IMG/VR virus record: IMGVR_UViG_3300033978_000437
Length of the DNA stretch: 64,000 nucleotides
DNA from: a virus
Strand: one strand, 5' to 3'
Shown: piece after piece, positions 1 to 64,000 of the stretch
How the letters are laid out: each line of letters starts with the position of its first letter
Position numbering within the stretch: position 1 is the first letter of the stretch
Made by a program: the position numbers and the translations under genes
The notes under the pieces: model-generated
Databases searched by the model: none
Told to the model about the DNA's origin: nothing
The model's input: only the letters and a program-made list of their open reading frames with translations

Positions 1-816
1 CCTTAAATCTGATTGCGAAGAATTAGCCACAAGTATCGACTTAGGCTTTGTTTCTTGCTTTTTCTGCATCTGTGCTCGAAACTCTTCCATAATCCAATGC
101 AAGCATAACGAATCAAAACCTGCACTATGCATTTGTTCTGGGGAAACATTGTGCTTAGCTATCAATCCATATTGTTCCAAGATTAATGGCAATGACCATT
201 TAATTCCGGCTACTTTTATTCCGATTACTCGTTTAAAGTAACTTTTTAAATCGTCTGACCTATAAGGTAATACGGTTAATCGATAATTAGCACAGTTAGA
301 ATTTGAAGATTCCCATATCTGTGTAGCCTTATAAATGCCACCCACATCAAAGTAATTATCAGAAGGTAGTTCAAAACCTTTGTTTAAGAATCTATTAAAG
401 TTACCACGAAGCAACCTTTCATCTGCGTTCTGCCCATTCTGAGCTACAAATGGAAGATTTCTGTTATTCCATGCGTCAAACAACTTGTAATAGAATTGTA
501 AGGCTTGTAAAGGATTGATGCCTTTTTTCTTCACATAGTCCGGTAGTAGTTGCCAGCCTTCCCCTATGATAGATCGCATGGTATTTAACTTGTAGTCTAA
601 CCAATCTTCTGTGATGGAAGGATGATCATACCAGTTAAGGACAAGACTAAGCTGATCAACAACTTTGCCATCTTCAACTATTGTGTGACCAATCTCCATG
701 ATTAGATCAGTTTGTTCGCTACTCCCAGTAAACTCTGTGTCGAAACACAAATAGCTTTTAGGTAAAGTATTGCCATACTTTGTAGCGAACTCTTGCCCCC
801 ATGCATCAATAATCAT
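1..816 (-). CDS. DEDDh 3'-5' exonuclease (DnaQ-like), truncated at the window edge
   Basis: Hand translation from ATG at 816: MIIDAWGQEFATKYGNTLPKSYLCFDTEFTGSS... ExoI FDTEFTG, ExoII-like AQNGQNADERLL, ExoIII HSAGFDS. The frame stays open to position 1, so it is absent from the ORF track. Confidence 0.75.
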   Translation of the reverse strand, partial: MIIDAWGQEFATKYGNTLPKSYLCFDTEFTGSSEQTDLIMEIGHTIVEDGKVVDQLSLVLNWYDHPSITEDWLDYKLNTMRSIIGEGWQLLPDYVKKKGINPLQALQFYYKLFDAWNNRNLPFVAQNGQNADERLLRGNFNRFLNKGFELPSDNYFDVGGIYKATQIWESSNSNCANYRLTVLPYRSDDLKSYFKRVIGIKVAGIKWSLPLILEQYGLIAKHNVSPEQMHSAGFDSLCLHWIMEEFRAQMQKKQETKPKSILVANSSQSDLR

Positions 817-830
817 TTACAATTACTTTC

Positions 831-1340
831 TTACTTTGATAAGGCCGAAAAGCTAGCGTATATGCGTGCTTTCCATTTAATAAACCAGCGTTGCCATCTG
901 GACATACCAGCGTACTTACGAAAACGTTCAGCATGTTTCATTAAATCACCAATGGTCTGCATTGGACCTTCACTGGCAATCGTGGCTTCTCTTATGCCTG
1001 CATAATGTAGCCCAGCATAACATGTACCAATCATAGCTAGAACAGCTACTTGAGCTCCTGGTTTACATTGGAAGAACTTGCTCTGAGCTAAGCTTTCAAA
1101 CATAGACAAAGTGGGAAAATCAACAGCATTGGCTAGATAACTGCAATAAGCTCCACAAGCTTCGCCTAAATCGTCCATACTTACTTTTTCTCGCCGAAGT
1201 ATTTCTTCCAGCTCGGGCCAACTTTGGTCTTCTAGTCTAGCTGCTACTAGCTCCATAACTTGTTGAAAATTATGAGCAACATCTCTACTTGGGTTATAAA
1301 GTCGGCGATCTTCTGCACTCATTCTAGCTTGTAGTGTCAT
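831..1340 (-). CDS. hypothetical protein (169 aa)
   Basis: ORF track; ATGA overlap with the upstream gene; no recognised motif. Confidence 0.7.
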   Translation of the reverse strand: MTLQARMSAEDRRLYNPSRDVAHNFQQVMELVAARLEDQSWPELEEILRREKVSMDDLGEACGAYCSYLANAVDFPTLSMFESLAQSKFFQCKPGAQVAVLAMIGTCYAGLHYAGIREATIASEGPMQTIGDLMKHAERFRKYAGMSRWQRWFIKWKARIYASFSALSK

Positions 1341-2251
1341 GACTTCCTTTCAGCATCTGCACATGCGATACATACCCCAATATGATCCATTTCTGCAGGA
1401 TTCAAAAAACTTAACTGGTTACACCTTTTACACTTACCCTTTTTATAAGTTAATAGATGCGTTGCCAAAGGACAATTATCTGTACCATAAGGGCAACGAA
1501 AACATTCGTGTGTCTCTGGAAATCCTTTCAAACACGGTGTCTGACTTCTATCTCTCGCCACAATCAGTTGACGATTGTGCGTCATTGTAGCATGACTGTG
1601 TCCAATTTCTATTACAAAAGGGTCTTGCTGCGAGCGTTTTGGGTCAAGTAATAGAAAACATTGCAACCCATAAAATTGTTGGACATCAAAATATAAACCT
1701 TGGCTGCGTTGCTCTCCTCTACTATTTATGCGAGATCTATTAAACCCAAACCCTAACCCTTTGGCATTACGATAAGTTGCCAGATACTGCGTCTTTTTTA
1801 AAGACCAAGTTTGCGTTAACTTCTTAGGAACTACAGTCCCTGCTAAACTTTGAAAAGTAAACGCATTTACAAACTGTTTACCTTGCCTATGTGTGTATAC
1901 ATCACATATGCGTGCTGGCACCCATTCAAAACAAATTTGACGTAGCCACTGCGTAACCGGTCGCTGACAAGCTAAAGCGGGTAGATTCCCAGCCATACGC
2001 CAGCAAGTGGCTACTAATAACTGGCGAGTCAACTCTCTGCCGACTAAGCTTTTCACGCTTGCATGCACTGTAGCTTTAACAATGTTATTCGGTAAAGCAG
2101 TATGCAGCTGGGATACAAAAGATGCAAAATTAGTACCTACTAGTGTAGTACCTATAAATGGGGCTAAAGTTCCAACTAATCTATCTCTAGCCGCCAATAC
2201 TCGTTTGATTGACATCTCCGGTAAAGGAGGATGTACTTCTGCAATAGTCAT
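1337..2251 (-). CDS. hypothetical protein with C-terminal Cys clusters (putative Zn-binding)
   Basis: 304 aa; C-terminal CFRC, CKRC and CIAC motifs. Confidence 0.65.
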   Translation of the reverse strand: MTIAEVHPPLPEMSIKRVLAARDRLVGTLAPFIGTTLVGTNFASFVSQLHTALPNNIVKATVHASVKSLVGRELTRQLLVATCWRMAGNLPALACQRPVTQWLRQICFEWVPARICDVYTHRQGKQFVNAFTFQSLAGTVVPKKLTQTWSLKKTQYLATYRNAKGLGFGFNRSRINSRGEQRSQGLYFDVQQFYGLQCFLLLDPKRSQQDPFVIEIGHSHATMTHNRQLIVARDRSQTPCLKGFPETHECFRCPYGTDNCPLATHLLTYKKGKCKRCNQLSFLNPAEMDHIGVCIACADAERKS

Positions 2252-3066
2252 TCAACCCCTCCATTTTCGTATCTAGTTATTTTTAAATTAAATACTTGAT
2301 GTTCAAGTGATGGAGTAACATTCCCATCTTTCCAAAGAGTTTGTTCAGAGGTTTTACCTATCCCTCGTCTACCATTTCTACCCCCTACATTGATCCTAAC
2401 TACTGCGTTTAATTTTATGTAACTTTTAAGACAACTATCGCAACAGCATTGTACTCCTTTGTGAAACTCACCTACGCTGCCACCTTGCTGCCTTATCAAC
2501 TCTCCTAAAATAGAATCACCACCATTGTGATATAAGTCTGCAAAAGGATAATCCCATTTAGCTAAAAAAGCAGTATCCGCAACCCACCAACCACCTGTGG
2601 CAAATAAAAAAAAGCTACGGTTATTAAATGGTTTTCCTGTAAACCAAGGTTGTTTAACAATTACTTCATGCTGCCGGCCTTGTTGCAACATTCTATGTAA
2701 AGATCCAACTTGAGTATATTGCTGACTCATCGCTAAAGCCTTATCCCACCAATCCGTGTAAGTTGCGTCTAAAAAACTATCGTCGTCAAACCACATTGTT
2801 TTAGCTGCTAACTGTCTATCTTTAAACATCTGTCGCATCAAAGGATACTTGCCTAGGTTTTTGCCATTCTCTTCTTCATAGAGATAAACAGGACAGCTAC
2901 GCATTTGTTTTGTTGCCCAGCCTTCTACATACTCCTTAGTTTCTTTGCTAACTTCATTTAAACCGATACGAATATCTTGTATATGTGCGGTATATCTAAA
3001 AGAACTTAACAAATCCTTCGCCAGATTAAGGTAGTCTCCATACAAGAGTGCGCACACAGAAAACAT
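2248..3066 (-). CDS. GT-A fold glycosyltransferase-like protein
   Basis: WFDDDS DxD motif; shares IGLNEV, KYP-MR-MF, HNGGD and G-RRG with the C-terminal domain of 59416..61377. Confidence 0.65.
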   Translation of the reverse strand: MFSVCALLYGDYLNLAKDLLSSFRYTAHIQDIRIGLNEVSKETKEYVEGWATKQMRSCPVYLYEEENGKNLGKYPLMRQMFKDRQLAAKTMWFDDDSFLDATYTDWWDKALAMSQQYTQVGSLHRMLQQGRQHEVIVKQPWFTGKPFNNRSFFLFATGGWWVADTAFLAKWDYPFADLYHNGGDSILGELIRQQGGSVGEFHKGVQCCCDSCLKSYIKLNAVVRINVGGRNGRRGIGKTSEQTLWKDGNVTPSLEHQVFNLKITRYENGGVE

Positions 3067-3095
3067 AAAATAACTCCTTTTGATGATAGCTAAAA

Positions 3096-3130
3096 AAAAG
3101 GCCCACAGTTGTTATTACTGTGGGCCTTTT
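3096..3130 (-). terminator. intrinsic terminator (possibly bidirectional)
   Basis: AAAAGGCCCACAGT-7 nt-ACTGTGGGCCTTTT perfect inverted repeat with A/T tracts on both sides, just after the stop of 3144..4100. Confidence 0.8.
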
Positions 3131-3143
3131 ATTTTAATTAATG

Positions 3144-4100
3144 TTAGCGGGGGGACCGTCCTCGTAATTGTTTCTTCGTTGTAATAGGAGGCTCATCAAA
3201 TTCATCAATCATTTGAATCGTTTCAGGTAACTCTGGAAGTTCTTCAACTGACTTCTTAGCAGCTGAAGCCATTACATTCTTATTTAGTGGCAGTTGAGCT
3301 TGTTTAATCAAAACACTCTGGGAACGCTCAAGCACTTTGGAAAGCTTTTCCATTGTGCTTACTAATTGGTTTTTGGTTCTACCAATCCGCTCCATGGTGT
3401 TTTTGATGTTGCTCACAAACTGCTCAGACACATCTTGTGGAGGCATTTCCATAAACATACCATCAAGAGGCTCTGCCACTGCTTCCAAGTAGTTGTCAGC
3501 TAATTGGATAGTGGTGTAAATCTTCTGAAGCATCGCAACAGGGGTCTTTGGCAGCTTAGGCTTTCGACCACCAGCCCTCTTTACTTCAGCTTCCTTATTG
3601 CCTTGCAACTCTAAGGCTAGCTCATTTGCGGATAAGCATTCCCTACGCACTTGCTTAAGCAATGCCAACTGTCGCTTTTCAGAGCTAACCTTTTGCAATT
3701 CCTTAAAGTGATTCCACGTCAGATAGCCACCATTGGACATCTTCTCTTCAACCTGTGCTTTAACAAAATCACGGGTAAAAGCAGCCGAGACATTACACAG
3801 ATCATAAATCGTAGCTGGAGTTAAATTAGGCAAGTTCCAATACGCTGCTAACTTTCGTATCTCAATCTTTTTCTGTGCTTCATTCAAATGCTCTTGATTA
3901 AGCAAATTTAAGCATGATGTGCCAATATCATGCTGCACTAACAGTGCAACTTGAAATCCTACTTGAAGCTTTTTCCCAACTTCTAAAGCAATCGCTTGTG
4001 TCGTGGGGTCCATTTCCGAGAAAATGGCTTCTCTATCTTCCTGCTTCTTAACGTCTAACCTTGCTACCTTGTTTGGTGTCACTGATTTTGTCTTACTCAT
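3144..4100 (-). CDS. putative DNA-binding protein, DUF1016/YhcG N-terminal-like region
   Basis: LTWNHFKELQKVSSEKRQLALLKQVRRECLSANEL resembles the LSWSHxxxL...Y...A....WSxREL pattern of DUF1016_N. Confidence 0.45.
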   Translation of the reverse strand: MSKTKSVTPNKVARLDVKKQEDREAIFSEMDPTTQAIALEVGKKLQVGFQVALLVQHDIGTSCLNLLNQEHLNEAQKKIEIRKLAAYWNLPNLTPATIYDLCNVSAAFTRDFVKAQVEEKMSNGGYLTWNHFKELQKVSSEKRQLALLKQVRRECLSANELALELQGNKEAEVKRAGGRKPKLPKTPVAMLQKIYTTIQLADNYLEAVAEPLDGMFMEMPPQDVSEQFVSNIKNTMERIGRTKNQLVSTMEKLSKVLERSQSVLIKQAQLPLNKNVMASAAKKSVEELPELPETIQMIDEFDEPPITTKKQLRGRSPR

Positions 4101-4130
4101 AGTTCGTTCCTTAAAATCTGGATTTTAAAA

Positions 4131-4685
4131 TTATTCTTTCCATGCGAGAACATCTCGTACATGGTCGATGAATCCACTGTACGGCTGTACAATTAGATTC
4201 ATCTCTCTTTTTTTACCGCTTTTAAATACATGACAACTGGCTTGCAGCGGTGCGAACAATTCCCAGTCACCATTATGAATCAACAATCCTTGTAAGAAAC
4301 CCTTCCTTGGGAACACCATACCAATAGGGCGATCTGGATACTTTGCTAACAAAGGTTCCAGTTGTTCTTCGTAGCGTTCCACAAAGGGAAGCCCACGAAA
4401 AGCTTTAAACCAAAAAGGATGAATAGTTCTAGGGTCCCGATGAATTGGAGGAACATTTAATAACGGTTCCGCAAATAGGTACATCGGAAAGTTAACTACT
4501 CGATTATACGCTTCAAAAGAGTAGTAAGGTCCTAGCTCTAGAATTTCTTTTCGTTTCTTTTCTAACTTCAGTCTGCGTAAAGTCCATTCTACTCGATTGG
4601 ATTCCCATTGTTTACCATGTGTATCCACATGCTCAAACTTAGCGATTTTGCTGAGCAGTGGATTTAATGGGTTTATCTTATCCAT
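4131..4685 (-). CDS. hypothetical protein (184 aa)
   Basis: ORF track; 3-bp gap to the RecA-like gene. Confidence 0.7.
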   Translation of the reverse strand: MDKINPLNPLLSKIAKFEHVDTHGKQWESNRVEWTLRRLKLEKKRKEILELGPYYSFEAYNRVVNFPMYLFAEPLLNVPPIHRDPRTIHPFWFKAFRGLPFVERYEEQLEPLLAKYPDRPIGMVFPRKGFLQGLLIHNGDWELFAPLQASCHVFKSGKKREMNLIVQPYSGFIDHVRDVLAWKE

Positions 4686-4688
4686 GGG

Positions 4689-6152
4689 TTACTCCGCTGA
4701 TTTTATGTGTTTAGCCACAATCTCATCATACGGCCTATCCAGCTGGTATCTGCGTTTAATATTCAACGCATCCCGAATGCCTTCGCATACCTTAGGGTTA
4801 TCTTGAATAAGTTGCCCTACTTCTTGAAAGGGCAAATATTCATCTTTACCCATACCTATAGCTCTGAAGTTTGCTAAACATTCCACATCAGCAGCTGGTG
4901 ATTTACATTTAATTACTAATTCACGATCCGTCAACCTTACCTTATGAATTCCATCCATCTCATTCAGCAAGGTACATAGGGCCCAATTCCAGTCCCACAA
5001 GAACATGTCACGAGGGTGACCTGTCTCGGGTTCATCTTCGATCCACCAGAGAAACCTAGTTTTAAGAACACGACCTGTAGGACCAAATGAGTTTTTAGCA
5101 CAATGGATTTTAATGCCTAACCCTTCAAACTGTGCGTTTTTAAACTTAGATTTCCACACCGAATTTCGAAGCTCAAAGCTTTCATGAAAGTTAAAGCTTT
5201 GCCCACCCAGCGTGTATTGATGGGCATTACCTCGGTCATCTGTCTTTTCCTTGAGATGATTAACAATCAAAAGAGTGAAAGGCCAGTTCTCAAACTGTTT
5301 TTTGATGCCAGTCAAATAGTGCGTGTTCTTCAATGCATTGATTGGATGAGTTCGATTCGCATTACCTTCCTTAATAATCTTCTCTTGAATCTCTTCTGAG
5401 GTTGCCCCCGCAAGAGAATCGATACAAAAGCAACATGGGATGGTTTTGCCTGGGCCAGGCTCAGTAGCCGTACCTACCAGCATTTGCTGCACTTCTCTTA
5501 GATAATGCGTGAGGATCTGCTGCATCTGCTCTACAGAGTTTGCTCGGTTAGACAAAATCGGAATAGCATCTCGTTCTACCCGCATGATGTCGCATGCAAA
5601 ATCTGCATCAAATTTATCCTCGGTATCGATATGTACCGCTAAACCTCGTTGCTCGTAGAACCAGCGAAAGAACTCATAAGCCAACGCAGACTTACAGCTA
5701 CCCCAGCTACCTGCAAGCATCATCACACTTGACAATGGGAACACATCATTAGCAATCAAGTATTCAAATGCCAGTGAAGGAGTAGGAATACCAATTGCAA
5801 GTTGTCCTAACTCTTCTCGTGAACCGAACACTCGATCTGCCCCAAACTTATCTCGAGCAGTTGAGAACAATGTGTTCATCATCTCATTACGGCTTTCCCC
5901 GCTCTTCTCTCTAGACCAGCGTGCTCGTAAAGTGTCTTTACCTTTATTAGTTAACTTAACCCCACCCGACAAACCTATAATCTTTTTCTTAGATTCAAGT
6001 ATGTGAGCCATCTTGTGAGGGGGAGGAGCAACGACTTTGGCTTCAGTTGGTTTTTCTTTAGGTTTAGGTTTAGGTTTAACTTTTGAGTGCTCTGCAACTG
6101 GCGGATTTAAAACTGAATCTAGCAAGTCATCTGTCTCATCTGACATAACCAC
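4689..6152 (-). CDS. recA: RecA/UvsX-like recombinase
   Basis: IPTPSLAFEYLIANDVFPL, Walker A GSWGSCKS, HIDTEDKFD, Walker B FCIDSLA, LLIVNHL, TLGGQSFNFH, KNSFGP. Confidence 0.85.
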   Translation of the reverse strand: MVMSDETDDLLDSVLNPPVAEHSKVKPKPKPKEKPTEAKVVAPPPHKMAHILESKKKIIGLSGGVKLTNKGKDTLRARWSREKSGESRNEMMNTLFSTARDKFGADRVFGSREELGQLAIGIPTPSLAFEYLIANDVFPLSSVMMLAGSWGSCKSALAYEFFRWFYEQRGLAVHIDTEDKFDADFACDIMRVERDAIPILSNRANSVEQMQQILTHYLREVQQMLVGTATEPGPGKTIPCCFCIDSLAGATSEEIQEKIIKEGNANRTHPINALKNTHYLTGIKKQFENWPFTLLIVNHLKEKTDDRGNAHQYTLGGQSFNFHESFELRNSVWKSKFKNAQFEGLGIKIHCAKNSFGPTGRVLKTRFLWWIEDEPETGHPRDMFLWDWNWALCTLLNEMDGIHKVRLTDRELVIKCKSPAADVECLANFRAIGMGKDEYLPFQEVGQLIQDNPKVCEGIRDALNIKRRYQLDRPYDEIVAKHIKSAE

Positions 6153-6175
6153 TCCTCAGATTAAATTACATAGAA

Positions 6176-6208
6176 AATAAGAGTGAGGCTGATAACCCCA
6201 CTCTTATT
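6176..6208 (-). terminator. intrinsic terminator-like hairpin
   Basis: AATAAGAGTG...CACTCTTATT 10-bp inverted repeat just downstream of 6229..8079. Confidence 0.6.
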
Positions 6209-6228
6209 GAAATTAACAGTAGTGCCAA

Positions 6229-8079
6229 TTAACGTGGACGCTTTTTCTTAACAGGAGAAGGAGCGGGTGCTTCTTCTTTTGCTGGAATAGGCGCAACTCG
6301 TTTACGGCTTCGAGCCAGTCCTTTCGCTTTGGCCAAGCTGTTGTTCAGCTGGTCATTTAGCGTTTCGCTGGCTTCTTCGTCTTCATCGAAGTCTTTGGAC
6401 TTGCTGTTTTCTTCGTCTTCGTCAACGAAGTCGTCATCGTCTTCGCTGTCTTCGTCTTCGCCGTCTTCTTCGGGGTCAGCTTCTTCGCTGTCGTCGTCTT
6501 CTTCAAGCTCGTCTTCGTCGAATTCTTCGTCACCGAAGTCTTCTTCTTTGGACTTACTTTTGCTGACTTTCGCATTCCCGTTAGATCCGTTGTCAAACTC
6601 ATCATCAGACTCCTCGTCATCCAACTTATCCTCGTCGAGTTCTTCATCAAACTCATCTACGAGTTCTACTGCGGACTTTTTGCCACTGGATGGTTTAGCA
6701 AGGTTAGGGCTGTTGGTAACGCCCGCCTTGGCTGCAACCACCTTTGGTTTAGCCACAGGATTAACCTTTGGATAAACCGGCAATTCCTCCTCACTATCCT
6801 CCTCGACCGCAGCAGCAACCCCCGAGGTCACTACACGGTTGTTTAGGATGGCAGCTACCGCATCGTAATTTAAATACTCTGGGTGGCTCATCCAACCAAA
6901 CTCAAGGAGTCGGGGTATTTGTCGAAATGCTTTCGCAATCAACACGCACCTTTCTTCAATCGTTGGCTCATGCAGCAGATAAGAATCAGCAGGGTCACCT
7001 GCATTTTCTTTCCACAAGAACACATTCTTACTAAGAATGTGATCCACTTGCTCACTGTTCAAGTCTGGAGTCAAAACTCCAGTAGGACCTGAATACTTCG
7101 TGGACACTGCTGCTTCGTATTCCACAGCCATCTTGCTGGTTGCACCACCTGCAAATGTACTGTGCTTTTCTATTACTGTTTGAGTAGGGTTATAAATCGT
7201 AAAGAATAACCCACCTTTAACAGTTCCTGTTTTAGCATCAAAGATGCCAGTAGGATCACCATACTTAAATGGAAGGGAAGGATTTGCTAGTTCATCCCCT
7301 GTCCAGTCTTGTTTTTCAATACAGCAAAGCTTCAGTAGGTTTCTACCGGCAGACACAGACAAGGGGAGCACAACCAGTGGATCATTCTCGCCTTCGCCTA
7401 ATGGTATCCCATTTCTTGGGATATCTTTTGACACTTCCTTGCCTTGTTGCTTGTACGAGATGTGTTCTCGTAAAAGGTCAAGCGAATCACCATTCTCGTA
7501 CACAGAAGCAATTACAAAGTACTTCTGAGTGAAAGCCCCAAGTGCTGGCATTTTAGCACTCATTAAGCCATTCCAACGAGGATCGTAAACACCACCATAG
7601 CCAAAGTCTTTACCTTCAAATGCCTTCTTTACTGTCATGTAAAGCTTTACATATGGCTCGTTCCAGAAAGTTACACCTTCGTAAACAGAACTCTTATTTC
7701 TCGCAATGATGTAACTGCATTGTTGAAACTCTCCATTACCACCGAAGTGTGGAGTGTCTCTTTTAATACCAGCATACTGGATAGTGTAAGCAGGTTCTGA
7801 TATAGACATACCACCAAGTCCCGCCATATCAATGGCAGATAGCCTACCATTCAACAGCTTGTTACTTGGATCTTCTGGATCCAACATAGGCCACACACGC
7901 AACACTGTTTTGCCACCGGTGTAGCAGCGCAAATTCTCAAGTCTCACACTGGTAAGACTTGGATTGATGCACACATTACCCATAGGAACTCCCCTACGAG
8001 TTGTGTCTTCCTTGGCAGGATCCATCTGCCTATTTAAGGAAGCTAAGGTGCGGGGAACTAACGATCTTTGCTTACGCAT
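6229..8079 (-). CDS. putative ssDNA-binding protein with long acidic tail
   Basis: 616 aa; N-terminal GGKTVLRVWP (gp32-like xIRFLP segment); about 100-aa D/E tract; sits next to recA in the replication operon. Confidence 0.45.
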   Translation of the reverse strand: MRKQRSLVPRTLASLNRQMDPAKEDTTRRGVPMGNVCINPSLTSVRLENLRCYTGGKTVLRVWPMLDPEDPSNKLLNGRLSAIDMAGLGGMSISEPAYTIQYAGIKRDTPHFGGNGEFQQCSYIIARNKSSVYEGVTFWNEPYVKLYMTVKKAFEGKDFGYGGVYDPRWNGLMSAKMPALGAFTQKYFVIASVYENGDSLDLLREHISYKQQGKEVSKDIPRNGIPLGEGENDPLVVLPLSVSAGRNLLKLCCIEKQDWTGDELANPSLPFKYGDPTGIFDAKTGTVKGGLFFTIYNPTQTVIEKHSTFAGGATSKMAVEYEAAVSTKYSGPTGVLTPDLNSEQVDHILSKNVFLWKENAGDPADSYLLHEPTIEERCVLIAKAFRQIPRLLEFGWMSHPEYLNYDAVAAILNNRVVTSGVAAAVEEDSEEELPVYPKVNPVAKPKVVAAKAGVTNSPNLAKPSSGKKSAVELVDEFDEELDEDKLDDEESDDEFDNGSNGNAKVSKSKSKEEDFGDEEFDEDELEEDDDSEEADPEEDGEDEDSEDDDDFVDEDEENSKSKDFDEDEEASETLNDQLNNSLAKAKGLARSRKRVAPIPAKEEAPAPSPVKKKRPR

Positions 8080-8755
8080 TTGTAAAACCTTTCAAAAGGG
8101 AAACAACACGGGTGTGTATCTCATTGCCAATTACCGCAATTGACAAAAGTTGAGAACCACCCATACAGTCAACTATCTCAAACCTAGTCTTCGGATGATA
8201 ATCCATTAAATCCGATGTGTAGAAAGATCTAACTTTCTCTAGATACACTTCATCTTCTTCGTGAAGATCTTTCGGTTTAGCAGTGTAACCACGGACATTT
8301 TTTTGTGCAATGTTTTTAATTGCAAAAGATGTGGGAACATCCAAAAAAAACATTACATCTGGAACTGGCATCTGCCATAAGCCATATTCCAATTTAACAA
8401 AATGCTTGATTAGTTCATCTCGTTCTCCTTCCTCCGTTTTCATTGCGGAATAACACAATGCTGAAGGTATGTAACGATCTGCAATAACCACATCGTTGTT
8501 TTTAATTAACGATTCTAGGTATGATTTAGATTCGTAGCGGTCAATGGAAAATAAAGTGCTGTGTAGGTAAGGATGTGTGTTTTTTCCAAAATCACCATTC
8601 AGATACCGACCTACTAACTTTCCATAAAGAGTATCTGTGTACCTAGGAAAACTAATCGTTTCAACAGTCAAGCCTACTTCCTGCAAGCTTGACTGCAATG
8701 CCTTGGTTACAGAACCCTTGCCCGATCCATCAATGCCTTCGATTACGACAAACAT
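8072..8755 (-). CDS. tmk: thymidylate (dTMP) kinase
   Basis: FVVIEGIDGSGKGS P-loop, ISFPRY, IADRY, PDVMFFLDVP. Confidence 0.92.
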   Translation of the reverse strand: MFVVIEGIDGSGKGSVTKALQSSLQEVGLTVETISFPRYTDTLYGKLVGRYLNGDFGKNTHPYLHSTLFSIDRYESKSYLESLIKNNDVVIADRYIPSALCYSAMKTEEGERDELIKHFVKLEYGLWQMPVPDVMFFLDVPTSFAIKNIAQKNVRGYTAKPKDLHEEDEVYLEKVRSFYTSDLMDYHPKTRFEIVDCMGGSQLLSIAVIGNEIHTRVVSLLKGFTNA

Positions 8756-8771
8756 TACAATACTCTTTTAT

Positions 8772-11700
8772 TTAATCAGGTTTACTGTAATTGACAACAC
8801 AACTTTCAACTCCACCAACTCCAACCGGCAATCCAAGTTCTCGAGCCTCTGCTGCTGTTAAAAGTTCACCCCAATGCTTTACCACTTCCATTTCAATGCC
8901 CAGATAATAGGGACCAGCTCCAGTAGGTAGCCCATCTAAACTAGAAGGGTAGATTGGAACTGCATCACGCATAAAAGTCGGCAAAACATATTCACACACA
9001 TGCTTAACATGTTCGTAAGGAACTTCAAGCAACACGGCATCGTGAATTTGCAACAAGACTTTGAATAGGTCTCGTCCTTGCTTCAACTGCTTTTCCTTGT
9101 AATCGTGGATATAAGCTAAAGCACGGCTGACCGCTGATGCAATCATGGATTGAATCGGGTAGTTCATGGCTTGTCTTTCAAACTCACCCGCCAACCCTCG
9201 GTCAAAGTTGGCATCTGGAAATCTACGAAACCTACCATAGCAATTGCATAAGTAACGACCAGCCACTGTAGTGCCGGTCAGTGGGTCTATGTAGTCTCCA
9301 GTTGCACGCTGTTTGCATTCGTTGAAAAACGGACTTAACCTTGGATACATTAGAAAAATTGCATCGATGACTGCTTGTGCTTCATCTACTTCAATTTCGA
9401 TACCTTGTTCTTTTGCTGCGATAGCAATTGCTTTAGGACCTCGACCATAGGCAATACCGAAGATTACAGATTTGGCCACGATCCTAATATGCTTCTTGCC
9501 GATAGCGGCTAACCCGCTTTTTGTCGGAGGACAAGTTAGTTTAAATGCAAAACAAGCTACTTGACTGTGTATGTCATAGTAATCTGGATGAGTTTCAGGC
9601 AGTTGATTTCGCAACGCATGTTTAATCATATTTTCGTCACCAGACATAACCGCCATACCAAATAGCTCTGCACCTACATAATCTGCCTCTACCATCACAT
9701 GACCAGGTGAAGCCTTTAAAACACTACGCAAAGTGTATTTGTAATCTTCAGCCCCAAGTAATCGTTTGTAGTCGGGATCTCTCTGCTTACTAATATTTTG
9801 TAAGTTAGGGCGAGCACTAGACCACCTTCCAGTTTCCTTGGTTTGATAGACATGAGTACGAACTTTGCCATCGTCACAGCATAAAGAAGCAAGACCATCA
9901 TCATACTCTAGGTTGCCGTCATCATCGTACATGGACTCTTCTGTTGCATCATCACACGCTGGAGGATGTAACACAGTCTTAAGCACTTGATCTAAAAAGC
10001 GGTAATCACGCAGCTGATTTATTAGCTTTGCTTTACCCTCGTTAGTAGTTGATTGAGCTAACAGAGATAAAATCAGTTTGTTAGTAGACGGAGCATGCTC
10101 CGCCATCCTACCTGACTTTTTAACTTCACTCCATGGCTTGGGTGGTTTACTTGTGTCAAACAATGGATCTAAGTTTAAGCTAACTGCACCCTCTGGTCGC
10201 AATCTTATTACATCTCCAGTCTTCTTATCTTTCTTACCATTAAGAAGATGACCATAAAGTAATTCTCGCACATGCTGTGTAGACCTAATGTTAAACTCAG
10301 GCCACTTGATTTCTGTGCGTATCTTTACTTCAAGTGTATTCTTTGCGTTCATAAATCGCTTGGTTAAAAAATCAATACGATCTTTGTCCACAGTAATTCC
10401 GGTGCGATGTATCTCCAACACTGCAGGAGTTGCTATTTGAGATTCCCAGAATGCTTCTCGACAGTTATTACCTTCGTAATCCTCGTCAAGTAACACAGCT
10501 AGTTTGTAAAACAAACGCAAAGTAACATCAGCATCGTACATACCATAAGGCAGCAAAATTTCATCGGGACATTCACCATATCCGTCTAGATCCGCATTCA
10601 TTATACCTTTTGATTTGCAGTAAGATATCTTCCAATGCTGCAACTCTTTATCATATCTCGGTGCAGAAGTATAACGCATTGCCAGAGTTTCCAGCTTATA
10701 GCTAGCTGTCTCCTCAATAGCATGTGTCATCAAACCTGTATCTGCACCGCCCTCAAACTTAGTGCGATACCACGCAGGTACTATTTCTTCTTCTGTAAAC
10801 CCTTCTTTCTGATAAAGTTTAAACAACTTCTTATCCGCATTTTCTGCCTTCATCTCGTAGTCAAACAATTGGCAAGAGAAACAAGCTTGGATGTTGATTC
10901 CATAATCTAACAACCACTCTAAGTCTGCATTGAAGAAATGACCAACAACTCGTTTACGCCTAAACTTAATTTCTTTGATCTCTTCGGCATCTTTGTATTT
11001 AAAGACACCACCAAGAAAGAACATGTTTAGAAGTTTAAGAGTTTTGTCGGGTAACTGCCTTGCTCTGCTAGTAGCAAAACCGGGAGTCATCTCACCCCCA
11101 GCCTCGTGAAACTTGATACCAAGTGCTTTCTTCTCGTACCAAGAAATCTGCATAGTTCGCATGTAAGCATTTTTATTAATAGGATGCTTTCCATGCCACT
11201 CTGCATCTACTGCAATCAAGCTGTCTCTCTTGTCCTCGTCCTTCTCAATGCTGATGAGTTGTTGTAATAAATCCCAATGGTTGTCCACCACTCTATGATC
11301 TATTACTTCTGAAGCTCCAATCGTTACTCCCTTAGTTAAAGCGATGAAACGAGATATTCCGTTTTCTAACTGCCTACCCGCAGATTGATCTCGAAGCACT
11401 TGTCTAGGGTGAACTACAGTCATGACCTGTGCTTCTTTCCAATGCTGCTCTTGGTCTCTAGCAGTAAAGGCAACATTGTAGCGTAGTTTTTCTACTCTAC
11501 CTTCCATCTCGCCTACACCCGCCGTACCTCCAAGCAAAGCTTTACTAACATCGGCACCTAGACAAAGAATGTACTTGGGCTGCACAATCTTTATCTCTTG
11601 ATAGAGCAGATGCATACAGTCTTTAATCCAGACTGCTTTCAATGTAGTTTTGTAATCTGGAGGACAAAATTTAACTAAATTCGTTACATAAAATTTAGTT

Positions 11701-18825: not shown

Positions 18826-20963
18826 ACTTCACCCTTCTTTATTTCAACCAGTTGATCAAAAACTTTACCGAGTTCTTGTACATGAGTAATGACAATCAAT
18901 TGATGGTCTGCCCCTACCTTCTTTGCAAGTTGTTGTAATGCCTCTTGGAAGAAGCTTACATTATCTGCATCTAAGCCAGAGGTCGGCTCATCAAGAAACA
19001 TCATCCCTATATTATGCCCAAAAACACGATCTAAAGCTGCACGAAAAGCGATAGAAAGTAGAACTTTCTGCCCTCCGCTTAACTGTTTTGCCTTAACTGG
19101 CTCTTGTCCGGCAAAAAATACATTAAAGGTTAGGTCTGCATCTGCCTCCACATAGAACGGATCGTTAAACATTTGAAGGTTGGCATTGATGTCTCCAACC
19201 AACAATTGGAGGTTTGACTGTGACACGAGCTTGGGCAAGTTATTCCAATGGAATACATCTCCAGCGGAACTAACTGTGTCCAATAGCTTACGCACCTTTT
19301 CACGCTCTGCCATCTTAGCCGTAAGCTGTTCTAAGCTTTGCTTAGTACGAAGCCAAGACCTCTTAGCTTCTTGAAAAGCTCCTACAGATTTCTGCCAAAC
19401 AGCAAGAGCTTCTTGATGCTGAGCTAACCTTATCTTTGCAGTCGAGACTTTATCCACAGCGGGCATCTGCTTAATTTGTTTACTTAGTTTACTTTTTTGC
19501 TCTAACACATTTTTAAGCTCACCTTGAAAACCTGCTATGTGATGCTGTTCTTGTTTAACATCTTTCTCTAAGTAAAACTTTTGTTGCTCTATATCAAGAT
19601 TTCGAGCGATCAAAGCCTTGGCTGTATCTATGTGCTCATCGTTTACCCCTGCTAGTTTCTTGGAAATTAACTCAACTTCTTTTTCTACTTCTTCTAATTC
19701 TGCTGCCGCATCCATACAAAGTTGTTGGCAAATTTTATATCCCGCTTGATACTGCTCTAACTTCTTGTCATAGCTTTCGGAGTAAGTCAAAATACGAACA
19801 ACTTCTGCAAGTCTGGTTACATTCTTTAGATACTCTACTTTTACCCGCTCAACATATTCTTTTGTAACTTCTTGCTGGCATTGCGTACAAAGACGATTGT
19901 CCGAATGTATCAACAATGTAGTTACTTGTTTTATTTGAAACTCAAGCTCATGCTTTTCTTTAGTCAGTTGTTTTTGAAGTTTTAAATCCACATAATCTTT
20001 ATTAGGTTTAGGCTTACTTCGTTTCTTAAGCTCAGCCACTGCTACATGTTCATCGTGGATGTCTTTTTTAGAGAAGAGGTTAAGTCGAGCTGTCTTATGC
20101 ACTTCCACTAGGTCTAACAATTCTTGAGCTACTGCTAACTTGTTTTTAAACTTAGCTTGCCAAGCTTCTCGCCTAGCCAGCTTATGCTTAGATTGGCTTT
20201 GCTGCAGCTCTTCTAAAGATAGTTCTAGCCTTTCAATTTTATGTTTTACTTCTTTTAACTGAGTTTGAGCTTCTTTACCTAACTCATACTGCGAAAGCAA
20301 TAACTGCCGTGCTTCTAGCTCTTCTTCCGTTAAGATGTGTAGCTTGGCAGCTTTACCTACCTTACTGTGCTCCGTCATCGCTGTGCGAGTTTCAGTAATA
20401 GCGTCTTCTAGCTCCACGCTATTGTCCACTACCTCGATACTCTGCTGCCTTGCCACATAATCCATACATACCTTGTGAATGCTAGAAGCTGCTTCCGTGC
20501 CACACAAGTACTGAAAGGTCTTAGCTCTCTCGCTAGCTGTCTGATCCAAGAAGCTAAACATCTCCCACTGATTGACAAACACATACTTGTCAATCACTGC
20601 TTTACTGATGTCGAGGTAGTTAATAACTGCATCGTTTACATCCGTAGCCTTCTCAAACACAGATACACCGATCTTAAACTCGTTCTTGTTAGGTCGCAGC
20701 CACCTTGTCAAGGTAAACGATTGACCTTGGTGTTTCCCTATTACACGGATGTAACTTGGATCACTACTGCCATTTGTAATGATCTCGGCTTTAGTACCGC
20801 CAAGGCGCGTGAAGTCATTAGTCAACGCTGCATAAATTGCGTTAACTAATGTTGATTTACCCGCCCCATTGGCTCCTACAATACCCACCAAACCACGCCC
20901 AAACTTAACAGTTAAGCTTTGGTGCGGGCCTATGTTCTTTAGCTCTACTTGTTCAATATACAT
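18819..20963 (-). CDS. sbcC: SbcC/Rad50-like (gp46) ATPase
   Basis: GANGAGKS, coiled coil with CTQC zinc hook, LSGGQ, FLDEPTSGLD, ITH. Confidence 0.92.
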   Translation of the reverse strand: MYIEQVELKNIGPHQSLTVKFGRGLVGIVGANGAGKSTLVNAIYAALTNDFTRLGGTKAEIITNGSSDPSYIRVIGKHQGQSFTLTRWLRPNKNEFKIGVSVFEKATDVNDAVINYLDISKAVIDKYVFVNQWEMFSFLDQTASERAKTFQYLCGTEAASSIHKVCMDYVARQQSIEVVDNSVELEDAITETRTAMTEHSKVGKAAKLHILTEEELEARQLLLSQYELGKEAQTQLKEVKHKIERLELSLEELQQSQSKHKLARREAWQAKFKNKLAVAQELLDLVEVHKTARLNLFSKKDIHDEHVAVAELKKRSKPKPNKDYVDLKLQKQLTKEKHELEFQIKQVTTLLIHSDNRLCTQCQQEVTKEYVERVKVEYLKNVTRLAEVVRILTYSESYDKKLEQYQAGYKICQQLCMDAAAELEEVEKEVELISKKLAGVNDEHIDTAKALIARNLDIEQQKFYLEKDVKQEQHHIAGFQGELKNVLEQKSKLSKQIKQMPAVDKVSTAKIRLAQHQEALAVWQKSVGAFQEAKRSWLRTKQSLEQLTAKMAEREKVRKLLDTVSSAGDVFHWNNLPKLVSQSNLQLLVGDINANLQMFNDPFYVEADADLTFNVFFAGQEPVKAKQLSGGQKVLLSIAFRAALDRVFGHNIGMMFLDEPTSGLDADNVSFFQEALQQLAKKVGADHQLIVITHVQELGKVFDQLVEIKKGEVC

Positions 20964-20971
20964 GGTAACTC

Positions 20972-22093
20972 CTAAGCATGAGATTTAACCCACTGTTGTA
21001 ATGCTTGTTCGGGGTCAGGGCTTTGTAAAAGTGTTAATACTAGATCATGGACTAAAGGTTTCTCTGATTTGCTTATGCATGCGTCCACGCATTGCATCAT
21101 GCCTATGCGATCTCCAGAGACAACTTGAACATCTTGTTCTTCGGACTCAAATTGTTTATTTTCTTTTTGCTTGAAAAACAAATGAGCTTTTGATTCAAAG
21201 TGTTGTTTGAATCTACCTACCAACTCGATGTCATTAGAGGTGTGCAACAAATGCAGCAAAGGCATTGCTATTTCTGCCGGTATTGCATTGTCTTCAGCAT
21301 AGGCTGCAGCCTTAGTCAGTTCTGCTTCTGCCATTAGTTTCAACACTTCCCAAGAGCCTTTTGCTTTATCTACAGTTAAGCGAATACATCTACGAGAGTA
21401 CAAAGGCAGAGCTTCTATTATAAGCTTCTCTGTCGATTTGTATTTTTTATCGTAATTCTTAATCAAAAATACTTTCTTGTTTTCTGGTTCTGCAATATTA
21501 CGCATGTGCGTGCTACCAGGACTCAGCACAGTCAAATCCCCATGGTGATGAATCAAATTCATGTGGTAATCACCGGTGATTAGATACTTCACATTCGGAG
21601 GAATGTCATTGAAACACCCTTGTGGTTTAGCCATGTCTCCCATAAAGTCTCGCCACACTTGATGGCAAACAAGTATAGAAGACTCCTTTGCTAAATCACT
21701 TTTAAGAAATTGTTTTAATTTCTCTTCATTGTTCTGGTAATCGCATCCGGCAATTTGCCAGCCATCAAAAGTTCTGTTGTGTTCATGCAGCCAAACGGCC
21801 TTAGTGGCTGCTTGTAACCAAGGGCTTTCTTGATACTCATGCTGCCCTTGGTTATAGTAGACTCCAATACCTGTATCCGTTAACTTACGAACACCGGCTA
21901 AAAGTTTATGGATGGGTTCCGAGACATTGACTTGCTTGTCAAGGATGTCCCCTGCAAGAATGACTGCCTCGACTCCATGATCGAGGGCTAGAGTTACAAT
22001 CTGGTCCCACGCATAATAACTATCTCCCTCAATAGGGCGATGAGTCCAGACTCGATTACTGAGATGAAGATCACTTGTTACTAAGATATTCAT
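20972..22093 (-). CDS. sbcD: SbcD/Mre11-like (gp47) nuclease
   Basis: SDLHL, AGDILD, GQHE, CHQ, GDYH, PGS; start set at MNILVT (22093) with AAGGAG RBS. Confidence 0.9.
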   Translation of the reverse strand: MNILVTSDLHLSNRVWTHRPIEGDSYYAWDQIVTLALDHGVEAVILAGDILDKQVNVSEPIHKLLAGVRKLTDTGIGVYYNQGQHEYQESPWLQAATKAVWLHEHNRTFDGWQIAGCDYQNNEEKLKQFLKSDLAKESSILVCHQVWRDFMGDMAKPQGCFNDIPPNVKYLITGDYHMNLIHHHGDLTVLSPGSTHMRNIAEPENKKVFLIKNYDKKYKSTEKLIIEALPLYSRRCIRLTVDKAKGSWEVLKLMAEAELTKAAAYAEDNAIPAEIAMPLLHLLHTSNDIELVGRFKQHFESKAHLFFKQKENKQFESEEQDVQVVSGDRIGMMQCVDACISKSEKPLVHDLVLTLLQSPDPEQALQQWVKSHA

Positions 22094-22105
22094 GAGATAC
22101 TCCTT

Positions 22106-22540
22106 ATGGTTAAAAATGTACAAATAGTTGCTATGCCCATTTGTGAGCTGTGTGATCGTCTTACCATCGCACAACTAAAACTGCAACGATTGCCGTCGGA
22201 TGAACTAGACAAAGGTTTACTGCGAAAACAAATCGCATACTATGAAACTGGGATTGATTATACCGATCCTAAAATCTGTGACTTGATAGCAGCTTTGCTT
22301 GATATCAATGGACAAATGTGGGATGCCGAACACGACATACGCAAAGGATTAGATGAAATACTAGGGCTCTCCGAAATAGGAAGACGAGCTGTTAAAATCC
22401 GGAATTTAAACTGCATTAGAATTGCCATCAAAAATAAGATTACTATGCTGGCCGGACAACCTGAGTTTAGCGATTGCAAAATGAATCATGTTAGTCAACG
22501 TTCTAACAACTCAGATACAACTGAATCGCCATCGTTGTAG
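22106..22540 (+). CDS. DUF6165-like protein
   Basis: ELCDRLTIAQLK...INGQMWDAEHDIR...AVKIRNLNCIRIAIKNKI matches the family pattern as recalled; lone + strand gene in this region. Confidence 0.55.
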   Translation: MVKNVQIVAMPICELCDRLTIAQLKLQRLPSDELDKGLLRKQIAYYETGIDYTDPKICDLIAALLDINGQMWDAEHDIRKGLDEILGLSEIGRRAVKIRNLNCIRIAIKNKITMLAGQPEFSDCKMNHVSQRSNNSDTTESPSL

Positions 22541-22818
22541 AACAGTGCTACAGTCTCATAAGTTTCAATCCATATTCTAGCACCATTCTTTAATGGCTTA
22601 TTCATACTCTGCACAATGCGTGCAACCTCGTTACCTTTTTTATCGTAGATGATCACTGAGTTGCCTCGCAAGCTACGTCCTCGCCTATGCACAGCAATCA
22701 CAGGATCATCTTTCCCGCTTCTAATGTTGTTCCGCATGTCCGCTCGGGATACATGCATCCGGCAGATGCTTGCTCTAGTCTTCTTCCCCTTGGAAGGTGT
22801 CGAAGTCAATTTCGTCAT
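22495..22818 (-). CDS. conserved phage hypothetical protein
   Basis: HV...IR....DPVIAV...KPL.NGARIWIET pattern seen in many phage proteins. Confidence 0.6.
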   Translation of the reverse strand: MTKLTSTPSKGKKTRASICRMHVSRADMRNNIRSGKDDPVIAVHRRGRSLRGNSVIIYDKKGNEVARIVQSMNKPLKNGARIWIETYETVALFYNDGDSVVSELLER

Positions 22819-23320
22819 TGTCTGTTCCTCCTTGAATATGGCTTAGCTCTCCAAGAGCACCTTTAAGCCATTTGAAAAACTCTTTCCTTGTTTTCTTTGC
22901 CAACTCCATCCCTTTAGCTTCTCGCCTCTCGAAGTCGAGAAATGCTACAGACAGCAATAGTGCAGCTGCCTTCACTGTTGTGATGCGGTGAAACACACAC
23001 GCATCTGAATTCCATTCATCTTCCTCTTCGTAATTCCTTACGATGGCATCATACTTCTCTCGGATGCGTCTCAAGGCTTGCCACGACATAAACATATCGG
23101 GCACAGCCAGCCGTGTAAACTGGTTTATGGACGCATCCGTTGCCAAAGGCTCTTGACCCATCTTCCTAATAAAAGGAGTGTCGGGTGCATTTAACCGAAT
23201 CGCTTCCTCATTAGCCCAGTCAAACTGTTCCGCAGCCCACTGATATAATTCTGTCAGATTAAAGAATAAGTCTCGGGGGCTGCCGCTGTTCTTAGGGTAT
23301 GGGGGTGAATTAATTTCCAT
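22775..23320 (-). CDS. hypothetical protein (181 aa)
   Basis: ORF track; tightly packed. Confidence 0.6.
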   Translation of the reverse strand: MEINSPPYPKNSGSPRDLFFNLTELYQWAAEQFDWANEEAIRLNAPDTPFIRKMGQEPLATDASINQFTRLAVPDMFMSWQALRRIREKYDAIVRNYEEEDEWNSDACVFHRITTVKAAALLLSVAFLDFERREAKGMELAKKTRKEFFKWLKGALGELSHIQGGTDNDEIDFDTFQGEED

Positions 23321-24134
23321 CGATGTCTCCTCTTTGTTTGTATTTAGTAATGCGTAGTAAATGAGCGTCAGATCTAGTCAACAATGAGTAAAAACTTTGC
23401 AGATTGTCAGAAGCAAACAAGGTTGCCCAAGGAAAACGCAAAACTGTCGCCATTGCTCGAACAATGTTAGTGTTAGTTCCTCCTTCAAAAGTTGTAAAAG
23501 TTAAGCTAGGGTGTGCAGCAAGCCTAGTCAATTGTTTAGACAAATCACAATCAGCGGGCACAATCTGAATGCCAACATGCCGTAGTTGTAAGCTACCTTT
23601 TTCTGGGTCGATATAAGGAGCACACAATTGAACAGTAGCCAAAGCAGAACACCACTGATGTGGGCCATAGTCAGAACGAAAGAAAGGTAATTTTGTTAAA
23701 TTCCAGTTTTTAGTTCGTTGCCAGGCCACGACCTTGCAAGGTTGTCGCACATCTTTAGGGATGCACGACAACGTTACATAGATAGGATACAACCACCTAC
23801 GCACAAAACACCATGGGCACACTTTTGGATTATTGCAAAACCGAGTAATAGGTTCGACATCAAACCCAACTGGGCAACAGTTTAAAGCGTAAGTGTAAGC
23901 AAGCCGCTTTGCCGGATCTTCTCGCATTACTCGATAGTATTGCCATCGAAGATTTTTCTGCAGCAAATAAGTTCGAATTGCATCTGAGCTGTGCGTAGTA
24001 GGCAGTGTCTGCAAAACACAATGGCGTAAAAGTGCCAAAGCCGTATGCTCGGGTTTAGGTTTCAGCTTGTGCTTGACCACACCTTTAATGAACTTAACCT
24101 CTGTCTCTGTCTCAACGATTTCTATGTTGTCCAT
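23310..24134 (-). CDS. hypothetical protein with C-x4-CPxC motif
   Basis: 274 aa; RFCNNPKVCPWCFVRR. Confidence 0.6.
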   Translation of the reverse strand: MDNIEIVETETEVKFIKGVVKHKLKPKPEHTALALLRHCVLQTLPTTHSSDAIRTYLLQKNLRWQYYRVMREDPAKRLAYTYALNCCPVGFDVEPITRFCNNPKVCPWCFVRRWLYPIYVTLSCIPKDVRQPCKVVAWQRTKNWNLTKLPFFRSDYGPHQWCSALATVQLCAPYIDPEKGSLQLRHVGIQIVPADCDLSKQLTRLAAHPSLTFTTFEGGTNTNIVRAMATVLRFPWATLFASDNLQSFYSLLTRSDAHLLRITKYKQRGDIDGN

Positions 24135-24143
24135 AACTCTCTC

Positions 24144-24485
24144 TCACCAAGTGAACTGGGTACCTAGGTAAGGCTTACGAACTTGAACTGCGGTTACTTG
24201 ATTTTGTTGCCTCTGAAACTTTAACACTTTGCTGACTTCAACTATACTTCGCCATAAGAAAGCTATTTCCTTTTGTTGAAGCACTTGTGAAGTTCCAAAA
24301 GTTATTGCAAAGAAGTCAGGAACAAACAGCGTATAACCAATAGGAAATTTGTTATCAGTTAAGTGTTTACAAAACTGCTTTAACTCCTTATCCCAGTTAC
24401 GAAGTATGTCCGTAATCTTAGCGTGGTACCCTAGCCTATTGTTTACAGCCTTATCATCTTGTAGTAAGGCAATGTAATTATTCAT
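24144..24485 (-). CDS. hypothetical protein
   Basis: ORF track, 113 aa. Confidence 0.6.
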   Translation of the reverse strand: MNNYIALLQDDKAVNNRLGYHAKITDILRNWDKELKQFCKHLTDNKFPIGYTLFVPDFFAITFGTSQVLQQKEIAFLWRSIVEVSKVLKFQRQQNQVTAVQVRKPYLGTQFTW

Positions 24486-24790
24486 TTTTTATTTCTTTCT
24501 CTTTCTAGATTTTGATTGCTGCAGAAGTGCCATGACCAATGAAACCCCTGTTCAATGTGGCACCCATGCGTTTCAGCTATCTTGTCTAGTTTAGCCCATT
24601 CCTTCTTTCCAATACCGCTATTCAGTAAGTGATACAGTGTTCCTTCCGCAACAAAGACCACTTCTCCAAATGCCATTTCTCCTTCTTTTTCTTTCCATTG
24701 TTCAGCTGTGTAAGTTTTTGTGTCGATGTACTTTGACACAAACTTATCCACAGCTTTAAACAGTTTTTCTTTAGTTTTAGTTTTAAGCAT
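24482..24790 (-). CDS. hypothetical protein
   Basis: ORF track, 102 aa; ATGA overlap with the downstream gene. Confidence 0.65.
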   Translation of the reverse strand: MLKTKTKEKLFKAVDKFVSKYIDTKTYTAEQWKEKEGEMAFGEVVFVAEGTLYHLLNSGIGKKEWAKLDKIAETHGCHIEQGFHWSWHFCSNQNLERERNKK

Positions 24791-24801
24791 TGTTGTTATC
24801 C

Positions 24802-25032
24802 TTAGATAGATTGTAGATAAATGCCTCTGTTCGTCTTTAACCGGTCTTTGGCTTCAACCTTAGCAGCAGCTACCGAGCTGCAGTTAAATTGATAGCCATT
24901 GATAATCAAGGTAACTTCCGCCTTGTCATCACTTTCTAAAATAGTTGAAACTGTACCATTGGGGTAACAGCGTCTGTAAACAGCATGCTTAACCCCATTG
25001 GTCTTTCCTCGTTCCACTTGCCATCTTTTCAT
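24802..25032 (-). CDS. hypothetical protein
   Basis: ORF track, 76 aa; GGAG RBS. Confidence 0.6.
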   Translation of the reverse strand: MKRWQVERGKTNGVKHAVYRRCYPNGTVSTILESDDKAEVTLIINGYQFNCSSVAAAKVEAKDRLKTNRGIYLQSI

Positions 25033-25041
25033 TCATTTCTC

Positions 25042-25239
25042 CTATGCATCTACTTCATACCCTTCAAACCAATTTCCAAGCTTTGCCGTCCTAGCTTTCG
25101 CAAGCGGTAGGACAGCCGTCTTAGAACTTGTCTCAGGGTCGGAACAATGCTTCTGGGCTTGCTCAAGGGTTAAACCTCGATGAAGCGTCCTTGGTCTTCC
25201 TTTAAAGTAAAACCTTATAATTTTGTATCGTAGTTCCAT
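25042..25239 (-). CDS. conserved small phage protein
   Basis: YKIIRFYF...GLTLEQAQKHCSDPETSS...WFEGY pattern. Confidence 0.65.
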   Translation of the reverse strand: MELRYKIIRFYFKGRPRTLHRGLTLEQAQKHCSDPETSSKTAVLPLAKARTAKLGNWFEGYEVDA

Positions 25240-25275
25240 AGGTTAACTTTCTTTAAAATAAGGGTGTAAGTTACA

Positions 25276-25305
25276 ACACAAGTTCACAAACTTGTGACTT
25301 TGTGG
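25276..25305. repeat. imperfect inverted repeat, CACAAG-family hairpin 1
   Basis: ACACAAGTTCACAAACTTGTGACTTTGTGG; related to 26001 and 26791. Confidence 0.55.
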
Positions 25306-25332
25306 TATTCTAATGTAATGATAGAAGAAAAG

Positions 25333-25545
25333 CTAAGAACGGCTATCGCTACTCTCCTCCACTTCTACATCACAATCTAACCCATACGCGCTCGAGATGG
25401 GGCCATCGTCTTCTTTTCCATTTACATACACATCCACCGCCACTCCTTCATCAGTTTTGCGGATTCGCACTGCAAATCCCTTTACAGTAATCCAAGCACC
25501 ATCATCCAGTAAAATGTAATCAGGACCTTCGCCATCAATTTCCAT
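25333..25545 (-). CDS. hypothetical protein
   Basis: ORF track, 70 aa; AGGAGA RBS. Confidence 0.65.
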   Translation of the reverse strand: MEIDGEGPDYILLDDGAWITVKGFAVRIRKTDEGVAVDVYVNGKEDDGPISSAYGLDCDVEVEESSDSRS

Positions 25546-25572
25546 TGGTTGTTCTCCTTGTTAAGTTTAAAG

Positions 25573-25646
25573 CTAAAGCCAGTGCCGGATCTCAAGGGGC
25601 GACACACATCGAAAAAGAGTCGCCTTCTTCTTAGCACTGGCCTTAG
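25573..25646 (-). other. nested-stem structured intergenic element
   Basis: outer stem GCCAGTGC/GCACTGGC, inner stem GGCGAC/GTCGCC, directly after the stop of 25643..25933. Confidence 0.45.
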
Positions 25647-25933
25647 TCTGCCTTTGATACTAAAAGCTCACTGTTGTGAACTTGATCTGAGATTTGGGCT
25701 GCGGGTAATCCCGTAGCTTCTGAAATTAAATTGATTATCTTCTGCTCAATAATGTTATCTAACTTATTCCTATGATTCATTACTATATCTATTATTAGCT
25801 TGAGCATTGGTACCGCTTGTATCTTTATTGCTTGGTTCTCCCAAGTACCTTCTTCTTTATTACTCCAAGCCGTAATAAAAGCCATAAATTTTTTATGGTT
25901 TTTACTTATTTCATTTAATTCATTTTGATTCAT
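25643..25933 (-). CDS. hypothetical protein
   Basis: ORF track, 96 aa; AAGGA RBS. Confidence 0.6.
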   Translation of the reverse strand: MNQNELNEISKNHKKFMAFITAWSNKEEGTWENQAIKIQAVPMLKLIIDIVMNHRNKLDNIIEQKIINLISEATGLPAAQISDQVHNSELLVSKAD

Positions 25934-25999
25934 TACATTCCTTTCGTTAGAAAGAAAGACAACTAGTTATGGTTGTCTTTCTCTATACTGTAGTAGAAT

Positions 26000-26031
26000 A
26001 ACACAAGCTCACAACTTTGTGAGTTTGTGTT
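26000..26031. repeat. inverted repeat, CACAAG-family hairpin 2
   Basis: AACACAAGCTCACA-ACTT-TGTGAGTTTGTGTT. Confidence 0.6.
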
Positions 26032-26072
26032 GTGATTTATGATACGTATTGTAGGACGATTTATTGCGATGT

Positions 26073-26435
26073 CTACATTTTTGAAATTGTTTTTTCGACT
26101 AATTTAAGAATTTGATGAAGCAGCTTTATACCTACTTGAATATCGGAGTTAGGTTGAGTTTGAACTTTCTTACTAACTACTGCTAACTTAGGTATACTTG
26201 CTTTCATTCTCCATGCAGGTCTAGTTTTACCCGCTCTAATTGTAGACATATGCCTTTCAATCAACCCCGCTTGAACTAGCTGGCTTCGGTATATCAATAC
26301 CGTTGCCTTGGTTAGCCCTGTTGCTTTGACAATGTCTATGTCGCAAACACCGGCATTTCTGGCTGTTTGTTGTGCGATATACAAACAAATCTTTTGTTTG
26401 CCTTTGTTGAAACCTTTCGTGTAATCTTTACGCAT
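26073..26435 (-). CDS. winged-HTH DNA-binding protein
   Basis: DIVKATGLTKATVLIYRSQLVQAGLIER followed by a beta-wing. Confidence 0.6.
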   Translation of the reverse strand: MRKDYTKGFNKGKQKICLYIAQQTARNAGVCDIDIVKATGLTKATVLIYRSQLVQAGLIERHMSTIRAGKTRPAWRMKASIPKLAVVSKKVQTQPNSDIQVGIKLLHQILKLVEKTISKM

Positions 26436-26449
26436 AAAGCGTTCCTTTC

Positions 26450-26764
26450 TTATTTTTTGTTAAGACAGTGAGGTATTTGCATTTCATTTAATAGTTTGGT
26501 ACAGCGTGCTATAGTAACTTCTCCCAGGTTTTGAATGCTTTCTAAATCTTCAACAGTTAATTTAGCTAAATCTCCTATAGTTAATAACCCATAGTTTTCT
26601 AGCGTGTTAGCTACACGGACGGGCAGCCCAACATCTGACAACGATATAGTCTGACATTGTTCAATTCTGTCTTTTTCTTTTTCGTCGTCAGACATGAACT
26701 GCACCCAGAGTTGATCTGGAGGTTTTCTTCGTTTACGTTTGACTGGTCCGCCATGTAGTTCCAT
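26450..26764 (-). CDS. RNA polymerase alpha C-terminal domain-like protein
   Basis: LSDVGLPVRVANTLENYGLLTIGDLAKLTVEDLESIQNLGEVTIARC matches I..L.LSVR..N.L....I..I.DL......L..I.NLG.KS..EI. Confidence 0.82.
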   Translation of the reverse strand: MELHGGPVKRKRRKPPDQLWVQFMSDDEKEKDRIEQCQTISLSDVGLPVRVANTLENYGLLTIGDLAKLTVEDLESIQNLGEVTIARCTKLLNEMQIPHCLNKK

Positions 26765-26790
26765 TTAGCACCTATGAGTTAAAAAACATT

Positions 26791-26827
26791 TAGCCACAAG
26801 CTTAGCAATGAACTAAGCTTGTGGCTA
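26791..26827 (-). terminator. intrinsic terminator, CACAAG-family hairpin 3
   Basis: TAGCCACAAGCTTAG-7 nt-CTAAGCTTGTGGCTA 15-bp perfect stem, T-tract on the minus strand. Confidence 0.7.
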
Positions 26828-26855
26828 TCTTTTGTACCTAAATTATGTAATTTAT

Positions 26856-27260
26856 TTAAGTTAAACCATCTACGATTTGTTCTCGTAGTGTTTCTTCTAC
26901 AGTTTCTGCCAGCTCTTCAATACCTTCGGCTTCCATCATTGCTTTAACGATATCATCTACTAACTCTGGCTGTGCTTCGTCATCGTTGTATCTAGGATCT
27001 TCAAAGAACGATTCCATCACTTTTTGGTTTCGAGCGTAAATGCTTTCTGCCACTGGTGCATTTATTTGATCCATAGTTGCTTCAATAGTATCAAAGGTGC
27101 TACTCCAATCCATCTTGTCATCTATAAAATTACATAACCATTCCCAGTCTTTATCATCTTCTTTGTCAAATAGATCTGCTTCCCAATGTGCAAAGATGAT
27201 GTTTTTAACACCTCGTTTCTTTACTTCCATTAGCGATTTAATTGCATCATCGATTTTCAT
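26856..27260 (-). CDS. hypothetical protein
   Basis: ORF track, 134 aa; AAGGAG RBS. Confidence 0.65.
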   Translation of the reverse strand: MKIDDAIKSLMEVKKRGVKNIIFAHWEADLFDKEDDKDWEWLCNFIDDKMDWSSTFDTIEATMDQINAPVAESIYARNQKVMESFFEDPRYNDDEAQPELVDDIVKAMMEAEGIEELAETVEETLREQIVDGLT

Positions 27261-27651
27261 TTAGTTCTCCTTTAAGTTGTTTATGTTTAGCGCAAGTTTT
27301 GCATACCTTGGCCGAGTCGGAAAAAGTGCAAAACTTGCACATTATTTTGTTACACAGTTCGCAACGTTGTTTAGGCATGTGCTTATATAAGGTGAGCTCA
27401 TCTAGTTTAGAAAATCGGATAAGACATGCATCGCAATATTCTCCTTCTAGTCTAGGGAAAAGCAGTCTAATAGTGTTTTCCCTATCAAGAACAAAAGAAG
27501 CTCCATTAATAGTAATGGAGCAAACTGTACTAAAATTGCGAAAACCCGGAGATCCGTTAATCTCCATTGCGAGATGGATAGCACCATCACTTTCCATGAC
27601 AAGAAGATTGACCCCATTACTTAATGTCATTTTGTGAATACCTTTTGTCAT
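27247..27651 (-). CDS. hypothetical protein with C-terminal Cys-rich region
   Basis: CDAC, CELC, CKFC, CKTC. Confidence 0.6.
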   Translation of the reverse strand: MTKGIHKMTLSNGVNLLVMESDGAIHLAMEINGSPGFRNFSTVCSITINGASFVLDRENTIRLLFPRLEGEYCDACLIRFSKLDELTLYKHMPKQRCELCNKIMCKFCTFSDSAKVCKTCAKHKQLKGELNENR

Positions 27652-27713
27652 AATTGACTCCAGTATTTAGTAAACCTCCTTGTAGTAGCTAAATTTTTAA
27701 AGTTAAAGTTTAG

Positions 27714-27929
27714 TTACACACTGGCTAACAAATTAGCTACTTCTCTTGGTGTTTCCTTTACCCAGAGAAGTCCATTAGGATAAGTAGGGCCCGACACTTC
27801 GATGCAAGTAATTGCGGTGGAGTACTTTGACTTTTCTTCCCAGAACGCTTTTACAAACGCAGGGTTGACCCAGAATTCTTGACTACCACCACCGCCGGAC
27901 CCTAGATTAAAGAATTGAACTGCTTTCAC
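27714..27929 (-). CDS. hypothetical protein
   Basis: ORF track, 71 aa. Confidence 0.55.
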   Translation of the reverse strand: MKAVQFFNLGSGGGGSQEFWVNPAFVKAFWEEKSKYSTAITCIEVSGPTYPNGLLWVKETPREVANLLASV

Positions 27930-27931
27930 AA

Positions 27932-28129
27932 TTATACTCCTTCAATTTTTTCTTTTTCTTTAAAATCTTTTTTAGCTTGTTCAACTACTACGCTACGAAT
28001 GTAGTCTCCCCAACGCATGCCTTTGTTGGCAGCAGCAAAAGCTATGAGGGCAAAATGCTCTCGAGGAAACAAAACTTTTACTTGTCTATCCGAAGTTGTA
28101 GTTATTTTGTCTGCTTTAATCTTTTTCAT
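27932..28129 (-). CDS. ribbon-helix-helix protein, paralog A
   Basis: VKVLFPREHFALIAFAAANKGMRWGDYIRSVV; close paralog of 28135..28347. Confidence 0.65.
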   Translation of the reverse strand: MKKIKADKITTTSDRQVKVLFPREHFALIAFAAANKGMRWGDYIRSVVVEQAKKDFKEKEKIEGV

Positions 28130-28134
28130 GTTAC

Positions 28135-28347
28135 TTACTCCATTTCTTTGCTAATGATTAATTGTGCTTCTTTGAAATCTTTTTTGGCTTGTTCAAGTAC
28201 TACATTACGTATGTAGTCTCCCCAACGTATTTTTTTGTTAGCAGCAGCAAAAACTATAAGAGCATACTGCACATGCGAAAAAATAAGTTTTATTGGTTTC
28301 TCTTGGTTTTTATCTGGTTTAGCTTTAACCGATTCGTTTTTCTTCAT
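28135..28347 (-). CDS. ribbon-helix-helix protein, paralog B
   Basis: IKLIFSHVQYALIVFAAANKKIRWGDYIRNVV. Confidence 0.65.
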   Translation of the reverse strand: MKKNESVKAKPDKNQEKPIKLIFSHVQYALIVFAAANKKIRWGDYIRNVVLEQAKKDFKEAQLIISKEME

Positions 28348-28352
28348 ACTGA

Positions 28353-28589
28353 TTATCCTTTTAATGTAAGTAAATTAATTGAAGGTAAGTCTGCAGTTGC
28401 TGTAAACACACTTTCAAAATCTGGGCATAGCACTACACACTCATCTGTAATGCCGAGACATCTTCCATCCTTTAGATGGACTACATCTACCATGACACCG
28501 CCTCCTGTGTCTTCGCTGGTTATTTTTTCTATGTAAGTCAATTTGTTCCTCCTAAGTAAGTTGGTTAAAAATGTCATCAAAAATACCAT
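28353..28589 (-). CDS. hypothetical protein
   Basis: ORF track, 78 aa. Confidence 0.55.
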   Translation of the reverse strand: MVFLMTFLTNLLRRNKLTYIEKITSEDTGGGVMVDVVHLKDGRCLGITDECVVLCPDFESVFTATADLPSINLLTLKG

Positions 28590-28893
28590 CAGGCCCTTCC
28601 ATAGCTCTTATAGCATTAGATTGGCCTCCGCTCATTTCGTTCTCGTAATTTTCCCAGTTGTAGTCTGACCTACCCCCAAAGAACGATATGTTCTGATTTA
28701 CAATTTTGCCTGAGCGTAGCTCGCGGTAGCATTCAAGGCATAAATAGTGGTAACGAGACGTTCTTAATATTCTGACATCGGTTACAATGTCTTTACAACA
28801 TGAGCACTCAAAATTATCACTAGAGCGAAGCACAGGTTTAACATCCATCTTAGGCTGCTCAACTACCACTCTATCCTTTTGTGCGGCGGTCAT
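28552..28893 (-). CDS. hypothetical protein with CSCC/CLEC Zn motif
   Basis: ORF track, 113 aa. Confidence 0.55.
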   Translation of the reverse strand: MTAAQKDRVVVEQPKMDVKPVLRSSDNFECSCCKDIVTDVRILRTSRYHYLCLECYRELRSGKIVNQNISFFGGRSDYNWENYENEMSGGQSNAIRAMEGPDGIFDDIFNQLT

Positions 28894-28896
28894 GAT

Positions 28897-29181
28897 TCAT
28901 TCTCCGTGGTACTGAAACAAAACAGCGTTACAATGACAATGCACCGCACCGATGGTCATTCCAGTGTCATGACAGTGATGCAAGTGTACAGGCCATCTAA
29001 AGAAGCCTAAAGGAAATAATTCGATGTCTATTTGTTTTTCCATTACTTTGCGAGCAGCAGCTTTATCAAGTGGCTCTTCGCAATAACTGCATTTTCCTTT
29101 TTGCTTGCTGATATACTCTTCACGCACTAATTTACGCTCTTGCCACGTAAGTTCTGCGTAGTCAACTGGGAGCTTCATCAT
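28897..29181 (-). CDS. endonuclease VII-like (His-Me finger) protein
   Basis: KQKGKCSYC...HLHHCHDTG...VHCHCN resembles Q.G.C.IC...VDHCH.TG...LLC..CN. Confidence 0.6.
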   Translation of the reverse strand: MMKLPVDYAELTWQERKLVREEYISKQKGKCSYCEEPLDKAAARKVMEKQIDIELFPLGFFRWPVHLHHCHDTGMTIGAVHCHCNAVLFQYHGE

Positions 29182-29192
29182 TATTCTCCTTG

Positions 29193-29474
29193 TTAGAGTT
29201 GTGAGTCAGCTACTTCGCTGCCTCCTAAGCTTCTTAGTTTGTCTTTCCAAACTCTGCCGTTGTATGACATATACCCTACAAGTTTGTTGTTTAGAAAGAG
29301 GGGGCAATCTCCCCAATTACCCCCGCCTAGACCTTCAAGCTCTTGCCATTCTTGGACCTTTTCCCTTAGTTCTTTAATGGCATCGGCTTGCAGCTCTGTG
29401 TTTGCAATTTCTTCTTCTGGGTTTTGACCGTGGTCAATATTCCCATAAGCCGTAGCTTTAAGCTTCAACCGCAT
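29193..29474 (-). CDS. hypothetical protein
   Basis: ORF track, 93 aa. Confidence 0.6.
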   Translation of the reverse strand: MRLKLKATAYGNIDHGQNPEEEIANTELQADAIKELREKVQEWQELEGLGGGNWGDCPLFLNNKLVGYMSYNGRVWKDKLRSLGGSEVADSQL

Positions 29475-29766
29475 TTTCAGTCCTTTCTTTAATTTGTTTA
29501 AAGATGTTCATATCGCAATCCAAGAATACTCCTTTGCAATTGTGTCCAGTGATAATGATGCACCTCATGTGCGGGGCTACGGAGTTACCCGCTGCATGCT
29601 CATGAATCATGCTGAAGCTAACTGGGAAGATAAAATCTTCTGGAAGTTCTGCTAGCAGCTCTGGGCTAAGTATTCGGTTGTACCCTCTACTGATTGCCAA
29701 CAAGTTGGCTTTTAGTAGTTCGGGTTTAGTAAAGAAAGGTATGTGACTGTACGACTTAGTTTCCAT
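29458..29766 (-). CDS. hypothetical protein
   Basis: ORF track 29458..29844; start moved to METKSY (29766) with AAGGAG RBS. Confidence 0.6.
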   Translation of the reverse strand: METKSYSHIPFFTKPELLKANLLAISRGYNRILSPELLAELPEDFIFPVSFSMIHEHAAGNSVAPHMRCIIITGHNCKGVFLDCDMNIFKQIKERTENAVEA

Positions 29767-29779
29767 TAGAATCTCCTTG

Positions 29780-29968
29780 TTAAAATTGTTGTGACCAATT
29801 TTCAGTTCCAGGTCTACCGATAGACCATAAATCTGAATACGCATTGTTTACAAATCTGGATTTTGACATTGCATTGAGATTACTCAACGACCAAATCCTA
29901 TTTCTATTCCAAGCTCTAGCAGGGAGCTTAGCATCCCACCCACTTACCATATTTAGTCTTCTTATCAT
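29780..29968 (-). CDS. array peptide 17 (62 aa, MIRRLNMVSGW...)
   Basis: ORF track; ATGA overlap with unit 16. Confidence 0.7.
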   Translation of the reverse strand: MIRRLNMVSGWDAKLPARAWNRNRIWSLSNLNAMSKSRFVNNAYSDLWSIGRPGTENWSQQF

Positions 29969-30150
29969 CTGCTACGCCTCCAAACTTGAGACTGTTGCAG
30001 CATTCTACTCCAACTAAAATTCCACATACATCTATTAACCCAACTCTGCTGCTTCATTGTTGATTTAAACCAGCTTTTACTGTTTGGGCTTGTAAGTCTT
30101 TGTCCGGTCCAGTTTTGAGAAAGTGCTTGTGTTTTAATTGTCATTCTCAT
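29965..30150 (-). CDS. array peptide 16 (61 aa, MRMTIKTQ...VWRRSR)
   Basis: internal ATG at 30150 overlapping the TGA of unit 15. Confidence 0.65.
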   Translation of the reverse strand: MRMTIKTQALSQNWTGQRLTSPNSKSWFKSTMKQQSWVNRCMWNFSWSRMLQQSQVWRRSR

Positions 30151-30347
30151 TTTAACCAATTAAGTCCTTTCCAATAAGTAGTCCAACAATTAGACCAACA
30201 TTCTGATCTAGTTAGATGTCCTATAGCTACAAAACCTTTCCAACTTACGGACCAAGCATGAGCATTTTGAGAAGAATAACTCCAAGTTATAGCTTTTTTA
30301 AAAGAGCTAGATTGATCCGTTGGAAATGTATTGACTCTTCTTATCAT
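30147..30347 (-). CDS. array peptide 15 (66 aa, MIRRVNTF...)
   Basis: internal ATG at 30347; ATGA overlap. Confidence 0.7.
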   Translation of the reverse strand: MIRRVNTFPTDQSSSFKKAITWSYSSQNAHAWSVSWKGFVAIGHLTRSECWSNCWTTYWKGLNWLK

Positions 30348-30496
30348 TGGTAGCTTGCCCCCCGAGAAATAGTCCAACTTTTAGATCCCGATCTAAAGTT
30401 AGTCCAGCCCCAAGACCAGCCATTCCTAGGGGTCTTAGAAAGACAACTAGACTTAGTCCAATGTAAAGAGAAACCATTTATATTTTTTCTTATCAT
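30344..30496 (-). CDS. array peptide 14 (50 aa, MIRKNINGFSLHWTKSSCLSKTPRNGWSWGWTNFRSGSKSWTISRGASYQ)
   Basis: hand-translated; below the ORF-track cutoff; TAATG overlap with unit 13. Confidence 0.7.
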   Translation of the reverse strand: MIRKNINGFSLHWTKSSCLSKTPRNGWSWGWTNFRSGSKSWTISRGASYQ

Positions 30497-30711
30497 TACC
30501 TCCTCCTTCTAGGTGACGGCCAGAGTGCAACCCCATAGTCAGACCATAGGTGACGATGCGCCCAGACTTTAGAGAACGCAGGACCAGAACCCCAGCCTCC
30601 AAAGAATGGAACACCAGGCCCTTTGGCAAGTGTTCCACCCCATGAAGACCAGACATAACTATTATCCCAAGATCCGGTCCTAGCCTGTATTCTGGCTATT
30701 TTTCTTATCAT
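30496..30711 (-). CDS. array peptide 13 (71 aa, MIRKIARI...)
   Basis: ORF track; ATGA overlap with unit 12. Confidence 0.7.
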   Translation of the reverse strand: MIRKIARIQARTGSWDNSYVWSSWGGTLAKGPGVPFFGGWGSGPAFSKVWAHRHLWSDYGVALWPSPRRRR

Positions 30712-30920
30712 CGCTTAGTCCTCCAAAGCAAAGAGCGATGAGCGTGACAACCATTTAAAAACCAATGAGACCAACTGTACTCAAGTTGGTGTGAGTCCGT
30801 GGCAATCTCAGACCACATCGATTCACGGCTCCAAGACTCAGAATTAGTCCTTTCGTTTTTAGGTCCGAGTTTATTTGTTACCCAAGACTTAGATCCGGGC
30901 CATGTTGCTTTCCATATCAT
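30708..30920 (-). CDS. array peptide 12 (70 aa, MIWKATW...)
   Basis: ORF track; ATGA overlap. Confidence 0.7.
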   Translation of the reverse strand: MIWKATWPGSKSWVTNKLGPKNERTNSESWSRESMWSEIATDSHQLEYSWSHWFLNGCHAHRSLLWRTKR

Positions 30921-31096
30921 CTTCGGGTTCTCCAGCTATTTGAACGAAACCAAAGATATTCAGAAAAGATGCGGCACAAACCCCAACAGCCAGCAAAACT
31001 GTTTAAAGATGTTGACCAATGACTCAAATTAGTCCTAGACCTTTGTAATGCTTCAGTCCAGTTATTAGAGTTAGCAGTTATTCTATGCATTTTCAT
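30917..31096 (-). CDS. array peptide 11 (59 aa, MKMHRIT...SWRTRR)
   Basis: internal ATG at 31096; ATGA overlap. Confidence 0.65.
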   Translation of the reverse strand: MKMHRITANSNNWTEALQRSRTNLSHWSTSLNSFAGCWGLCRIFSEYLWFRSNSWRTRR

Positions 31097-31278
31097 TGAG
31101 CTGTTCTCCAAGAGTAGGAACGGTTGTACCATATGCCACTACCTACATCGCTGTGGGTGCGCTGGCGAAACCAGTTACCTGATTTTAAATCGTAATGATC
31201 CCATTGGTTGAACCATGAACATTTCTGTTCTCTGTTCCAAACAACAGATATGATTACTACATTTGCTTTTCTTATCAT
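31093..31278 (-). CDS. array peptide 10 (61 aa, MIRKANV...)
   Basis: internal ATG at 31278; ATGA overlap. Confidence 0.7.
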   Translation of the reverse strand: MIRKANVVIISVVWNREQKCSWFNQWDHYDLKSGNWFRQRTHSDVGSGIWYNRSYSWRTAQ

Positions 31279-31451
31279 CGAGAGCCCCTTCTCCAATCTC
31301 TAGACTTTTCCCAAGTATTAGTCCAAGACCCAGAATCATAATTAGACTTAAACCAAGACCAAGACTCACGCCATTCTTCTGCCCAATCCCAAGATCTAGC
31401 ACAACCCCGAGAAAAAGTCGTAGCAGTAGTACATTTTGTTTTTCTTATCAT
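31275..31451 (-). CDS. array peptide 9 (58 aa, MIRKTKC...)
   Basis: internal ATG at 31451; ATGA overlap. Confidence 0.7.
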   Translation of the reverse strand: MIRKTKCTTATTFSRGCARSWDWAEEWRESWSWFKSNYDSGSWTNTWEKSRDWRRGSR

Positions 31452-31615
31452 TTGTCGGTGCTCCAAGAATAAGACCAAGGCTCAGGCCAAGACCCAGATC
31501 CAGCCCAACGCATAGACTCTGACCAAGATTCAGACCAAGGCCCAGACCAAGACCAAGACCTAGTCCAAGACACAGACCAAGACCAAGAACTAGCCTCATT
31601 TGTTTTTCTTATCAT
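31448..31615 (-). CDS. array peptide 8 (55 aa, MIRKTNEASSWSWSVSWTRSWSWSG...)
   Basis: AGGAGATAT-ATG; purest (Ser-Trp)n unit. Confidence 0.75.
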   Translation of the reverse strand: MIRKTNEASSWSWSVSWTRSWSWSGPWSESWSESMRWAGSGSWPEPWSYSWSTDK

Positions 31616-31794
31616 ATATCTCCTTTCCAAGAGGAAGACTCTATAAAGTCCTCAGTCCATGCTCCACCAATACGCCATTCTTCTGACCAAAGATTAGACC
31701 ATGTAGGCCAAGGTCTATACTTAGCCAAACACCAAGACATGTTCGTGTCCAAAGACCAAGAGAAAGATTGGCCAAAAGCTTTTCTTATTATCAT
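31612..31794 (-). CDS. array peptide 7 (60 aa, MIIRKAF...)
   Basis: internal ATG at 31794; ATGA overlap. Confidence 0.7.
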   Translation of the reverse strand: MIIRKAFGQSFSWSLDTNMSWCLAKYRPWPTWSNLWSEEWRIGGAWTEDFIESSSWKGDI

Positions 31795-31967
31795 CGGAAA
31801 GAACTCCAAGAATTAGATCTAATCTTTGGAAAGACCCACAGGTAAGACCAAGATTTTCCAAAAGGCGTAGCGGTAGATCTGTGCCAATGTCGTGTAAAGC
31901 AAGTTCCCCAAAAAGACAAGTCTGACCAATCTCTTGATCTGGGAATTACTAATGTTTTTCTTATCAT
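31791..31967 (-). CDS. array peptide 6 (58 aa, MIRKTLVIPRSRDWSDLSFW...SWSSFR)
   Basis: hand-translated; below the ORF-track cutoff; GGAG RBS; 1-nt gap after the unit 5 stop. Confidence 0.7.
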   Translation of the reverse strand: MIRKTLVIPRSRDWSDLSFWGTCFTRHWHRSTATPFGKSWSYLWVFPKIRSNSWSSFR

Positions 31968-31968
31968 G

Positions 31969-32151
31969 TTATCTCCATGCTATTCGCAGAATAGATAGGT
32001 TCCAGTTTCGTGCTCCCCATGTAATGCTGTAATGCCAGCGTCCGGGCCAGCCTAGAGATCCGGAACCGGACAACAAAGACGCAGACCAGTACACAGACCC
32101 AGACCAGTTACGAGATAGTTTTTCAGGAGCTCTCGCTGTTCGTTTGATCAT
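31969..32151 (-). CDS. array peptide 5 (60 aa, MIKRTAR...)
   Basis: internal ATG at 32151; ATGA overlap. Confidence 0.7.
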   Translation of the reverse strand: MIKRTARAPEKLSRNWSGSVYWSASLLSGSGSLGWPGRWHYSITWGARNWNLSILRIAWR

Positions 32152-32348
32152 ATGTGGTGACTCCAAGATCTAGGAATGGAACCGACTACGAAGTTAGACC
32201 GAAGTCTGTTTTGAGGCCAGCACCCAGTGTAATTTTGACTAAAATGCCAGTTCCAACTCCAAGTCTTGGGAAAAGGTTTAAGACGAGACCAAGAATAACC
32301 TTGAGACCAAGCTTCAGTTCGAGAGTATAGCAATGTTTTTCTTATCAT
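32148..32348 (-). CDS. array peptide 4 (66 aa, MIRKTLL...)
   Basis: internal ATG at 32348; ATGA overlap. Confidence 0.7.
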   Translation of the reverse strand: MIRKTLLYSRTEAWSQGYSWSRLKPFPKTWSWNWHFSQNYTGCWPQNRLRSNFVVGSIPRSWSHHI

Positions 32349-32554
32349 GCGTTTGTACTCCACGACTCGGACATAGGTATGTTTATATCCATCGCCACCC
32401 AAGCCCAACAATGAGACTCAAAATCAGTCCAAGACTCTGAATGTGCCTCAAAATTTGAATTTATACTATATCCCCAATTATCTAACCAAGATGATGATAT
32501 ATGTGCACTAACGTTCCAAGAGTTTGAACTCCTCCACGTTATTTTTCTTATCAT
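32345..32554 (-). CDS. array peptide 3 (69 aa, MIRKITW...)
   Basis: ORF track; ATGA overlap. Confidence 0.7.
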   Translation of the reverse strand: MIRKITWRSSNSWNVSAHISSSWLDNWGYSINSNFEAHSESWTDFESHCWAWVAMDINIPMSESWSTNA

Positions 32555-32760
32555 AAGTTATCCCTCCAATGCCAAGACTCGTGTCTATTTTTAACCCAAG
32601 CACCAGATCTACCCTGAGACTCGGGCCAAGAATAAGATTTAGCATACTGATGAGACCAAGCCCCACCCCAGCCACCTTGAGCTACAGTTGGCTTCCACTC
32701 AGATGTATCCCAATTCCCAGACCAAGACCCAGAACTTGCAAAATCAACACTTCTTATCAT
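32551..32760 (-). CDS. array peptide 2 (69 aa, MIRSVDF...)
   Basis: internal ATG at 32760; ATGA overlap. Confidence 0.7.
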   Translation of the reverse strand: MIRSVDFASSGSWSGNWDTSEWKPTVAQGGWGGAWSHQYAKSYSWPESQGRSGAWVKNRHESWHWRDNL

Positions 32761-32939
32761 CGGTATTCCCTCCATGCTGTGGTGGAAATAAATTTAGTGT
32801 GAGACCAACTACTTGACCAAGGTCTACCTAATCTATCAGAGGAAAAAACCATACCTTCTGTTCTGTAAGTGCCGCAAGTCCAACTATTGGTCCAGAGCAA
32901 AGCTCTGGACCATGGAGGAATAGATTTTATTATTCTCAT
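32757..32939 (-). CDS. array peptide 1 (60 aa, MRIIKSIPPW...)
   Basis: GGGGAG RBS, 14 bp after the stop of the Sm-like gene. Confidence 0.7.
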   Translation of the reverse strand: MRIIKSIPPWSRALLWTNSWTCGTYRTEGMVFSSDRLGRPWSSSWSHTKFISTTAWREYR

Positions 32940-32953
32940 ATGCACTCCCCTTG

Positions 32954-33271
32954 TTATGCATCCAAGGGAGCGAAGCACCAGCGTGGCTGATATATGATTT
33001 CCACTGCACCTAGGGAAATCACAACAGAGGAGCCGATTGGATCCTCGGTGTTAGGTTGTTCTTGACTAGAAGCACCCGAGGTCTCCACTGCCCTAGCTTG
33101 GGCCAACACCAAGCAGTCATCAGCTACATGGCTGAGGATGCCACGGTAGTTGTAGCGGGCACAAAGCACCGCAACGGGTTGACCCAAGAATTGCTGAGCA
33201 ATACTGGCCATGTTGCCAGCAAGGGTGCCATCGATATTTACCAAAGTTACTTTGTTCTTTACTTTTGCCAT
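32954..33271 (-). CDS. Sm/LSm-fold protein
   Basis: Sm1-like QFLGQPVAVLCARYNYRGILSHVADDCLVLAQARAV and Sm2-like SSVVISLGAVEII. Confidence 0.65.
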   Translation of the reverse strand: MAKVKNKVTLVNIDGTLAGNMASIAQQFLGQPVAVLCARYNYRGILSHVADDCLVLAQARAVETSGASSQEQPNTEDPIGSSVVISLGAVEIIYQPRWCFAPLDA

Positions 33272-33306
33272 AATACTAATTCCTTAATATAAGATTGATT
33301 CCAACG

Positions 33307-33334
33307 AAAAAGGGAGCAGACATTCTGCTCCCTT
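33307..33334 (-). terminator. intrinsic terminator upstream of the Sm-like gene
   Basis: AAGGGAGCAGA-CAT-TCTGCTCCCTT with a T-tract on the minus strand. Confidence 0.7.
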
Positions 33335-33368
33335 AGGTAAACTAAATAACATTAATACCGACATCGAC

Positions 33369-33695
33369 CTAGTCTGCAACTTTGCGTTCACGCTCTGCGT
33401 TGAGCGGATCATACTCTCTTTGTCTAGTGACACAGACCCAGCTGTTAGCTGGCAAGCGGATGTCCGAATGCTCGTCGTGTCCGACTACTGTTTCTTCTTT
33501 AGAAAAGAGATAGATATCTCCTTTCACATTTACATAACTTTCGACCTCGGGCCCAGTCCTGATGGCATGACTGTGACCAGTCACTTCTCCGAATGCAAGA
33601 ATCCTAGATTCGTGCTTTTTCATATCTTTAAGATCCTTTGGCTTAGCCACGGTCTTAAAGAAAATATCACCCTGACGACTTTGAAAATTCCGCAT
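33369..33695 (-). CDS. conserved phage protein (His-rich, putative metal binding)
   Basis: RQGD...GEVTGHSH...HDEH...RQREY...KVAD, a family often found next to DUF6745. Confidence 0.65.
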   Translation of the reverse strand: MRNFQSRQGDIFFKTVAKPKDLKDMKKHESRILAFGEVTGHSHAIRTGPEVESYVNVKGDIYLFSKEETVVGHDEHSDIRLPANSWVCVTRQREYDPLNAERERKVAD

Positions 33696-33714
33696 GATAG
33701 CTCCTTCGTAAAAG

Positions 33715-34341
33715 TTAAGATTCCTGTGAAGGCTGGTACTTGTCAGCCTTCATGTAATTCGTCCATGCTACTGCTTCCAAACATGTCTTCATGGTTGGCG
33801 GTACGCATAAGAAGTAGTTCTTAAATGTACCATCGGGTTCTGCAGTCGAGTTTACTACCTTGACATACAAGGTAGGCTCGGTGAAAACCCTTGGGATTTC
33901 AAACAGAATCCTTTCTCTTCCAAACTGATCCACATCCTTGTGGATAATTTTAGTAGTAGGTAGGGCCATGATTTTGTCTAACCCTATGACCTTCATCCCT
34001 ACATATCTTACCTCCGTATTTGGGTTTCGCAAGACTTCTTCCAACAAAACCGTTTCTGGCTTGGTAAAGAAGTGCGGAGGAATGCGAACTCCTTCGTAAT
34101 AATACAGGATGCTGCCGAACTTGTCGGCATCCATTCCATGTTGTTGACCATTCTTGTACCAGATGATTCTGGTAGGGGAGATGTAGGCTGGACCATTGTC
34201 ACAATGGAGCCTACCATCCTCGTTCAAGATTCGTTTAAGTGGCCCAAACCCAAACTCTCCATTAAAGAATTTGAGTCTGGAAGTCCACGCTTCATATCCT
34301 TGGTTTTTCATTCCAACTCCTTTTAGGTATGAATGCTCCAC
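33715..34341 (-). CDS. DUF6745-like protein
   Basis: LHCDNGPA, YYEGVRIP, N.EVR, VKVVNST.EPDG...YFLCVPP...C.EAVAWT. Confidence 0.6.
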   Translation of the reverse strand: MEHSYLKGVGMKNQGYEAWTSRLKFFNGEFGFGPLKRILNEDGRLHCDNGPAYISPTRIIWYKNGQQHGMDADKFGSILYYYEGVRIPPHFFTKPETVLLEEVLRNPNTEVRYVGMKVIGLDKIMALPTTKIIHKDVDQFGRERILFEIPRVFTEPTLYVKVVNSTAEPDGTFKNYFLCVPPTMKTCLEAVAWTNYMKADKYQPSQES

Positions 34342-35036
34342 AGTGCGTTTGTCTCAAGAGTCACGCTGAAGGTTTCACCAGACCCTGGTCCATGATAGAT
34401 GAGCCCACCATTGTACCCATAGGTATAATACTGGCTATATCTGTATGCGTTTTTAAATGCATACTCGGTCAACACTTGAGAGTACCCTTCATTCAAGTGA
34501 ACTTTCTCGGTGATCTTGAGTTCTTCAACAACCTTCTGATGAGGGTTAATAACTCCTGCTTGGGCATGCTTGTTAAAGCAATCCCAATAGATTTCCGATC
34601 TAAGCGGGAAGTATGCAGAGAAGCTGAAACTGTGTAGACAACCATCGTCATGTAGGATGACTTTCTGCTTAGGTACACCAATAGTCACTGGGTCTTTATC
34701 TTCTGGACCAAACAACACTTGCAGCTCTATCCAGCTTGGATCGGGCAACTCTGCGTATGGTGAAGTGCTACTGTGGGTGAGATGTGCCATTTTAGTAAAG
34801 AAGCTTTCGGCTAACTTCTCTGCAGTGTCGGTTTTCCCCGCATGGTACATTGCAAGGATATACCCTGCGATAGAACCTAAGCGAGTTTCTCCATGCTGCG
34901 TGAAGTACGCCTTGCCTTTCCAGTGTTCTGCGAGTCCATGCAGATACCTATTTAATTTGGTGTTAAGTATTTCTAAGCAGTCTTGGCCATAAGTTTGCAA
35001 TCCTAATTCACTTACTGGGCTTTTTAAATCACTCAT
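34323..35036 (-). CDS. hypothetical protein (237 aa)
   Basis: ORF track; C-terminal YNGGLIYHG. Confidence 0.65.
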   Translation of the reverse strand: MSDLKSPVSELGLQTYGQDCLEILNTKLNRYLHGLAEHWKGKAYFTQHGETRLGSIAGYILAMYHAGKTDTAEKLAESFFTKMAHLTHSSTSPYAELPDPSWIELQVLFGPEDKDPVTIGVPKQKVILHDDGCLHSFSFSAYFPLRSEIYWDCFNKHAQAGVINPHQKVVEELKITEKVHLNEGYSQVLTEYAFKNAYRYSQYYTYGYNGGLIYHGPGSGETFSVTLETNALWSIHT

Positions 35037-35346
35037 CGTTATTCTCCTTTTTGAAAGGGGTTATTTCTGTAAGATGTTTTTCATAATATTTTTCATCTTC
35101 TTCATCATCATCTTCTGGTTCATTGTGATCTTTAAACTGCATTAGCTTTTCCATCACATGCTCTTGTCTCGCCTCCCAACGCTCTATGTTACAGCCTTCC
35201 TGTGGGTTGCTTTCAAGAAAAGCTCGCATCCTATCCACATAAAATCTAATGGATGTTCTAATAAAATCTCTTTCCCAGTGTAGGAGCAAATTGGGATTGT
35301 CATAAACTGGCTTGCTGTTATCACTCATCATCTTCTTCCTCCTCAT
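35029..35346 (-). CDS. hypothetical protein
   Basis: ORF track, 105 aa. Confidence 0.55.
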   Translation of the reverse strand: MRRKKMMSDNSKPVYDNPNLLLHWERDFIRTSIRFYVDRMRAFLESNPQEGCNIERWEARQEHVMEKLMQFKDHNEPEDDDEEDEKYYEKHLTEITPFKKENNDE

Positions 35347-35731
35347 TTTCGTTTTCGTTCTCAGTCTCTATTTCGATAGAAACTTCTGGGTCTGGATCAA
35401 GGTCTACTCTTTCCATCATCCACGATGAAACAGATGCTTTCATCGTTTCTAGGTTGTAGGTAACATCGTCACCATAGTCGTTGCCGTCACCGGCACCGCT
35501 GTACTGGTAAGCATCAAATGCCCATGTCTCCACATCTGTTTCTAGTTTACTCACCCTCTGTTTTCTCTTAACAATCTTAACTAGATCGTCTGTCTTGGGT
35601 GCCACTAAAACTACATACAGATTCCCTTCGTCATTTCCTCCACGAAACTCAAGTTCTATGGAACTTATTCCTAGTTCTTTTGCTTCATCATAAAGCTTTT
35701 TGGGTAGCGGAATAGGACTCAAATCTGACAT
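35321..35731 (-). CDS. DUF6878-like protein
   Basis: IELEFRGGNDEG motif and acidic tail. Confidence 0.45.
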   Translation of the reverse strand: MSDLSPIPLPKKLYDEAKELGISSIELEFRGGNDEGNLYVVLVAPKTDDLVKIVKRKQRVSKLETDVETWAFDAYQYSGAGDGNDYGDDVTYNLETMKASVSSWMMERVDLDPDPEVSIEIETENENENEEEEDDE

Positions 35732-35744
35732 AGCTTCTCCTTAG

Positions 35745-36092
35745 TTAGTTATCGCAAGTTTCATGTTTGTTAGTTGCAAATTGTGCTATGACATCAACAT
35801 AGCCTGCGTTTGGATCTACATCGTTATGCCAAACGGCATTAACGAACCTCAGACCGCAAGAGTGTTCAAACCAATATTTAACATGAGCAGACAAGCTTTC
35901 GCCTGAAGAAGCTTCTACTCTGTTATCGTAGTTGTTGCGAAAGAAATCTGCTTTTACCTCGTCCATAGCAAGGTAAATCTTATGGCAGCCATCCCATGCT
36001 GCTAAAATTGCGTTTTTGCAATATTCCGGAAGGGCATCATAGCCTTCATCTATGTCGTCAGAGTTGTGCACTCCATACTCATTTTGATCCAT
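35745..36092 (-). CDS. hypothetical protein
   Basis: ORF track, 115 aa; AAGGAG RBS. Confidence 0.65.
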   Translation of the reverse strand: MDQNEYGVHNSDDIDEGYDALPEYCKNAILAAWDGCHKIYLAMDEVKADFFRNNYDNRVEASSGESLSAHVKYWFEHSCGLRFVNAVWHNDVDPNAGYVDVIAQFATNKHETCDN

Positions 36093-36103
36093 GTTCGTTC
36101 TCC

Positions 36104-36463
36104 TTAGTTAATTTTTAAATCACTTTCAATACTTTTCTTAGCTACCCTAAGCATCCAGTCTTTAGGGTTTTCTAAAATAGGTTGAAGCCAATCTTGGACT
36201 GTTGGGATGAACCCACAATCTTCTTCTACATGTTGCTCTGCAAGCGACTTGATTGGTACTTTCTTTTCTTCGCTGTTGCGAAGCGTGCTGCCAAACTTCT
36301 TCACTGCCCATTCCACGCCTGCAGCATGATGGCGCAAAGCTCGATGAGTCCAGTTGCCTGTAAAGGCTTTAGTCTCATCAAACCAGTTGTGCAGTTCGAG
36401 GTAGTCTTCTGGTAAGCCACCAAATTTCTTAGCGGAGCTTACCGCATGATGGTAAGGTGTCAT
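36104..36463 (-). CDS. DUF6915-like protein
   Basis: PYHHAVSSAKKFGG.PEDY..LH.WFDETK...HRALRHH...AEQHVEEDCG.IP...DWL. Confidence 0.7.
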   Translation of the reverse strand: MTPYHHAVSSAKKFGGLPEDYLELHNWFDETKAFTGNWTHRALRHHAAGVEWAVKKFGSTLRNSEEKKVPIKSLAEQHVEEDCGFIPTVQDWLQPILENPKDWMLRVAKKSIESDLKIN

Positions 36464-36769
36464 TTATCTCCCATAATCAGATTGAGGTTTGAAGGGGCTG
36501 AACAGTTCACCATACTCTGTGGTGATGATTCCGTCGTCGGTGATGGTACATGGAACGACCATGTCTTCATCTCTGTCGAGACAGTCTAAAGTTTCGTCTT
36601 CGAGAAATGTCTCAATCCTATGCATCATTAGGTCTACTATCTCTAGATAGGCTTCTCGTTGCGTTGCATAGGTTACTGGAGTGCTGAAGTTGTCTTCATC
36701 ACTATCCCACCATGCGGGGATAAGATTTCCGCCTAGCTCTTCGGTGACTATTACCCAAGCTTTCTTCAT
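36464..36769 (-). CDS. hypothetical protein
   Basis: ORF track, 101 aa. Confidence 0.6.
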   Translation of the reverse strand: MKKAWVIVTEELGGNLIPAWWDSDEDNFSTPVTYATQREAYLEIVDLMMHRIETFLEDETLDCLDRDEDMVVPCTITDDGIITTEYGELFSPFKPQSDYGR

Positions 36770-36779
36770 GTTTTCTCCT

Positions 36780-36977
36780 TTACCATGTAGTTTTTAGCGT
36801 AGCACTTACGTTTACCCGTTGAATTATATACGGGTCGTGTGGGTACACTTCTGTGCTGGTGGTAGATTCCAGCGTTTTCGTGCAGCCTATGCTGCTTAAC
36901 AACACTGCGGTTACTAATAACATTAAGCTTGTCTTTACCATTGGAACTTCCTTGTAGGTGTGCAAATACACACACAA
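36780..36977 (-). CDS. small putative lipoprotein/secreted protein
   Basis: hydrophobic LMLLVTAVLLSSIGC lipobox-like segment. Confidence 0.4.
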   Translation of the reverse strand: MCVYLHTYKEVPMVKTSLMLLVTAVLLSSIGCTKTLESTTSTEVYPHDPYIIQRVNVSATLKTTW

Positions 36978-37012
36978 TGTAATTGTGTTAAAGCGTATTT
37001 GTAGTGGTGAGG

Positions 37013-38590
37013 TTATTTAAATTTGTTGATTCGTTCGCCAATCCAACGCATCACGGGGACAGCCATGCTATTCCCTAATGCTTTGTAACGAACTCCATCT
37101 GGGCATTGATCCGCTGGCTTTTTATTCCAAGGGATCTTAGTGTAATCGTCAGGGAATCCCTGCAATCTTTCACACTCGATGGGGGTTAATCTTCGCACTG
37201 CCATAGCTTGCATGACAGTGGGGCCGGTACCTGTTCCGTCTGATCCTCTATTTGTCATGGGTGCTGCAACATCGCCAGTGATCGCACCATTAAACATATC
37301 TGTGCCGACTATTTTTGTAGTTGTTACAGACACAAGGTCGGTAGCGTCTTTGTAGTCTCTAGCCTTCATAGAGGAAGCTGTCTGGTCGTCTGCGTATTCA
37401 CCAAAGGCTTGCATTCTGAATGCGTGCATTACAGTCGGACCGCTGGCATTTACGCTGCTGCCTGATGTACCCATCGTGGCAGCAACATCTCCAGTGATCG
37501 AGCCATTGTAGCAGTCAGTGCCAAGGACAGGCTGCATCACAGTGGGACCGGAATGGGTCGCACTGCTACCTGTACTTGAGGTTACGGTTGCGGAGACATC
37601 TCCAGTTACTGCACCATTGTAGCAGTCAGTACCAATGGCTACCGCAGTCTGGTTGTCTCCCATGTTGCGTCGTAGTGTACCCGCTACTTCCTCCGTGAAT
37701 CGACTAGGATTGCCTTCTCGTGCTGCAATGCCTGGTTCGAAAGCATAGGCTACTGCTAGCCCACGACCTTCGGTAAGGTCATCATTCCCAATCCCTTTGT
37801 AGTCTCTAGCGCGCATAGCCCCTACGATGTCTTTACCATTCGGGCTTTGCCATTTGATTTCCGTTTTGCTAACGACTAGATGCTCTCCCCTAGAGGAAGG
37901 CACCCCGCCATTACCGCCACTTCTGAGGCAAGCTGCAATGGAATAATTCCCATTGGCTATTTGGTCTGCGTCAACGCCGCGTTCTCCAAAGCCGCCCGTA
38001 AGAGTGGCGGCAACTCTTTTCCCCGCTTCTCTGCTCGGCGCAGGATGCCGCTGCAGGCTTTCGGACTCAAATAGAACTTTTGCGGCACGCCCTGCGTCTC
38101 CAAGACATCCGATAACGAACAAACGTCTCCTTCTCTGGGCCACTCCGAACCACTGAGCGTCCATGATCCTAAATGCGAACCCATACCCCAGGTTTCCCAA
38201 CGCCCCGAGGAAGGTACCAAAATCCCTTCCTCCGTTGGAGGACAGAACACCGGGGACGTTTTCCCAGACCAACCACCTAGGTTGGTAACGTTGAGCGATT
38301 TTAAGATAGGTAAGCATAAGGTTACCTCGGGGATCTTCGAGACCTTTTCTAAGGCCGGCGATGGAGAAGCTTTGGCAGGGCGTGCCACCGACGAGGAGAT
38401 CGATTTTTTCATAGGGTTTCCATTCCATGTACTTAGTCATATCCCCAAGGTTAGGGACTTTGGGGTAATGATGGTTGAGGACTGCAGAAGGGAATTTATC
38501 AATTTCCGAGAAAGCGACAGGCTTCCAGTTAAGATGGTGCCAAGCTGCGGTGGCTGCTTCTATCCCCGAACACACTGATAAATACTTCAT
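37013..38590 (-). CDS. C5 cytosine DNA methyltransferase (alpha-like polypeptide)
   Basis: YLSVCSGI, GDM, GGTPCQSFS, WENVPG, Q.RRRLFVIG, RRLTPIECERLQGFPD, YKALGNS; start set at 38590. Confidence 0.92.
   Translation of the reverse strand: MKYLSVCSGIEAATAAWHHLNWKPVAFSEIDKFPSAVLNHHYPKVPNLGDMTKYMEWKPYEKIDLLVGGTPCQSFSIAGLRKGLEDPRGNLMLTYLKIAQRYQPRWLVWENVPGVLSSNGGRDFGTFLGALGNLGYGFAFRIMDAQWFGVAQRRRRLFVIGCLGDAGRAAKVLFESESLQRHPAPSREAGKRVAATLTGGFGERGVDADQIANGNYSIAACLRSGGNGGVPSSRGEHLVVSKTEIKWQSPNGKDIVGAMRARDYKGIGNDDLTEGRGLAVAYAFEPGIAAREGNPSRFTEEVAGTLRRNMGDNQTAVAIGTDCYNGAVTGDVSATVTSSTGSSATHSGPTVMQPVLGTDCYNGSITGDVAATMGTSGSSVNASGPTVMHAFRMQAFGEYADDQTASSMKARDYKDATDLVSVTTTKIVGTDMFNGAITGDVAAPMTNRGSDGTGTGPTVMQAMAVRRLTPIECERLQGFPDDYTKIPWNKKPADQCPDGVRYKALGNSMAVPVMRWIGERINKFK
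37957..38412 (-). CDS. alternate-frame gene nested in the methyltransferase (M.EcoHK31I beta-like)
   Basis: 151-aa ORF on the same strand in a different frame; CSLSDVLE...KFYLSPKACSGILRRAEKRGKELP motif. Confidence 0.55.
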   Translation of the reverse strand: MKKSISSSVARPAKASPSPALEKVSKIPEVTLCLPILKSLNVTNLGGWSGKTSPVFCPPTEEGILVPSSGRWETWGMGSHLGSWTLSGSEWPREGDVCSLSDVLETQGVPQKFYLSPKACSGILRRAEKRGKELPPLLRAALENAALTQTK

Positions 38591-38591
38591 G

Positions 38592-38801
38592 CTAACCCTT
38601 TTTAGTGCCTTCATTTAGTTGTAACAGACCCAAGTAAACAGCTTTTGCCATTTCCTCTTTGGCTGCATAGTAAAGGGGGGCACCGCCTGTTTTCACTAGG
38701 TAACCATTTCCGATACAGCTTACCCTAAGCTGTATACTTATGTCGTTACCATCTTTACGGATAACAAACTCCGGCACAATCGGTGCTTCAGTAGTTGTCA
38801 T
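38592..38801 (-). CDS. hypothetical protein
   Basis: ORF track, 69 aa. Confidence 0.55.
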   Translation of the reverse strand: MTTTEAPIVPEFVIRKDGNDISIQLRVSCIGNGYLVKTGGAPLYYAAKEEMAKAVYLGLLQLNEGTKKG

Positions 38802-39155
38802 TTATACTCCTTTATTTTTCTTTTCTAATAATTCTTTAGACATGCTTGTTAATTCGTTTAGCATTGTCTGATGTCGCTGAAACATCTCATCCAAGATGTG
38901 TGCTGCACTTTGCAGCAATGCACCAAAAGACCCAACAACGGAGTCTATTGGTTTTTCTTTACCACTTTCTGCTGACAACCACATCCCTTTGCCGATGTTT
39001 TGGATATCGTTTAGGTTTCTGTAGTAGTCATACACGACTATTACACTGCGTAGTTCTGGAACATCTAGAAACGCAGAGTGTATGGTTTCTCTAAACTTGT
39101 GATTCAATTTTTCGTCAAACATGTATTTAGGTTCGACTTCTGGTTCTTGACTCAT
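38802..39155 (-). CDS. hypothetical protein
   Basis: ORF track, 117 aa. Confidence 0.6.
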   Translation of the reverse strand: MSQEPEVEPKYMFDEKLNHKFRETIHSAFLDVPELRSVIVVYDYYRNLNDIQNIGKGMWLSAESGKEKPIDSVVGSFGALLQSAAHILDEMFQRHQTMLNELTSMSKELLEKKNKGV

Positions 39156-39157
39156 AA

Positions 39158-39484
39158 CTACTCCATTTCTTTAAAATTTATTCCCATTTTTGGGGTTAGA
39201 CAAAATCTTTTGAATACGTCGTTGCCCAGATTGGCTAGCCTTGATACCGCTAATGCACAGATCATCAGTGATAGTATATATCCCGCCAATCCACAGTCAG
39301 CCAACTCTAGACCGAGCATACAAAAGAGACTTACCCAGACTGATAGGCAAAAGGGGCAACTTAGTAGCTCCCCTAGGAAGCTATCCCACATCTCGGTGCG
39401 ACTTCGCAACGATGCCATCAGTTTTGAGTGTCTCCATATCTCCACGATTTGCCAAGTGGCTAACGCAGCAACGACAATATTCAT
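39158..39484 (-). CDS. DUF1360-like membrane protein
   Basis: ELLSCPFCLSVWVS plus hydrophobic helices. Confidence 0.6.
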   Translation of the reverse strand: MNIVVAALATWQIVEIWRHSKLMASLRSRTEMWDSFLGELLSCPFCLSVWVSLFCMLGLELADCGLAGYILSLMICALAVSRLANLGNDVFKRFCLTPKMGINFKEME

Positions 39485-39493
39485 AAAAATTCC

Positions 39494-39628
39494 TTAATTA
39501 CCGGTAATATACATACCTGCATATAAGATTAAACCTGTTAGGAAAGCAAGAAGATATAATCCTTGCACCAAGAAAACTCCAACGGCTATGGTGTAACATA
39601 GCCCCCATACTGCAATAGTTGAATCCAT
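39494..39628 (-). CDS. small membrane peptide (44 aa)
   Basis: hand-translated MDSTIAVWGLCYTIAVGVFLVQGLYLLAFLTGLILYAGMYITGN; fills the gap between neighbours. Confidence 0.5.
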   Translation of the reverse strand: MDSTIAVWGLCYTIAVGVFLVQGLYLLAFLTGLILYAGMYITGN

Positions 39629-39631
39629 TTT

Positions 39632-39847
39632 TTACGTCTCTTCCGTGTTGGGAGGAGACCAATTAGCCAACACTACTCGGTCAGGGGACGGCGCACCTTC
39701 GCCAATTATTAGCTCACTTAATGGTTTACCAGTCGGGTCTGGGTATTGGTGAATTAACAATTGTTTAGTAGAAAACGATGGCAACAACCCTCCGGGCGGT
39801 TTTTTTAGTTTTCTTATTTGATAGGCGATGGCGCTGCGAGATGGCAT
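39632..39847 (-). CDS. hypothetical protein
   Basis: ORF track, 71 aa; GGAGG RBS. Confidence 0.5.
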   Translation of the reverse strand: MPSRSAIAYQIRKLKKPPGGLLPSFSTKQLLIHQYPDPTGKPLSELIIGEGAPSPDRVVLANWSPPNTEET

Positions 39848-39868
39848 AATAGCCTCCCCTGGTTAAAG

Positions 39869-40039
39869 TTATTGGTGGTTATCTACGGGCTTGATTATCG
39901 GAGTCAACCCGCTGGCGTCTATCATCATTGAGCCCACCGATGTGAGCCCTTTTCCAGTATAATAGCAGCTGACTCCGATTACTAGAACAGGGTATGCTAA
40001 ACACATACCGATAATAGCACTGATCTCTGGCTTTGACAT
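39869..40039 (-). CDS. small membrane protein
   Basis: start moved to MSKPEI (40039); one hydrophobic helix. Confidence 0.45.
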   Translation of the reverse strand: MSKPEISAIIGMCLAYPVLVIGVSCYYTGKGLTSVGSMMIDASGLTPIIKPVDNHQ

Positions 40040-40052
40040 AGAAAGTTCCTTA

Positions 40053-42008
40053 ATGAGTGAAGAAATAAACATGTTACGCAAAACCTCTAGCCAAGTATTG
40101 GCAGAGGAACAAAGCTCGGGCTCCGAAATTGACTTTGGCCCAATGCTGGAATCGTCGCTGTTGGCTGATTATGTAAAGAACTCTTTAGATACTCAGCAAA
40201 TCCAACAGTTACGAATGGCTCAGCATGTAATGGCCAAGACGGGTTATCTGACATTAAAACCATTGCTTCCCCTTTTGTTATCTATTAGGGGAAAGCCATA
40301 TCATTTACATGACCATTTTCCATTTGCTCCTTTCTTTAGAACAAGAATGCCTCGTACCACACTATTGAAAACAGGAAGACAGGTGTCAAAGTCCACATCG
40401 CTTGCAGCGCAAGGAGTGTTGTTTGCTAACTGTATTCCCTATTTTTCGACACTTTATATCACACCATTGTTTGAAATGGTGCGAAGGTTTTCACAAAATT
40501 ATGTAGCTCCTTTTATTGAAAGCAGCCCAGTGGGTCGTCTGTTTTCGGGAGAGACTACGATTAACAATGTGCTACAGCGTTCATTCAAGAATAAGTCTCA
40601 GATGCTCTTCTCCTTTGCCTACACCGACGCAGAAAGAGTGCGTGGGGTAAGTGCAGATAAGAACTGTATTGACGAGATCCAGTACATGGATATTTCGTTT
40701 CTACCTATTATTCATGAAACGCTATCTGCGTCTAGGGACTGGGGTATTATCCAGTACGCTGGAACTCCTAAGACTCTAGACAATACCATCGAGAAGCTTT
40801 GGAATGATTCCTCCATGGCTGAATGGGTTATCCGCTGCCCCCACCCAGGCTGCGGACATTGGAACATTCCGGCATTAGAGTACGACCTAATTAAGATGAT
40901 TGGGCCAGTACACTCCGGCATTTGCGAGACTGTACCCGGTGTAATTTGTGCTAAGTGTGCAAAAGCTATAAACCCTCGACCTGCAGCACAAGGTGGCACA
41001 GGACGATGGGTTCATCGCAATGCAAGCAAGCGTTGGTCTTTTGTTGGGTATCATGTCCCTCAGCTGATTATGCCGATGCATTACTCTGATCCAGAAAAAT
41101 GGCAGAAGCTTGTAGACAAGATGAATGGGAAGGGTAATGTTCCCGTCAATGTTTTCTACAACGAAGTTTGCGGGGAGTCGTGGGACAGTGGGTCTAAGTT
41201 AGTCACTGTTACTGACATAAAACAGGCTGCCTGTCTTCCTTGGCCTTGCCTAGTAGACGAAGCCAAAAAGCACATTGATTCTTACATTTACCGCTTTGTC
41301 TCTGTAGACTGGGGCGGCGGTGGTGTAAGTCGAGGTAAAAGCAGCATGAGTCTGCAATCCTACACCGCAATTGCAGTATGCGGATTGACTCCAGATGGGC
41401 GAGTAGACATCATTTATGGGTTCCGCAGCATGACTCCGCATGAACATGTGAGAGAAGCTAGGCTTATCCTTGGCATCATGCAGACATTCCATTGCAGCCA
41501 TATAGTACACGACTACACTGGAGCTGGTACTGTTCGAGAAACCTTGCTAGTACAATCTGGATTAGATCCAGCCAACATACTAGCAGTAGCTTATGTGGGA
41601 CCAGCTAAGAGTGGGTTGATCAACTTTAAACCTGCTAACGAGTTTCATCCCCGCAACCATTACACTATGGATCGTAATCGAGCATTGAACTACTGCTGCC
41701 AGTTCATCAAATCCCATGTAGTACGCTTCTTTCAATACGATCATCGAGGTTCAGAAGATATTGGGTTGCTCCATGATTTTCTAAACCTTATTGAAGACAA
41801 AGCAGAATCTGGAAGCGGAAGGGATCATTACCGAATCTTACGAGATCCAGCTGGCCCAGATGACTTTGCACAAGCGGTTACTATGGGAACTATGATGTTG
41901 TTCCAAATGCATGGTCGATGGCCAGACTTATCCGCTTATGAGAGTATGAACATCAGTGATGAAGTGCGATCTGCAATGAAAGGTCGGGCATTAGAAGACC
42001 CCGAATAA
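40053..42008 (+). CDS. terL: terminase large subunit (GpA-like)
   Basis: LKTGRQVSKST, LYITP, RVRGVSADKNCIDEIQ, GTPKT, CPxxxCGHWN/CAKC Zn ribbon, nuclease SVDWGG, PDDFAQA. Confidence 0.85.
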   Translation: MSEEINMLRKTSSQVLAEEQSSGSEIDFGPMLESSLLADYVKNSLDTQQIQQLRMAQHVMAKTGYLTLKPLLPLLLSIRGKPYHLHDHFPFAPFFRTRMPRTTLLKTGRQVSKSTSLAAQGVLFANCIPYFSTLYITPLFEMVRRFSQNYVAPFIESSPVGRLFSGETTINNVLQRSFKNKSQMLFSFAYTDAERVRGVSADKNCIDEIQYMDISFLPIIHETLSASRDWGIIQYAGTPKTLDNTIEKLWNDSSMAEWVIRCPHPGCGHWNIPALEYDLIKMIGPVHSGICETVPGVICAKCAKAINPRPAAQGGTGRWVHRNASKRWSFVGYHVPQLIMPMHYSDPEKWQKLVDKMNGKGNVPVNVFYNEVCGESWDSGSKLVTVTDIKQAACLPWPCLVDEAKKHIDSYIYRFVSVDWGGGGVSRGKSSMSLQSYTAIAVCGLTPDGRVDIIYGFRSMTPHEHVREARLILGIMQTFHCSHIVHDYTGAGTVRETLLVQSGLDPANILAVAYVGPAKSGLINFKPANEFHPRNHYTMDRNRALNYCCQFIKSHVVRFFQYDHRGSEDIGLLHDFLNLIEDKAESGSGRDHYRILRDPAGPDDFAQAVTMGTMMLFQMHGRWPDLSAYESMNISDEVRSAMKGRALEDPE

Positions 42009-42009
42009 G

Positions 42010-42255
42010 TTATTCTTGCGGGATACCTACAATGCTGACGAACTCGTGTTTAGCGTAGCTATACACCTTAGTCTTTGTGATGTCTTCACTTAGCACCTCA
42101 GTAGGCCCGTGTAGACCTACTGGGTGATTGTTTTGATATCTTGTGTAAAATGGATGCGTTTTGCTATTCCACTTTTTGTAGGATAGCACAGGCATGCGAC
42201 CCTTACGGTCTACGTAAATTCGAAAGTTTTGAAAATCTAACGACATATTGTTCAT
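42010..42255 (-). CDS. hypothetical protein
   Basis: ORF track, 81 aa. Confidence 0.45.
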   Translation of the reverse strand: MNNMSLDFQNFRIYVDRKGRMPVLSYKKWNSKTHPFYTRYQNNHPVGLHGPTEVLSEDITKTKVYSYAKHEFVSIVGIPQE

Positions 42256-42445
42256 TAACCCCTTTCGGTTTTAAAGAAATTTCTATTTTTTTAATATCTT
42301 CTTTTGTGAACAGTCGTCTTCCTGCCACACGAGAGGAAGCCTCCGACAAATCGCCTTTTTCAATAAGATAAAGCAATTTTGCTCTAGGAATTTGGAGTTG
42401 TTTAGCTACTTGCCCGCTTGTAAAAAAAGCTAATTCCTTATCCAT
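42203..42445 (-). CDS. MerR/excisionase-like HTH protein
   Basis: FTSGQVAKQLQIPRAKLLYLIEKG...GRRLFTKEDI. Confidence 0.75.
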   Translation of the reverse strand: MDKELAFFTSGQVAKQLQIPRAKLLYLIEKGDLSEASSRVAGRRLFTKEDIKKIEISLKPKGVNEQYVVRFSKLSNLRRP

Positions 42446-42486
42446 ATCTATTTCTCCTTTTGATTTTATACGCTAGCTGTTGTCCG

Positions 42487-42540
42487 CCACTAACATACTG
42501 GGGAAAACCGACACCACTAATAGTCTGGGGAAAACCCACA
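42487..42540. repeat. 27-bp tandem direct repeat (2 copies)
   Basis: CCACTAACATACTGGGGAAAACCGACA / CCACTAATAGTCTGGGGAAAACCCACA. Confidence 0.75.
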
Positions 42541-42544
42541 CTCC

Positions 42545-44821
42545 TTAGGTTATGTGCAGATGGCTTGGAGCATTGTTTAAAGCTTTAGATTTAATAAAGC
42601 CAAACAACTGCTGCATTTGCCTTACTGTATAATCTTTCCACGCTTCCCAGCTGGCTGGTATCTCATGGTCAGACTTACTGAAATGTTTTAAATACTGCAG
42701 CACAATTTTGTCACAGCTATGGGTTACCTTTCGAGGTTGTAACCCTTCGGGAATGTTTGTGACTTTTATCAAATTAGAGGTATCACTTTTACACTGGTTT
42801 GCTGCGAAGCTAGTTACAAAGAATCCAGTGTCATCTTGGGTCAATGCAGTGACAAACCGCTGAATTCTGCGAGGCCATTTATGTACCCATCCACGAGGTT
42901 GCCCACATCTTATTTCAAACCTATGGTACAGTTCTTGTAAGAATAAACTGCAAGTGGGATGGTCTACCCATATACCATAAGCTGGGAAACCTACAGCAGG
43001 GGCTGTGACCTGTGCGCACATTGCTATAGCAAATGCCCATATTATTTCTAACTCGGGACTCTCGTCACTGATTGCAAGAATCACATCATCTCGCAACCGG
43101 CAAAGCAATTGCTTAGGTCCGGGAGCATCTTCTGGAAATGTAAATTCCGGATTTGAAGAAAACTCACCACGACACAGCCTGGAGTTACGGAATTGAAAGC
43201 CACTGCCATCCCAACCGATAGACTGCAGCCCATTGACAACCTCGGGTAATTCAATCTGACAAGCTGCTGTGAATGGGTTAAACTTCTCCAGCCATCGATT
43301 ACCCCATATGTTACAGAAGCAGTCGGATTGCAAAACTATACCATGGCTCAATCCGAATTCGGTTATCCAAGCTAGGTTAGCTTTTTCAACCGGCACTCTA
43401 AATGGATACTTGCCTTTGTTGGTTTGCAGATACCCGACGTATTCCTTAGATGCATCTGGGCGAATCACTATCTTGTCTACACGCACAATGCCTGAAAACC
43501 TTACATTCCCCGCATCGTCATACCACTTGTTATTCTTCTCCACCATTACCATATAGGTGGTTCCACCTACTGTTGGTAACTTCTGGTTAATTGGAACTCG
43601 TATTCTTCTCCCAACTTCTGTGAGCAAGTTTGGAGCAACATAAGAGCGAACAAGCTTAGCTACTTCCGAACTATGCTGTTCCGCATCTTGAAGTAACTTA
43701 GTCTTGTCAGCGGGTGCGGCATATAATGCCCAATTAGAAAGAGCTCGCTCATAAGGCTTAGCCGTGCGTACTATCTGCTGGTAGACTTCTGTTACTGGCA
43801 TGTCGGACATCCAGCGATTCCAGCGAGGTCCACTAACTTCTTTAGGTTGCTGTCGCACAATCTCTGGACCAGTAAAAGTCATAGAAGCATTTGACAGCAT
43901 GGCTTGATGCAATATTGCTGCAGTAGGATGACATTCCCAGAAGATGAGTTGTCTACCTCCCAGCATGGGCCATTGCTTTTTCCTCTCCGTGATCATGAAC
44001 TGTCGCCACGCTAAGATAGGCAAGGGTATCTCGCTGCTGTTGAAGTTACGCAGCTGCAGCCTAACCATGTTGGTAAGCATTGAGGTAAGTACAAGACTGT
44101 CAGACTGTATTTGCCATAGGTAGGGCAAGCCAGCAAACCCAACCTCACCGCCAGTATTGGAATTAACTATCGTTTCAGTTCCGTTGTTAAAGCACGCTAG
44201 CGCACCTATCTGAGTAGGTGAGCGGTAATAAGGCACTACCACGGTAGGGTCTTTCTTTTTAAGTAAACGGAATCTTCCATACTTAGCGACTTGTGTTGGG
44301 GTTAAAATACCCAAGAGTTGCCCAGGACCTGCCTGATGTCGTTCTTTACTCATGGGTGAAGATATATTCCAACCCAATCGTAACAAGGCTTGATAATGCT
44401 CTCTGCCTTCGTTCTTCATGGAAAGCTGAGATTGTTTCCATAATTCTTGTAATTTTGCAGAAAATCCTAGCCCACGTAGGTATAATCGCATATTGCTCGG
44501 ACTTATGGTTCGGTTTAACTGCTCGGCCAAATAGTACATAGCTTCTTCTTGAAGCATATTTAATCGTGCAGCTGCCATTGCCAAAATCGTCCCTGTGGCC
44601 TTACACTGGGAGCAATAATACCATTCTTCCAAAGTTTTGGTATCTTGATAAATGGCCCAAGCTTGTGCTTCACAGTAAGGGCACTTAGCTGAGACTGGGT
44701 AAGATGCGATTGGCTCCATCCCGATTAGTGGAGCGATGGCTGCAAATGATAACCCTGCATGAATATCTAGGAGAGACACAATGCCTTCGCCTTCTATAGT
44801 TTTAGATCCTGCAAGTGACAA
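42545..44821 (-). CDS. large primase-like protein (N-terminal Zn finger, DUF927-like region)
   Basis: CPYC...WYYCSQCKATGTIL primase-type Zn finger; IGWDGSGF motif; no clear Toprim E/DxD. Confidence 0.4.
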   Translation of the reverse strand: MSLAGSKTIEGEGIVSLLDIHAGLSFAAIAPLIGMEPIASYPVSAKCPYCEAQAWAIYQDTKTLEEWYYCSQCKATGTILAMAAARLNMLQEEAMYYLAEQLNRTISPSNMRLYLRGLGFSAKLQELWKQSQLSMKNEGREHYQALLRLGWNISSPMSKERHQAGPGQLLGILTPTQVAKYGRFRLLKKKDPTVVVPYYRSPTQIGALACFNNGTETIVNSNTGGEVGFAGLPYLWQIQSDSLVLTSMLTNMVRLQLRNFNSSEIPLPILAWRQFMITERKKQWPMLGGRQLIFWECHPTAAILHQAMLSNASMTFTGPEIVRQQPKEVSGPRWNRWMSDMPVTEVYQQIVRTAKPYERALSNWALYAAPADKTKLLQDAEQHSSEVAKLVRSYVAPNLLTEVGRRIRVPINQKLPTVGGTTYMVMVEKNNKWYDDAGNVRFSGIVRVDKIVIRPDASKEYVGYLQTNKGKYPFRVPVEKANLAWITEFGLSHGIVLQSDCFCNIWGNRWLEKFNPFTAACQIELPEVVNGLQSIGWDGSGFQFRNSRLCRGEFSSNPEFTFPEDAPGPKQLLCRLRDDVILAISDESPELEIIWAFAIAMCAQVTAPAVGFPAYGIWVDHPTCSLFLQELYHRFEIRCGQPRGWVHKWPRRIQRFVTALTQDDTGFFVTSFAANQCKSDTSNLIKVTNIPEGLQPRKVTHSCDKIVLQYLKHFSKSDHEIPASWEAWKDYTVRQMQQLFGFIKSKALNNAPSHLHIT

Positions 44822-45959
44822 AAATAAAACCGAGCTGGTTAAGATTGCTCAGCGTTATGATTTCCCGCAATTCGTGAAGGATGCCGATCTGGAAACCACA
44901 ATGGCTCCAGCAACTATCGCAGTCACCGCTTATGCCGATCCTATCCATAAGAAGTACGCATGTCATTCTGCCGCTGCTACTTGGCTGTCTGCAGCGTACT
45001 TCCATGAAAAGTCAGCTGAGTACCATCCTAACGACCAAAACAAAATTTGTGAACGCTTTAAAAGGTTTTCTGATTATTTTGGTATTCGCCCAGCTTACGA
45101 TGCAATAGTCAAGCGTGCCACCGATTTAAAGGGCAGCGATCAACTTCCAGACAGCAGCTATGCTTATGTATGGCAAAGCAAGGATGGAGTTAAGGAACGC
45201 TATTACCCCATGACCAATTCTTTGCAAGTCAAAACTGCAGCTGAGTGGTTGCAGTCAAACTGTGACCGAATACCATTTATTGATCGTAATAAAATTGCCG
45301 ATAAGATTCTAGAGAAAGCTGCTCGCTATGGTGCAAACATGGGCGAAGCTATTACCGACTTCATCGAGAAGCAAGCAGGGCGAGGTATACCCGATCCTCT
45401 AGAAGTATGTAGCATGCTAGAGAACAGAGCCAAGCTTGCGAACAAGCACGAACAGCGTGAGGCGATTACAAAGCTTGCTGCAGCTGTTAGGACTACTCCT
45501 CGCACTGCATTGCAACCTAGAGAGCTAATCAAGTTGGCTGCGATAGTCGATCTGATTGACCATAACATTGGGCTTAAGGGCAAGTACACGGAACTAATCC
45601 CAAGGGCTGAAGATGTCCTTTTCAAAGTCAGTTACACGAAAGCTGCTGCAGATATCACAAAGCTGTGCACACTGCAAACAGGGAACGCATACGATAAGTC
45701 ACAGTTCTCCAAGCTTGCGCGTGAAGATGTAGTCAGCTTATTCGGTAACGACTTTGCTGATGAGGTATGCCGTGGGTTTGACATAGACCCCGAAAAGATT
45801 GCAGAAGTAGCACATACCCTGCCTAGGCCAGATGCGGAGCTGCTCGAACGCTTGATGAGCGAAGCTGGACAGCATCCGCAACTTAGCAAGTCAGCAGAGT
45901 TTCGTGAGATCGATGATGCGACATTGGAAGAACTAGCCAAGGCTTATGGCCAAGGCTAG
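44781..45959 (+). CDS. hypothetical protein (392 aa)
   Basis: long ORF on the + strand; no recognised motif. Confidence 0.7.
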   Translation: MPSPSIVLDPASDKNKTELVKIAQRYDFPQFVKDADLETTMAPATIAVTAYADPIHKKYACHSAAATWLSAAYFHEKSAEYHPNDQNKICERFKRFSDYFGIRPAYDAIVKRATDLKGSDQLPDSSYAYVWQSKDGVKERYYPMTNSLQVKTAAEWLQSNCDRIPFIDRNKIADKILEKAARYGANMGEAITDFIEKQAGRGIPDPLEVCSMLENRAKLANKHEQREAITKLAAAVRTTPRTALQPRELIKLAAIVDLIDHNIGLKGKYTELIPRAEDVLFKVSYTKAAADITKLCTLQTGNAYDKSQFSKLAREDVVSLFGNDFADEVCRGFDIDPEKIAEVAHTLPRPDAELLERLMSEAGQHPQLSKSAEFREIDDATLEELAKAYGQG

Positions 45960-45971
45960 TCCTAAATAATG

Positions 45972-46475
45972 TTACTTCTTCTTAGCTGACCTTACGATCT
46001 TAGGCATTTTTACCGGTTCTACTATCTTTTCCAAACCACCGACCACGATGGTTTGTCCAGCCCTATCTGCCTTCTCGGCAACTGACTGAAATTTTTCTTT
46101 TGCACTAGCCTCTGCTGCTGCCCACAACGCAGTAAACGCTGGGTCAATCGACTGCATCACTGAGTCTGCACCCAGCTGAATGACAGCCCCTAACGCAGCT
46201 TGTACGCTCATCAAGTTCTGCAACCATTGCTTACCTTCTTCTTTGCCTAGCCCCATCGCATACTTCAACAGCAAGGGCTTTAGGAACCCCGCAATTGCAA
46301 AGGGAGGGGTAGCCTTGGTATCCTCCCCTCTAGACAGACTTCCGTCCAAATGAACATCAAAATTGAAGGTATGGTTGCCGGGTGCAACTGTTTCCCCTGC
46401 ATCTTTAAGCTGCTTGAGCTGCTTCTCAACTAATTTACCCAAAGCAGTTACTTCCACGATATTCAAATCACTCAT
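45972..46475 (-). CDS. hypothetical protein
   Basis: ORF track, 167 aa; GGAG RBS. Confidence 0.65.
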   Translation of the reverse strand: MSDLNIVEVTALGKLVEKQLKQLKDAGETVAPGNHTFNFDVHLDGSLSRGEDTKATPPFAIAGFLKPLLLKYAMGLGKEEGKQWLQNLMSVQAALGAVIQLGADSVMQSIDPAFTALWAAAEASAKEKFQSVAEKADRAGQTIVVGGLEKIVEPVKMPKIVRSAKKK

Positions 46476-46477
46476 GA

Positions 46478-46783
46478 TTATTCTCCTAGTGTAAAATTAA
46501 TCCAAACAATTTCCGCTGCTATAGCCTCTTTACGCCTTTTGAATGGGCCAAGGATAGGCCCACCAATAATGTTTGCCCGCCACTGGCAAGGCCAATAGCG
46601 GGTGAATGCTGCGAGATAAGAGGTGTCCTTGACCCGACACCGAATGAGGTGGAACAACCACCGCAATACGGAGTTAACAGGTTCAATGTGACTAACCCTC
46701 TTGATGTTACCCAGCTGTAGTAGCTGGGTAACTGGGCTGACTAGCCCTTGTGTTGTTCCATCTTTTTTGATGAAGATGATCAT
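46478..46783 (-). CDS. hypothetical protein
   Basis: ORF track, 101 aa; GPF..R.EAIAAEI.W motif. Confidence 0.6.
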   Translation of the reverse strand: MIIFIKKDGTTQGLVSPVTQLLQLGNIKRVSHIEPVNSVLRWLFHLIRCRVKDTSYLAAFTRYWPCQWRANIIGGPILGPFKRRKEAIAAEIVWINFTLGE

Positions 46784-48072
46784 TCATCACCCCCACCTAC
46801 CTTAATCTTACGACGAGCTACCTTGCTCTTAGTTTTGATCTCGATGTCTTGAGCTACAAGACGATCAAAGAACTTATTGAATGTTTGCTTGGTTGTAGTC
46901 CTAGCAAAGCTTGAGTTCTTAAGCTGCTTGGTAATCTCAGCAGCAGAACCGCCTAGGGTGCCTAAAGTTGCAGAGATCTCATCTGCAAGGCTGGTTAGGT
47001 TACTAACTTCTGGGTTAGTTCCCAGCATGGTTTTGACTGCGGAGATCTTCTGGGCTAGCCATTGAAGATTCTCAAACGCAGACTGAGTGAGAGCACGATG
47101 CTCTTCAGTCTCGTAGGGCTGTAGTTCCTTGTACTCTGCCTCGGTGAGAAGCATGGTAGTTGGCTTGCCTGTTTGGATGAAGGCATCGGATGACCCGCCT
47201 TTAGGACTTGCTGTCTGTACTGTTACCAGAAGCTTACCCGCTGGTACTTCCTCATCGTCAGTGTGACGGAGGATTTGCTGAACTTCGGCATACCTTAGCT
47301 CTTGCCGTTTGGACTCTAGCCCAGGCAATAGGCGGATACGCTTACCGCAGTTCTTAGCGACTGCTTCGACCATTTCCTTGAACTCAGCAATAAGCTCAGA
47401 GGTAGCACCTTCCACAGAAGCATTGAGTCGTGCTTCTGCTTGTTCTCGTAGGAACTTGGCCGTTGCTGGTGCGACATCTGCCATGGTGAATGAGGCATCA
47501 AAAGGCTCGATGCGAGGCATATCGCAAGTCACTGCGTCCGCAAGTGCATGAGCACTTGGGTACTTGGAACTGATGATATCCCAGTCCTTTGCTAGGGATA
47601 TACGATCCGCCTCCTTAATCCGCTCGTAGTTATCTGGCTCGGATACCCGCTTCCCCCATGTAAGGTACTGCAGTCGTGCTGCATTGAACCTTTCCATGAA
47701 CTCATCCACTTTGCAGGACTCGATCAAGTAGCTACCCTTGATCTTCTCTGGGCGAAGAGTCGAGATATCTTGGGCTGCGGATGCAACTAAGGTATATTCG
47801 GGGATCGTGTAACTGTCACGGATAAGAGTCAACAGCCTACGAAGGGCAGCTCCCTCTTGGATTAGACTGTCTCTAGATGCACCGAGGATCGCATAGGATC
47901 CTCGGATGACTTTGCTGTCTGTGCCAAGACCAGAGGCCAGAACGGCCTTGGCTTGTTCTGTGAAGCCTATGCTTCCGGGCAACCAGCCTACAGTGAACTT
48001 CACTGTGCAATAGGTTACCGTCTTGTTAGTTGCCAATGCTTTGCCTTCTGTACTGAATAATTCCTTCTGCAT
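46780..48072 (-). CDS. DUF3150-like helical protein
   Basis: 430 aa; overall pattern and position downstream of the AAA+ module; weak motif recall. Confidence 0.4.
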   Translation of the reverse strand: MQKELFSTEGKALATNKTVTYCTVKFTVGWLPGSIGFTEQAKAVLASGLGTDSKVIRGSYAILGASRDSLIQEGAALRRLLTLIRDSYTIPEYTLVASAAQDISTLRPEKIKGSYLIESCKVDEFMERFNAARLQYLTWGKRVSEPDNYERIKEADRISLAKDWDIISSKYPSAHALADAVTCDMPRIEPFDASFTMADVAPATAKFLREQAEARLNASVEGATSELIAEFKEMVEAVAKNCGKRIRLLPGLESKRQELRYAEVQQILRHTDDEEVPAGKLLVTVQTASPKGGSSDAFIQTGKPTTMLLTEAEYKELQPYETEEHRALTQSAFENLQWLAQKISAVKTMLGTNPEVSNLTSLADEISATLGTLGGSAAEITKQLKNSSFARTTTKQTFNKFFDRLVAQDIEIKTKSKVARRKIKVGGGDE

Positions 48073-48085
48073 ACTATTCTCCTTA

Positions 48086-48604
48086 TTATTTGGAAACTTT
48101 TTCTTTGAGAGTTGCTAGTAATTTAATTGTGGACATTAATGAGATCGCTAGTTGTTCGTAGTCGATCTTAGACATGTCTATGTCCTTCATTCTCTTTTCC
48201 GTGATCTTGTCAGCAAGCTCATCGAGATCAATGGAGCCAGCTAGATCATCTAGATTGACATTCTCTGCCACTTCCGAGGCACCAATCTCGTAGGCAACAT
48301 CACCTGCATCTATTTCGCTGGCAATTTCGGATGCAGTAAACCGCTCCGCTACCTCTTCTGCCAATAAGCCCTTATCGAGTGCATCCGCAACCGAAGCTGC
48401 TATTTCCTTGAGGCTCCACTTGGAAGAAACCGCTTCTTCCAACTCTAACTCGTTTATCTCTGTGTGTGCAATTGCCCGTATGGACAACTGGATCTGCTCT
48501 TGCATTAACACATTGCTGAACTTCTCCTCGATAACCTCTTTGATGAGGCTATCGATTTTTTCTTGAGGCACTAACTTAACTAGCATTCTTGTAATGATTC
48601 CCAT
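48086..48604 (-). CDS. acidic protein with 9-residue repeats
   Basis: LLAEEVAER FTASEIASE IDAGDVAYE IGASEVAEN VNLDDLAGS IDLDELADK. Confidence 0.65.
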   Translation of the reverse strand: MGIITRMLVKLVPQEKIDSLIKEVIEEKFSNVLMQEQIQLSIRAIAHTEINELELEEAVSSKWSLKEIAASVADALDKGLLAEEVAERFTASEIASEIDAGDVAYEIGASEVAENVNLDDLAGSIDLDELADKITEKRMKDIDMSKIDYEQLAISLMSTIKLLATLKEKVSK

Positions 48605-48617
48605 GTTCTTTCTCCTT

Positions 48618-50465
48618 TTAGAGTTCTCGACTAGTTTTTACTTTTCTAGTCACTTTCTTTGGTGCATCCGTTACAGAGGACTTCCCTGCACTTTTTGGAT
48701 GTTTAAAACGCTCTCCGCTTTCAGAGCAGATACAACCAGCGGACTCTGCCCACTCCATTAAACTATCCATCTGTTTCTGATTCTTTTCGTAGGATGGAGT
48801 TATCCACCTACTTGCGTACTTGATGGTTACGCCCTGTAACTCCGCAAGACGGCAGCACGACATGATGTCAGCTGGAGTCCAATAGTTGTCTTCTGGTCGT
48901 TCTTGTTCAACCAATTCGTGACGCTTCATGTACATAGCCCATGCAGCATCCTTGGCTTCTCTGCCTGGGAAACCTACGAACATTAGGGCATCCACACGAC
49001 CAGAGCGAGTGATCTCGTCGGGTAGATTGCTAATGTTATTAGCTGCCGATAACACCAGATTGCTCTGCTGATTGTTAAACCAGCCAAGCAGCGTACCCAG
49101 CAGACGGCTTTCCACCCCACCGCTTTCGCCACCACCACCTTGAGGAAGGAACCGCTGAAACTCGTCGATAGCAAGGATGCCACCGATCATCTCAACTGTG
49201 GATAGCATCCTCGCTAGGATCTTGTCGGTATCGCCCAGCCACTTGCTGTATAAGTTAGAAGCCTGCATGCTGGACAGCGGAGTGTTGAACTCACCAGAGC
49301 AGCACTGCATGGTGAAGGACTTACCCGTACCCGGGACACCTAGCATAAGGACATGCTTCATACGAGCACGATCTGGCACCTCTGGTCTGAAACCTTTCCT
49401 TAGAAAGTTTTTCAAACCATTAAGCCCAACTACCGACTTGAGCGAGAAGAAGTCACGCTCGGGTCTACAAGTGTGCTCAAAGTAACTGGATAGCATGGGG
49501 TCTAGCCATTTCTCTATCTTCTTGCCGTTCTGAATGAACTTGACCCTAACACGGATTTCCCCTTCTTTGAGCTGTTTGTTCTGGACATGAGTCTCCTCTT
49601 GGATCATCGTCACATCTGTAGCATCTTGCAACTCAAGACAGTTGGGGGTTGGCCACAGCTTGATCTGGGTGACGAACTCGGGGCTCCAGACATCCAGCTT
49701 AGATGCCCTAGACAAGTGGCTTGCCTTCTTCTGGAAGATGGCAGCTGGGTTGAGGTACCCAAAGTTTGCCATCGTCTCTGCTACATACTGGGCCGTCTTG
49801 GCCCTAGATAGGCCCGCAGTTGCGTTTAGCAGGGCTTGGCTGACCTCGGACACTCCTAGGTCTGTAATGATGGTGCTACGCTCTTCCCCAGTAGGAAGCT
49901 CATGCACGACATATTCACAATGGACCATGAGCTCCATCGGAAGCTCGAACTCTGGGGTGGTCTGCATGATCAAGAACACCTGCGTTGCTTGACCTTCATT
50001 GATCAACTTTTGTGCTTGGGCTAGCAGCACCGAGTCTAGTGCACCTTGCTGGCCTTGTGGCATTAGATGCCTATCAAAGTTTCTTACGACTAGCACACGC
50101 ATGTGCTTGTCATCCGCACTAACTTCGTCTGCTGCTGCTCGGTAAGCACGACCACGGATCATGCCTAGCACGATCTCGAAGCAGTCATGCAGCCCGATTT
50201 TCTTAGACGAGCTGCTAATACCCAATGCTGCGATGTCGTCATCCTGCGAGGCATCTGCTGCCCCGAGGTTGACAGGGTTACCATGTGCGTCGGTAACTCC
50301 GTCTGCCACATCCCAGAACAATAGGTCAAGTCTGTCTTCCGTACCTTGGGAAGCCCTTGCCGCTTCTGCCAATTCCCTAAGACACTCCTCTGGCTCGACT
50401 GAGGTAAGCACTAGTCCAGACTGGCCGGCTGCGAAATACCCATTCAATTTTTCTACAATGTTCAT
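48618..50465 (-). CDS. AAA+ ATPase (Ycf46-like)
   Basis: degenerate N-terminal AAA domain; GVPGTGKS, AIDEFQR, AANNISNLPDEITRSGRVD. Confidence 0.85.
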   Translation of the reverse strand: MNIVEKLNGYFAAGQSGLVLTSVEPEECLRELAEAARASQGTEDRLDLLFWDVADGVTDAHGNPVNLGAADASQDDDIAALGISSSSKKIGLHDCFEIVLGMIRGRAYRAAADEVSADDKHMRVLVVRNFDRHLMPQGQQGALDSVLLAQAQKLINEGQATQVFLIMQTTPEFELPMELMVHCEYVVHELPTGEERSTIITDLGVSEVSQALLNATAGLSRAKTAQYVAETMANFGYLNPAAIFQKKASHLSRASKLDVWSPEFVTQIKLWPTPNCLELQDATDVTMIQEETHVQNKQLKEGEIRVRVKFIQNGKKIEKWLDPMLSSYFEHTCRPERDFFSLKSVVGLNGLKNFLRKGFRPEVPDRARMKHVLMLGVPGTGKSFTMQCCSGEFNTPLSSMQASNLYSKWLGDTDKILARMLSTVEMIGGILAIDEFQRFLPQGGGGESGGVESRLLGTLLGWFNNQQSNLVLSAANNISNLPDEITRSGRVDALMFVGFPGREAKDAAWAMYMKRHELVEQERPEDNYWTPADIMSCCRLAELQGVTIKYASRWITPSYEKNQKQMDSLMEWAESAGCICSESGERFKHPKSAGKSSVTDAPKKVTRKVKTSREL

Positions 50466-50479
50466 ACTGACTCCTTTAG

Positions 50480-50677
50480 TTATTCGAATTCATGCACTTT
50501 TATTGACACATCATTTTGATAGAATTCGGGTTTTTTCCGATCTTCTATCACTCCGCCGATTAACGCTTTGGTCAGTGGATCCGTTGCCTTGGTGCAACTT
50601 CCGCCCTTATGCCCAAAGGCTTCTACTTGCACTTCGCCTTTGTCATCGATCATGATGACGATCTTCTTGTTGTTCAT
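50480..50677 (-). CDS. DUF2997-like protein
   Basis: IVIMIDDKGEVQVEAFGHKGGSCTKATDPL...KKPEFYQ. Confidence 0.75.
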   Translation of the reverse strand: MNNKKIVIMIDDKGEVQVEAFGHKGGSCTKATDPLTKALIGGVIEDRKKPEFYQNDVSIKVHEFE

Positions 50678-50679
50678 GC

Positions 50680-51378
50680 TTAACTCCTTGGAAAGACTTC
50701 TATTTTGATTTTGCCGTCGGGAAGTACAGTCTTCTCATACCGACCATACTCAGGGTTTCCAGCTTTGATCTGAGAGACGATGGCCCTTTCTGCAGCCATC
50801 CCTGCATAGGCTTGCTTAAGTTCTCCACCCCAGCTGCCGTCTTTGTACTTGTACTGGCCTACCCCTTGGGCATTAAGCAGCCCATTCCCTTGGGCATAGA
50901 AGTCCGTCATCATTAAGTACTCACCTTTCCTTATTGGGTGAGGGATCAAGCCTATCTCGTAGGCTTTGTTGTTATTACTCGATTGTTTGTATCGAATAAC
51001 GAACTCGGCATCTTGACCTACTGTCTCACTGCATATCTTTTCATACGCAGCTTTGAACTCTGCATCTTGCAGCAGCAACTTTTGCTGGGCTAGGTCCCAA
51101 GACTTTAGCTCCAACTCTGCGAGGTTAGCTGGGAGCTTAACTCCCTGTGATTCTGCCTTGGCATGCACATCAATGCCTTGTCGCTTCAGTACCGCCATCA
51201 TTTTTAACTGATACAAGCCTGGTAGGGGATAATCCCCCACAAGCCTACCACCATGATCGGTGGTCCAAGTTCTATAATGCTTTTGCTTTACTAGCTCTAG
51301 CTCCGGACACTTTTCCTTCACAGTCAAGGCGAGTGCCTCAATATCTGTGACACAAAATCCGCTTGCGAGATGACTCAT
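50680..51378 (-). CDS. DUF1257 (Ycf35)-like protein with insertion
   Basis: MSHL...TDIEAL, EIGL, TDFY, LKQAYA, LPDGKIKIEV; canonical neighbour of DUF2997 and Ycf46. Confidence 0.6.
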   Translation of the reverse strand: MSHLASGFCVTDIEALALTVKEKCPELELVKQKHYRTWTTDHGGRLVGDYPLPGLYQLKMMAVLKRQGIDVHAKAESQGVKLPANLAELELKSWDLAQQKLLLQDAEFKAAYEKICSETVGQDAEFVIRYKQSSNNNKAYEIGLIPHPIRKGEYLMMTDFYAQGNGLLNAQGVGQYKYKDGSWGGELKQAYAGMAAERAIVSQIKAGNPEYGRYEKTVLPDGKIKIEVFPRS

Positions 51379-51388
51379 GATTTCTCCT

Positions 51389-51610
51389 TTATAATGTGTC
51401 GAGAATTTCGTTTATTTTCTTTGCATCTTGCGCTGCCTTCGGTACAACTACCGACCTTATGTAATCTGACATAGTCATTTCTTTTATACCCGCTGCCAAC
51501 TTCACGACGATTTTCTCGTTGTTAGTAAATGGGTAGCGTTTTCTGAGTGGGTGATACGCTCCTCTAGACCGAGCCCGACCCCGCTCATTAAAGACTAAAT
51601 TGACTATCAT
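51389..51610 (-). CDS. ribbon-helix-helix protein, paralog C
   Basis: VKLAAGIKEMTMSDYIRSVV, similar to 27932 and 28135. Confidence 0.6.
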   Translation of the reverse strand: MIVNLVFNERGRARSRGAYHPLRKRYPFTNNEKIVVKLAAGIKEMTMSDYIRSVVVPKAAQDAKKINEILDTL

Positions 51611-51619
51611 TCTTTCTCC

Positions 51620-51880
51620 TTATTTAAATAGTCCAATACGCTTCGCTGTCTTCAGATTCAGCTGCACCTTTTTTCCGATATTAGCTCCATCCATGAAGTG
51701 CCAAGCTTCCTGCCAAGACAACGCATATGGGATGTCTTTGCCGTCCTCTTCTATTCTTGTATCCAAGGCATCCTTGTCGTACACTCTTGGGCCTTCGTGC
51801 CCAGTCACTATGTGGACAAATCCCTTGTCTAAGTTCTCTTGGGTGGATGCCCATACCACTACGACTTTTACTGGTTCCAT
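51620..51880 (-). CDS. hypothetical protein
   Basis: ORF track, 86 aa. Confidence 0.6.
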   Translation of the reverse strand: MEPVKVVVVWASTQENLDKGFVHIVTGHEGPRVYDKDALDTRIEEDGKDIPYALSWQEAWHFMDGANIGKKVQLNLKTAKRIGLFK

Positions 51881-51900
51881 TTTGTGCTCCTATAAAAGAA

Positions 51901-51930
51901 AAAGGACCAGCACTTTCATGCTAGTCCTTT
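51901..51930 (-). terminator. intrinsic terminator
   Basis: AAAGGACCAGCA-6 nt-TGCTAGTCCTTT with a T-tract on the minus strand. Confidence 0.6.
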
Positions 51931-51953
51931 GGTTTATTATTTAACGCTAGTGC

Positions 51954-52202
51954 TTAACGGCAGCAGCGTTTTTTGTGATTAAATCTTTTAATATCAGTAC
52001 TGTTTGGTTTCCAAGGAAACCACGCATCCGGAACTGGTACTTTACCATTGTACTCTTGTTCAAACTGGATGCGGCTGTGCGTCCGAGTTCTGCTTCGGCT
52101 TACTTCTACTTTTCGAGTAGCAGAGCAATTAGCTCCCGCACACTGTGCAGGTTCGCCCGCACTTGTTATCGATAACAATCCTACCGCAATCAAACTCATC
52201 AT
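51954..52202 (-). CDS. small putative secreted protein
   Basis: signal-peptide-like N-terminus, CAGANC, RSRTRT. Confidence 0.5.
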   Translation of the reverse strand: MMSLIAVGLLSITSAGEPAQCAGANCSATRKVEVSRSRTRTHSRIQFEQEYNGKVPVPDAWFPWKPNSTDIKRFNHKKRCCR

Positions 52203-52978
52203 AACGCTTCTCCTTGAGAAGATCCCAGCCCAGCCTTTTGTACAATATCCTGTAGTTGTTTAACCATAGGTTCTGTGCTGCCGTTTTGCAAAGACAACGC
52301 AGATAATTGTTTAGCCAACGCTGAGACATTATCCAGATATATAGCCCGCGTCTCGTTTGTCTTCCCCTGCTGTACTTGATAAATGGCAGAATACATCTCT
52401 GGATCATCGGCGTAATCTGCGTCCACATTTATCGATTGGTCGGCGGGAAACGCCAATCGCAGGACATCGAAGGGGTGAAGTATACCCTCTACCTTTAACA
52501 TTTGTGAAATGTATTCTCGGATTTCTTCACAAAATTCTGAGTCATTCTTATCTTCATCCGGAGGCCATAAAAGCATGGCTTCCGTAATTCCAAGAAGCAT
52601 TTCGTCTGTGTCTGCAGGGTCAAAGACTTCGGGATTGAAGTCGTCCCCTGCGAGTATGTTGCAGATAGATATGAACCTACCTACATCCTTGTAGAAGAAG
52701 TTTGTGGTTACAATTGTAATTGCAGCCATGATTTTATCGAGGGAGAACGAAGGCAGCTCACATTGGAAATCCGCTTCTAACTCCATGCGTATCGTCTCTG
52801 GTGCCCATTGCATAGCTTCTGGGCCATACTTATCCATGACTAGTAAGAATAGCGGTGTAGCAAATGCGTCCTCAGACATCAGCAGTGTGCGCTGAATCAT
52901 CTTCGGAGCTACTGGTTTGCTCAGTTGGCTTGTTGCTGCTTGCTTGAGCAGGTTCTTTAGTAGCTGGTTGTGGACCAT
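52199..52978 (-). CDS. hypothetical protein (259 aa)
   Basis: ORF track. Confidence 0.65.
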   Translation of the reverse strand: MVHNQLLKNLLKQAATSQLSKPVAPKMIQRTLLMSEDAFATPLFLLVMDKYGPEAMQWAPETIRMELEADFQCELPSFSLDKIMAAITIVTTNFFYKDVGRFISICNILAGDDFNPEVFDPADTDEMLLGITEAMLLWPPDEDKNDSEFCEEIREYISQMLKVEGILHPFDVLRLAFPADQSINVDADYADDPEMYSAIYQVQQGKTNETRAIYLDNVSALAKQLSALSLQNGSTEPMVKQLQDIVQKAGLGSSQGEAL

Positions 52979-53363
52979 TGAACTTCCTCTTTCGGTGTTC
53001 CATGCGTAGCTGTAGTGCAGCTAGGTCGCAAAAGATATGCGTTACCGCTGCTTGTGGTAATTGTTCTACCACTTCCGAGGTTTGCGTATCTAGAAAAGAA
53101 GCAGCACCCGAGATGGAAACCCAGCGGGAATCACATACACAGACAGTGGTAACTTGTGGAGTGTCAGTCTTTACTGATACTGCAAAAGCTTCAATTCCAG
53201 ATTTTACAAAGTTCAATGTATCATAGACTTGTGCATCTGAAAATACATTCAGATGCAGCAACCAGTCCGCCAGCCATAAGATTTGCTCTAAATCAGTACC
53301 TACTGCTTTGATGAGACGCTTTGTTGCTGCCTCATCAAGCATGATCATCTCATGTTGGGTCAT
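52872..53363 (-). CDS. hypothetical protein
   Basis: ORF track, 163 aa; ATGA overlap upstream. Confidence 0.55.
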   Translation of the reverse strand: MTQHEMIMLDEAATKRLIKAVGTDLEQILWLADWLLHLNVFSDAQVYDTLNFVKSGIEAFAVSVKTDTPQVTTVCVCDSRWVSISGAASFLDTQTSEVVEQLPQAAVTHIFCDLAALQLRMEHRKRKFNGPQPATKEPAQASSNKPTEQTSSSEDDSAHTADV

Positions 53364-53689
53364 TGACGGGCAGTGACCTCGTAGCGAGCTCTGTAGCTCT
53401 TGGGGGTTGCCCTAGGGTCGGTCAGAGGGATTGGCAAACCCTTCTCATCCTTAAGAGTTTCAAGAGGTTCACCCTCTGCTGTTACAGGATAAGGGCTATC
53501 CACTGTCCGGCTAATGCCAGGCAGACCCTTGATGCCCGCCTTTACAGTTGCTTGCAAGACAAAGTCCCTTGCTTTGGCAGACTGAAGTTCTTCAATCTGC
53601 ATTACGAAGTCAGGCAGATCACTCTCGATAGTGACTATGCCTCGGCTACCATCTCCCAAGATTTCTACTACCAATGCTTTTACGGCCAT
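53360..53689 (-). CDS. hypothetical protein
   Basis: ORF track, 109 aa; AAAGGA RBS. Confidence 0.65.
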   Translation of the reverse strand: MAVKALVVEILGDGSRGIVTIESDLPDFVMQIEELQSAKARDFVLQATVKAGIKGLPGISRTVDSPYPVTAEGEPLETLKDEKGLPIPLTDPRATPKSYRARYEVTARQ

Positions 53690-53756
53690 GTTTAGTTCCT
53701 TTCGTTTGTTGAACTAAGTTTAGTTTAGTATGTTGCCCCTCAAAAAGAAATCAAAA

Positions 53757-54086
53757 TTACTTATCTGAGGGTTTTTGTTTTCGTAGTACTCGCTTGACAT
53801 GCCTACATGCTTTACGGAACTTTTGGAAGTCTTCCACGACTTCCGCAATGATATCCAGCTTAGCCTTTGGTGCTAGGTTAGCTTCCAGCGTGGACTGCAC
53901 CTGCAGCATGAAGCTCTGGTACACATCCGACATGTTATCTCGTTCGGCTTCCATATCATCTCCTTGTCCAATAGCTAAGAAAAAAACCTTCCCATTGCGT
54001 TGTAGCAATAGGAAGGTAACGGCCGCAGTATGAGATTCATTATTATTGCAATAAAGCAACAATAACAAATCGCATACTGCGACCAT
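53757..54086 (-). CDS. hypothetical protein (start uncertain)
   Basis: ORF track; a GGAG-preceded MEAERD is a likelier start. Confidence 0.45.
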   Translation of the reverse strand: MVAVCDLLLLLYCNNNESHTAAVTFLLLQRNGKVFFLAIGQGDDMEAERDNMSDVYQSFMLQVQSTLEANLAPKAKLDIIAEVVEDFQKFRKACRHVKRVLRKQKPSDK

Positions 54087-54091
54087 TGGGT

Positions 54092-54280
54092 TTACCCAAT
54101 TGTTCCTACCATCTTGGTAGGATTTGTAGCGAGTTCTCCTCGCCTTACCTTGATGTCTCTCGGGGCATCAACCCCAAGGGAAACTCTGCCTGTGGAAGTG
54201 TGCAAGATATGCACACTAACTTCTCGACCATCAAGGTCGAGAATAATTATTTCACCGGGTTTTCTAGTAAGTACCAACAT
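54092..54280 (-). CDS. csrA: CsrA/RsmA-family RNA-binding protein
   Basis: MLVLTRKPGEIIIL...VSLGVDAPRDIKVRRGEL matches MLVLTRK.GE.I.I...V.LGI.AP..V.V.R.E. Confidence 0.88.
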   Translation of the reverse strand: MLVLTRKPGEIIILDLDGREVSVHILHTSTGRVSLGVDAPRDIKVRRGELATNPTKMVGTIG

Positions 54281-54281
54281 A

Positions 54282-54569
54282 TTACTCGCCCTCCCAGAAA
54301 TAATTTACGGAATCCAATTGGTCCCAGTCTACTGTCTTTGCCGGATGGGCAAAAAGTTCGACTAGTGCCTCAGGGCTGAAGGCATCGGATGCTTGCTCCG
54401 ACATCCCCACCTTTTGCGGGTCAGCTGCCTCTAGTTGAAAACCCCTTGGCAATTTCTTGCCTTTTCCCTTCAATCTTTTGGCCTTTTGGGCCAACTGTGC
54501 CAGCCGAAACTGGCTACCCATTGTTTCGCCGATTGTTTCCGACATTTTCTCAAACATCACCTCGGTCAT
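54282..54569 (-). CDS. hypothetical protein
   Basis: ORF track, 95 aa; GGAG RBS. Confidence 0.6.
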   Translation of the reverse strand: MTEVMFEKMSETIGETMGSQFRLAQLAQKAKRLKGKGKKLPRGFQLEAADPQKVGMSEQASDAFSPEALVELFAHPAKTVDWDQLDSVNYFWEGE

Positions 54570-54633
54570 TGTCTATCTCCATGGCACTAGATTGCCCCCT
54601 TGCGCTTGTGCCTCACACAAGGGGTTTAAAAGT

Positions 54634-54831
54634 TTAAACTAAACACACTACCGACACCACCACCGCCACCACCACCGCCACCGCTATTGCACCAAGAACA
54701 ATTAAACGCTCGATACGTTTGATTGTTCTTATCATGCGGACATGACTGAAGCTTGTGCCGTGTGGCACTTTTAGCAACTCATATTCCTCTCGGCTTAGTT
54801 CCCCATAAAAGGGGCAAGTGTAAGGGCTCAT
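54634..54831 (-). CDS. small membrane-anchored protein
   Basis: C-terminal hydrophobic LIVLGAIAVAVVVAVVVSVVCLV; GGAGG RBS. Confidence 0.55.
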   Translation of the reverse strand: MSPYTCPFYGELSREEYELLKVPHGTSFSHVRMIRTIKRIERLIVLGAIAVAVVVAVVVSVVCLV

Positions 54832-54872
54832 AACAAAAACCTCCCTGCTAAAAACTTGCTACAAATAAAAAA

Positions 54873-54902
54873 CCCTCACTTGCTGTAGCAGGCAAGCGAG
54901 GG
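54873..54902 (-). terminator. repeated CCCTCRCTT hairpin, copy 1
   Basis: CCCTCACTTGC-8 nt-GCAAGCGAGGG plus T-tract on the minus strand; copies at 55436 and 56387. Confidence 0.65.
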
Positions 54903-54914
54903 GTAACGATGAAG

Positions 54915-54943
54915 CCTGACCTTTTAACGCCTTGTCGAGGGCG
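54915..54943 (-). ncRNA. H-type pseudoknot motif, copy 1
   Basis: minus strand CGCC-CTCGACAA-GGCG-TTAAAA-GGTCAGG. Confidence 0.4.
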
Positions 54944-55203
54944 ATTAGAATTTTCATCTAATTCCCATTTTCGCTAGGTGGGTTACCTCTCCCGAAGTCT
55001 GTCGGGACCAGCCGGAGGGCTTGTCATGCCTCCAGTGCGCAAGTTAGCAATAGCTACTGGCTTTGCTATTGCTAACTAGTCGTTTCCGCTTGAAGAGTAG
55101 CGCAAGGTGACTAACCTTAAACTCCAGAGTGAATCCCCCACTCCATAAGGTCCTTTGCGATTTAGGCCGTATTTTCAGGCAACGCTAACGGGTAAGAATA
55201 CCG
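54944..55203 (-). ncRNA. candidate multi-hairpin structured RNA
   Basis: no ORF of 60 aa or more; 13-bp perfect stem AGTTAGCAATAGC/GCTATTGCTAACT plus several shorter stems (GAGTG/CACTC, AAGGT/ACCTT, TCCCGA/TCGGGA). Confidence 0.35.
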
Positions 55204-55232
55204 AAGCCTTTTAACGTCTTGCTTAGGACGTT
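55204..55232 (-). ncRNA. H-type pseudoknot motif, copy 2
   Basis: minus strand AACGTC-CTAAGCAA-GACGTT-AAAA-GGCTT. Confidence 0.45.
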
Positions 55233-55234
55233 GG

Positions 55235-55405
55235 TTAAAACTTAATTATGGTGGCTAGCCACCATGTTGCTAAAAACATTATTACTGCCCCTAGCAACGA
55301 GTTTTCGATCTGTCTCCAGATAGACTCTGGAGGTGTAGGCCGATCCGCTTGGAGGCGGATCACCTTTGCCAAATCCGACAAAGTTTCTTTTTCAAACTCA
55401 CTCAT
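55235..55405 (-). CDS. small membrane-anchored protein (56 aa)
   Basis: start moved to MSEFEK (55405) with AAGGAG RBS; the longer ORF-track start crosses intergenic repeats. Confidence 0.55.
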   Translation of the reverse strand: MSEFEKETLSDLAKVIRLQADRPTPPESIWRQIENSLLGAVIMFLATWWLATIIKF

Positions 55406-55435
55406 CTCTGACTCCTTTAAGTAGGTAAAAGAAAA

Positions 55436-55465
55436 CCCTCGCTTACCAAAATTGGCAAGCGAGGG
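55436..55465 (-). terminator. repeated CCCTCRCTT hairpin, copy 2
   Basis: CCCTCGCTTACC-6 nt-GGCAAGCGAGGG plus TTTTCTTTT on the minus strand. Confidence 0.6.
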
Positions 55466-55484
55466 CGTAATAGTTAAGGTTGCC

Positions 55485-55523
55485 CTCATATAATAATGAC
55501 ACCGAATTGCCATTTATTTAGCT
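55485..55523. promoter_or_regulatory. conserved intergenic motif, copy 1 (putative promoter/operator)
   Basis: CTCATATAATAATGACACCGAATTGCCATTTATTTAGCT; near-identical copy at 57185. Confidence 0.5.
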
Positions 55524-55539
55524 GAGGGCTTTTCAAAGA

Positions 55540-55893
55540 CTAACCTTCAAAGACTAACAACGATGCAGCTGCCCAGCTAACAGCTGAGCATCCATCGTTT
55601 TTTGGTATCTTAGTTGGTTTTCCGTTTTTAGGGTCGTAAACCTTAGTGATGGGAATCAACTTACTGTAAGGCATATGCCTAACCCCCAAACGTTTAACTA
55701 GCCCACCAAAAAAGGCAGCTTCTCTACTAACTTTTTGATAATAGTTAGCAGCAGCTTTTGCGGTGGTGTATGCCCTAAATACCGTCACCAACTTCTTCTT
55801 ATCGGCTAAGTACCAATCCCAAACCACATATCTGTTGCCTGTGTACTTAGCTCCAGCTGGTAACCAGTCAACTTGTTCCCACTCCCGTTTCAT
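55540..55893 (-). CDS. hypothetical protein
   Basis: start moved to MKREWE (55893) with GGAGG RBS. Confidence 0.6.
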   Translation of the reverse strand: MKREWEQVDWLPAGAKYTGNRYVVWDWYLADKKKLVTVFRAYTTAKAAANYYQKVSREAAFFGGLVKRLGVRHMPYSKLIPITKVYDPKNGKPTKIPKNDGCSAVSWAAASLLVFEG

Positions 55894-56050
55894 AGCACCT
55901 CCTAAAACTTGTAATAGGCACAAGCAATTAACATGGACACTAGAAAAACCAAGGTGGGAACAAGCGTCTCCCACCTTGGCTCTTTGGTGAAGTGATATTT
56001 TGTCCGTCTTATTACGGAGAACAAGGATTTTTTAACTGTCACAGTTTCCA

Positions 56051-56356
56051 CTAATACCTCCGAGCAAGTACAATGGGGGTTTTTACCGACTCTTCGAGGA
56101 GAGCTTTTATACTCTCCTCACTGAATCCCTTATATGAGGAGTAGGTGATGCGACACCTTATCTCCCTTTCGTCTTCAAAGAACTGGCAATAGAAGCCACC
56201 GCCATTCGGTTCCTCTGGGCCCCCTATAAATAGGGCTGCACCGCTGTTCGCCCATTTCTCCTCTTCGGAGTCATGCCAACGGGCGGCAGGGTCCATTTTG
56301 GAAAGGCGGTCTATACATGACAGCCCTTCTGACTCATTGCATTCAAACTTGGCCAT
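56051..56356 (-). CDS. hypothetical protein
   Basis: ORF track, 101 aa; GGAG RBS. Confidence 0.6.
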   Translation of the reverse strand: MAKFECNESEGLSCIDRLSKMDPAARWHDSEEEKWANSGAALFIGGPEEPNGGGFYCQFFEDEREIRCRITYSSYKGFSEESIKALLEESVKTPIVLARRY

Positions 56357-56386
56357 AACTTGTTCTCCGATAGTTAAAAAAGAAAA

Positions 56387-56417
56387 CCCTCACTTACCAT
56401 TAGCTGGTAAGCGAGGG
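56387..56417 (-). terminator. repeated CCCTCRCTT hairpin, copy 3
   Basis: CCCTCACTTACCA-5 nt-TGGTAAGCGAGGG plus TTTTCTTTTTT on the minus strand. Confidence 0.65.
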
Positions 56418-56433
56418 CGGGGAATTATAACAA

Positions 56434-56460
56434 TGAGCCCTTTAACGTCGGCTCAGGACG
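56434..56460 (-). ncRNA. H-type pseudoknot motif, copy 3
   Basis: minus strand CGTC-CTGAGCC-GACG-TTAAAG-GGCTCA; loop TGAGCC pairs with GGCTCA. Confidence 0.5.
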
Positions 56461-56466
56461 GTTTTA

Positions 56467-57114
56467 TTAATCGACTATGGCGGGGGCCCGCACAGTACCA
56501 GAAGTTGGTCGCTGGGCGGGCATCCCAGCTGCCAGCTCAGCAGCTTCCGTCTCATCCGTCAGTTCTTTACGGATCTTCGAACAGAATGCTGGGTTCTTAA
56601 TGAACCCCAAAAACCACTCCACTTCGGCCTCATCGGCCTTGTTAAAGAGAGCAACCGTGATTGCTCGGATATGCCTAAGGTGTACAAGATCTTCCATTAG
56701 CTCGATATCGTCAAGTTCCCATATCAACTCAAGCCCTGCTGGGTGATTGAAGCAAATTGCCTCCAATCTCAGCACCACCGAGGTGCTGCCAGTAAGCCCC
56801 ACACCGGGCCTATTCACTGACATACTGATCCGGCCAGACTCGCCCTGGTAGCAGAACCAGCTTAACCGACCACTGCCGGTTGTGTGGGCGATGTCTGCGG
56901 AGATCCCACCAGGCAGCGACAAATTTTCTTTCTGTCTTTCTGCCATTAACCGCTCCACTCCGTCATTCGCAGCCATCGATGCCATAGCCCACCCAACATC
57001 TTGAAGTTGCTGTAACGAAGTGTGATTTGTCCACTCATGCCCATGATTGCGAGCTAAAACGAAAAGAGCCATACCGTTTGTGTTGCTTATCATAACTTGT
57101 CTCCCTACATACAT
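56467..57114 (-). CDS. hypothetical protein (215 aa)
   Basis: ORF track; start uncertain. Confidence 0.6.
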   Translation of the reverse strand: MYVGRQVMISNTNGMALFVLARNHGHEWTNHTSLQQLQDVGWAMASMAANDGVERLMAERQKENLSLPGGISADIAHTTGSGRLSWFCYQGESGRISMSVNRPGVGLTGSTSVVLRLEAICFNHPAGLELIWELDDIELMEDLVHLRHIRAITVALFNKADEAEVEWFLGFIKNPAFCSKIRKELTDETEAAELAAGMPAQRPTSGTVRAPAIVD

Positions 57115-57184
57115 ACCTAGAAACAGAACTCCTAACTCTTGCTAGCACTAGCAAGTAGATAAAAGAGTTCAAGAGCTAATCGCT

Positions 57185-57224
57185 CTCATATAATAATGAC
57201 ACGAATTTGCCTATTATTTAGGCT
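57185..57224. promoter_or_regulatory. conserved intergenic motif, copy 2
   Basis: CTCATATAATAATGACACGAATTTGCCTATTATTTAGGCT. Confidence 0.5.
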
Positions 57225-57528
57225 AGAAAGTGTACTCGGTAACCTTACCGCCGGCGGAGATTAGAACACGGACTTTTTCTGCATTTACCATTTGTTTAAG
57301 CTTCAGTTTCTTCTCAACACTCATGGAAACAATTGATTGCTTAATGCCATTGAGTGCTTGGATTCGTCTTCCCGCTTTCTGATTGCAGCGACCACATCCA
57401 GAAGGTTTGGCGTTTATAACACCATCGGCCCCAGCCATGAATGGAAACTCTTGTACAAAGGTTGGATTACCAATCATACCTAGTAGCACAGATTCTTCTA
57501 GGATTAACATTTTGTTTAGTTCAGCCAT
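57223..57528 (-). CDS. hypothetical protein with CGRC motif
   Basis: ORF track, 101 aa. Confidence 0.65.
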   Translation of the reverse strand: MAELNKMLILEESVLLGMIGNPTFVQEFPFMAGADGVINAKPSGCGRCNQKAGRRIQALNGIKQSIVSMSVEKKLKLKQMVNAEKVRVLISAGGKVTEYTF

Positions 57529-57557
57529 GGTTTGTTTTCCTTGTAGTTAATAGCTTC

Positions 57558-57980
57558 TTATGGGGTAGGTGGTGCAGAAGGAAACCACACAGTTTGAATT
57601 ACTTGAAGTTGAGACAGCCGCTCTAGCGCGTCAAGCAGTTCTTTAGTCTCCGCTTGAATCTCTGCCCAGATTCCATCTGCTTCTGCTGTAGAGGCCACAT
57701 CTAGCTCAATATAGTTTAAACGAAAGTAAGGCCAGCTCAAATCCGGATTTGAAGCCCCTGCAGGTATGTTAGCAAGTTGAGGCGGTCCCGCAACGGCTTC
57801 AAATGTATCTGTGGATAGTGTTGTGTAAGGACTTGGCGGATTGTTTCGGTACACAAAAATATTGGCATCTAGGTCTGGACCTTCTACTGCAACGACATCA
57901 ACCCGCAGACGGTAAGTACCGTAATTTGTATTTGAAGTAGTCGTAGTCGCAGATCGTGTAAGACATATACGCCGAGTCAT
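57558..57980 (-). CDS. hypothetical protein
   Basis: ORF track, 140 aa. Confidence 0.65.
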   Translation of the reverse strand: MTRRICLTRSATTTTSNTNYGTYRLRVDVVAVEGPDLDANIFVYRNNPPSPYTTLSTDTFEAVAGPPQLANIPAGASNPDLSWPYFRLNYIELDVASTAEADGIWAEIQAETKELLDALERLSQLQVIQTVWFPSAPPTP

Positions 57981-57984
57981 GTAA

Positions 57985-58311
57985 TTACTTCCTAAAAATA
58001 AACACTTGATCTTTTTGCCCTAGCATAAGCGGTAGGGCTATATCTTCTGCACAATGCGGACGCTTCTGTTGAATGTAGTCTACTAGCTGTCCTACCTTAG
58101 CGGGCTGCTCTTTTGCCCACTCGTGCAGTAGTTGCAGCCATTGAGTATACAACGAACTGTGTTTTACTTTTAGACTACTTTGTGCAATATTTGCTTGCAC
58201 AGCTACTTGCTCTGCTTCTTCTCGGTAGTTTTCAAGGCAGGGTACGCATTCCCAGAATAGAGGATCTTGCCACAATTCGTGCATTATGGTGTGGTCTAAA
58301 ACCAGCATCAA
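57985..58311 (-). CDS. hypothetical protein
   Basis: ORF track, 108 aa. Confidence 0.6.
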   Translation of the reverse strand: MMLVLDHTIMHELWQDPLFWECVPCLENYREEAEQVAVQANIAQSSLKVKHSSLYTQWLQLLHEWAKEQPAKVGQLVDYIQQKRPHCAEDIALPLMLGQKDQVFIFRK

Positions 58312-59411
58312 ATCTTACCTTCAAAATAGATTAGGTTTTGTTTCACTCTATCTAAATGTTTCTCTGGTATCTTTTTCAATAGCTCTTTAGTAACTTTTAA
58401 ACCGTCTGCGTAATGCCCTGACCAATAAGCACTTACACTAACTTCATCTTCTATGCCATAATCCCAGATCCAAGCTTCTACAAACAACCCATCTTTTTGT
58501 ACCGGAAGGCTTTGCCCCCATTTGCTTAAGAGATAAGCTTGATGGTATTTTGAGCTTGTGCGACAAAACTTTGCTGCTCCGTGTATAGCTTCAATCCTAT
58601 GGGGGATGACTTCATGTGCTTGCATGTAGCTTTGGATGATATCTTCATCTTTATACTTTAGCTTTTCTTTAAGCCTAGCTGCGTTTAAAAGAGCCATATA
58701 TACTTCTTCAGACCAAAAACCTTGTGTAGATCTTTGAAGATAGAATTTTAATGCTTTGGCATCTTGATTCAGATCTCGGAATGACTGCGCAAGGTAAAAT
58801 GTGTACCTTGCTATTAGAAATGGATCTGTTTCCGTCAAAAGAGCATTCTCAAAAATGGCCACATCATTCTCAAACTTATTAACTTGGCTTCTTGCTCCGT
58901 CATGTGGCGTGGTGTTGCGAACACCAAGTAACACAGCTCTAGTTTCTATTGGGTCTTCGCAGTCTAAGTATTCGTGCAGCACTCCTTTGTACACATAGGG
59001 CTTTTTATTCTTCGTAATGGATAGTCGATCAAACACGATGTTGTCGTGATGACATTTAATCATGTAAAGATCTTTGTCCATACTTTGTTTAAACTTGTTC
59101 GCATCAAAATCATTGTCATACACTAAGGTTTCATCTGCATCAATCATCAGCACATAATCAATGTCAGTTTGTTTTCGGATGTGAGCAAGAGCAGACGTTC
59201 GGTTATGAGCAAAATCTTTCCAAGGTTCTGTTATTACCTTACCCAACATATTATTTTTATTAAGCCAAGCTAGAATTACTTCAATCGTATTGTCTGTTGA
59301 TCCGGTGTCTACGATGCAGACATACTCTATTAAGGGTTTAACGCTATCAAGACATCTTGTTATTATTTTGCTTTCGTTTTTAACAATCATGCACAAGCCA
59401 ATTTTATTCAT
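58308..59411 (-). CDS. GT2 glycosyltransferase with TPR-like C-terminus
   Basis: IGLCMIVKNESKIITRCLDSV, IVDTGSTD, DFAHNR, LMIDADE, GVLHE, FYLAQS. Confidence 0.88.
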   Translation of the reverse strand: MNKIGLCMIVKNESKIITRCLDSVKPLIEYVCIVDTGSTDNTIEVILAWLNKNNMLGKVITEPWKDFAHNRTSALAHIRKQTDIDYVLMIDADETLVYDNDFDANKFKQSMDKDLYMIKCHHDNIVFDRLSITKNKKPYVYKGVLHEYLDCEDPIETRAVLLGVRNTTPHDGARSQVNKFENDVAIFENALLTETDPFLIARYTFYLAQSFRDLNQDAKALKFYLQRSTQGFWSEEVYMALLNAARLKEKLKYKDEDIIQSYMQAHEVIPHRIEAIHGAAKFCRTSSKYHQAYLLSKWGQSLPVQKDGLFVEAWIWDYGIEDEVSVSAYWSGHYADGLKVTKELLKKIPEKHLDRVKQNLIYFEGKI

Positions 59412-59415
59412 TTTA

Positions 59416-61377
59416 TTACTCGTTTGCCCATGGGAATTTCTCAGAATAACCTCGTCGCCCGCCGTTAGCCATACTTGGGCAGGCCACTAGCGATTTGCCC
59501 ATATTCCATTGCTTGATGTCAAAGCCAGCTTGGTGCAATGCTTCGCCACATGTAATGTCTCCGCCATTGTGCCCAAGCCTTACATCTGGGATATTCGCTT
59601 TGCGAATAGCTTCCGTAGCTATAGCCCAACACCACCCTACTGCAAAGTCTATCACACTTCCATTTGTTTGTTCTTTTTGACTGCCACGCATTCGAAAATT
59701 ACGCCCACGATACCAGTCTGCAGTCTTAAACCAAGCGGTAGGGTCGTTGCCATTTTTAGCATACATTGTTAAATCATGGTACATTAAAGAACCAAACATA
59801 CGATAATTTTTAGGATGATTATCTATGATGGTCTGGCATAAATCATTGATCCAGTTTGGATTAACTACCCAAGTATCATCGTCAAACCATACTACATAGT
59901 TCGTGGTAATAGGTCTTTGCTCATCCCAGAACATATCTCGCATGACAGGATACTTATAACGGTTAAGACTGTTTGCGTAGATCTTTGTAACCGGTAATGT
60001 TTTCACATAAGCAAAAGTATCGGGATGCACTTCATTAAGCCCAATACGCAAGTCTAATCGTTCGGGTGGGATAGTAGCTAGAATGCTGGATAGACAAGTC
60101 TTGGCGAGTTGCGGGTGAGGTCCATAACAAAGAACGCAGATAGTAATCTTACCTCCGATTATTGGGTTATCCATGAGAGGTAACTGCCGCTGTATCTGCC
60201 CTACCCCTACACTTGTGAGTTCTTGTGGATGAACCTTTTGAAAAGGTTTCTGTTCTTTGATAGCGGTGGAGGGCTCTCGCACAATCTTTATAGGCATTTC
60301 TGTTGTTATAGGGTTACCCTCTTGCACTCGTACTATGCTTACAGTTGGAGCAGGGTTGTCTACAATTTTAATAGGGGGTAACACCGACTTATCGTAATAG
60401 TCCATAACTGCCTCTACTACATGATCGGATGAAATTAAGTCTTGGCATTTCGGTACTGGATGAGGAGCGGTGCGAAGCGGCTGCCGACAGAGCGTGTGTG
60501 CTTTGCGTGTTAGATCTTGTGGGTCTAAAGCTACTGTTCTGTTCTTCCAGCACCCTTGAGTTGCACAGCATTCTAGTAATCCAATAGTGTGTAAAAACTT
60601 GTGTTCTACTTTCACAGGTTCAGCAGTTGGCCCAAAAGCTTGAAAACCATTTACATAGGCTTCAAACCAAGGATCTTCTCGCCCGCCTGCGTAAACCACG
60701 CAAGGTCTTTCAAAGGCTGCTGCGATATGCATTGCACCAGTTACCCCGCAAATCACACCATCAGCATAGCGAATGATATTCCATAAATCTCTTACATTCT
60801 CAGTTTTACCAAGCATGTTTGTAGTGTTCTGCAATGGCGGGTGTATATGGTTAGTATGGGTTGCCCCAGCTTGTACGCAGTGAATACCTTTTGCCAACAG
60901 CTTATCTACCACCTCTTGTGCTCGATGTGCGTGCCAGTGCTTGGCAGTTAGGTCTAGTTTACCTCCGGATAAGATAACCCAATAGCGTCCTTCAATTCTG
61001 GAATTTAACTCTTGTTCAGACATGTGAAGATCTGGGCGAGGTTTCGTCACTGGGACATGGATGCCGGTTTTGCGTTCGAAGTCGTAGTGATACCAAGCTA
61101 GGATATGTTTCATCTCACGCCGGTCATTATACTTAGCATAAGAGTTCCAGCGAATAGCATCGCCCCAGCTTACCTCTACATGCGTTGCTTTACTTGAGGC
61201 CGCTGCGTCAGCCCTTACGACATGGGGGTTATTCCACCAGACATTACTCCAGTTGGTGTTTACTACGATTTGATACTGATTGGGGTAGGCTAGTTGAATA
61301 TCACGAACAAGAGCGGTTAGCAACACAGTGTCACCTAGTGCCCATTTGTGCTTGATGACAAGCTGAGTCTTACTCAC
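59416..61377 (-). CDS. two-domain glycosyltransferase (GT9-like + GT-A-like)
   Basis: N-terminal ALGDTVLLTALVRDI...NNPH...GVICGVTGAMHIAAAF (GT9 heptosyltransferase-like); C-terminal WFDDDT domain paralogous to 2248..3066. Confidence 0.78.
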   Translation of the reverse strand: MSKTQLVIKHKWALGDTVLLTALVRDIQLAYPNQYQIVVNTNWSNVWWNNPHVVRADAAASSKATHVEVSWGDAIRWNSYAKYNDRREMKHILAWYHYDFERKTGIHVPVTKPRPDLHMSEQELNSRIEGRYWVILSGGKLDLTAKHWHAHRAQEVVDKLLAKGIHCVQAGATHTNHIHPPLQNTTNMLGKTENVRDLWNIIRYADGVICGVTGAMHIAAAFERPCVVYAGGREDPWFEAYVNGFQAFGPTAEPVKVEHKFLHTIGLLECCATQGCWKNRTVALDPQDLTRKAHTLCRQPLRTAPHPVPKCQDLISSDHVVEAVMDYYDKSVLPPIKIVDNPAPTVSIVRVQEGNPITTEMPIKIVREPSTAIKEQKPFQKVHPQELTSVGVGQIQRQLPLMDNPIIGGKITICVLCYGPHPQLAKTCLSSILATIPPERLDLRIGLNEVHPDTFAYVKTLPVTKIYANSLNRYKYPVMRDMFWDEQRPITTNYVVWFDDDTWVVNPNWINDLCQTIIDNHPKNYRMFGSLMYHDLTMYAKNGNDPTAWFKTADWYRGRNFRMRGSQKEQTNGSVIDFAVGWCWAIATEAIRKANIPDVRLGHNGGDITCGEALHQAGFDIKQWNMGKSLVACPSMANGGRRGYSEKFPWANE

Positions 61378-61711
61378 TTACGACCTTTGCTTGTGCTAGA
61401 GATGGATGGAGTAAACAATGATTTCGCAGATGTGTGCTTAAAATTACGCTTGCTGCGTCTGTGTTCCACTTTTCAAAGAATTCTTTACCGCCCTCTTCTG
61501 GGGGGAAAGGAATTTCAATAGTATGAAATGCTTTGCGGTCAGACAGAAATGCTTGTTCACTCTTCCAGCACTTAAACACAGCAACCATAGCTTCAAGTTC
61601 AAAGTTCATATGAACTTCAACGAGTACGCAGTAAGCTTGTTTGATAGGTTCTAAATCGTGGGGATCTTCTACACTGAGCTGAACTGCCACTCGAGTTTTA
61701 AAAGGTATCAT
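61370..61711 (-). CDS. hypothetical protein
   Basis: ORF track, 113 aa; tail-gene context. Confidence 0.6.
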   Translation of the reverse strand: MIPFKTRVAVQLSVEDPHDLEPIKQAYCVLVEVHMNFELEAMVAVFKCWKSEQAFLSDRKAFHTIEIPFPPEEGGKEFFEKWNTDAASVILSTHLRNHCLLHPSLAQAKVVSE

Positions 61712-61723
61712 ACTTGTTCTTTC

Positions 61724-62278
61724 TTAAATTGTAGGTATCTCTTCAATCATAGTAGCATTTTCTACCGCCTTTCGTCTAGCAGCAAAAGCATTAGCCATAT
61801 CAGATCTAGCCTTACCATAGTACATAAGCAATACAGTCATATCTTGTATGGTTTCAAATTCAACTGGGTTTCCTTCTAAACTAATTAATCCTGGCAAAGG
61901 TAAGCCCATAGCTGAAGCCTCTCTAGCCAAAGAGAACACTCCTACGATAAGGGCAACATCAGAAGGGGTGATACCAAGGTGGTAGCCGTTACCCGAGTCC
62001 CATCCGGTTTTCTCTAGTGCAATCCATTCATTGTTTATGGATTGTAGTTTTCTAGCTTTAGCTTGAGATAGCTCGTCTGGTTCTGCACTCGGTATGAAAT
62101 TTGAAACTTGATTAATTAAAGTTGTCAAATAAGCCCCAAGGTCTGAGCTTAAAGGAACTGGCATAGTAGAGTTCTTAACAACATTAGACTCATCTTTTTG
62201 ATCTAATGTTAAATTATAGATATCCTCGTATTGGTCTGCTACTAACCTCTGTGTTTTAAATATTCCTAAATGAAGCAT
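61724..62278 (-). CDS. DUF4376-like tail-associated protein
   Basis: AKARKLQSIN...RRKAVENA...EEI pattern; follows the tail-collar gene. Confidence 0.5.
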   Translation of the reverse strand: MLHLGIFKTQRLVADQYEDIYNLTLDQKDESNVVKNSTMPVPLSSDLGAYLTTLINQVSNFIPSAEPDELSQAKARKLQSINNEWIALEKTGWDSGNGYHLGITPSDVALIVGVFSLAREASAMGLPLPGLISLEGNPVEFETIQDMTVLLMYYGKARSDMANAFAARRKAVENATMIEEIPTI

Positions 62279-62286
62279 ATAACCTC

Positions 62287-62997
62287 CTATGTTTTGATTA
62301 TAAAGTTTATGGCAATAGCTGGCTGCATTATACTTGTAGCTGTTAGACTATTGTTAGTATAAGTGTGGCTATGGTTTGCACTTTCGTTACCTGTCGTTAC
62401 TGTATGGGTATGATCTCCTGAGACATAGCCAGTATAAGAAGTAGAATATCCATTTGCACCACTTCCTACGATAATCTGCCCTGCATACCCTCCACCAAGA
62501 GCACTAAATCCGTACTGTGCTCTTCCCATGTTTCCGCTGCCCACACCATCGGAGTAATTCTGATGGTAATGGTTTGCAGAGATTCCACTAGTAGTCCCAG
62601 AGTGAGTATGATTAGCACTTTGAGTTCCAGTTGTAATTGAAGGAATATTGGAAGCAGTCAGAGTAACAGTCTCTGCTCCCGTAGTTGAGGCTAATGTTCT
62701 AGCTGTTAAACCGGAACCAGTACCTACGCCAATTGGACACCTACCGCGCATATCTGGTAAAGTAAATGTATCGTTAGAATTTCCAGCACCATAAGTAGTG
62801 CCAATGACTTTAAAAAGATCGCTATAAGTCTTTCTGCTTACAGTTCTTCCGTCACAAACTAGCCATCCATTAGGGGCGGTAGAACCAGCAAACATTTCGA
62901 TAACACCAACAGGAATTACAGAAGGCTGAACTGCTTGGAATGCAGAACCCTTTGGAGAGTTAGCCGGAGTCATTCCGTAACTAAATGCTCCTGGCAT
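62287..62997 (-). CDS. phage tail collar domain / tail fibre protein
   Basis: IPVGVIEMFAGSTAPNGWLVCDGRTVSRKTYSDLFKVIGTTYGAG...FTLPDMRGR; MQPAIAINFIIKT; start 62997 forms a TAATG overlap. Confidence 0.9.
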   Translation of the reverse strand: MPGAFSYGMTPANSPKGSAFQAVQPSVIPVGVIEMFAGSTAPNGWLVCDGRTVSRKTYSDLFKVIGTTYGAGNSNDTFTLPDMRGRCPIGVGTGSGLTARTLASTTGAETVTLTASNIPSITTGTQSANHTHSGTTSGISANHYHQNYSDGVGSGNMGRAQYGFSALGGGYAGQIIVGSGANGYSTSYTGYVSGDHTHTVTTGNESANHSHTYTNNSLTATSIMQPAIAINFIIKT

Positions 62998-63443
62998 TAA
63001 TATGCTCCCCCCATCACGCAAACTTGCAAAGCTGTAGTACTAGCTGTAGTAGTAACGCTAACGGAAGCAAAAAGCTTAAATGTAGGGGGTAATACAAGAG
63101 GGTTTACGAAAGTCAAAGTAGTAGTAAACCCAGCAACAGTAGTGGAAGGAGTTACAGCGGTCACAAGTATTTCTGTAAACAAGAAAGCAGTAGTACCATC
63201 CCATACCCATATGCCTACGATATTACCAGCAGTGGCTGAAGTAAAAGAAGTAGAGCAAGAGTTGACTTGAATACTATCAATCCTTAACCCATTAGTTGAA
63301 GCTGGTACAACCTCTACAATATTTGCTGCTGCTAGTGATGCTGTTGCAGTAGGAGCTCTAGTAGTACAAGCTGTTTGTGCTGCAAGTGTCTTTGCGACAA
63401 AGTATGGTGCTTGCGGAAAAATAGGTGTCGATGTAACTGGCAT
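62997..63443 (-). CDS. tail-associated beta-rich protein
   Basis: 148 aa Thr/Ala-rich, between the collagen-like and tail-collar genes. Confidence 0.6.
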   Translation of the reverse strand: MPVTSTPIFPQAPYFVAKTLAAQTACTTRAPTATASLAAANIVEVVPASTNGLRIDSIQVNSCSTSFTSATAGNIVGIWVWDGTTAFLFTEILVTAVTPSTTVAGFTTTLTFVNPLVLPPTFKLFASVSVTTTASTTALQVCVMGGAY

Positions 63444-63474
63444 ATGTGCTCCTTTTTAGTATAGACAATTATAA

Positions 63475-64000
63475 CTACAACCCGCCAAAACTACTAGCGA
63501 TTATAGTGTTAGAGGCTCCGGCAGCTCCAGCAGCTCCGGTAGGTCCAGTGGCTCCGGTAGGTCCAGTGGCTCCGGTTGCTCCAGTAGGTCCAGTGGCTCC
63601 GGTTGCTCCGGCTGTTCCGCTAGCTCCGGATGCACCGGGATCTCCGGTTGGTCCGGGTGGTCCTTGATCTCCAGTAGCTCCGGTTGCTCCGGCTGTTCCG
63701 CTAGCTCCGGATGCACCGGGATCTCCGGTTGGTCCGGGTGGTCCTTGATCTCCAGTAGCTCCGGTTGCTCCGGCTGTTCCGCTAGCTCCGGATGCACCGG
63801 GATCTCCGGTTGGTCCGGGTGGTCCTTGATCTCCAGTAGCTCCGGTTGCTCCGGCTGTTCCGCTAGCTCCAGGTGCACCGGGATCTCCGGTTGGTCCGGG
63901 TGGTCCTTGATCTCCAGTAGCTCCGGTTGCTCCGGCTGTTCCGCTAGCTCCGGATGCACCGGGATCTCCGGTTGGTCCGGGTGGTCCTTGATCTCCAGTA
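63475..64000 (-). CDS. collagen-like (Gly-X-Y) fibre protein, start beyond the window
   Basis: hand translation ...[27 protein letters not shown]...[26 protein letters not shown](63475). Confidence 0.85.
63596..64000. repeat. 81-bp near-perfect tandem repeat (5 copies in the window)
   Basis: TCCTTGATC recurs at 63661, 63742, 63823, 63904 and 63985; encodes 9 Gly-X-Y triplets per unit. Confidence 0.92.

Follow-up and report, generated by a model that had tools for sequence, protein, structure and literature searches.

A tandem array of seventeen Trp/Ser-rich micro-ORFs beside a predicted Sm-fold gene in an uncultured lake phage

We describe a 3.16-kb segment (32939–29780, minus strand) that is tiled by 17 ORFs of 50–71 codons each, in a window of 64,000 nucleotides (IMG/VR record IMGVR_UViG_3300033978_000437) from an uncultured lake phage. 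Selection on the reading frames and the make-up of the junctions indicate that these ORFs are very probably a real translated gene family with a hexamer origin and a coupling cassette. We found no published description of this gene class, for which frame-specific selection and population stability are recorded here. The link of the array to the neighboring gene for a predicted Sm-fold protein is enriched but not obligate.

Array layout and the junction cassette

The arrays of two relatives, L053 and L054, are colinear with the present array apart from unit insertions and deletions. The features of the locus are as follows, in the order of transcription:

33300–33334, minus strand: intrinsic-terminator-like hairpin that ends the upstream unit, 11-bp stem plus T run (hairpin itself 33310–33334)
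32954–33271, minus strand: 105-aa protein with predicted Sm/LSm fold, conserved core gene in one clade of uncultured phages from lakes, pN/pS 0.01–0.05
32757–32939, minus strand: unit 1, MRIIK..., 60 aa, net charge +6, GGGGAG Shine-Dalgarno
32551–32760, minus strand: unit 2, MIRS..., 69 aa, pN/pS about 1
32345–32554, minus strand: unit 3, MIRK..., 69 aa, net charge −4; also in L054; L053 lacks a counterpart of at least 60% identity
32148–32348, minus strand: unit 4, MIRK..., 66 aa
31969–32151, minus strand: unit 5, MIKRT..., 60 aa, pN/pS 0.29–0.67
31791–31967, minus strand: unit 6, MIRK..., 58 aa, pN/pS 0.24–0.28
31612–31794, minus strand: unit 7, MIIRK..., 60 aa, pN/pS 0.24–0.28
31448–31615, minus strand: unit 8, 55 aa, 11 Trp; near-pure (TCT TGG)n core at 31472–31588
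31275–31451, minus strand: unit 9, 58 aa, pN/pS about 1.25
31093–31278, minus strand: unit 10, 61 aa, most constrained unit, pN/pS 0.05–0.39
30917–31096, minus strand: unit 11, MKMHR..., 59 aa
30708–30920, minus strand: unit 12, MIWKA..., 70 aa; also in L054; L053 lacks a counterpart of at least 60% identity
30496–30711, minus strand: unit 13, 71 aa, net charge +9, pN/pS 0.12–0.19; no homologue detected beyond its own 90% cluster (26 contigs)
30344–30496, minus strand: unit 14, 50 aa; no counterpart of at least 60% identity in L053 or L054
30147–30347, minus strand: unit 15, MIRRVNTF..., 66 aa
29965–30150, minus strand: unit 16, MRMTI..., 61 aa, net charge +11; no counterpart of at least 60% identity in L053 or L054
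29780–29968, minus strand: unit 17, MIRR..., 62 aa, end of the chain
29458–29766, minus strand: ordinary conserved gene (METKSY...) at the array's distal edge, in the same place in L053 and L054

Fourteen of the 16 inter-ORF junctions are 4-nt ATGA overlaps, each accompanied by a GGAG Shine-Dalgarno sequence; the other two are a 1-nt overlap and a 1-nt gap. This recount of coordinates and junctions agrees with a preliminary description of the locus, which had reported 17 adjoining ORFs of 50–71 aa with almost no intergenic DNA, a shared start ATGATAAGA in 11 of them and six variant starts (MRIIK, MIKRT, MIIRK, MKMHR, MIWKA and MRMTI). Of the 12 minus-strand occurrences of the start ATGATAAGA in the window, 11 lie inside the array, and the plus strand has none; nor does the window contain a Trp-rich small ORF outside the array. 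The same description correctly placed the first unit 14 nt past the stop of the Sm-like gene and a terminator hairpin (in our analysis 33310–33334, −18.6 kcal/mol, z −3.8) between the unit and the upstream genes; no terminator was found between the Sm-fold gene and unit 1.

Each junction forms a compact cassette some 25 nt long (..TCT TGG AG.. N6–9 ATGA TAA GAA AA). It encodes the final Trp of the preceding peptide and contains the Shine-Dalgarno sequence, the stop codon, the start of the next ORF and an initiation region rich in A. Information maxima across 93 distinct junctions fall on the GGAG 9–13 nt before the ATG and on ATGATAAGAAAA, and Shine-Dalgarno sites and couplings are kept at the 93 junctions. 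The M-I-R-K codons are fixed as ATA/AGA/AAA (genome usage: ATA 26%, AGA 20%, AAA 54%). Because the four shared codons have a fixed codon choice, we read the MIRK start as a nucleotide-level start cassette; judging by these codons, the “MIRK leader” is conserved as nucleotides, not as a peptide. Peptide conservation in this array ends at residue 4; the start in relatives is longer (MI[LI]K.N..SF..CW).

Hexamer origin, selection and turnover of the units

The array encodes 11.3% Trp and 16.6% Ser (1.6% and 5.9%, respectively, in the long ORFs of the window), and the Trp/Ser-rich composition noted previously is thus borne out. Trp residues have Ser flanks and keep a two-residue register (81 Trp-Trp spacings are even, 21 odd); 57% of the array's Ser codons are TCT, vs. 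26% genome-wide; TCTTGG occurs 30 times on the array sense strand, of 54 occurrences in the whole window; and unit 8 is a period 6/12/30 array (TRF). The bodies derive from slippage of the TCTTGG hexamer into (Ser-Trp)n, and range from the near-pure repeat of unit 8 to the diverged, constrained sequences of units 10 and 13. L059 carries five near-identical (GSWS)n units. The same lake metagenomes are very rich in comparable hexamer runs.

Median identity between paralogue bodies is 0.29, vs. 0.27 for composition-matched shuffles; the units therefore have in common just their start and tail, their composition and the Trp register, which upholds the earlier statement that the bodies diverge beyond a common start and composition. 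The label “hypervariable” holds between paralogues but not between orthologues: orthologous array blocks are 75–93% identical against a genome background of about 85%, and 17/17 units are intact at 98.2% identity in a run from another study, an independent lake sample. The variants in that sample (A>G 12, T>C 14, C>T 11, G>A 6) include transitions in both directions, and differences in unit 15 cluster as a patch (30238–30307). Neither the comparison of orthologous blocks with background nor the independent sample pointed to active diversification; turnover of the family proceeds by whole-unit gain and loss under relaxed purifying selection, not by hypermutation.

The hexamer leaves two other frames, (GL)n and (PR/DQ)n, partly open too, so an open frame by itself is no proof of coding, and the coding frame was assigned by pN/pS. 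In 28 orthologous unit pairs taken from relatives with roughly 85% DNA identity, the annotated frame has a pN/pS of 0.44, and the two alternative frames have 1.08 and 0.94 (by single genome pair, 0.38 with Fisher p = 8e-11 and 0.59 with p = 4e-5). From the value of 0.44 against about 1 in the other frames, we infer that the ORFs are coding but 5–10 times less constrained than their neighbors; about a third of the units, with pN/pS of about 1, may be functionless. The reading frames are unbroken across about 15% DNA divergence and in runs dated 2020–2024. Comparative sequence data thus support the view that the micro-ORFs are real coupled genes under selection.

The products are mostly basic (net charge −4 to +11; at least +4 in 13/17, neutral or acidic in 4/17) and very rich in Ser, Thr and Asn, and none of the 17 contains a signal peptide, a membrane segment, an amphipathic segment or a hydrophobic 15-mer above 1.13. 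The AF2 model of unit 10, from a four-row alignment, has a helix and a three-stranded sheet (pLDDT 67, core 74–83), and structure comparison with this model gave no match above Z 4.3; we found no known fold for the array peptides. Searches of the 17 units against Pfam, NCBIfam, PHROGs and PADLOC returned no family match (one chance hit, E 0.08), in keeping with the earlier remark that no named system fits the micro-ORFs. A 70-unit profile searched against 1.84 billion proteins matched 12 representatives at E ≤ 1e-3, of which 11 are similar micro-ORFs.

The predicted Sm-fold gene and its link to the array

The 105-aa protein was modeled by AF2 with pLDDT 84 and pTM 0.76 (helix 21–28; strands 32–37, 41–49, 53–63, 75–86 in two pieces, and 90–94). 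The model has the layout expected of an Sm fold, a helix at the N-terminus and then a five-stranded antiparallel sheet that is strongly bent. Foldseek against the PDB gave 19 matches at E ≤ 1e-3, the best of the matches listed being Sm/LSm chains (target-length TM 0.58–0.81; rmsd 2–3 Å for the top ones). The Sm/LSm-like identity proposed earlier thus stands as a predicted fold, and we place the protein in the Sm/LSm superfamily on the strength of this prediction. At the sequence level, Pfam gave no LSM/Hfq match and only DUF6897 (E 2.8e-4, 20.9 bits, under the 23.9-bit cut-off), and a profile of 33 homologues found nothing at E ≤ 1 among PDB sequences.

Family units lie downstream of Sm homologues more often than upstream (23/71 vs. 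6/69, p = 7e-4), the co-occurrence that the preliminary description had proposed to look for. A dedicated, obligate module of Sm-like gene plus array was not supported: a unit lies directly downstream in 19/61 distinct homologues, whereas 42/61 have none within 600 nt, and Sm homologues without an array, which had been named as evidence against such a module, are therefore found in most lineages. On the Sm tree, adjacency occurs in the window's own clade, in another large clade and on both of the deepest branches, and whole clades are without any adjacent unit. Units flank the Sm gene on both sides and sit between unrelated genes in L055 and L057, and the array lies 3–6 kb from the Sm gene in L064, L067 and L071. 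Because adjacency is absent in 42/61 homologues and units or arrays occur elsewhere, the tie may reflect merely a common variable island. The neighborhood is a stretch of small genes, mostly of unknown function, with small take-over-type members (an RNAP alpha-CTD-like protein, an endonuclease VII-like protein and a C5 methylase).

Proposed role, alternatives and closest known systems

Our explanation, to which as a whole we give somewhat less than even confidence, is one operon of coupled micro-genes whose Trp/Arg peptides possibly work with the Sm-like protein. The Sm-fold gene and then the 17 micro-genes would follow the terminator as one operon, the micro-genes being translated via termination-reinitiation; the peptides would be accessory proteins, expressed together and able, through a make-up of Trp/Arg “stickers” and Ser/Gly “spacers”, to bind nucleic acid or host protein as extended or beta-rich chains; many copies would give both dose and variety; and the peptides might partner the putative RNA-binding Sm-like protein as trans-encoded low-complexity tails. 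Nucleic-acid or protein binding by Trp/Arg peptides is our best guess at function, and a doubtful one.

There is a limited chance that the array is instead a stock of small inhibitors serving anti-defence or host take-over, independent of the Sm-like protein and with one host protein per peptide, its place beside the Sm gene resulting merely from a common variable accessory region. Fast evolution under relaxed or unit-specific constraint, unit gain and loss between phages 85% identical in DNA, the intermixing of units with other small genes in L055 and L057, the abundance of small take-over-type genes nearby and the absence of the array beside most Sm homologues would all fit; however, known inhibitor loci hold unrelated folds rather than 17 peptides from one hexamer with one extreme composition, PADLOC models and solved inhibitor structures gave no match above noise, and Sm adjacency recurs on distant branches of the Sm tree. 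We regard it as unlikely that the ORFs are translated but largely functionless, a harmless and hence tolerated by-product of self-propagating hexamer slippage and a portable start/stop cassette: although the bodies of paralogues cannot be told from shuffles, pN/pS is about 1 in several units, unit 8 is almost a pure microsatellite and comparable hexamer runs abound in the same lake metagenomes, this reading has to contend with pN/pS of 0.05–0.39 in units 6, 7, 10 and 13, with the intact frames and the maintained Shine-Dalgarno sites and coupling described above, and with the spending of Trp, the costliest residue, at 11%.

The cationic, Trp-rich make-up, with net charge up to +11, resembles that of Trp/Arg antimicrobial peptides, but membrane-active products at the host inner membrane (e.g. 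in lysis timing or superinfection exclusion) are quite improbable, given peptides that lack a hydrophobic or amphipathic segment and a signal peptide, are very Ser/Thr/Asn-rich and in four units neutral or acidic, and given that the neighbors scanned included no identified lysis or structural gene. It is very improbable that the RNA or DNA is the functional entity, as a repeat array with UCUUGG or A-rich sites for an RNA- or DNA-binding protein such as a putative Sm-like ring, and the ORFs incidental; the nucleotide-level conservation of the leader, the 30 sense-strand hexamers and three candidate A-R-N triplets in the leader (AAGAAAAAC), which we take to be of the type bound by Hfq, speak for it, whereas purifying selection is frame-specific, Shine-Dalgarno and ATGA stand at nearly every junction, and the array gave no Rfam family or structured RNA signal. 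A library of RiPP precursors or of DGR-diversified peptides is already largely refuted, and the RiPP-like layout of leader plus core suggested earlier is weak: the likeness lies in the outward arrangement of common start and variable bodies only, the start being just four codons of fixed choice and not a peptide leader of enzyme-recognition length. Pfam searches of 13 neighboring ORFs (24144–36092) and of 14 genes from other parts of the window found no maturation enzyme, protease or transporter/exporter, and neither a radical-SAM domain nor a reverse transcriptase (RVT_1) was found in this contig, with about 60% of the genome missing, or in two relatives 76–84% complete (together G000, G001 and G002). 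Diversification by a DGR is further opposed by substitutions that are not adenine-specific, by the stability of the array across samples and by orthologous blocks that diverge at the background rate.

For the operon of coupled micro-genes that we favor, the closest parallels include the eukaryotic and archaeal Sm/LSm proteins, whose fold the 105-aa protein is predicted to share and some of which (SmD1, SmD3, SmB, LSm4) carry low-complexity Arg-Gly tails. Here, too, a basic low-complexity polypeptide of dipeptide repeats is genetically tied to an Sm fold, but the phage repeat peptides are separate genes, Ser/Trp-rich rather than Arg/Gly-rich, number up to about 20 per genome and are linked non-obligately, and the likeness of the 105-aa protein, which has no Pfam LSM sequence match, is one of predicted fold. 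Among phages, GoF, MotB.1 and Frd.2 of T4-type phages are described in an abstract as small early proteins with an LSm-like fold recognized only via structure prediction and with a suspected RNA role (PMC12152347). We found no sequence relation between them and the 105-aa protein, and that abstract mentions no micro-protein array (PMC12152347). The present family had no match in any cultured phage.

The hyperplastic internal-protein (IP) locus of T4 encodes small, often basic, fast-turning-over proteins with a short conserved N-terminus, a capsid-targeting peptide of roughly 10 residues that is cut by the prohead protease, and the bodies are unrelated folded proteins. Our array is likewise a cluster of small, mostly basic, fast-turning-over proteins with a common short start; unlike the IP proteins, its members share four nucleotide-fixed codons only, and all bodies have one repeat-derived composition. 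Genes can also arise from short tandem repeats, as in repeat-derived antifreeze proteins, through slippage of a unit open in several frames and subsequent divergence. The array coding sequence has the same kind of origin, but, in contrast to the antifreeze genes, the process has run many times in one viral operon, between fixed start/stop cassettes.

Layout of the array and its junctions

The preliminary description of the array was right in every detail: seventeen ORFs of 50–71 codons, a gap of 14 nt after the Sm-like gene, a hairpin, and eleven shared starts. The features are arranged as follows:

33310–33334, minus strand: terminator hairpin, preceding the Sm-like gene
33271–32954, minus strand: Sm-like gene of 105 codons, after the terminator hairpin
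from 14 nt past the Sm-like gene to 29780, minus strand: chain of 17 ORFs (units 1–17, numbered 5' to 3') of 50–71 codons each

No sigma-70-like promoter was found between the terminator hairpin and the start of the Sm-like gene. Within the chain, ATGA overlaps occur at 14 of the 16 unit junctions; a (T)GGAG motif precedes every unit start, embedded in the C-terminal “S-W-[R/K/S]” codons of the preceding unit; and ATGATAAGA opens 11 of the 17 units, being otherwise almost missing from the window. Its sole occurrence outside the array, from 54735 downward on the minus strand, opens a 33-codon ORF that encodes a hydrophobic peptide (MIRTIKRIERLIVLGAIAV...) and no Ser/Trp unit. Across 93 distinct junctions, information is concentrated at the GGAG 9–13 nt upstream and in ATGATAAGAAAA. 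Up to ~20 genes are chained through one reusable stop/start/Shine-Dalgarno cassette, an unusual gene architecture. A polyprotein produced through −1 frameshifting at the junctions was rejected, because there is no conserved slippery heptamer and each junction has its own Shine-Dalgarno site and ATG.

The MIRK start shared by most units (RNA, AUGAUAAGAAAAA) had been likened to the leader of a RiPP precursor. Because its codons are fixed as ATA, AGA and AAA despite a genome usage of 26%, 20% and 54% for the same codons, we read it instead as a probable nucleotide-level constraint, comprising the stop/start overlap and an A-rich initiation region, and not as a peptide leader. Both the RiPP and the DGR readings failed their defining tests: Pfam named no maturation enzyme among 13 neighboring ORFs between 24144 and 36092 and 14 genes elsewhere in the window, and this contig and two relatives that are 76–84% complete yielded neither a radical-SAM domain nor a reverse transcriptase.

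Coding status, selection and origin of the units

The TCTTGG hexamer keeps several frames open, including (GL)n and (PR/DQ)n readings, and open frames alone therefore prove nothing. We compared 28 orthologous unit pairs from the two closest array relatives, which have ~85–87% DNA identity in the array flanks: pN/pS is 0.44 in the annotated frame vs. 1.08 and 0.94 in the other two frames, and 0.38 (p 8e-11) and 0.59 (p 4e-5) for the single genome pairs. The (GL)n and (PR/DQ)n frames were rejected, as pN/pS is ~1 there. The sequence evidence argues that the units are real coding genes expressed by translational coupling. Neighboring genes have pN/pS values of 0.01–0.14, with one exception at 0.18–0.47, and by this measure the units are 5–10 times less constrained than their neighbors; units 6, 7, 10 and 13 reach 0.05–0.39. 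Synonymous divergence (pS) is ~0.20 in the retained orthologous units and higher in most flanking genes (0.21–0.57), only the C5 methylase gene being similar (0.21–0.24); the low value in the units may reflect selection bias (pairs of at least 60% identity) or synonymous-site constraint from the hexamer or the RNA.

The unit bodies derive from hexamer slippage between fixed junction cassettes, since TCT makes up 57% of array Ser codons vs. 26% in the genome, unit 8 consists almost purely of (TCT TGG)n, Trp–Trp spacing is even in 81 of 102 cases, and paralogue bodies are no more alike (identity 0.29) than shuffles of the same composition (0.27). Orthologous blocks are 75–93% identical, in line with the genome background; a contig from another study carries all 17 units at 98.2% identity, without indels and with transitions in both directions; and no reverse transcriptase was found here or in two relatives that are 76–84% complete. 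We see no sign of hypermutation in the array sequences. Whole units are gained and lost between relatives, and one related locus, L059, contains five near-identical (GSWS)n units from recent duplication; the array changes by such whole-unit gain and loss together with recent duplication.

Two units deserve separate mention. Within unit 15, ~20 differences crowd into 70 nt (30238–30307) in an independent lake contig whose overall identity is 98.2%, a patch that looks like replacement through recombination or gene conversion. In the stretch 31436–31683, the (CCAAGA)n core of unit 8 exceeds its flanks in word depth by a factor of several hundred to several thousand in three of four lake-water runs and of ~3 in the fourth; the excess stems from many short unrelated contigs. 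Similar hexamer tracts seem to be very abundant in these lake communities and appear to break assemblies, and micro-genes like unit 8 are presumably abundant there as well.

The Sm-like gene and its phage setting

An Sm fold had been proposed for the product of 32954–33271, and structure prediction agrees: the AF2 model (pLDDT 84) has Sm/LSm proteins as the best of the PDB matches listed, the sequence itself giving only a sub-threshold DUF6897 match. At least 159 homologues exist, ~105 aa long, all metagenomic and strongly conserved. The closest publication deals with T4 proteins that are predicted to be LSm-like (PMC12152347).

The proposed co-occurrence of the gene with a downstream array holds as an enrichment and not as a rule. 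Of 71 metagenome loci, 23 have a small Ser/Trp-rich ORF no more than 600 nt downstream of the Sm-like gene, vs. 6 of 69 with such an ORF up to 800 nt upstream (p 7e-4); only 19 of 61 distinct Sm proteins have an adjoining family member, and several Sm clades have none. Mapped onto the Sm tree, the adjacent cases cover the clade of the window, some of a second clade and the two longest branches, a pattern requiring at least eight changes; at array-less loci, the Sm-like gene is followed by DUF6745 or other genes. All seven related contigs found through the Sm-like gene carry micro-ORF arrays. When IMG/VR DNA was scanned for pairs of ATGATAAGAAR spaced 140–170 nt apart, 31 loci came up, among which only these same seven contigs bear arrays, the others being chance matches. 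Taken together, the genomic comparisons suggest that the link between Sm-like gene and micro-genes is real but not obligate.

Unit placement varies among relatives. L055 and L057 have units flanking the Sm-like gene on both sides and between other genes; in L064, L067 and L071, arrays lie 3–6 kb away and their units share a longer, MILK.N.[FY]S-type start; single units beside other Sm homologues start MI[LI]K.N..SF..CW. The regions L055 3587–6911 and L057 1411–3846 (Sm protein 88–89% identical) thereby have MIRK/Ser-Trp units upstream of the Sm-like gene as well. In L055 these sit between the genes for DUF6745 and phrog_27831, which looks as though conserved genes had been separated by the insertion of single units. 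These two genes (the latter with an “RQGD...GH.H” motif; 33369–34341, minus strand, in the window) travel with the Sm-like gene in many relatives, on either side, and the conserved trio also occurs in L016 and L069–L075.

The contig that holds the window is an 81-kb IMG/VR viral contig, 38% complete by CheckV, and related contigs reach 157–181 kb. The window encodes a large terminase, a C5 methylase, a DnaB-like helicase, SbcC-type and Mre11/SbcD-type proteins, and a family-A DNA polymerase with a fused UDG domain:

8772–12263, minus strand: 1163-aa protein in which a domain of the uracil-DNA-glycosylase superfamily is joined to a 3'-5' exonuclease and a family-A DNA polymerase

The C-terminal domain of RNA polymerase alpha (Pfam PF03118, E 2.9e-11) is matched by a stand-alone 104-aa protein (26450–26764, minus strand), a possible decoy or modulator of host transcription. 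The terminase is only ~30% identical to that of the nearest cultured phage, and no host can therefore be inferred. Neither the array, compared as DNA, nor the Sm-like protein matched any cultured phage. The Sm-like gene is conserved as part of the core gene set throughout a clade of abundant lake phages, none of which is in culture.

Peptide products and candidate functions

The array encodes 11.3% Trp and 16.6% Ser, vs. 1.6% and 5.9% in the window's long genes; unit net charge ranges from −4 to +11 and is at least +4 in 13 of 17. Tryptophan is the rarest and costliest residue, and, if functional, these peptides, with 11% tryptophan, would be an undescribed class of phage proteins of extreme make-up. 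The units have no match in Pfam, NCBIfam, PHROGs or PADLOC. Against 1.84 billion proteins, a 70-unit profile retrieved just 12 representatives at E ≤ 1e-3, 11 of them similar micro-ORFs, on contigs of <2 kb whose contexts are uninformative. Homologue searches recovered only its own 90% cluster for unit 13 (with no usable ESM Atlas match) and no candidates for unit 8, perhaps owing to low complexity or uncalled ORFs. Unit 10 is modeled as a helix plus a three-stranded sheet (pLDDT 74–83 in the core, 67 overall); Foldseek returned nothing at E ≤ 1e-3, and the best hit of a wide VIA structure search (Z 4.3; T7 Gp1.2, dsRBD-like alpha-beta3) is within noise.

The descriptive model is well supported: the micro-proteins arose from repeats, are encoded in one translationally coupled operon, and turn over as units are gained and lost. 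As to function, we favor nucleic-acid- or protein-binding “sticker-spacer” peptides that would possibly cooperate with the Sm-like protein, because of composition, charge, presumed co-transcription and an adjacency that recurs on deep Sm branches. The main rival is an arsenal of small inhibitors independent of the Sm-like protein; beside that recurrent adjacency stand the Sm clades that lack adjacent units. A complex prediction for two Sm-like copies plus unit 1 scored 0.00, a verdict of “no answer” that counts neither for nor against an interaction. A largely neutral by-product is less likely: it would fit the pN/pS near 1 of units 2, 4, 9 and 17, but not the 0.05–0.39 of units 6, 7, 10 and 13. 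Membrane-active peptides, which the tryptophan content might recall, are also less likely, none of the 17 units having a hydrophobic segment or signal peptide. The same holds for an RNA- or DNA-level element: the junctions are constrained as nucleotides, but selection is frame-specific over the unit pairs as a whole, and Rfam had no match inside the Sm-like gene or the array and only a chance sRNA match upstream (E 0.048; 34185–34334), and ARAGORN found no tRNA.

We found no published description of such an array. Its units look like successive natural stages in the birth of genes from a microsatellite: the same operon contains one that is almost pure (TCTTGG)n, others that drift with pN/pS ~1, and others again that have a predicted fold and are clearly under purifying selection. 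With such a series, the de novo origin of viral genes would become open to direct testing. The recurrent, non-obligate Sm-fold neighborhood points to unexplored RNA biology in phage infection. The boldest of the readings, which we consider rather improbable, is a phage ribonucleoprotein system made up of the Sm-like ring together with the Ser/Trp/Arg micro-proteins. In it, the peptides would be exchangeable low-complexity tails encoded in trans; with their aromatic and arginine stickers they would assemble RNA–protein condensates or remodel host or phage mRNA, and hexamer stutter between fixed translation cassettes would keep giving rise to new tails. Such a system would be a viral, split-gene counterpart of the Sm proteins that carry RG tails.
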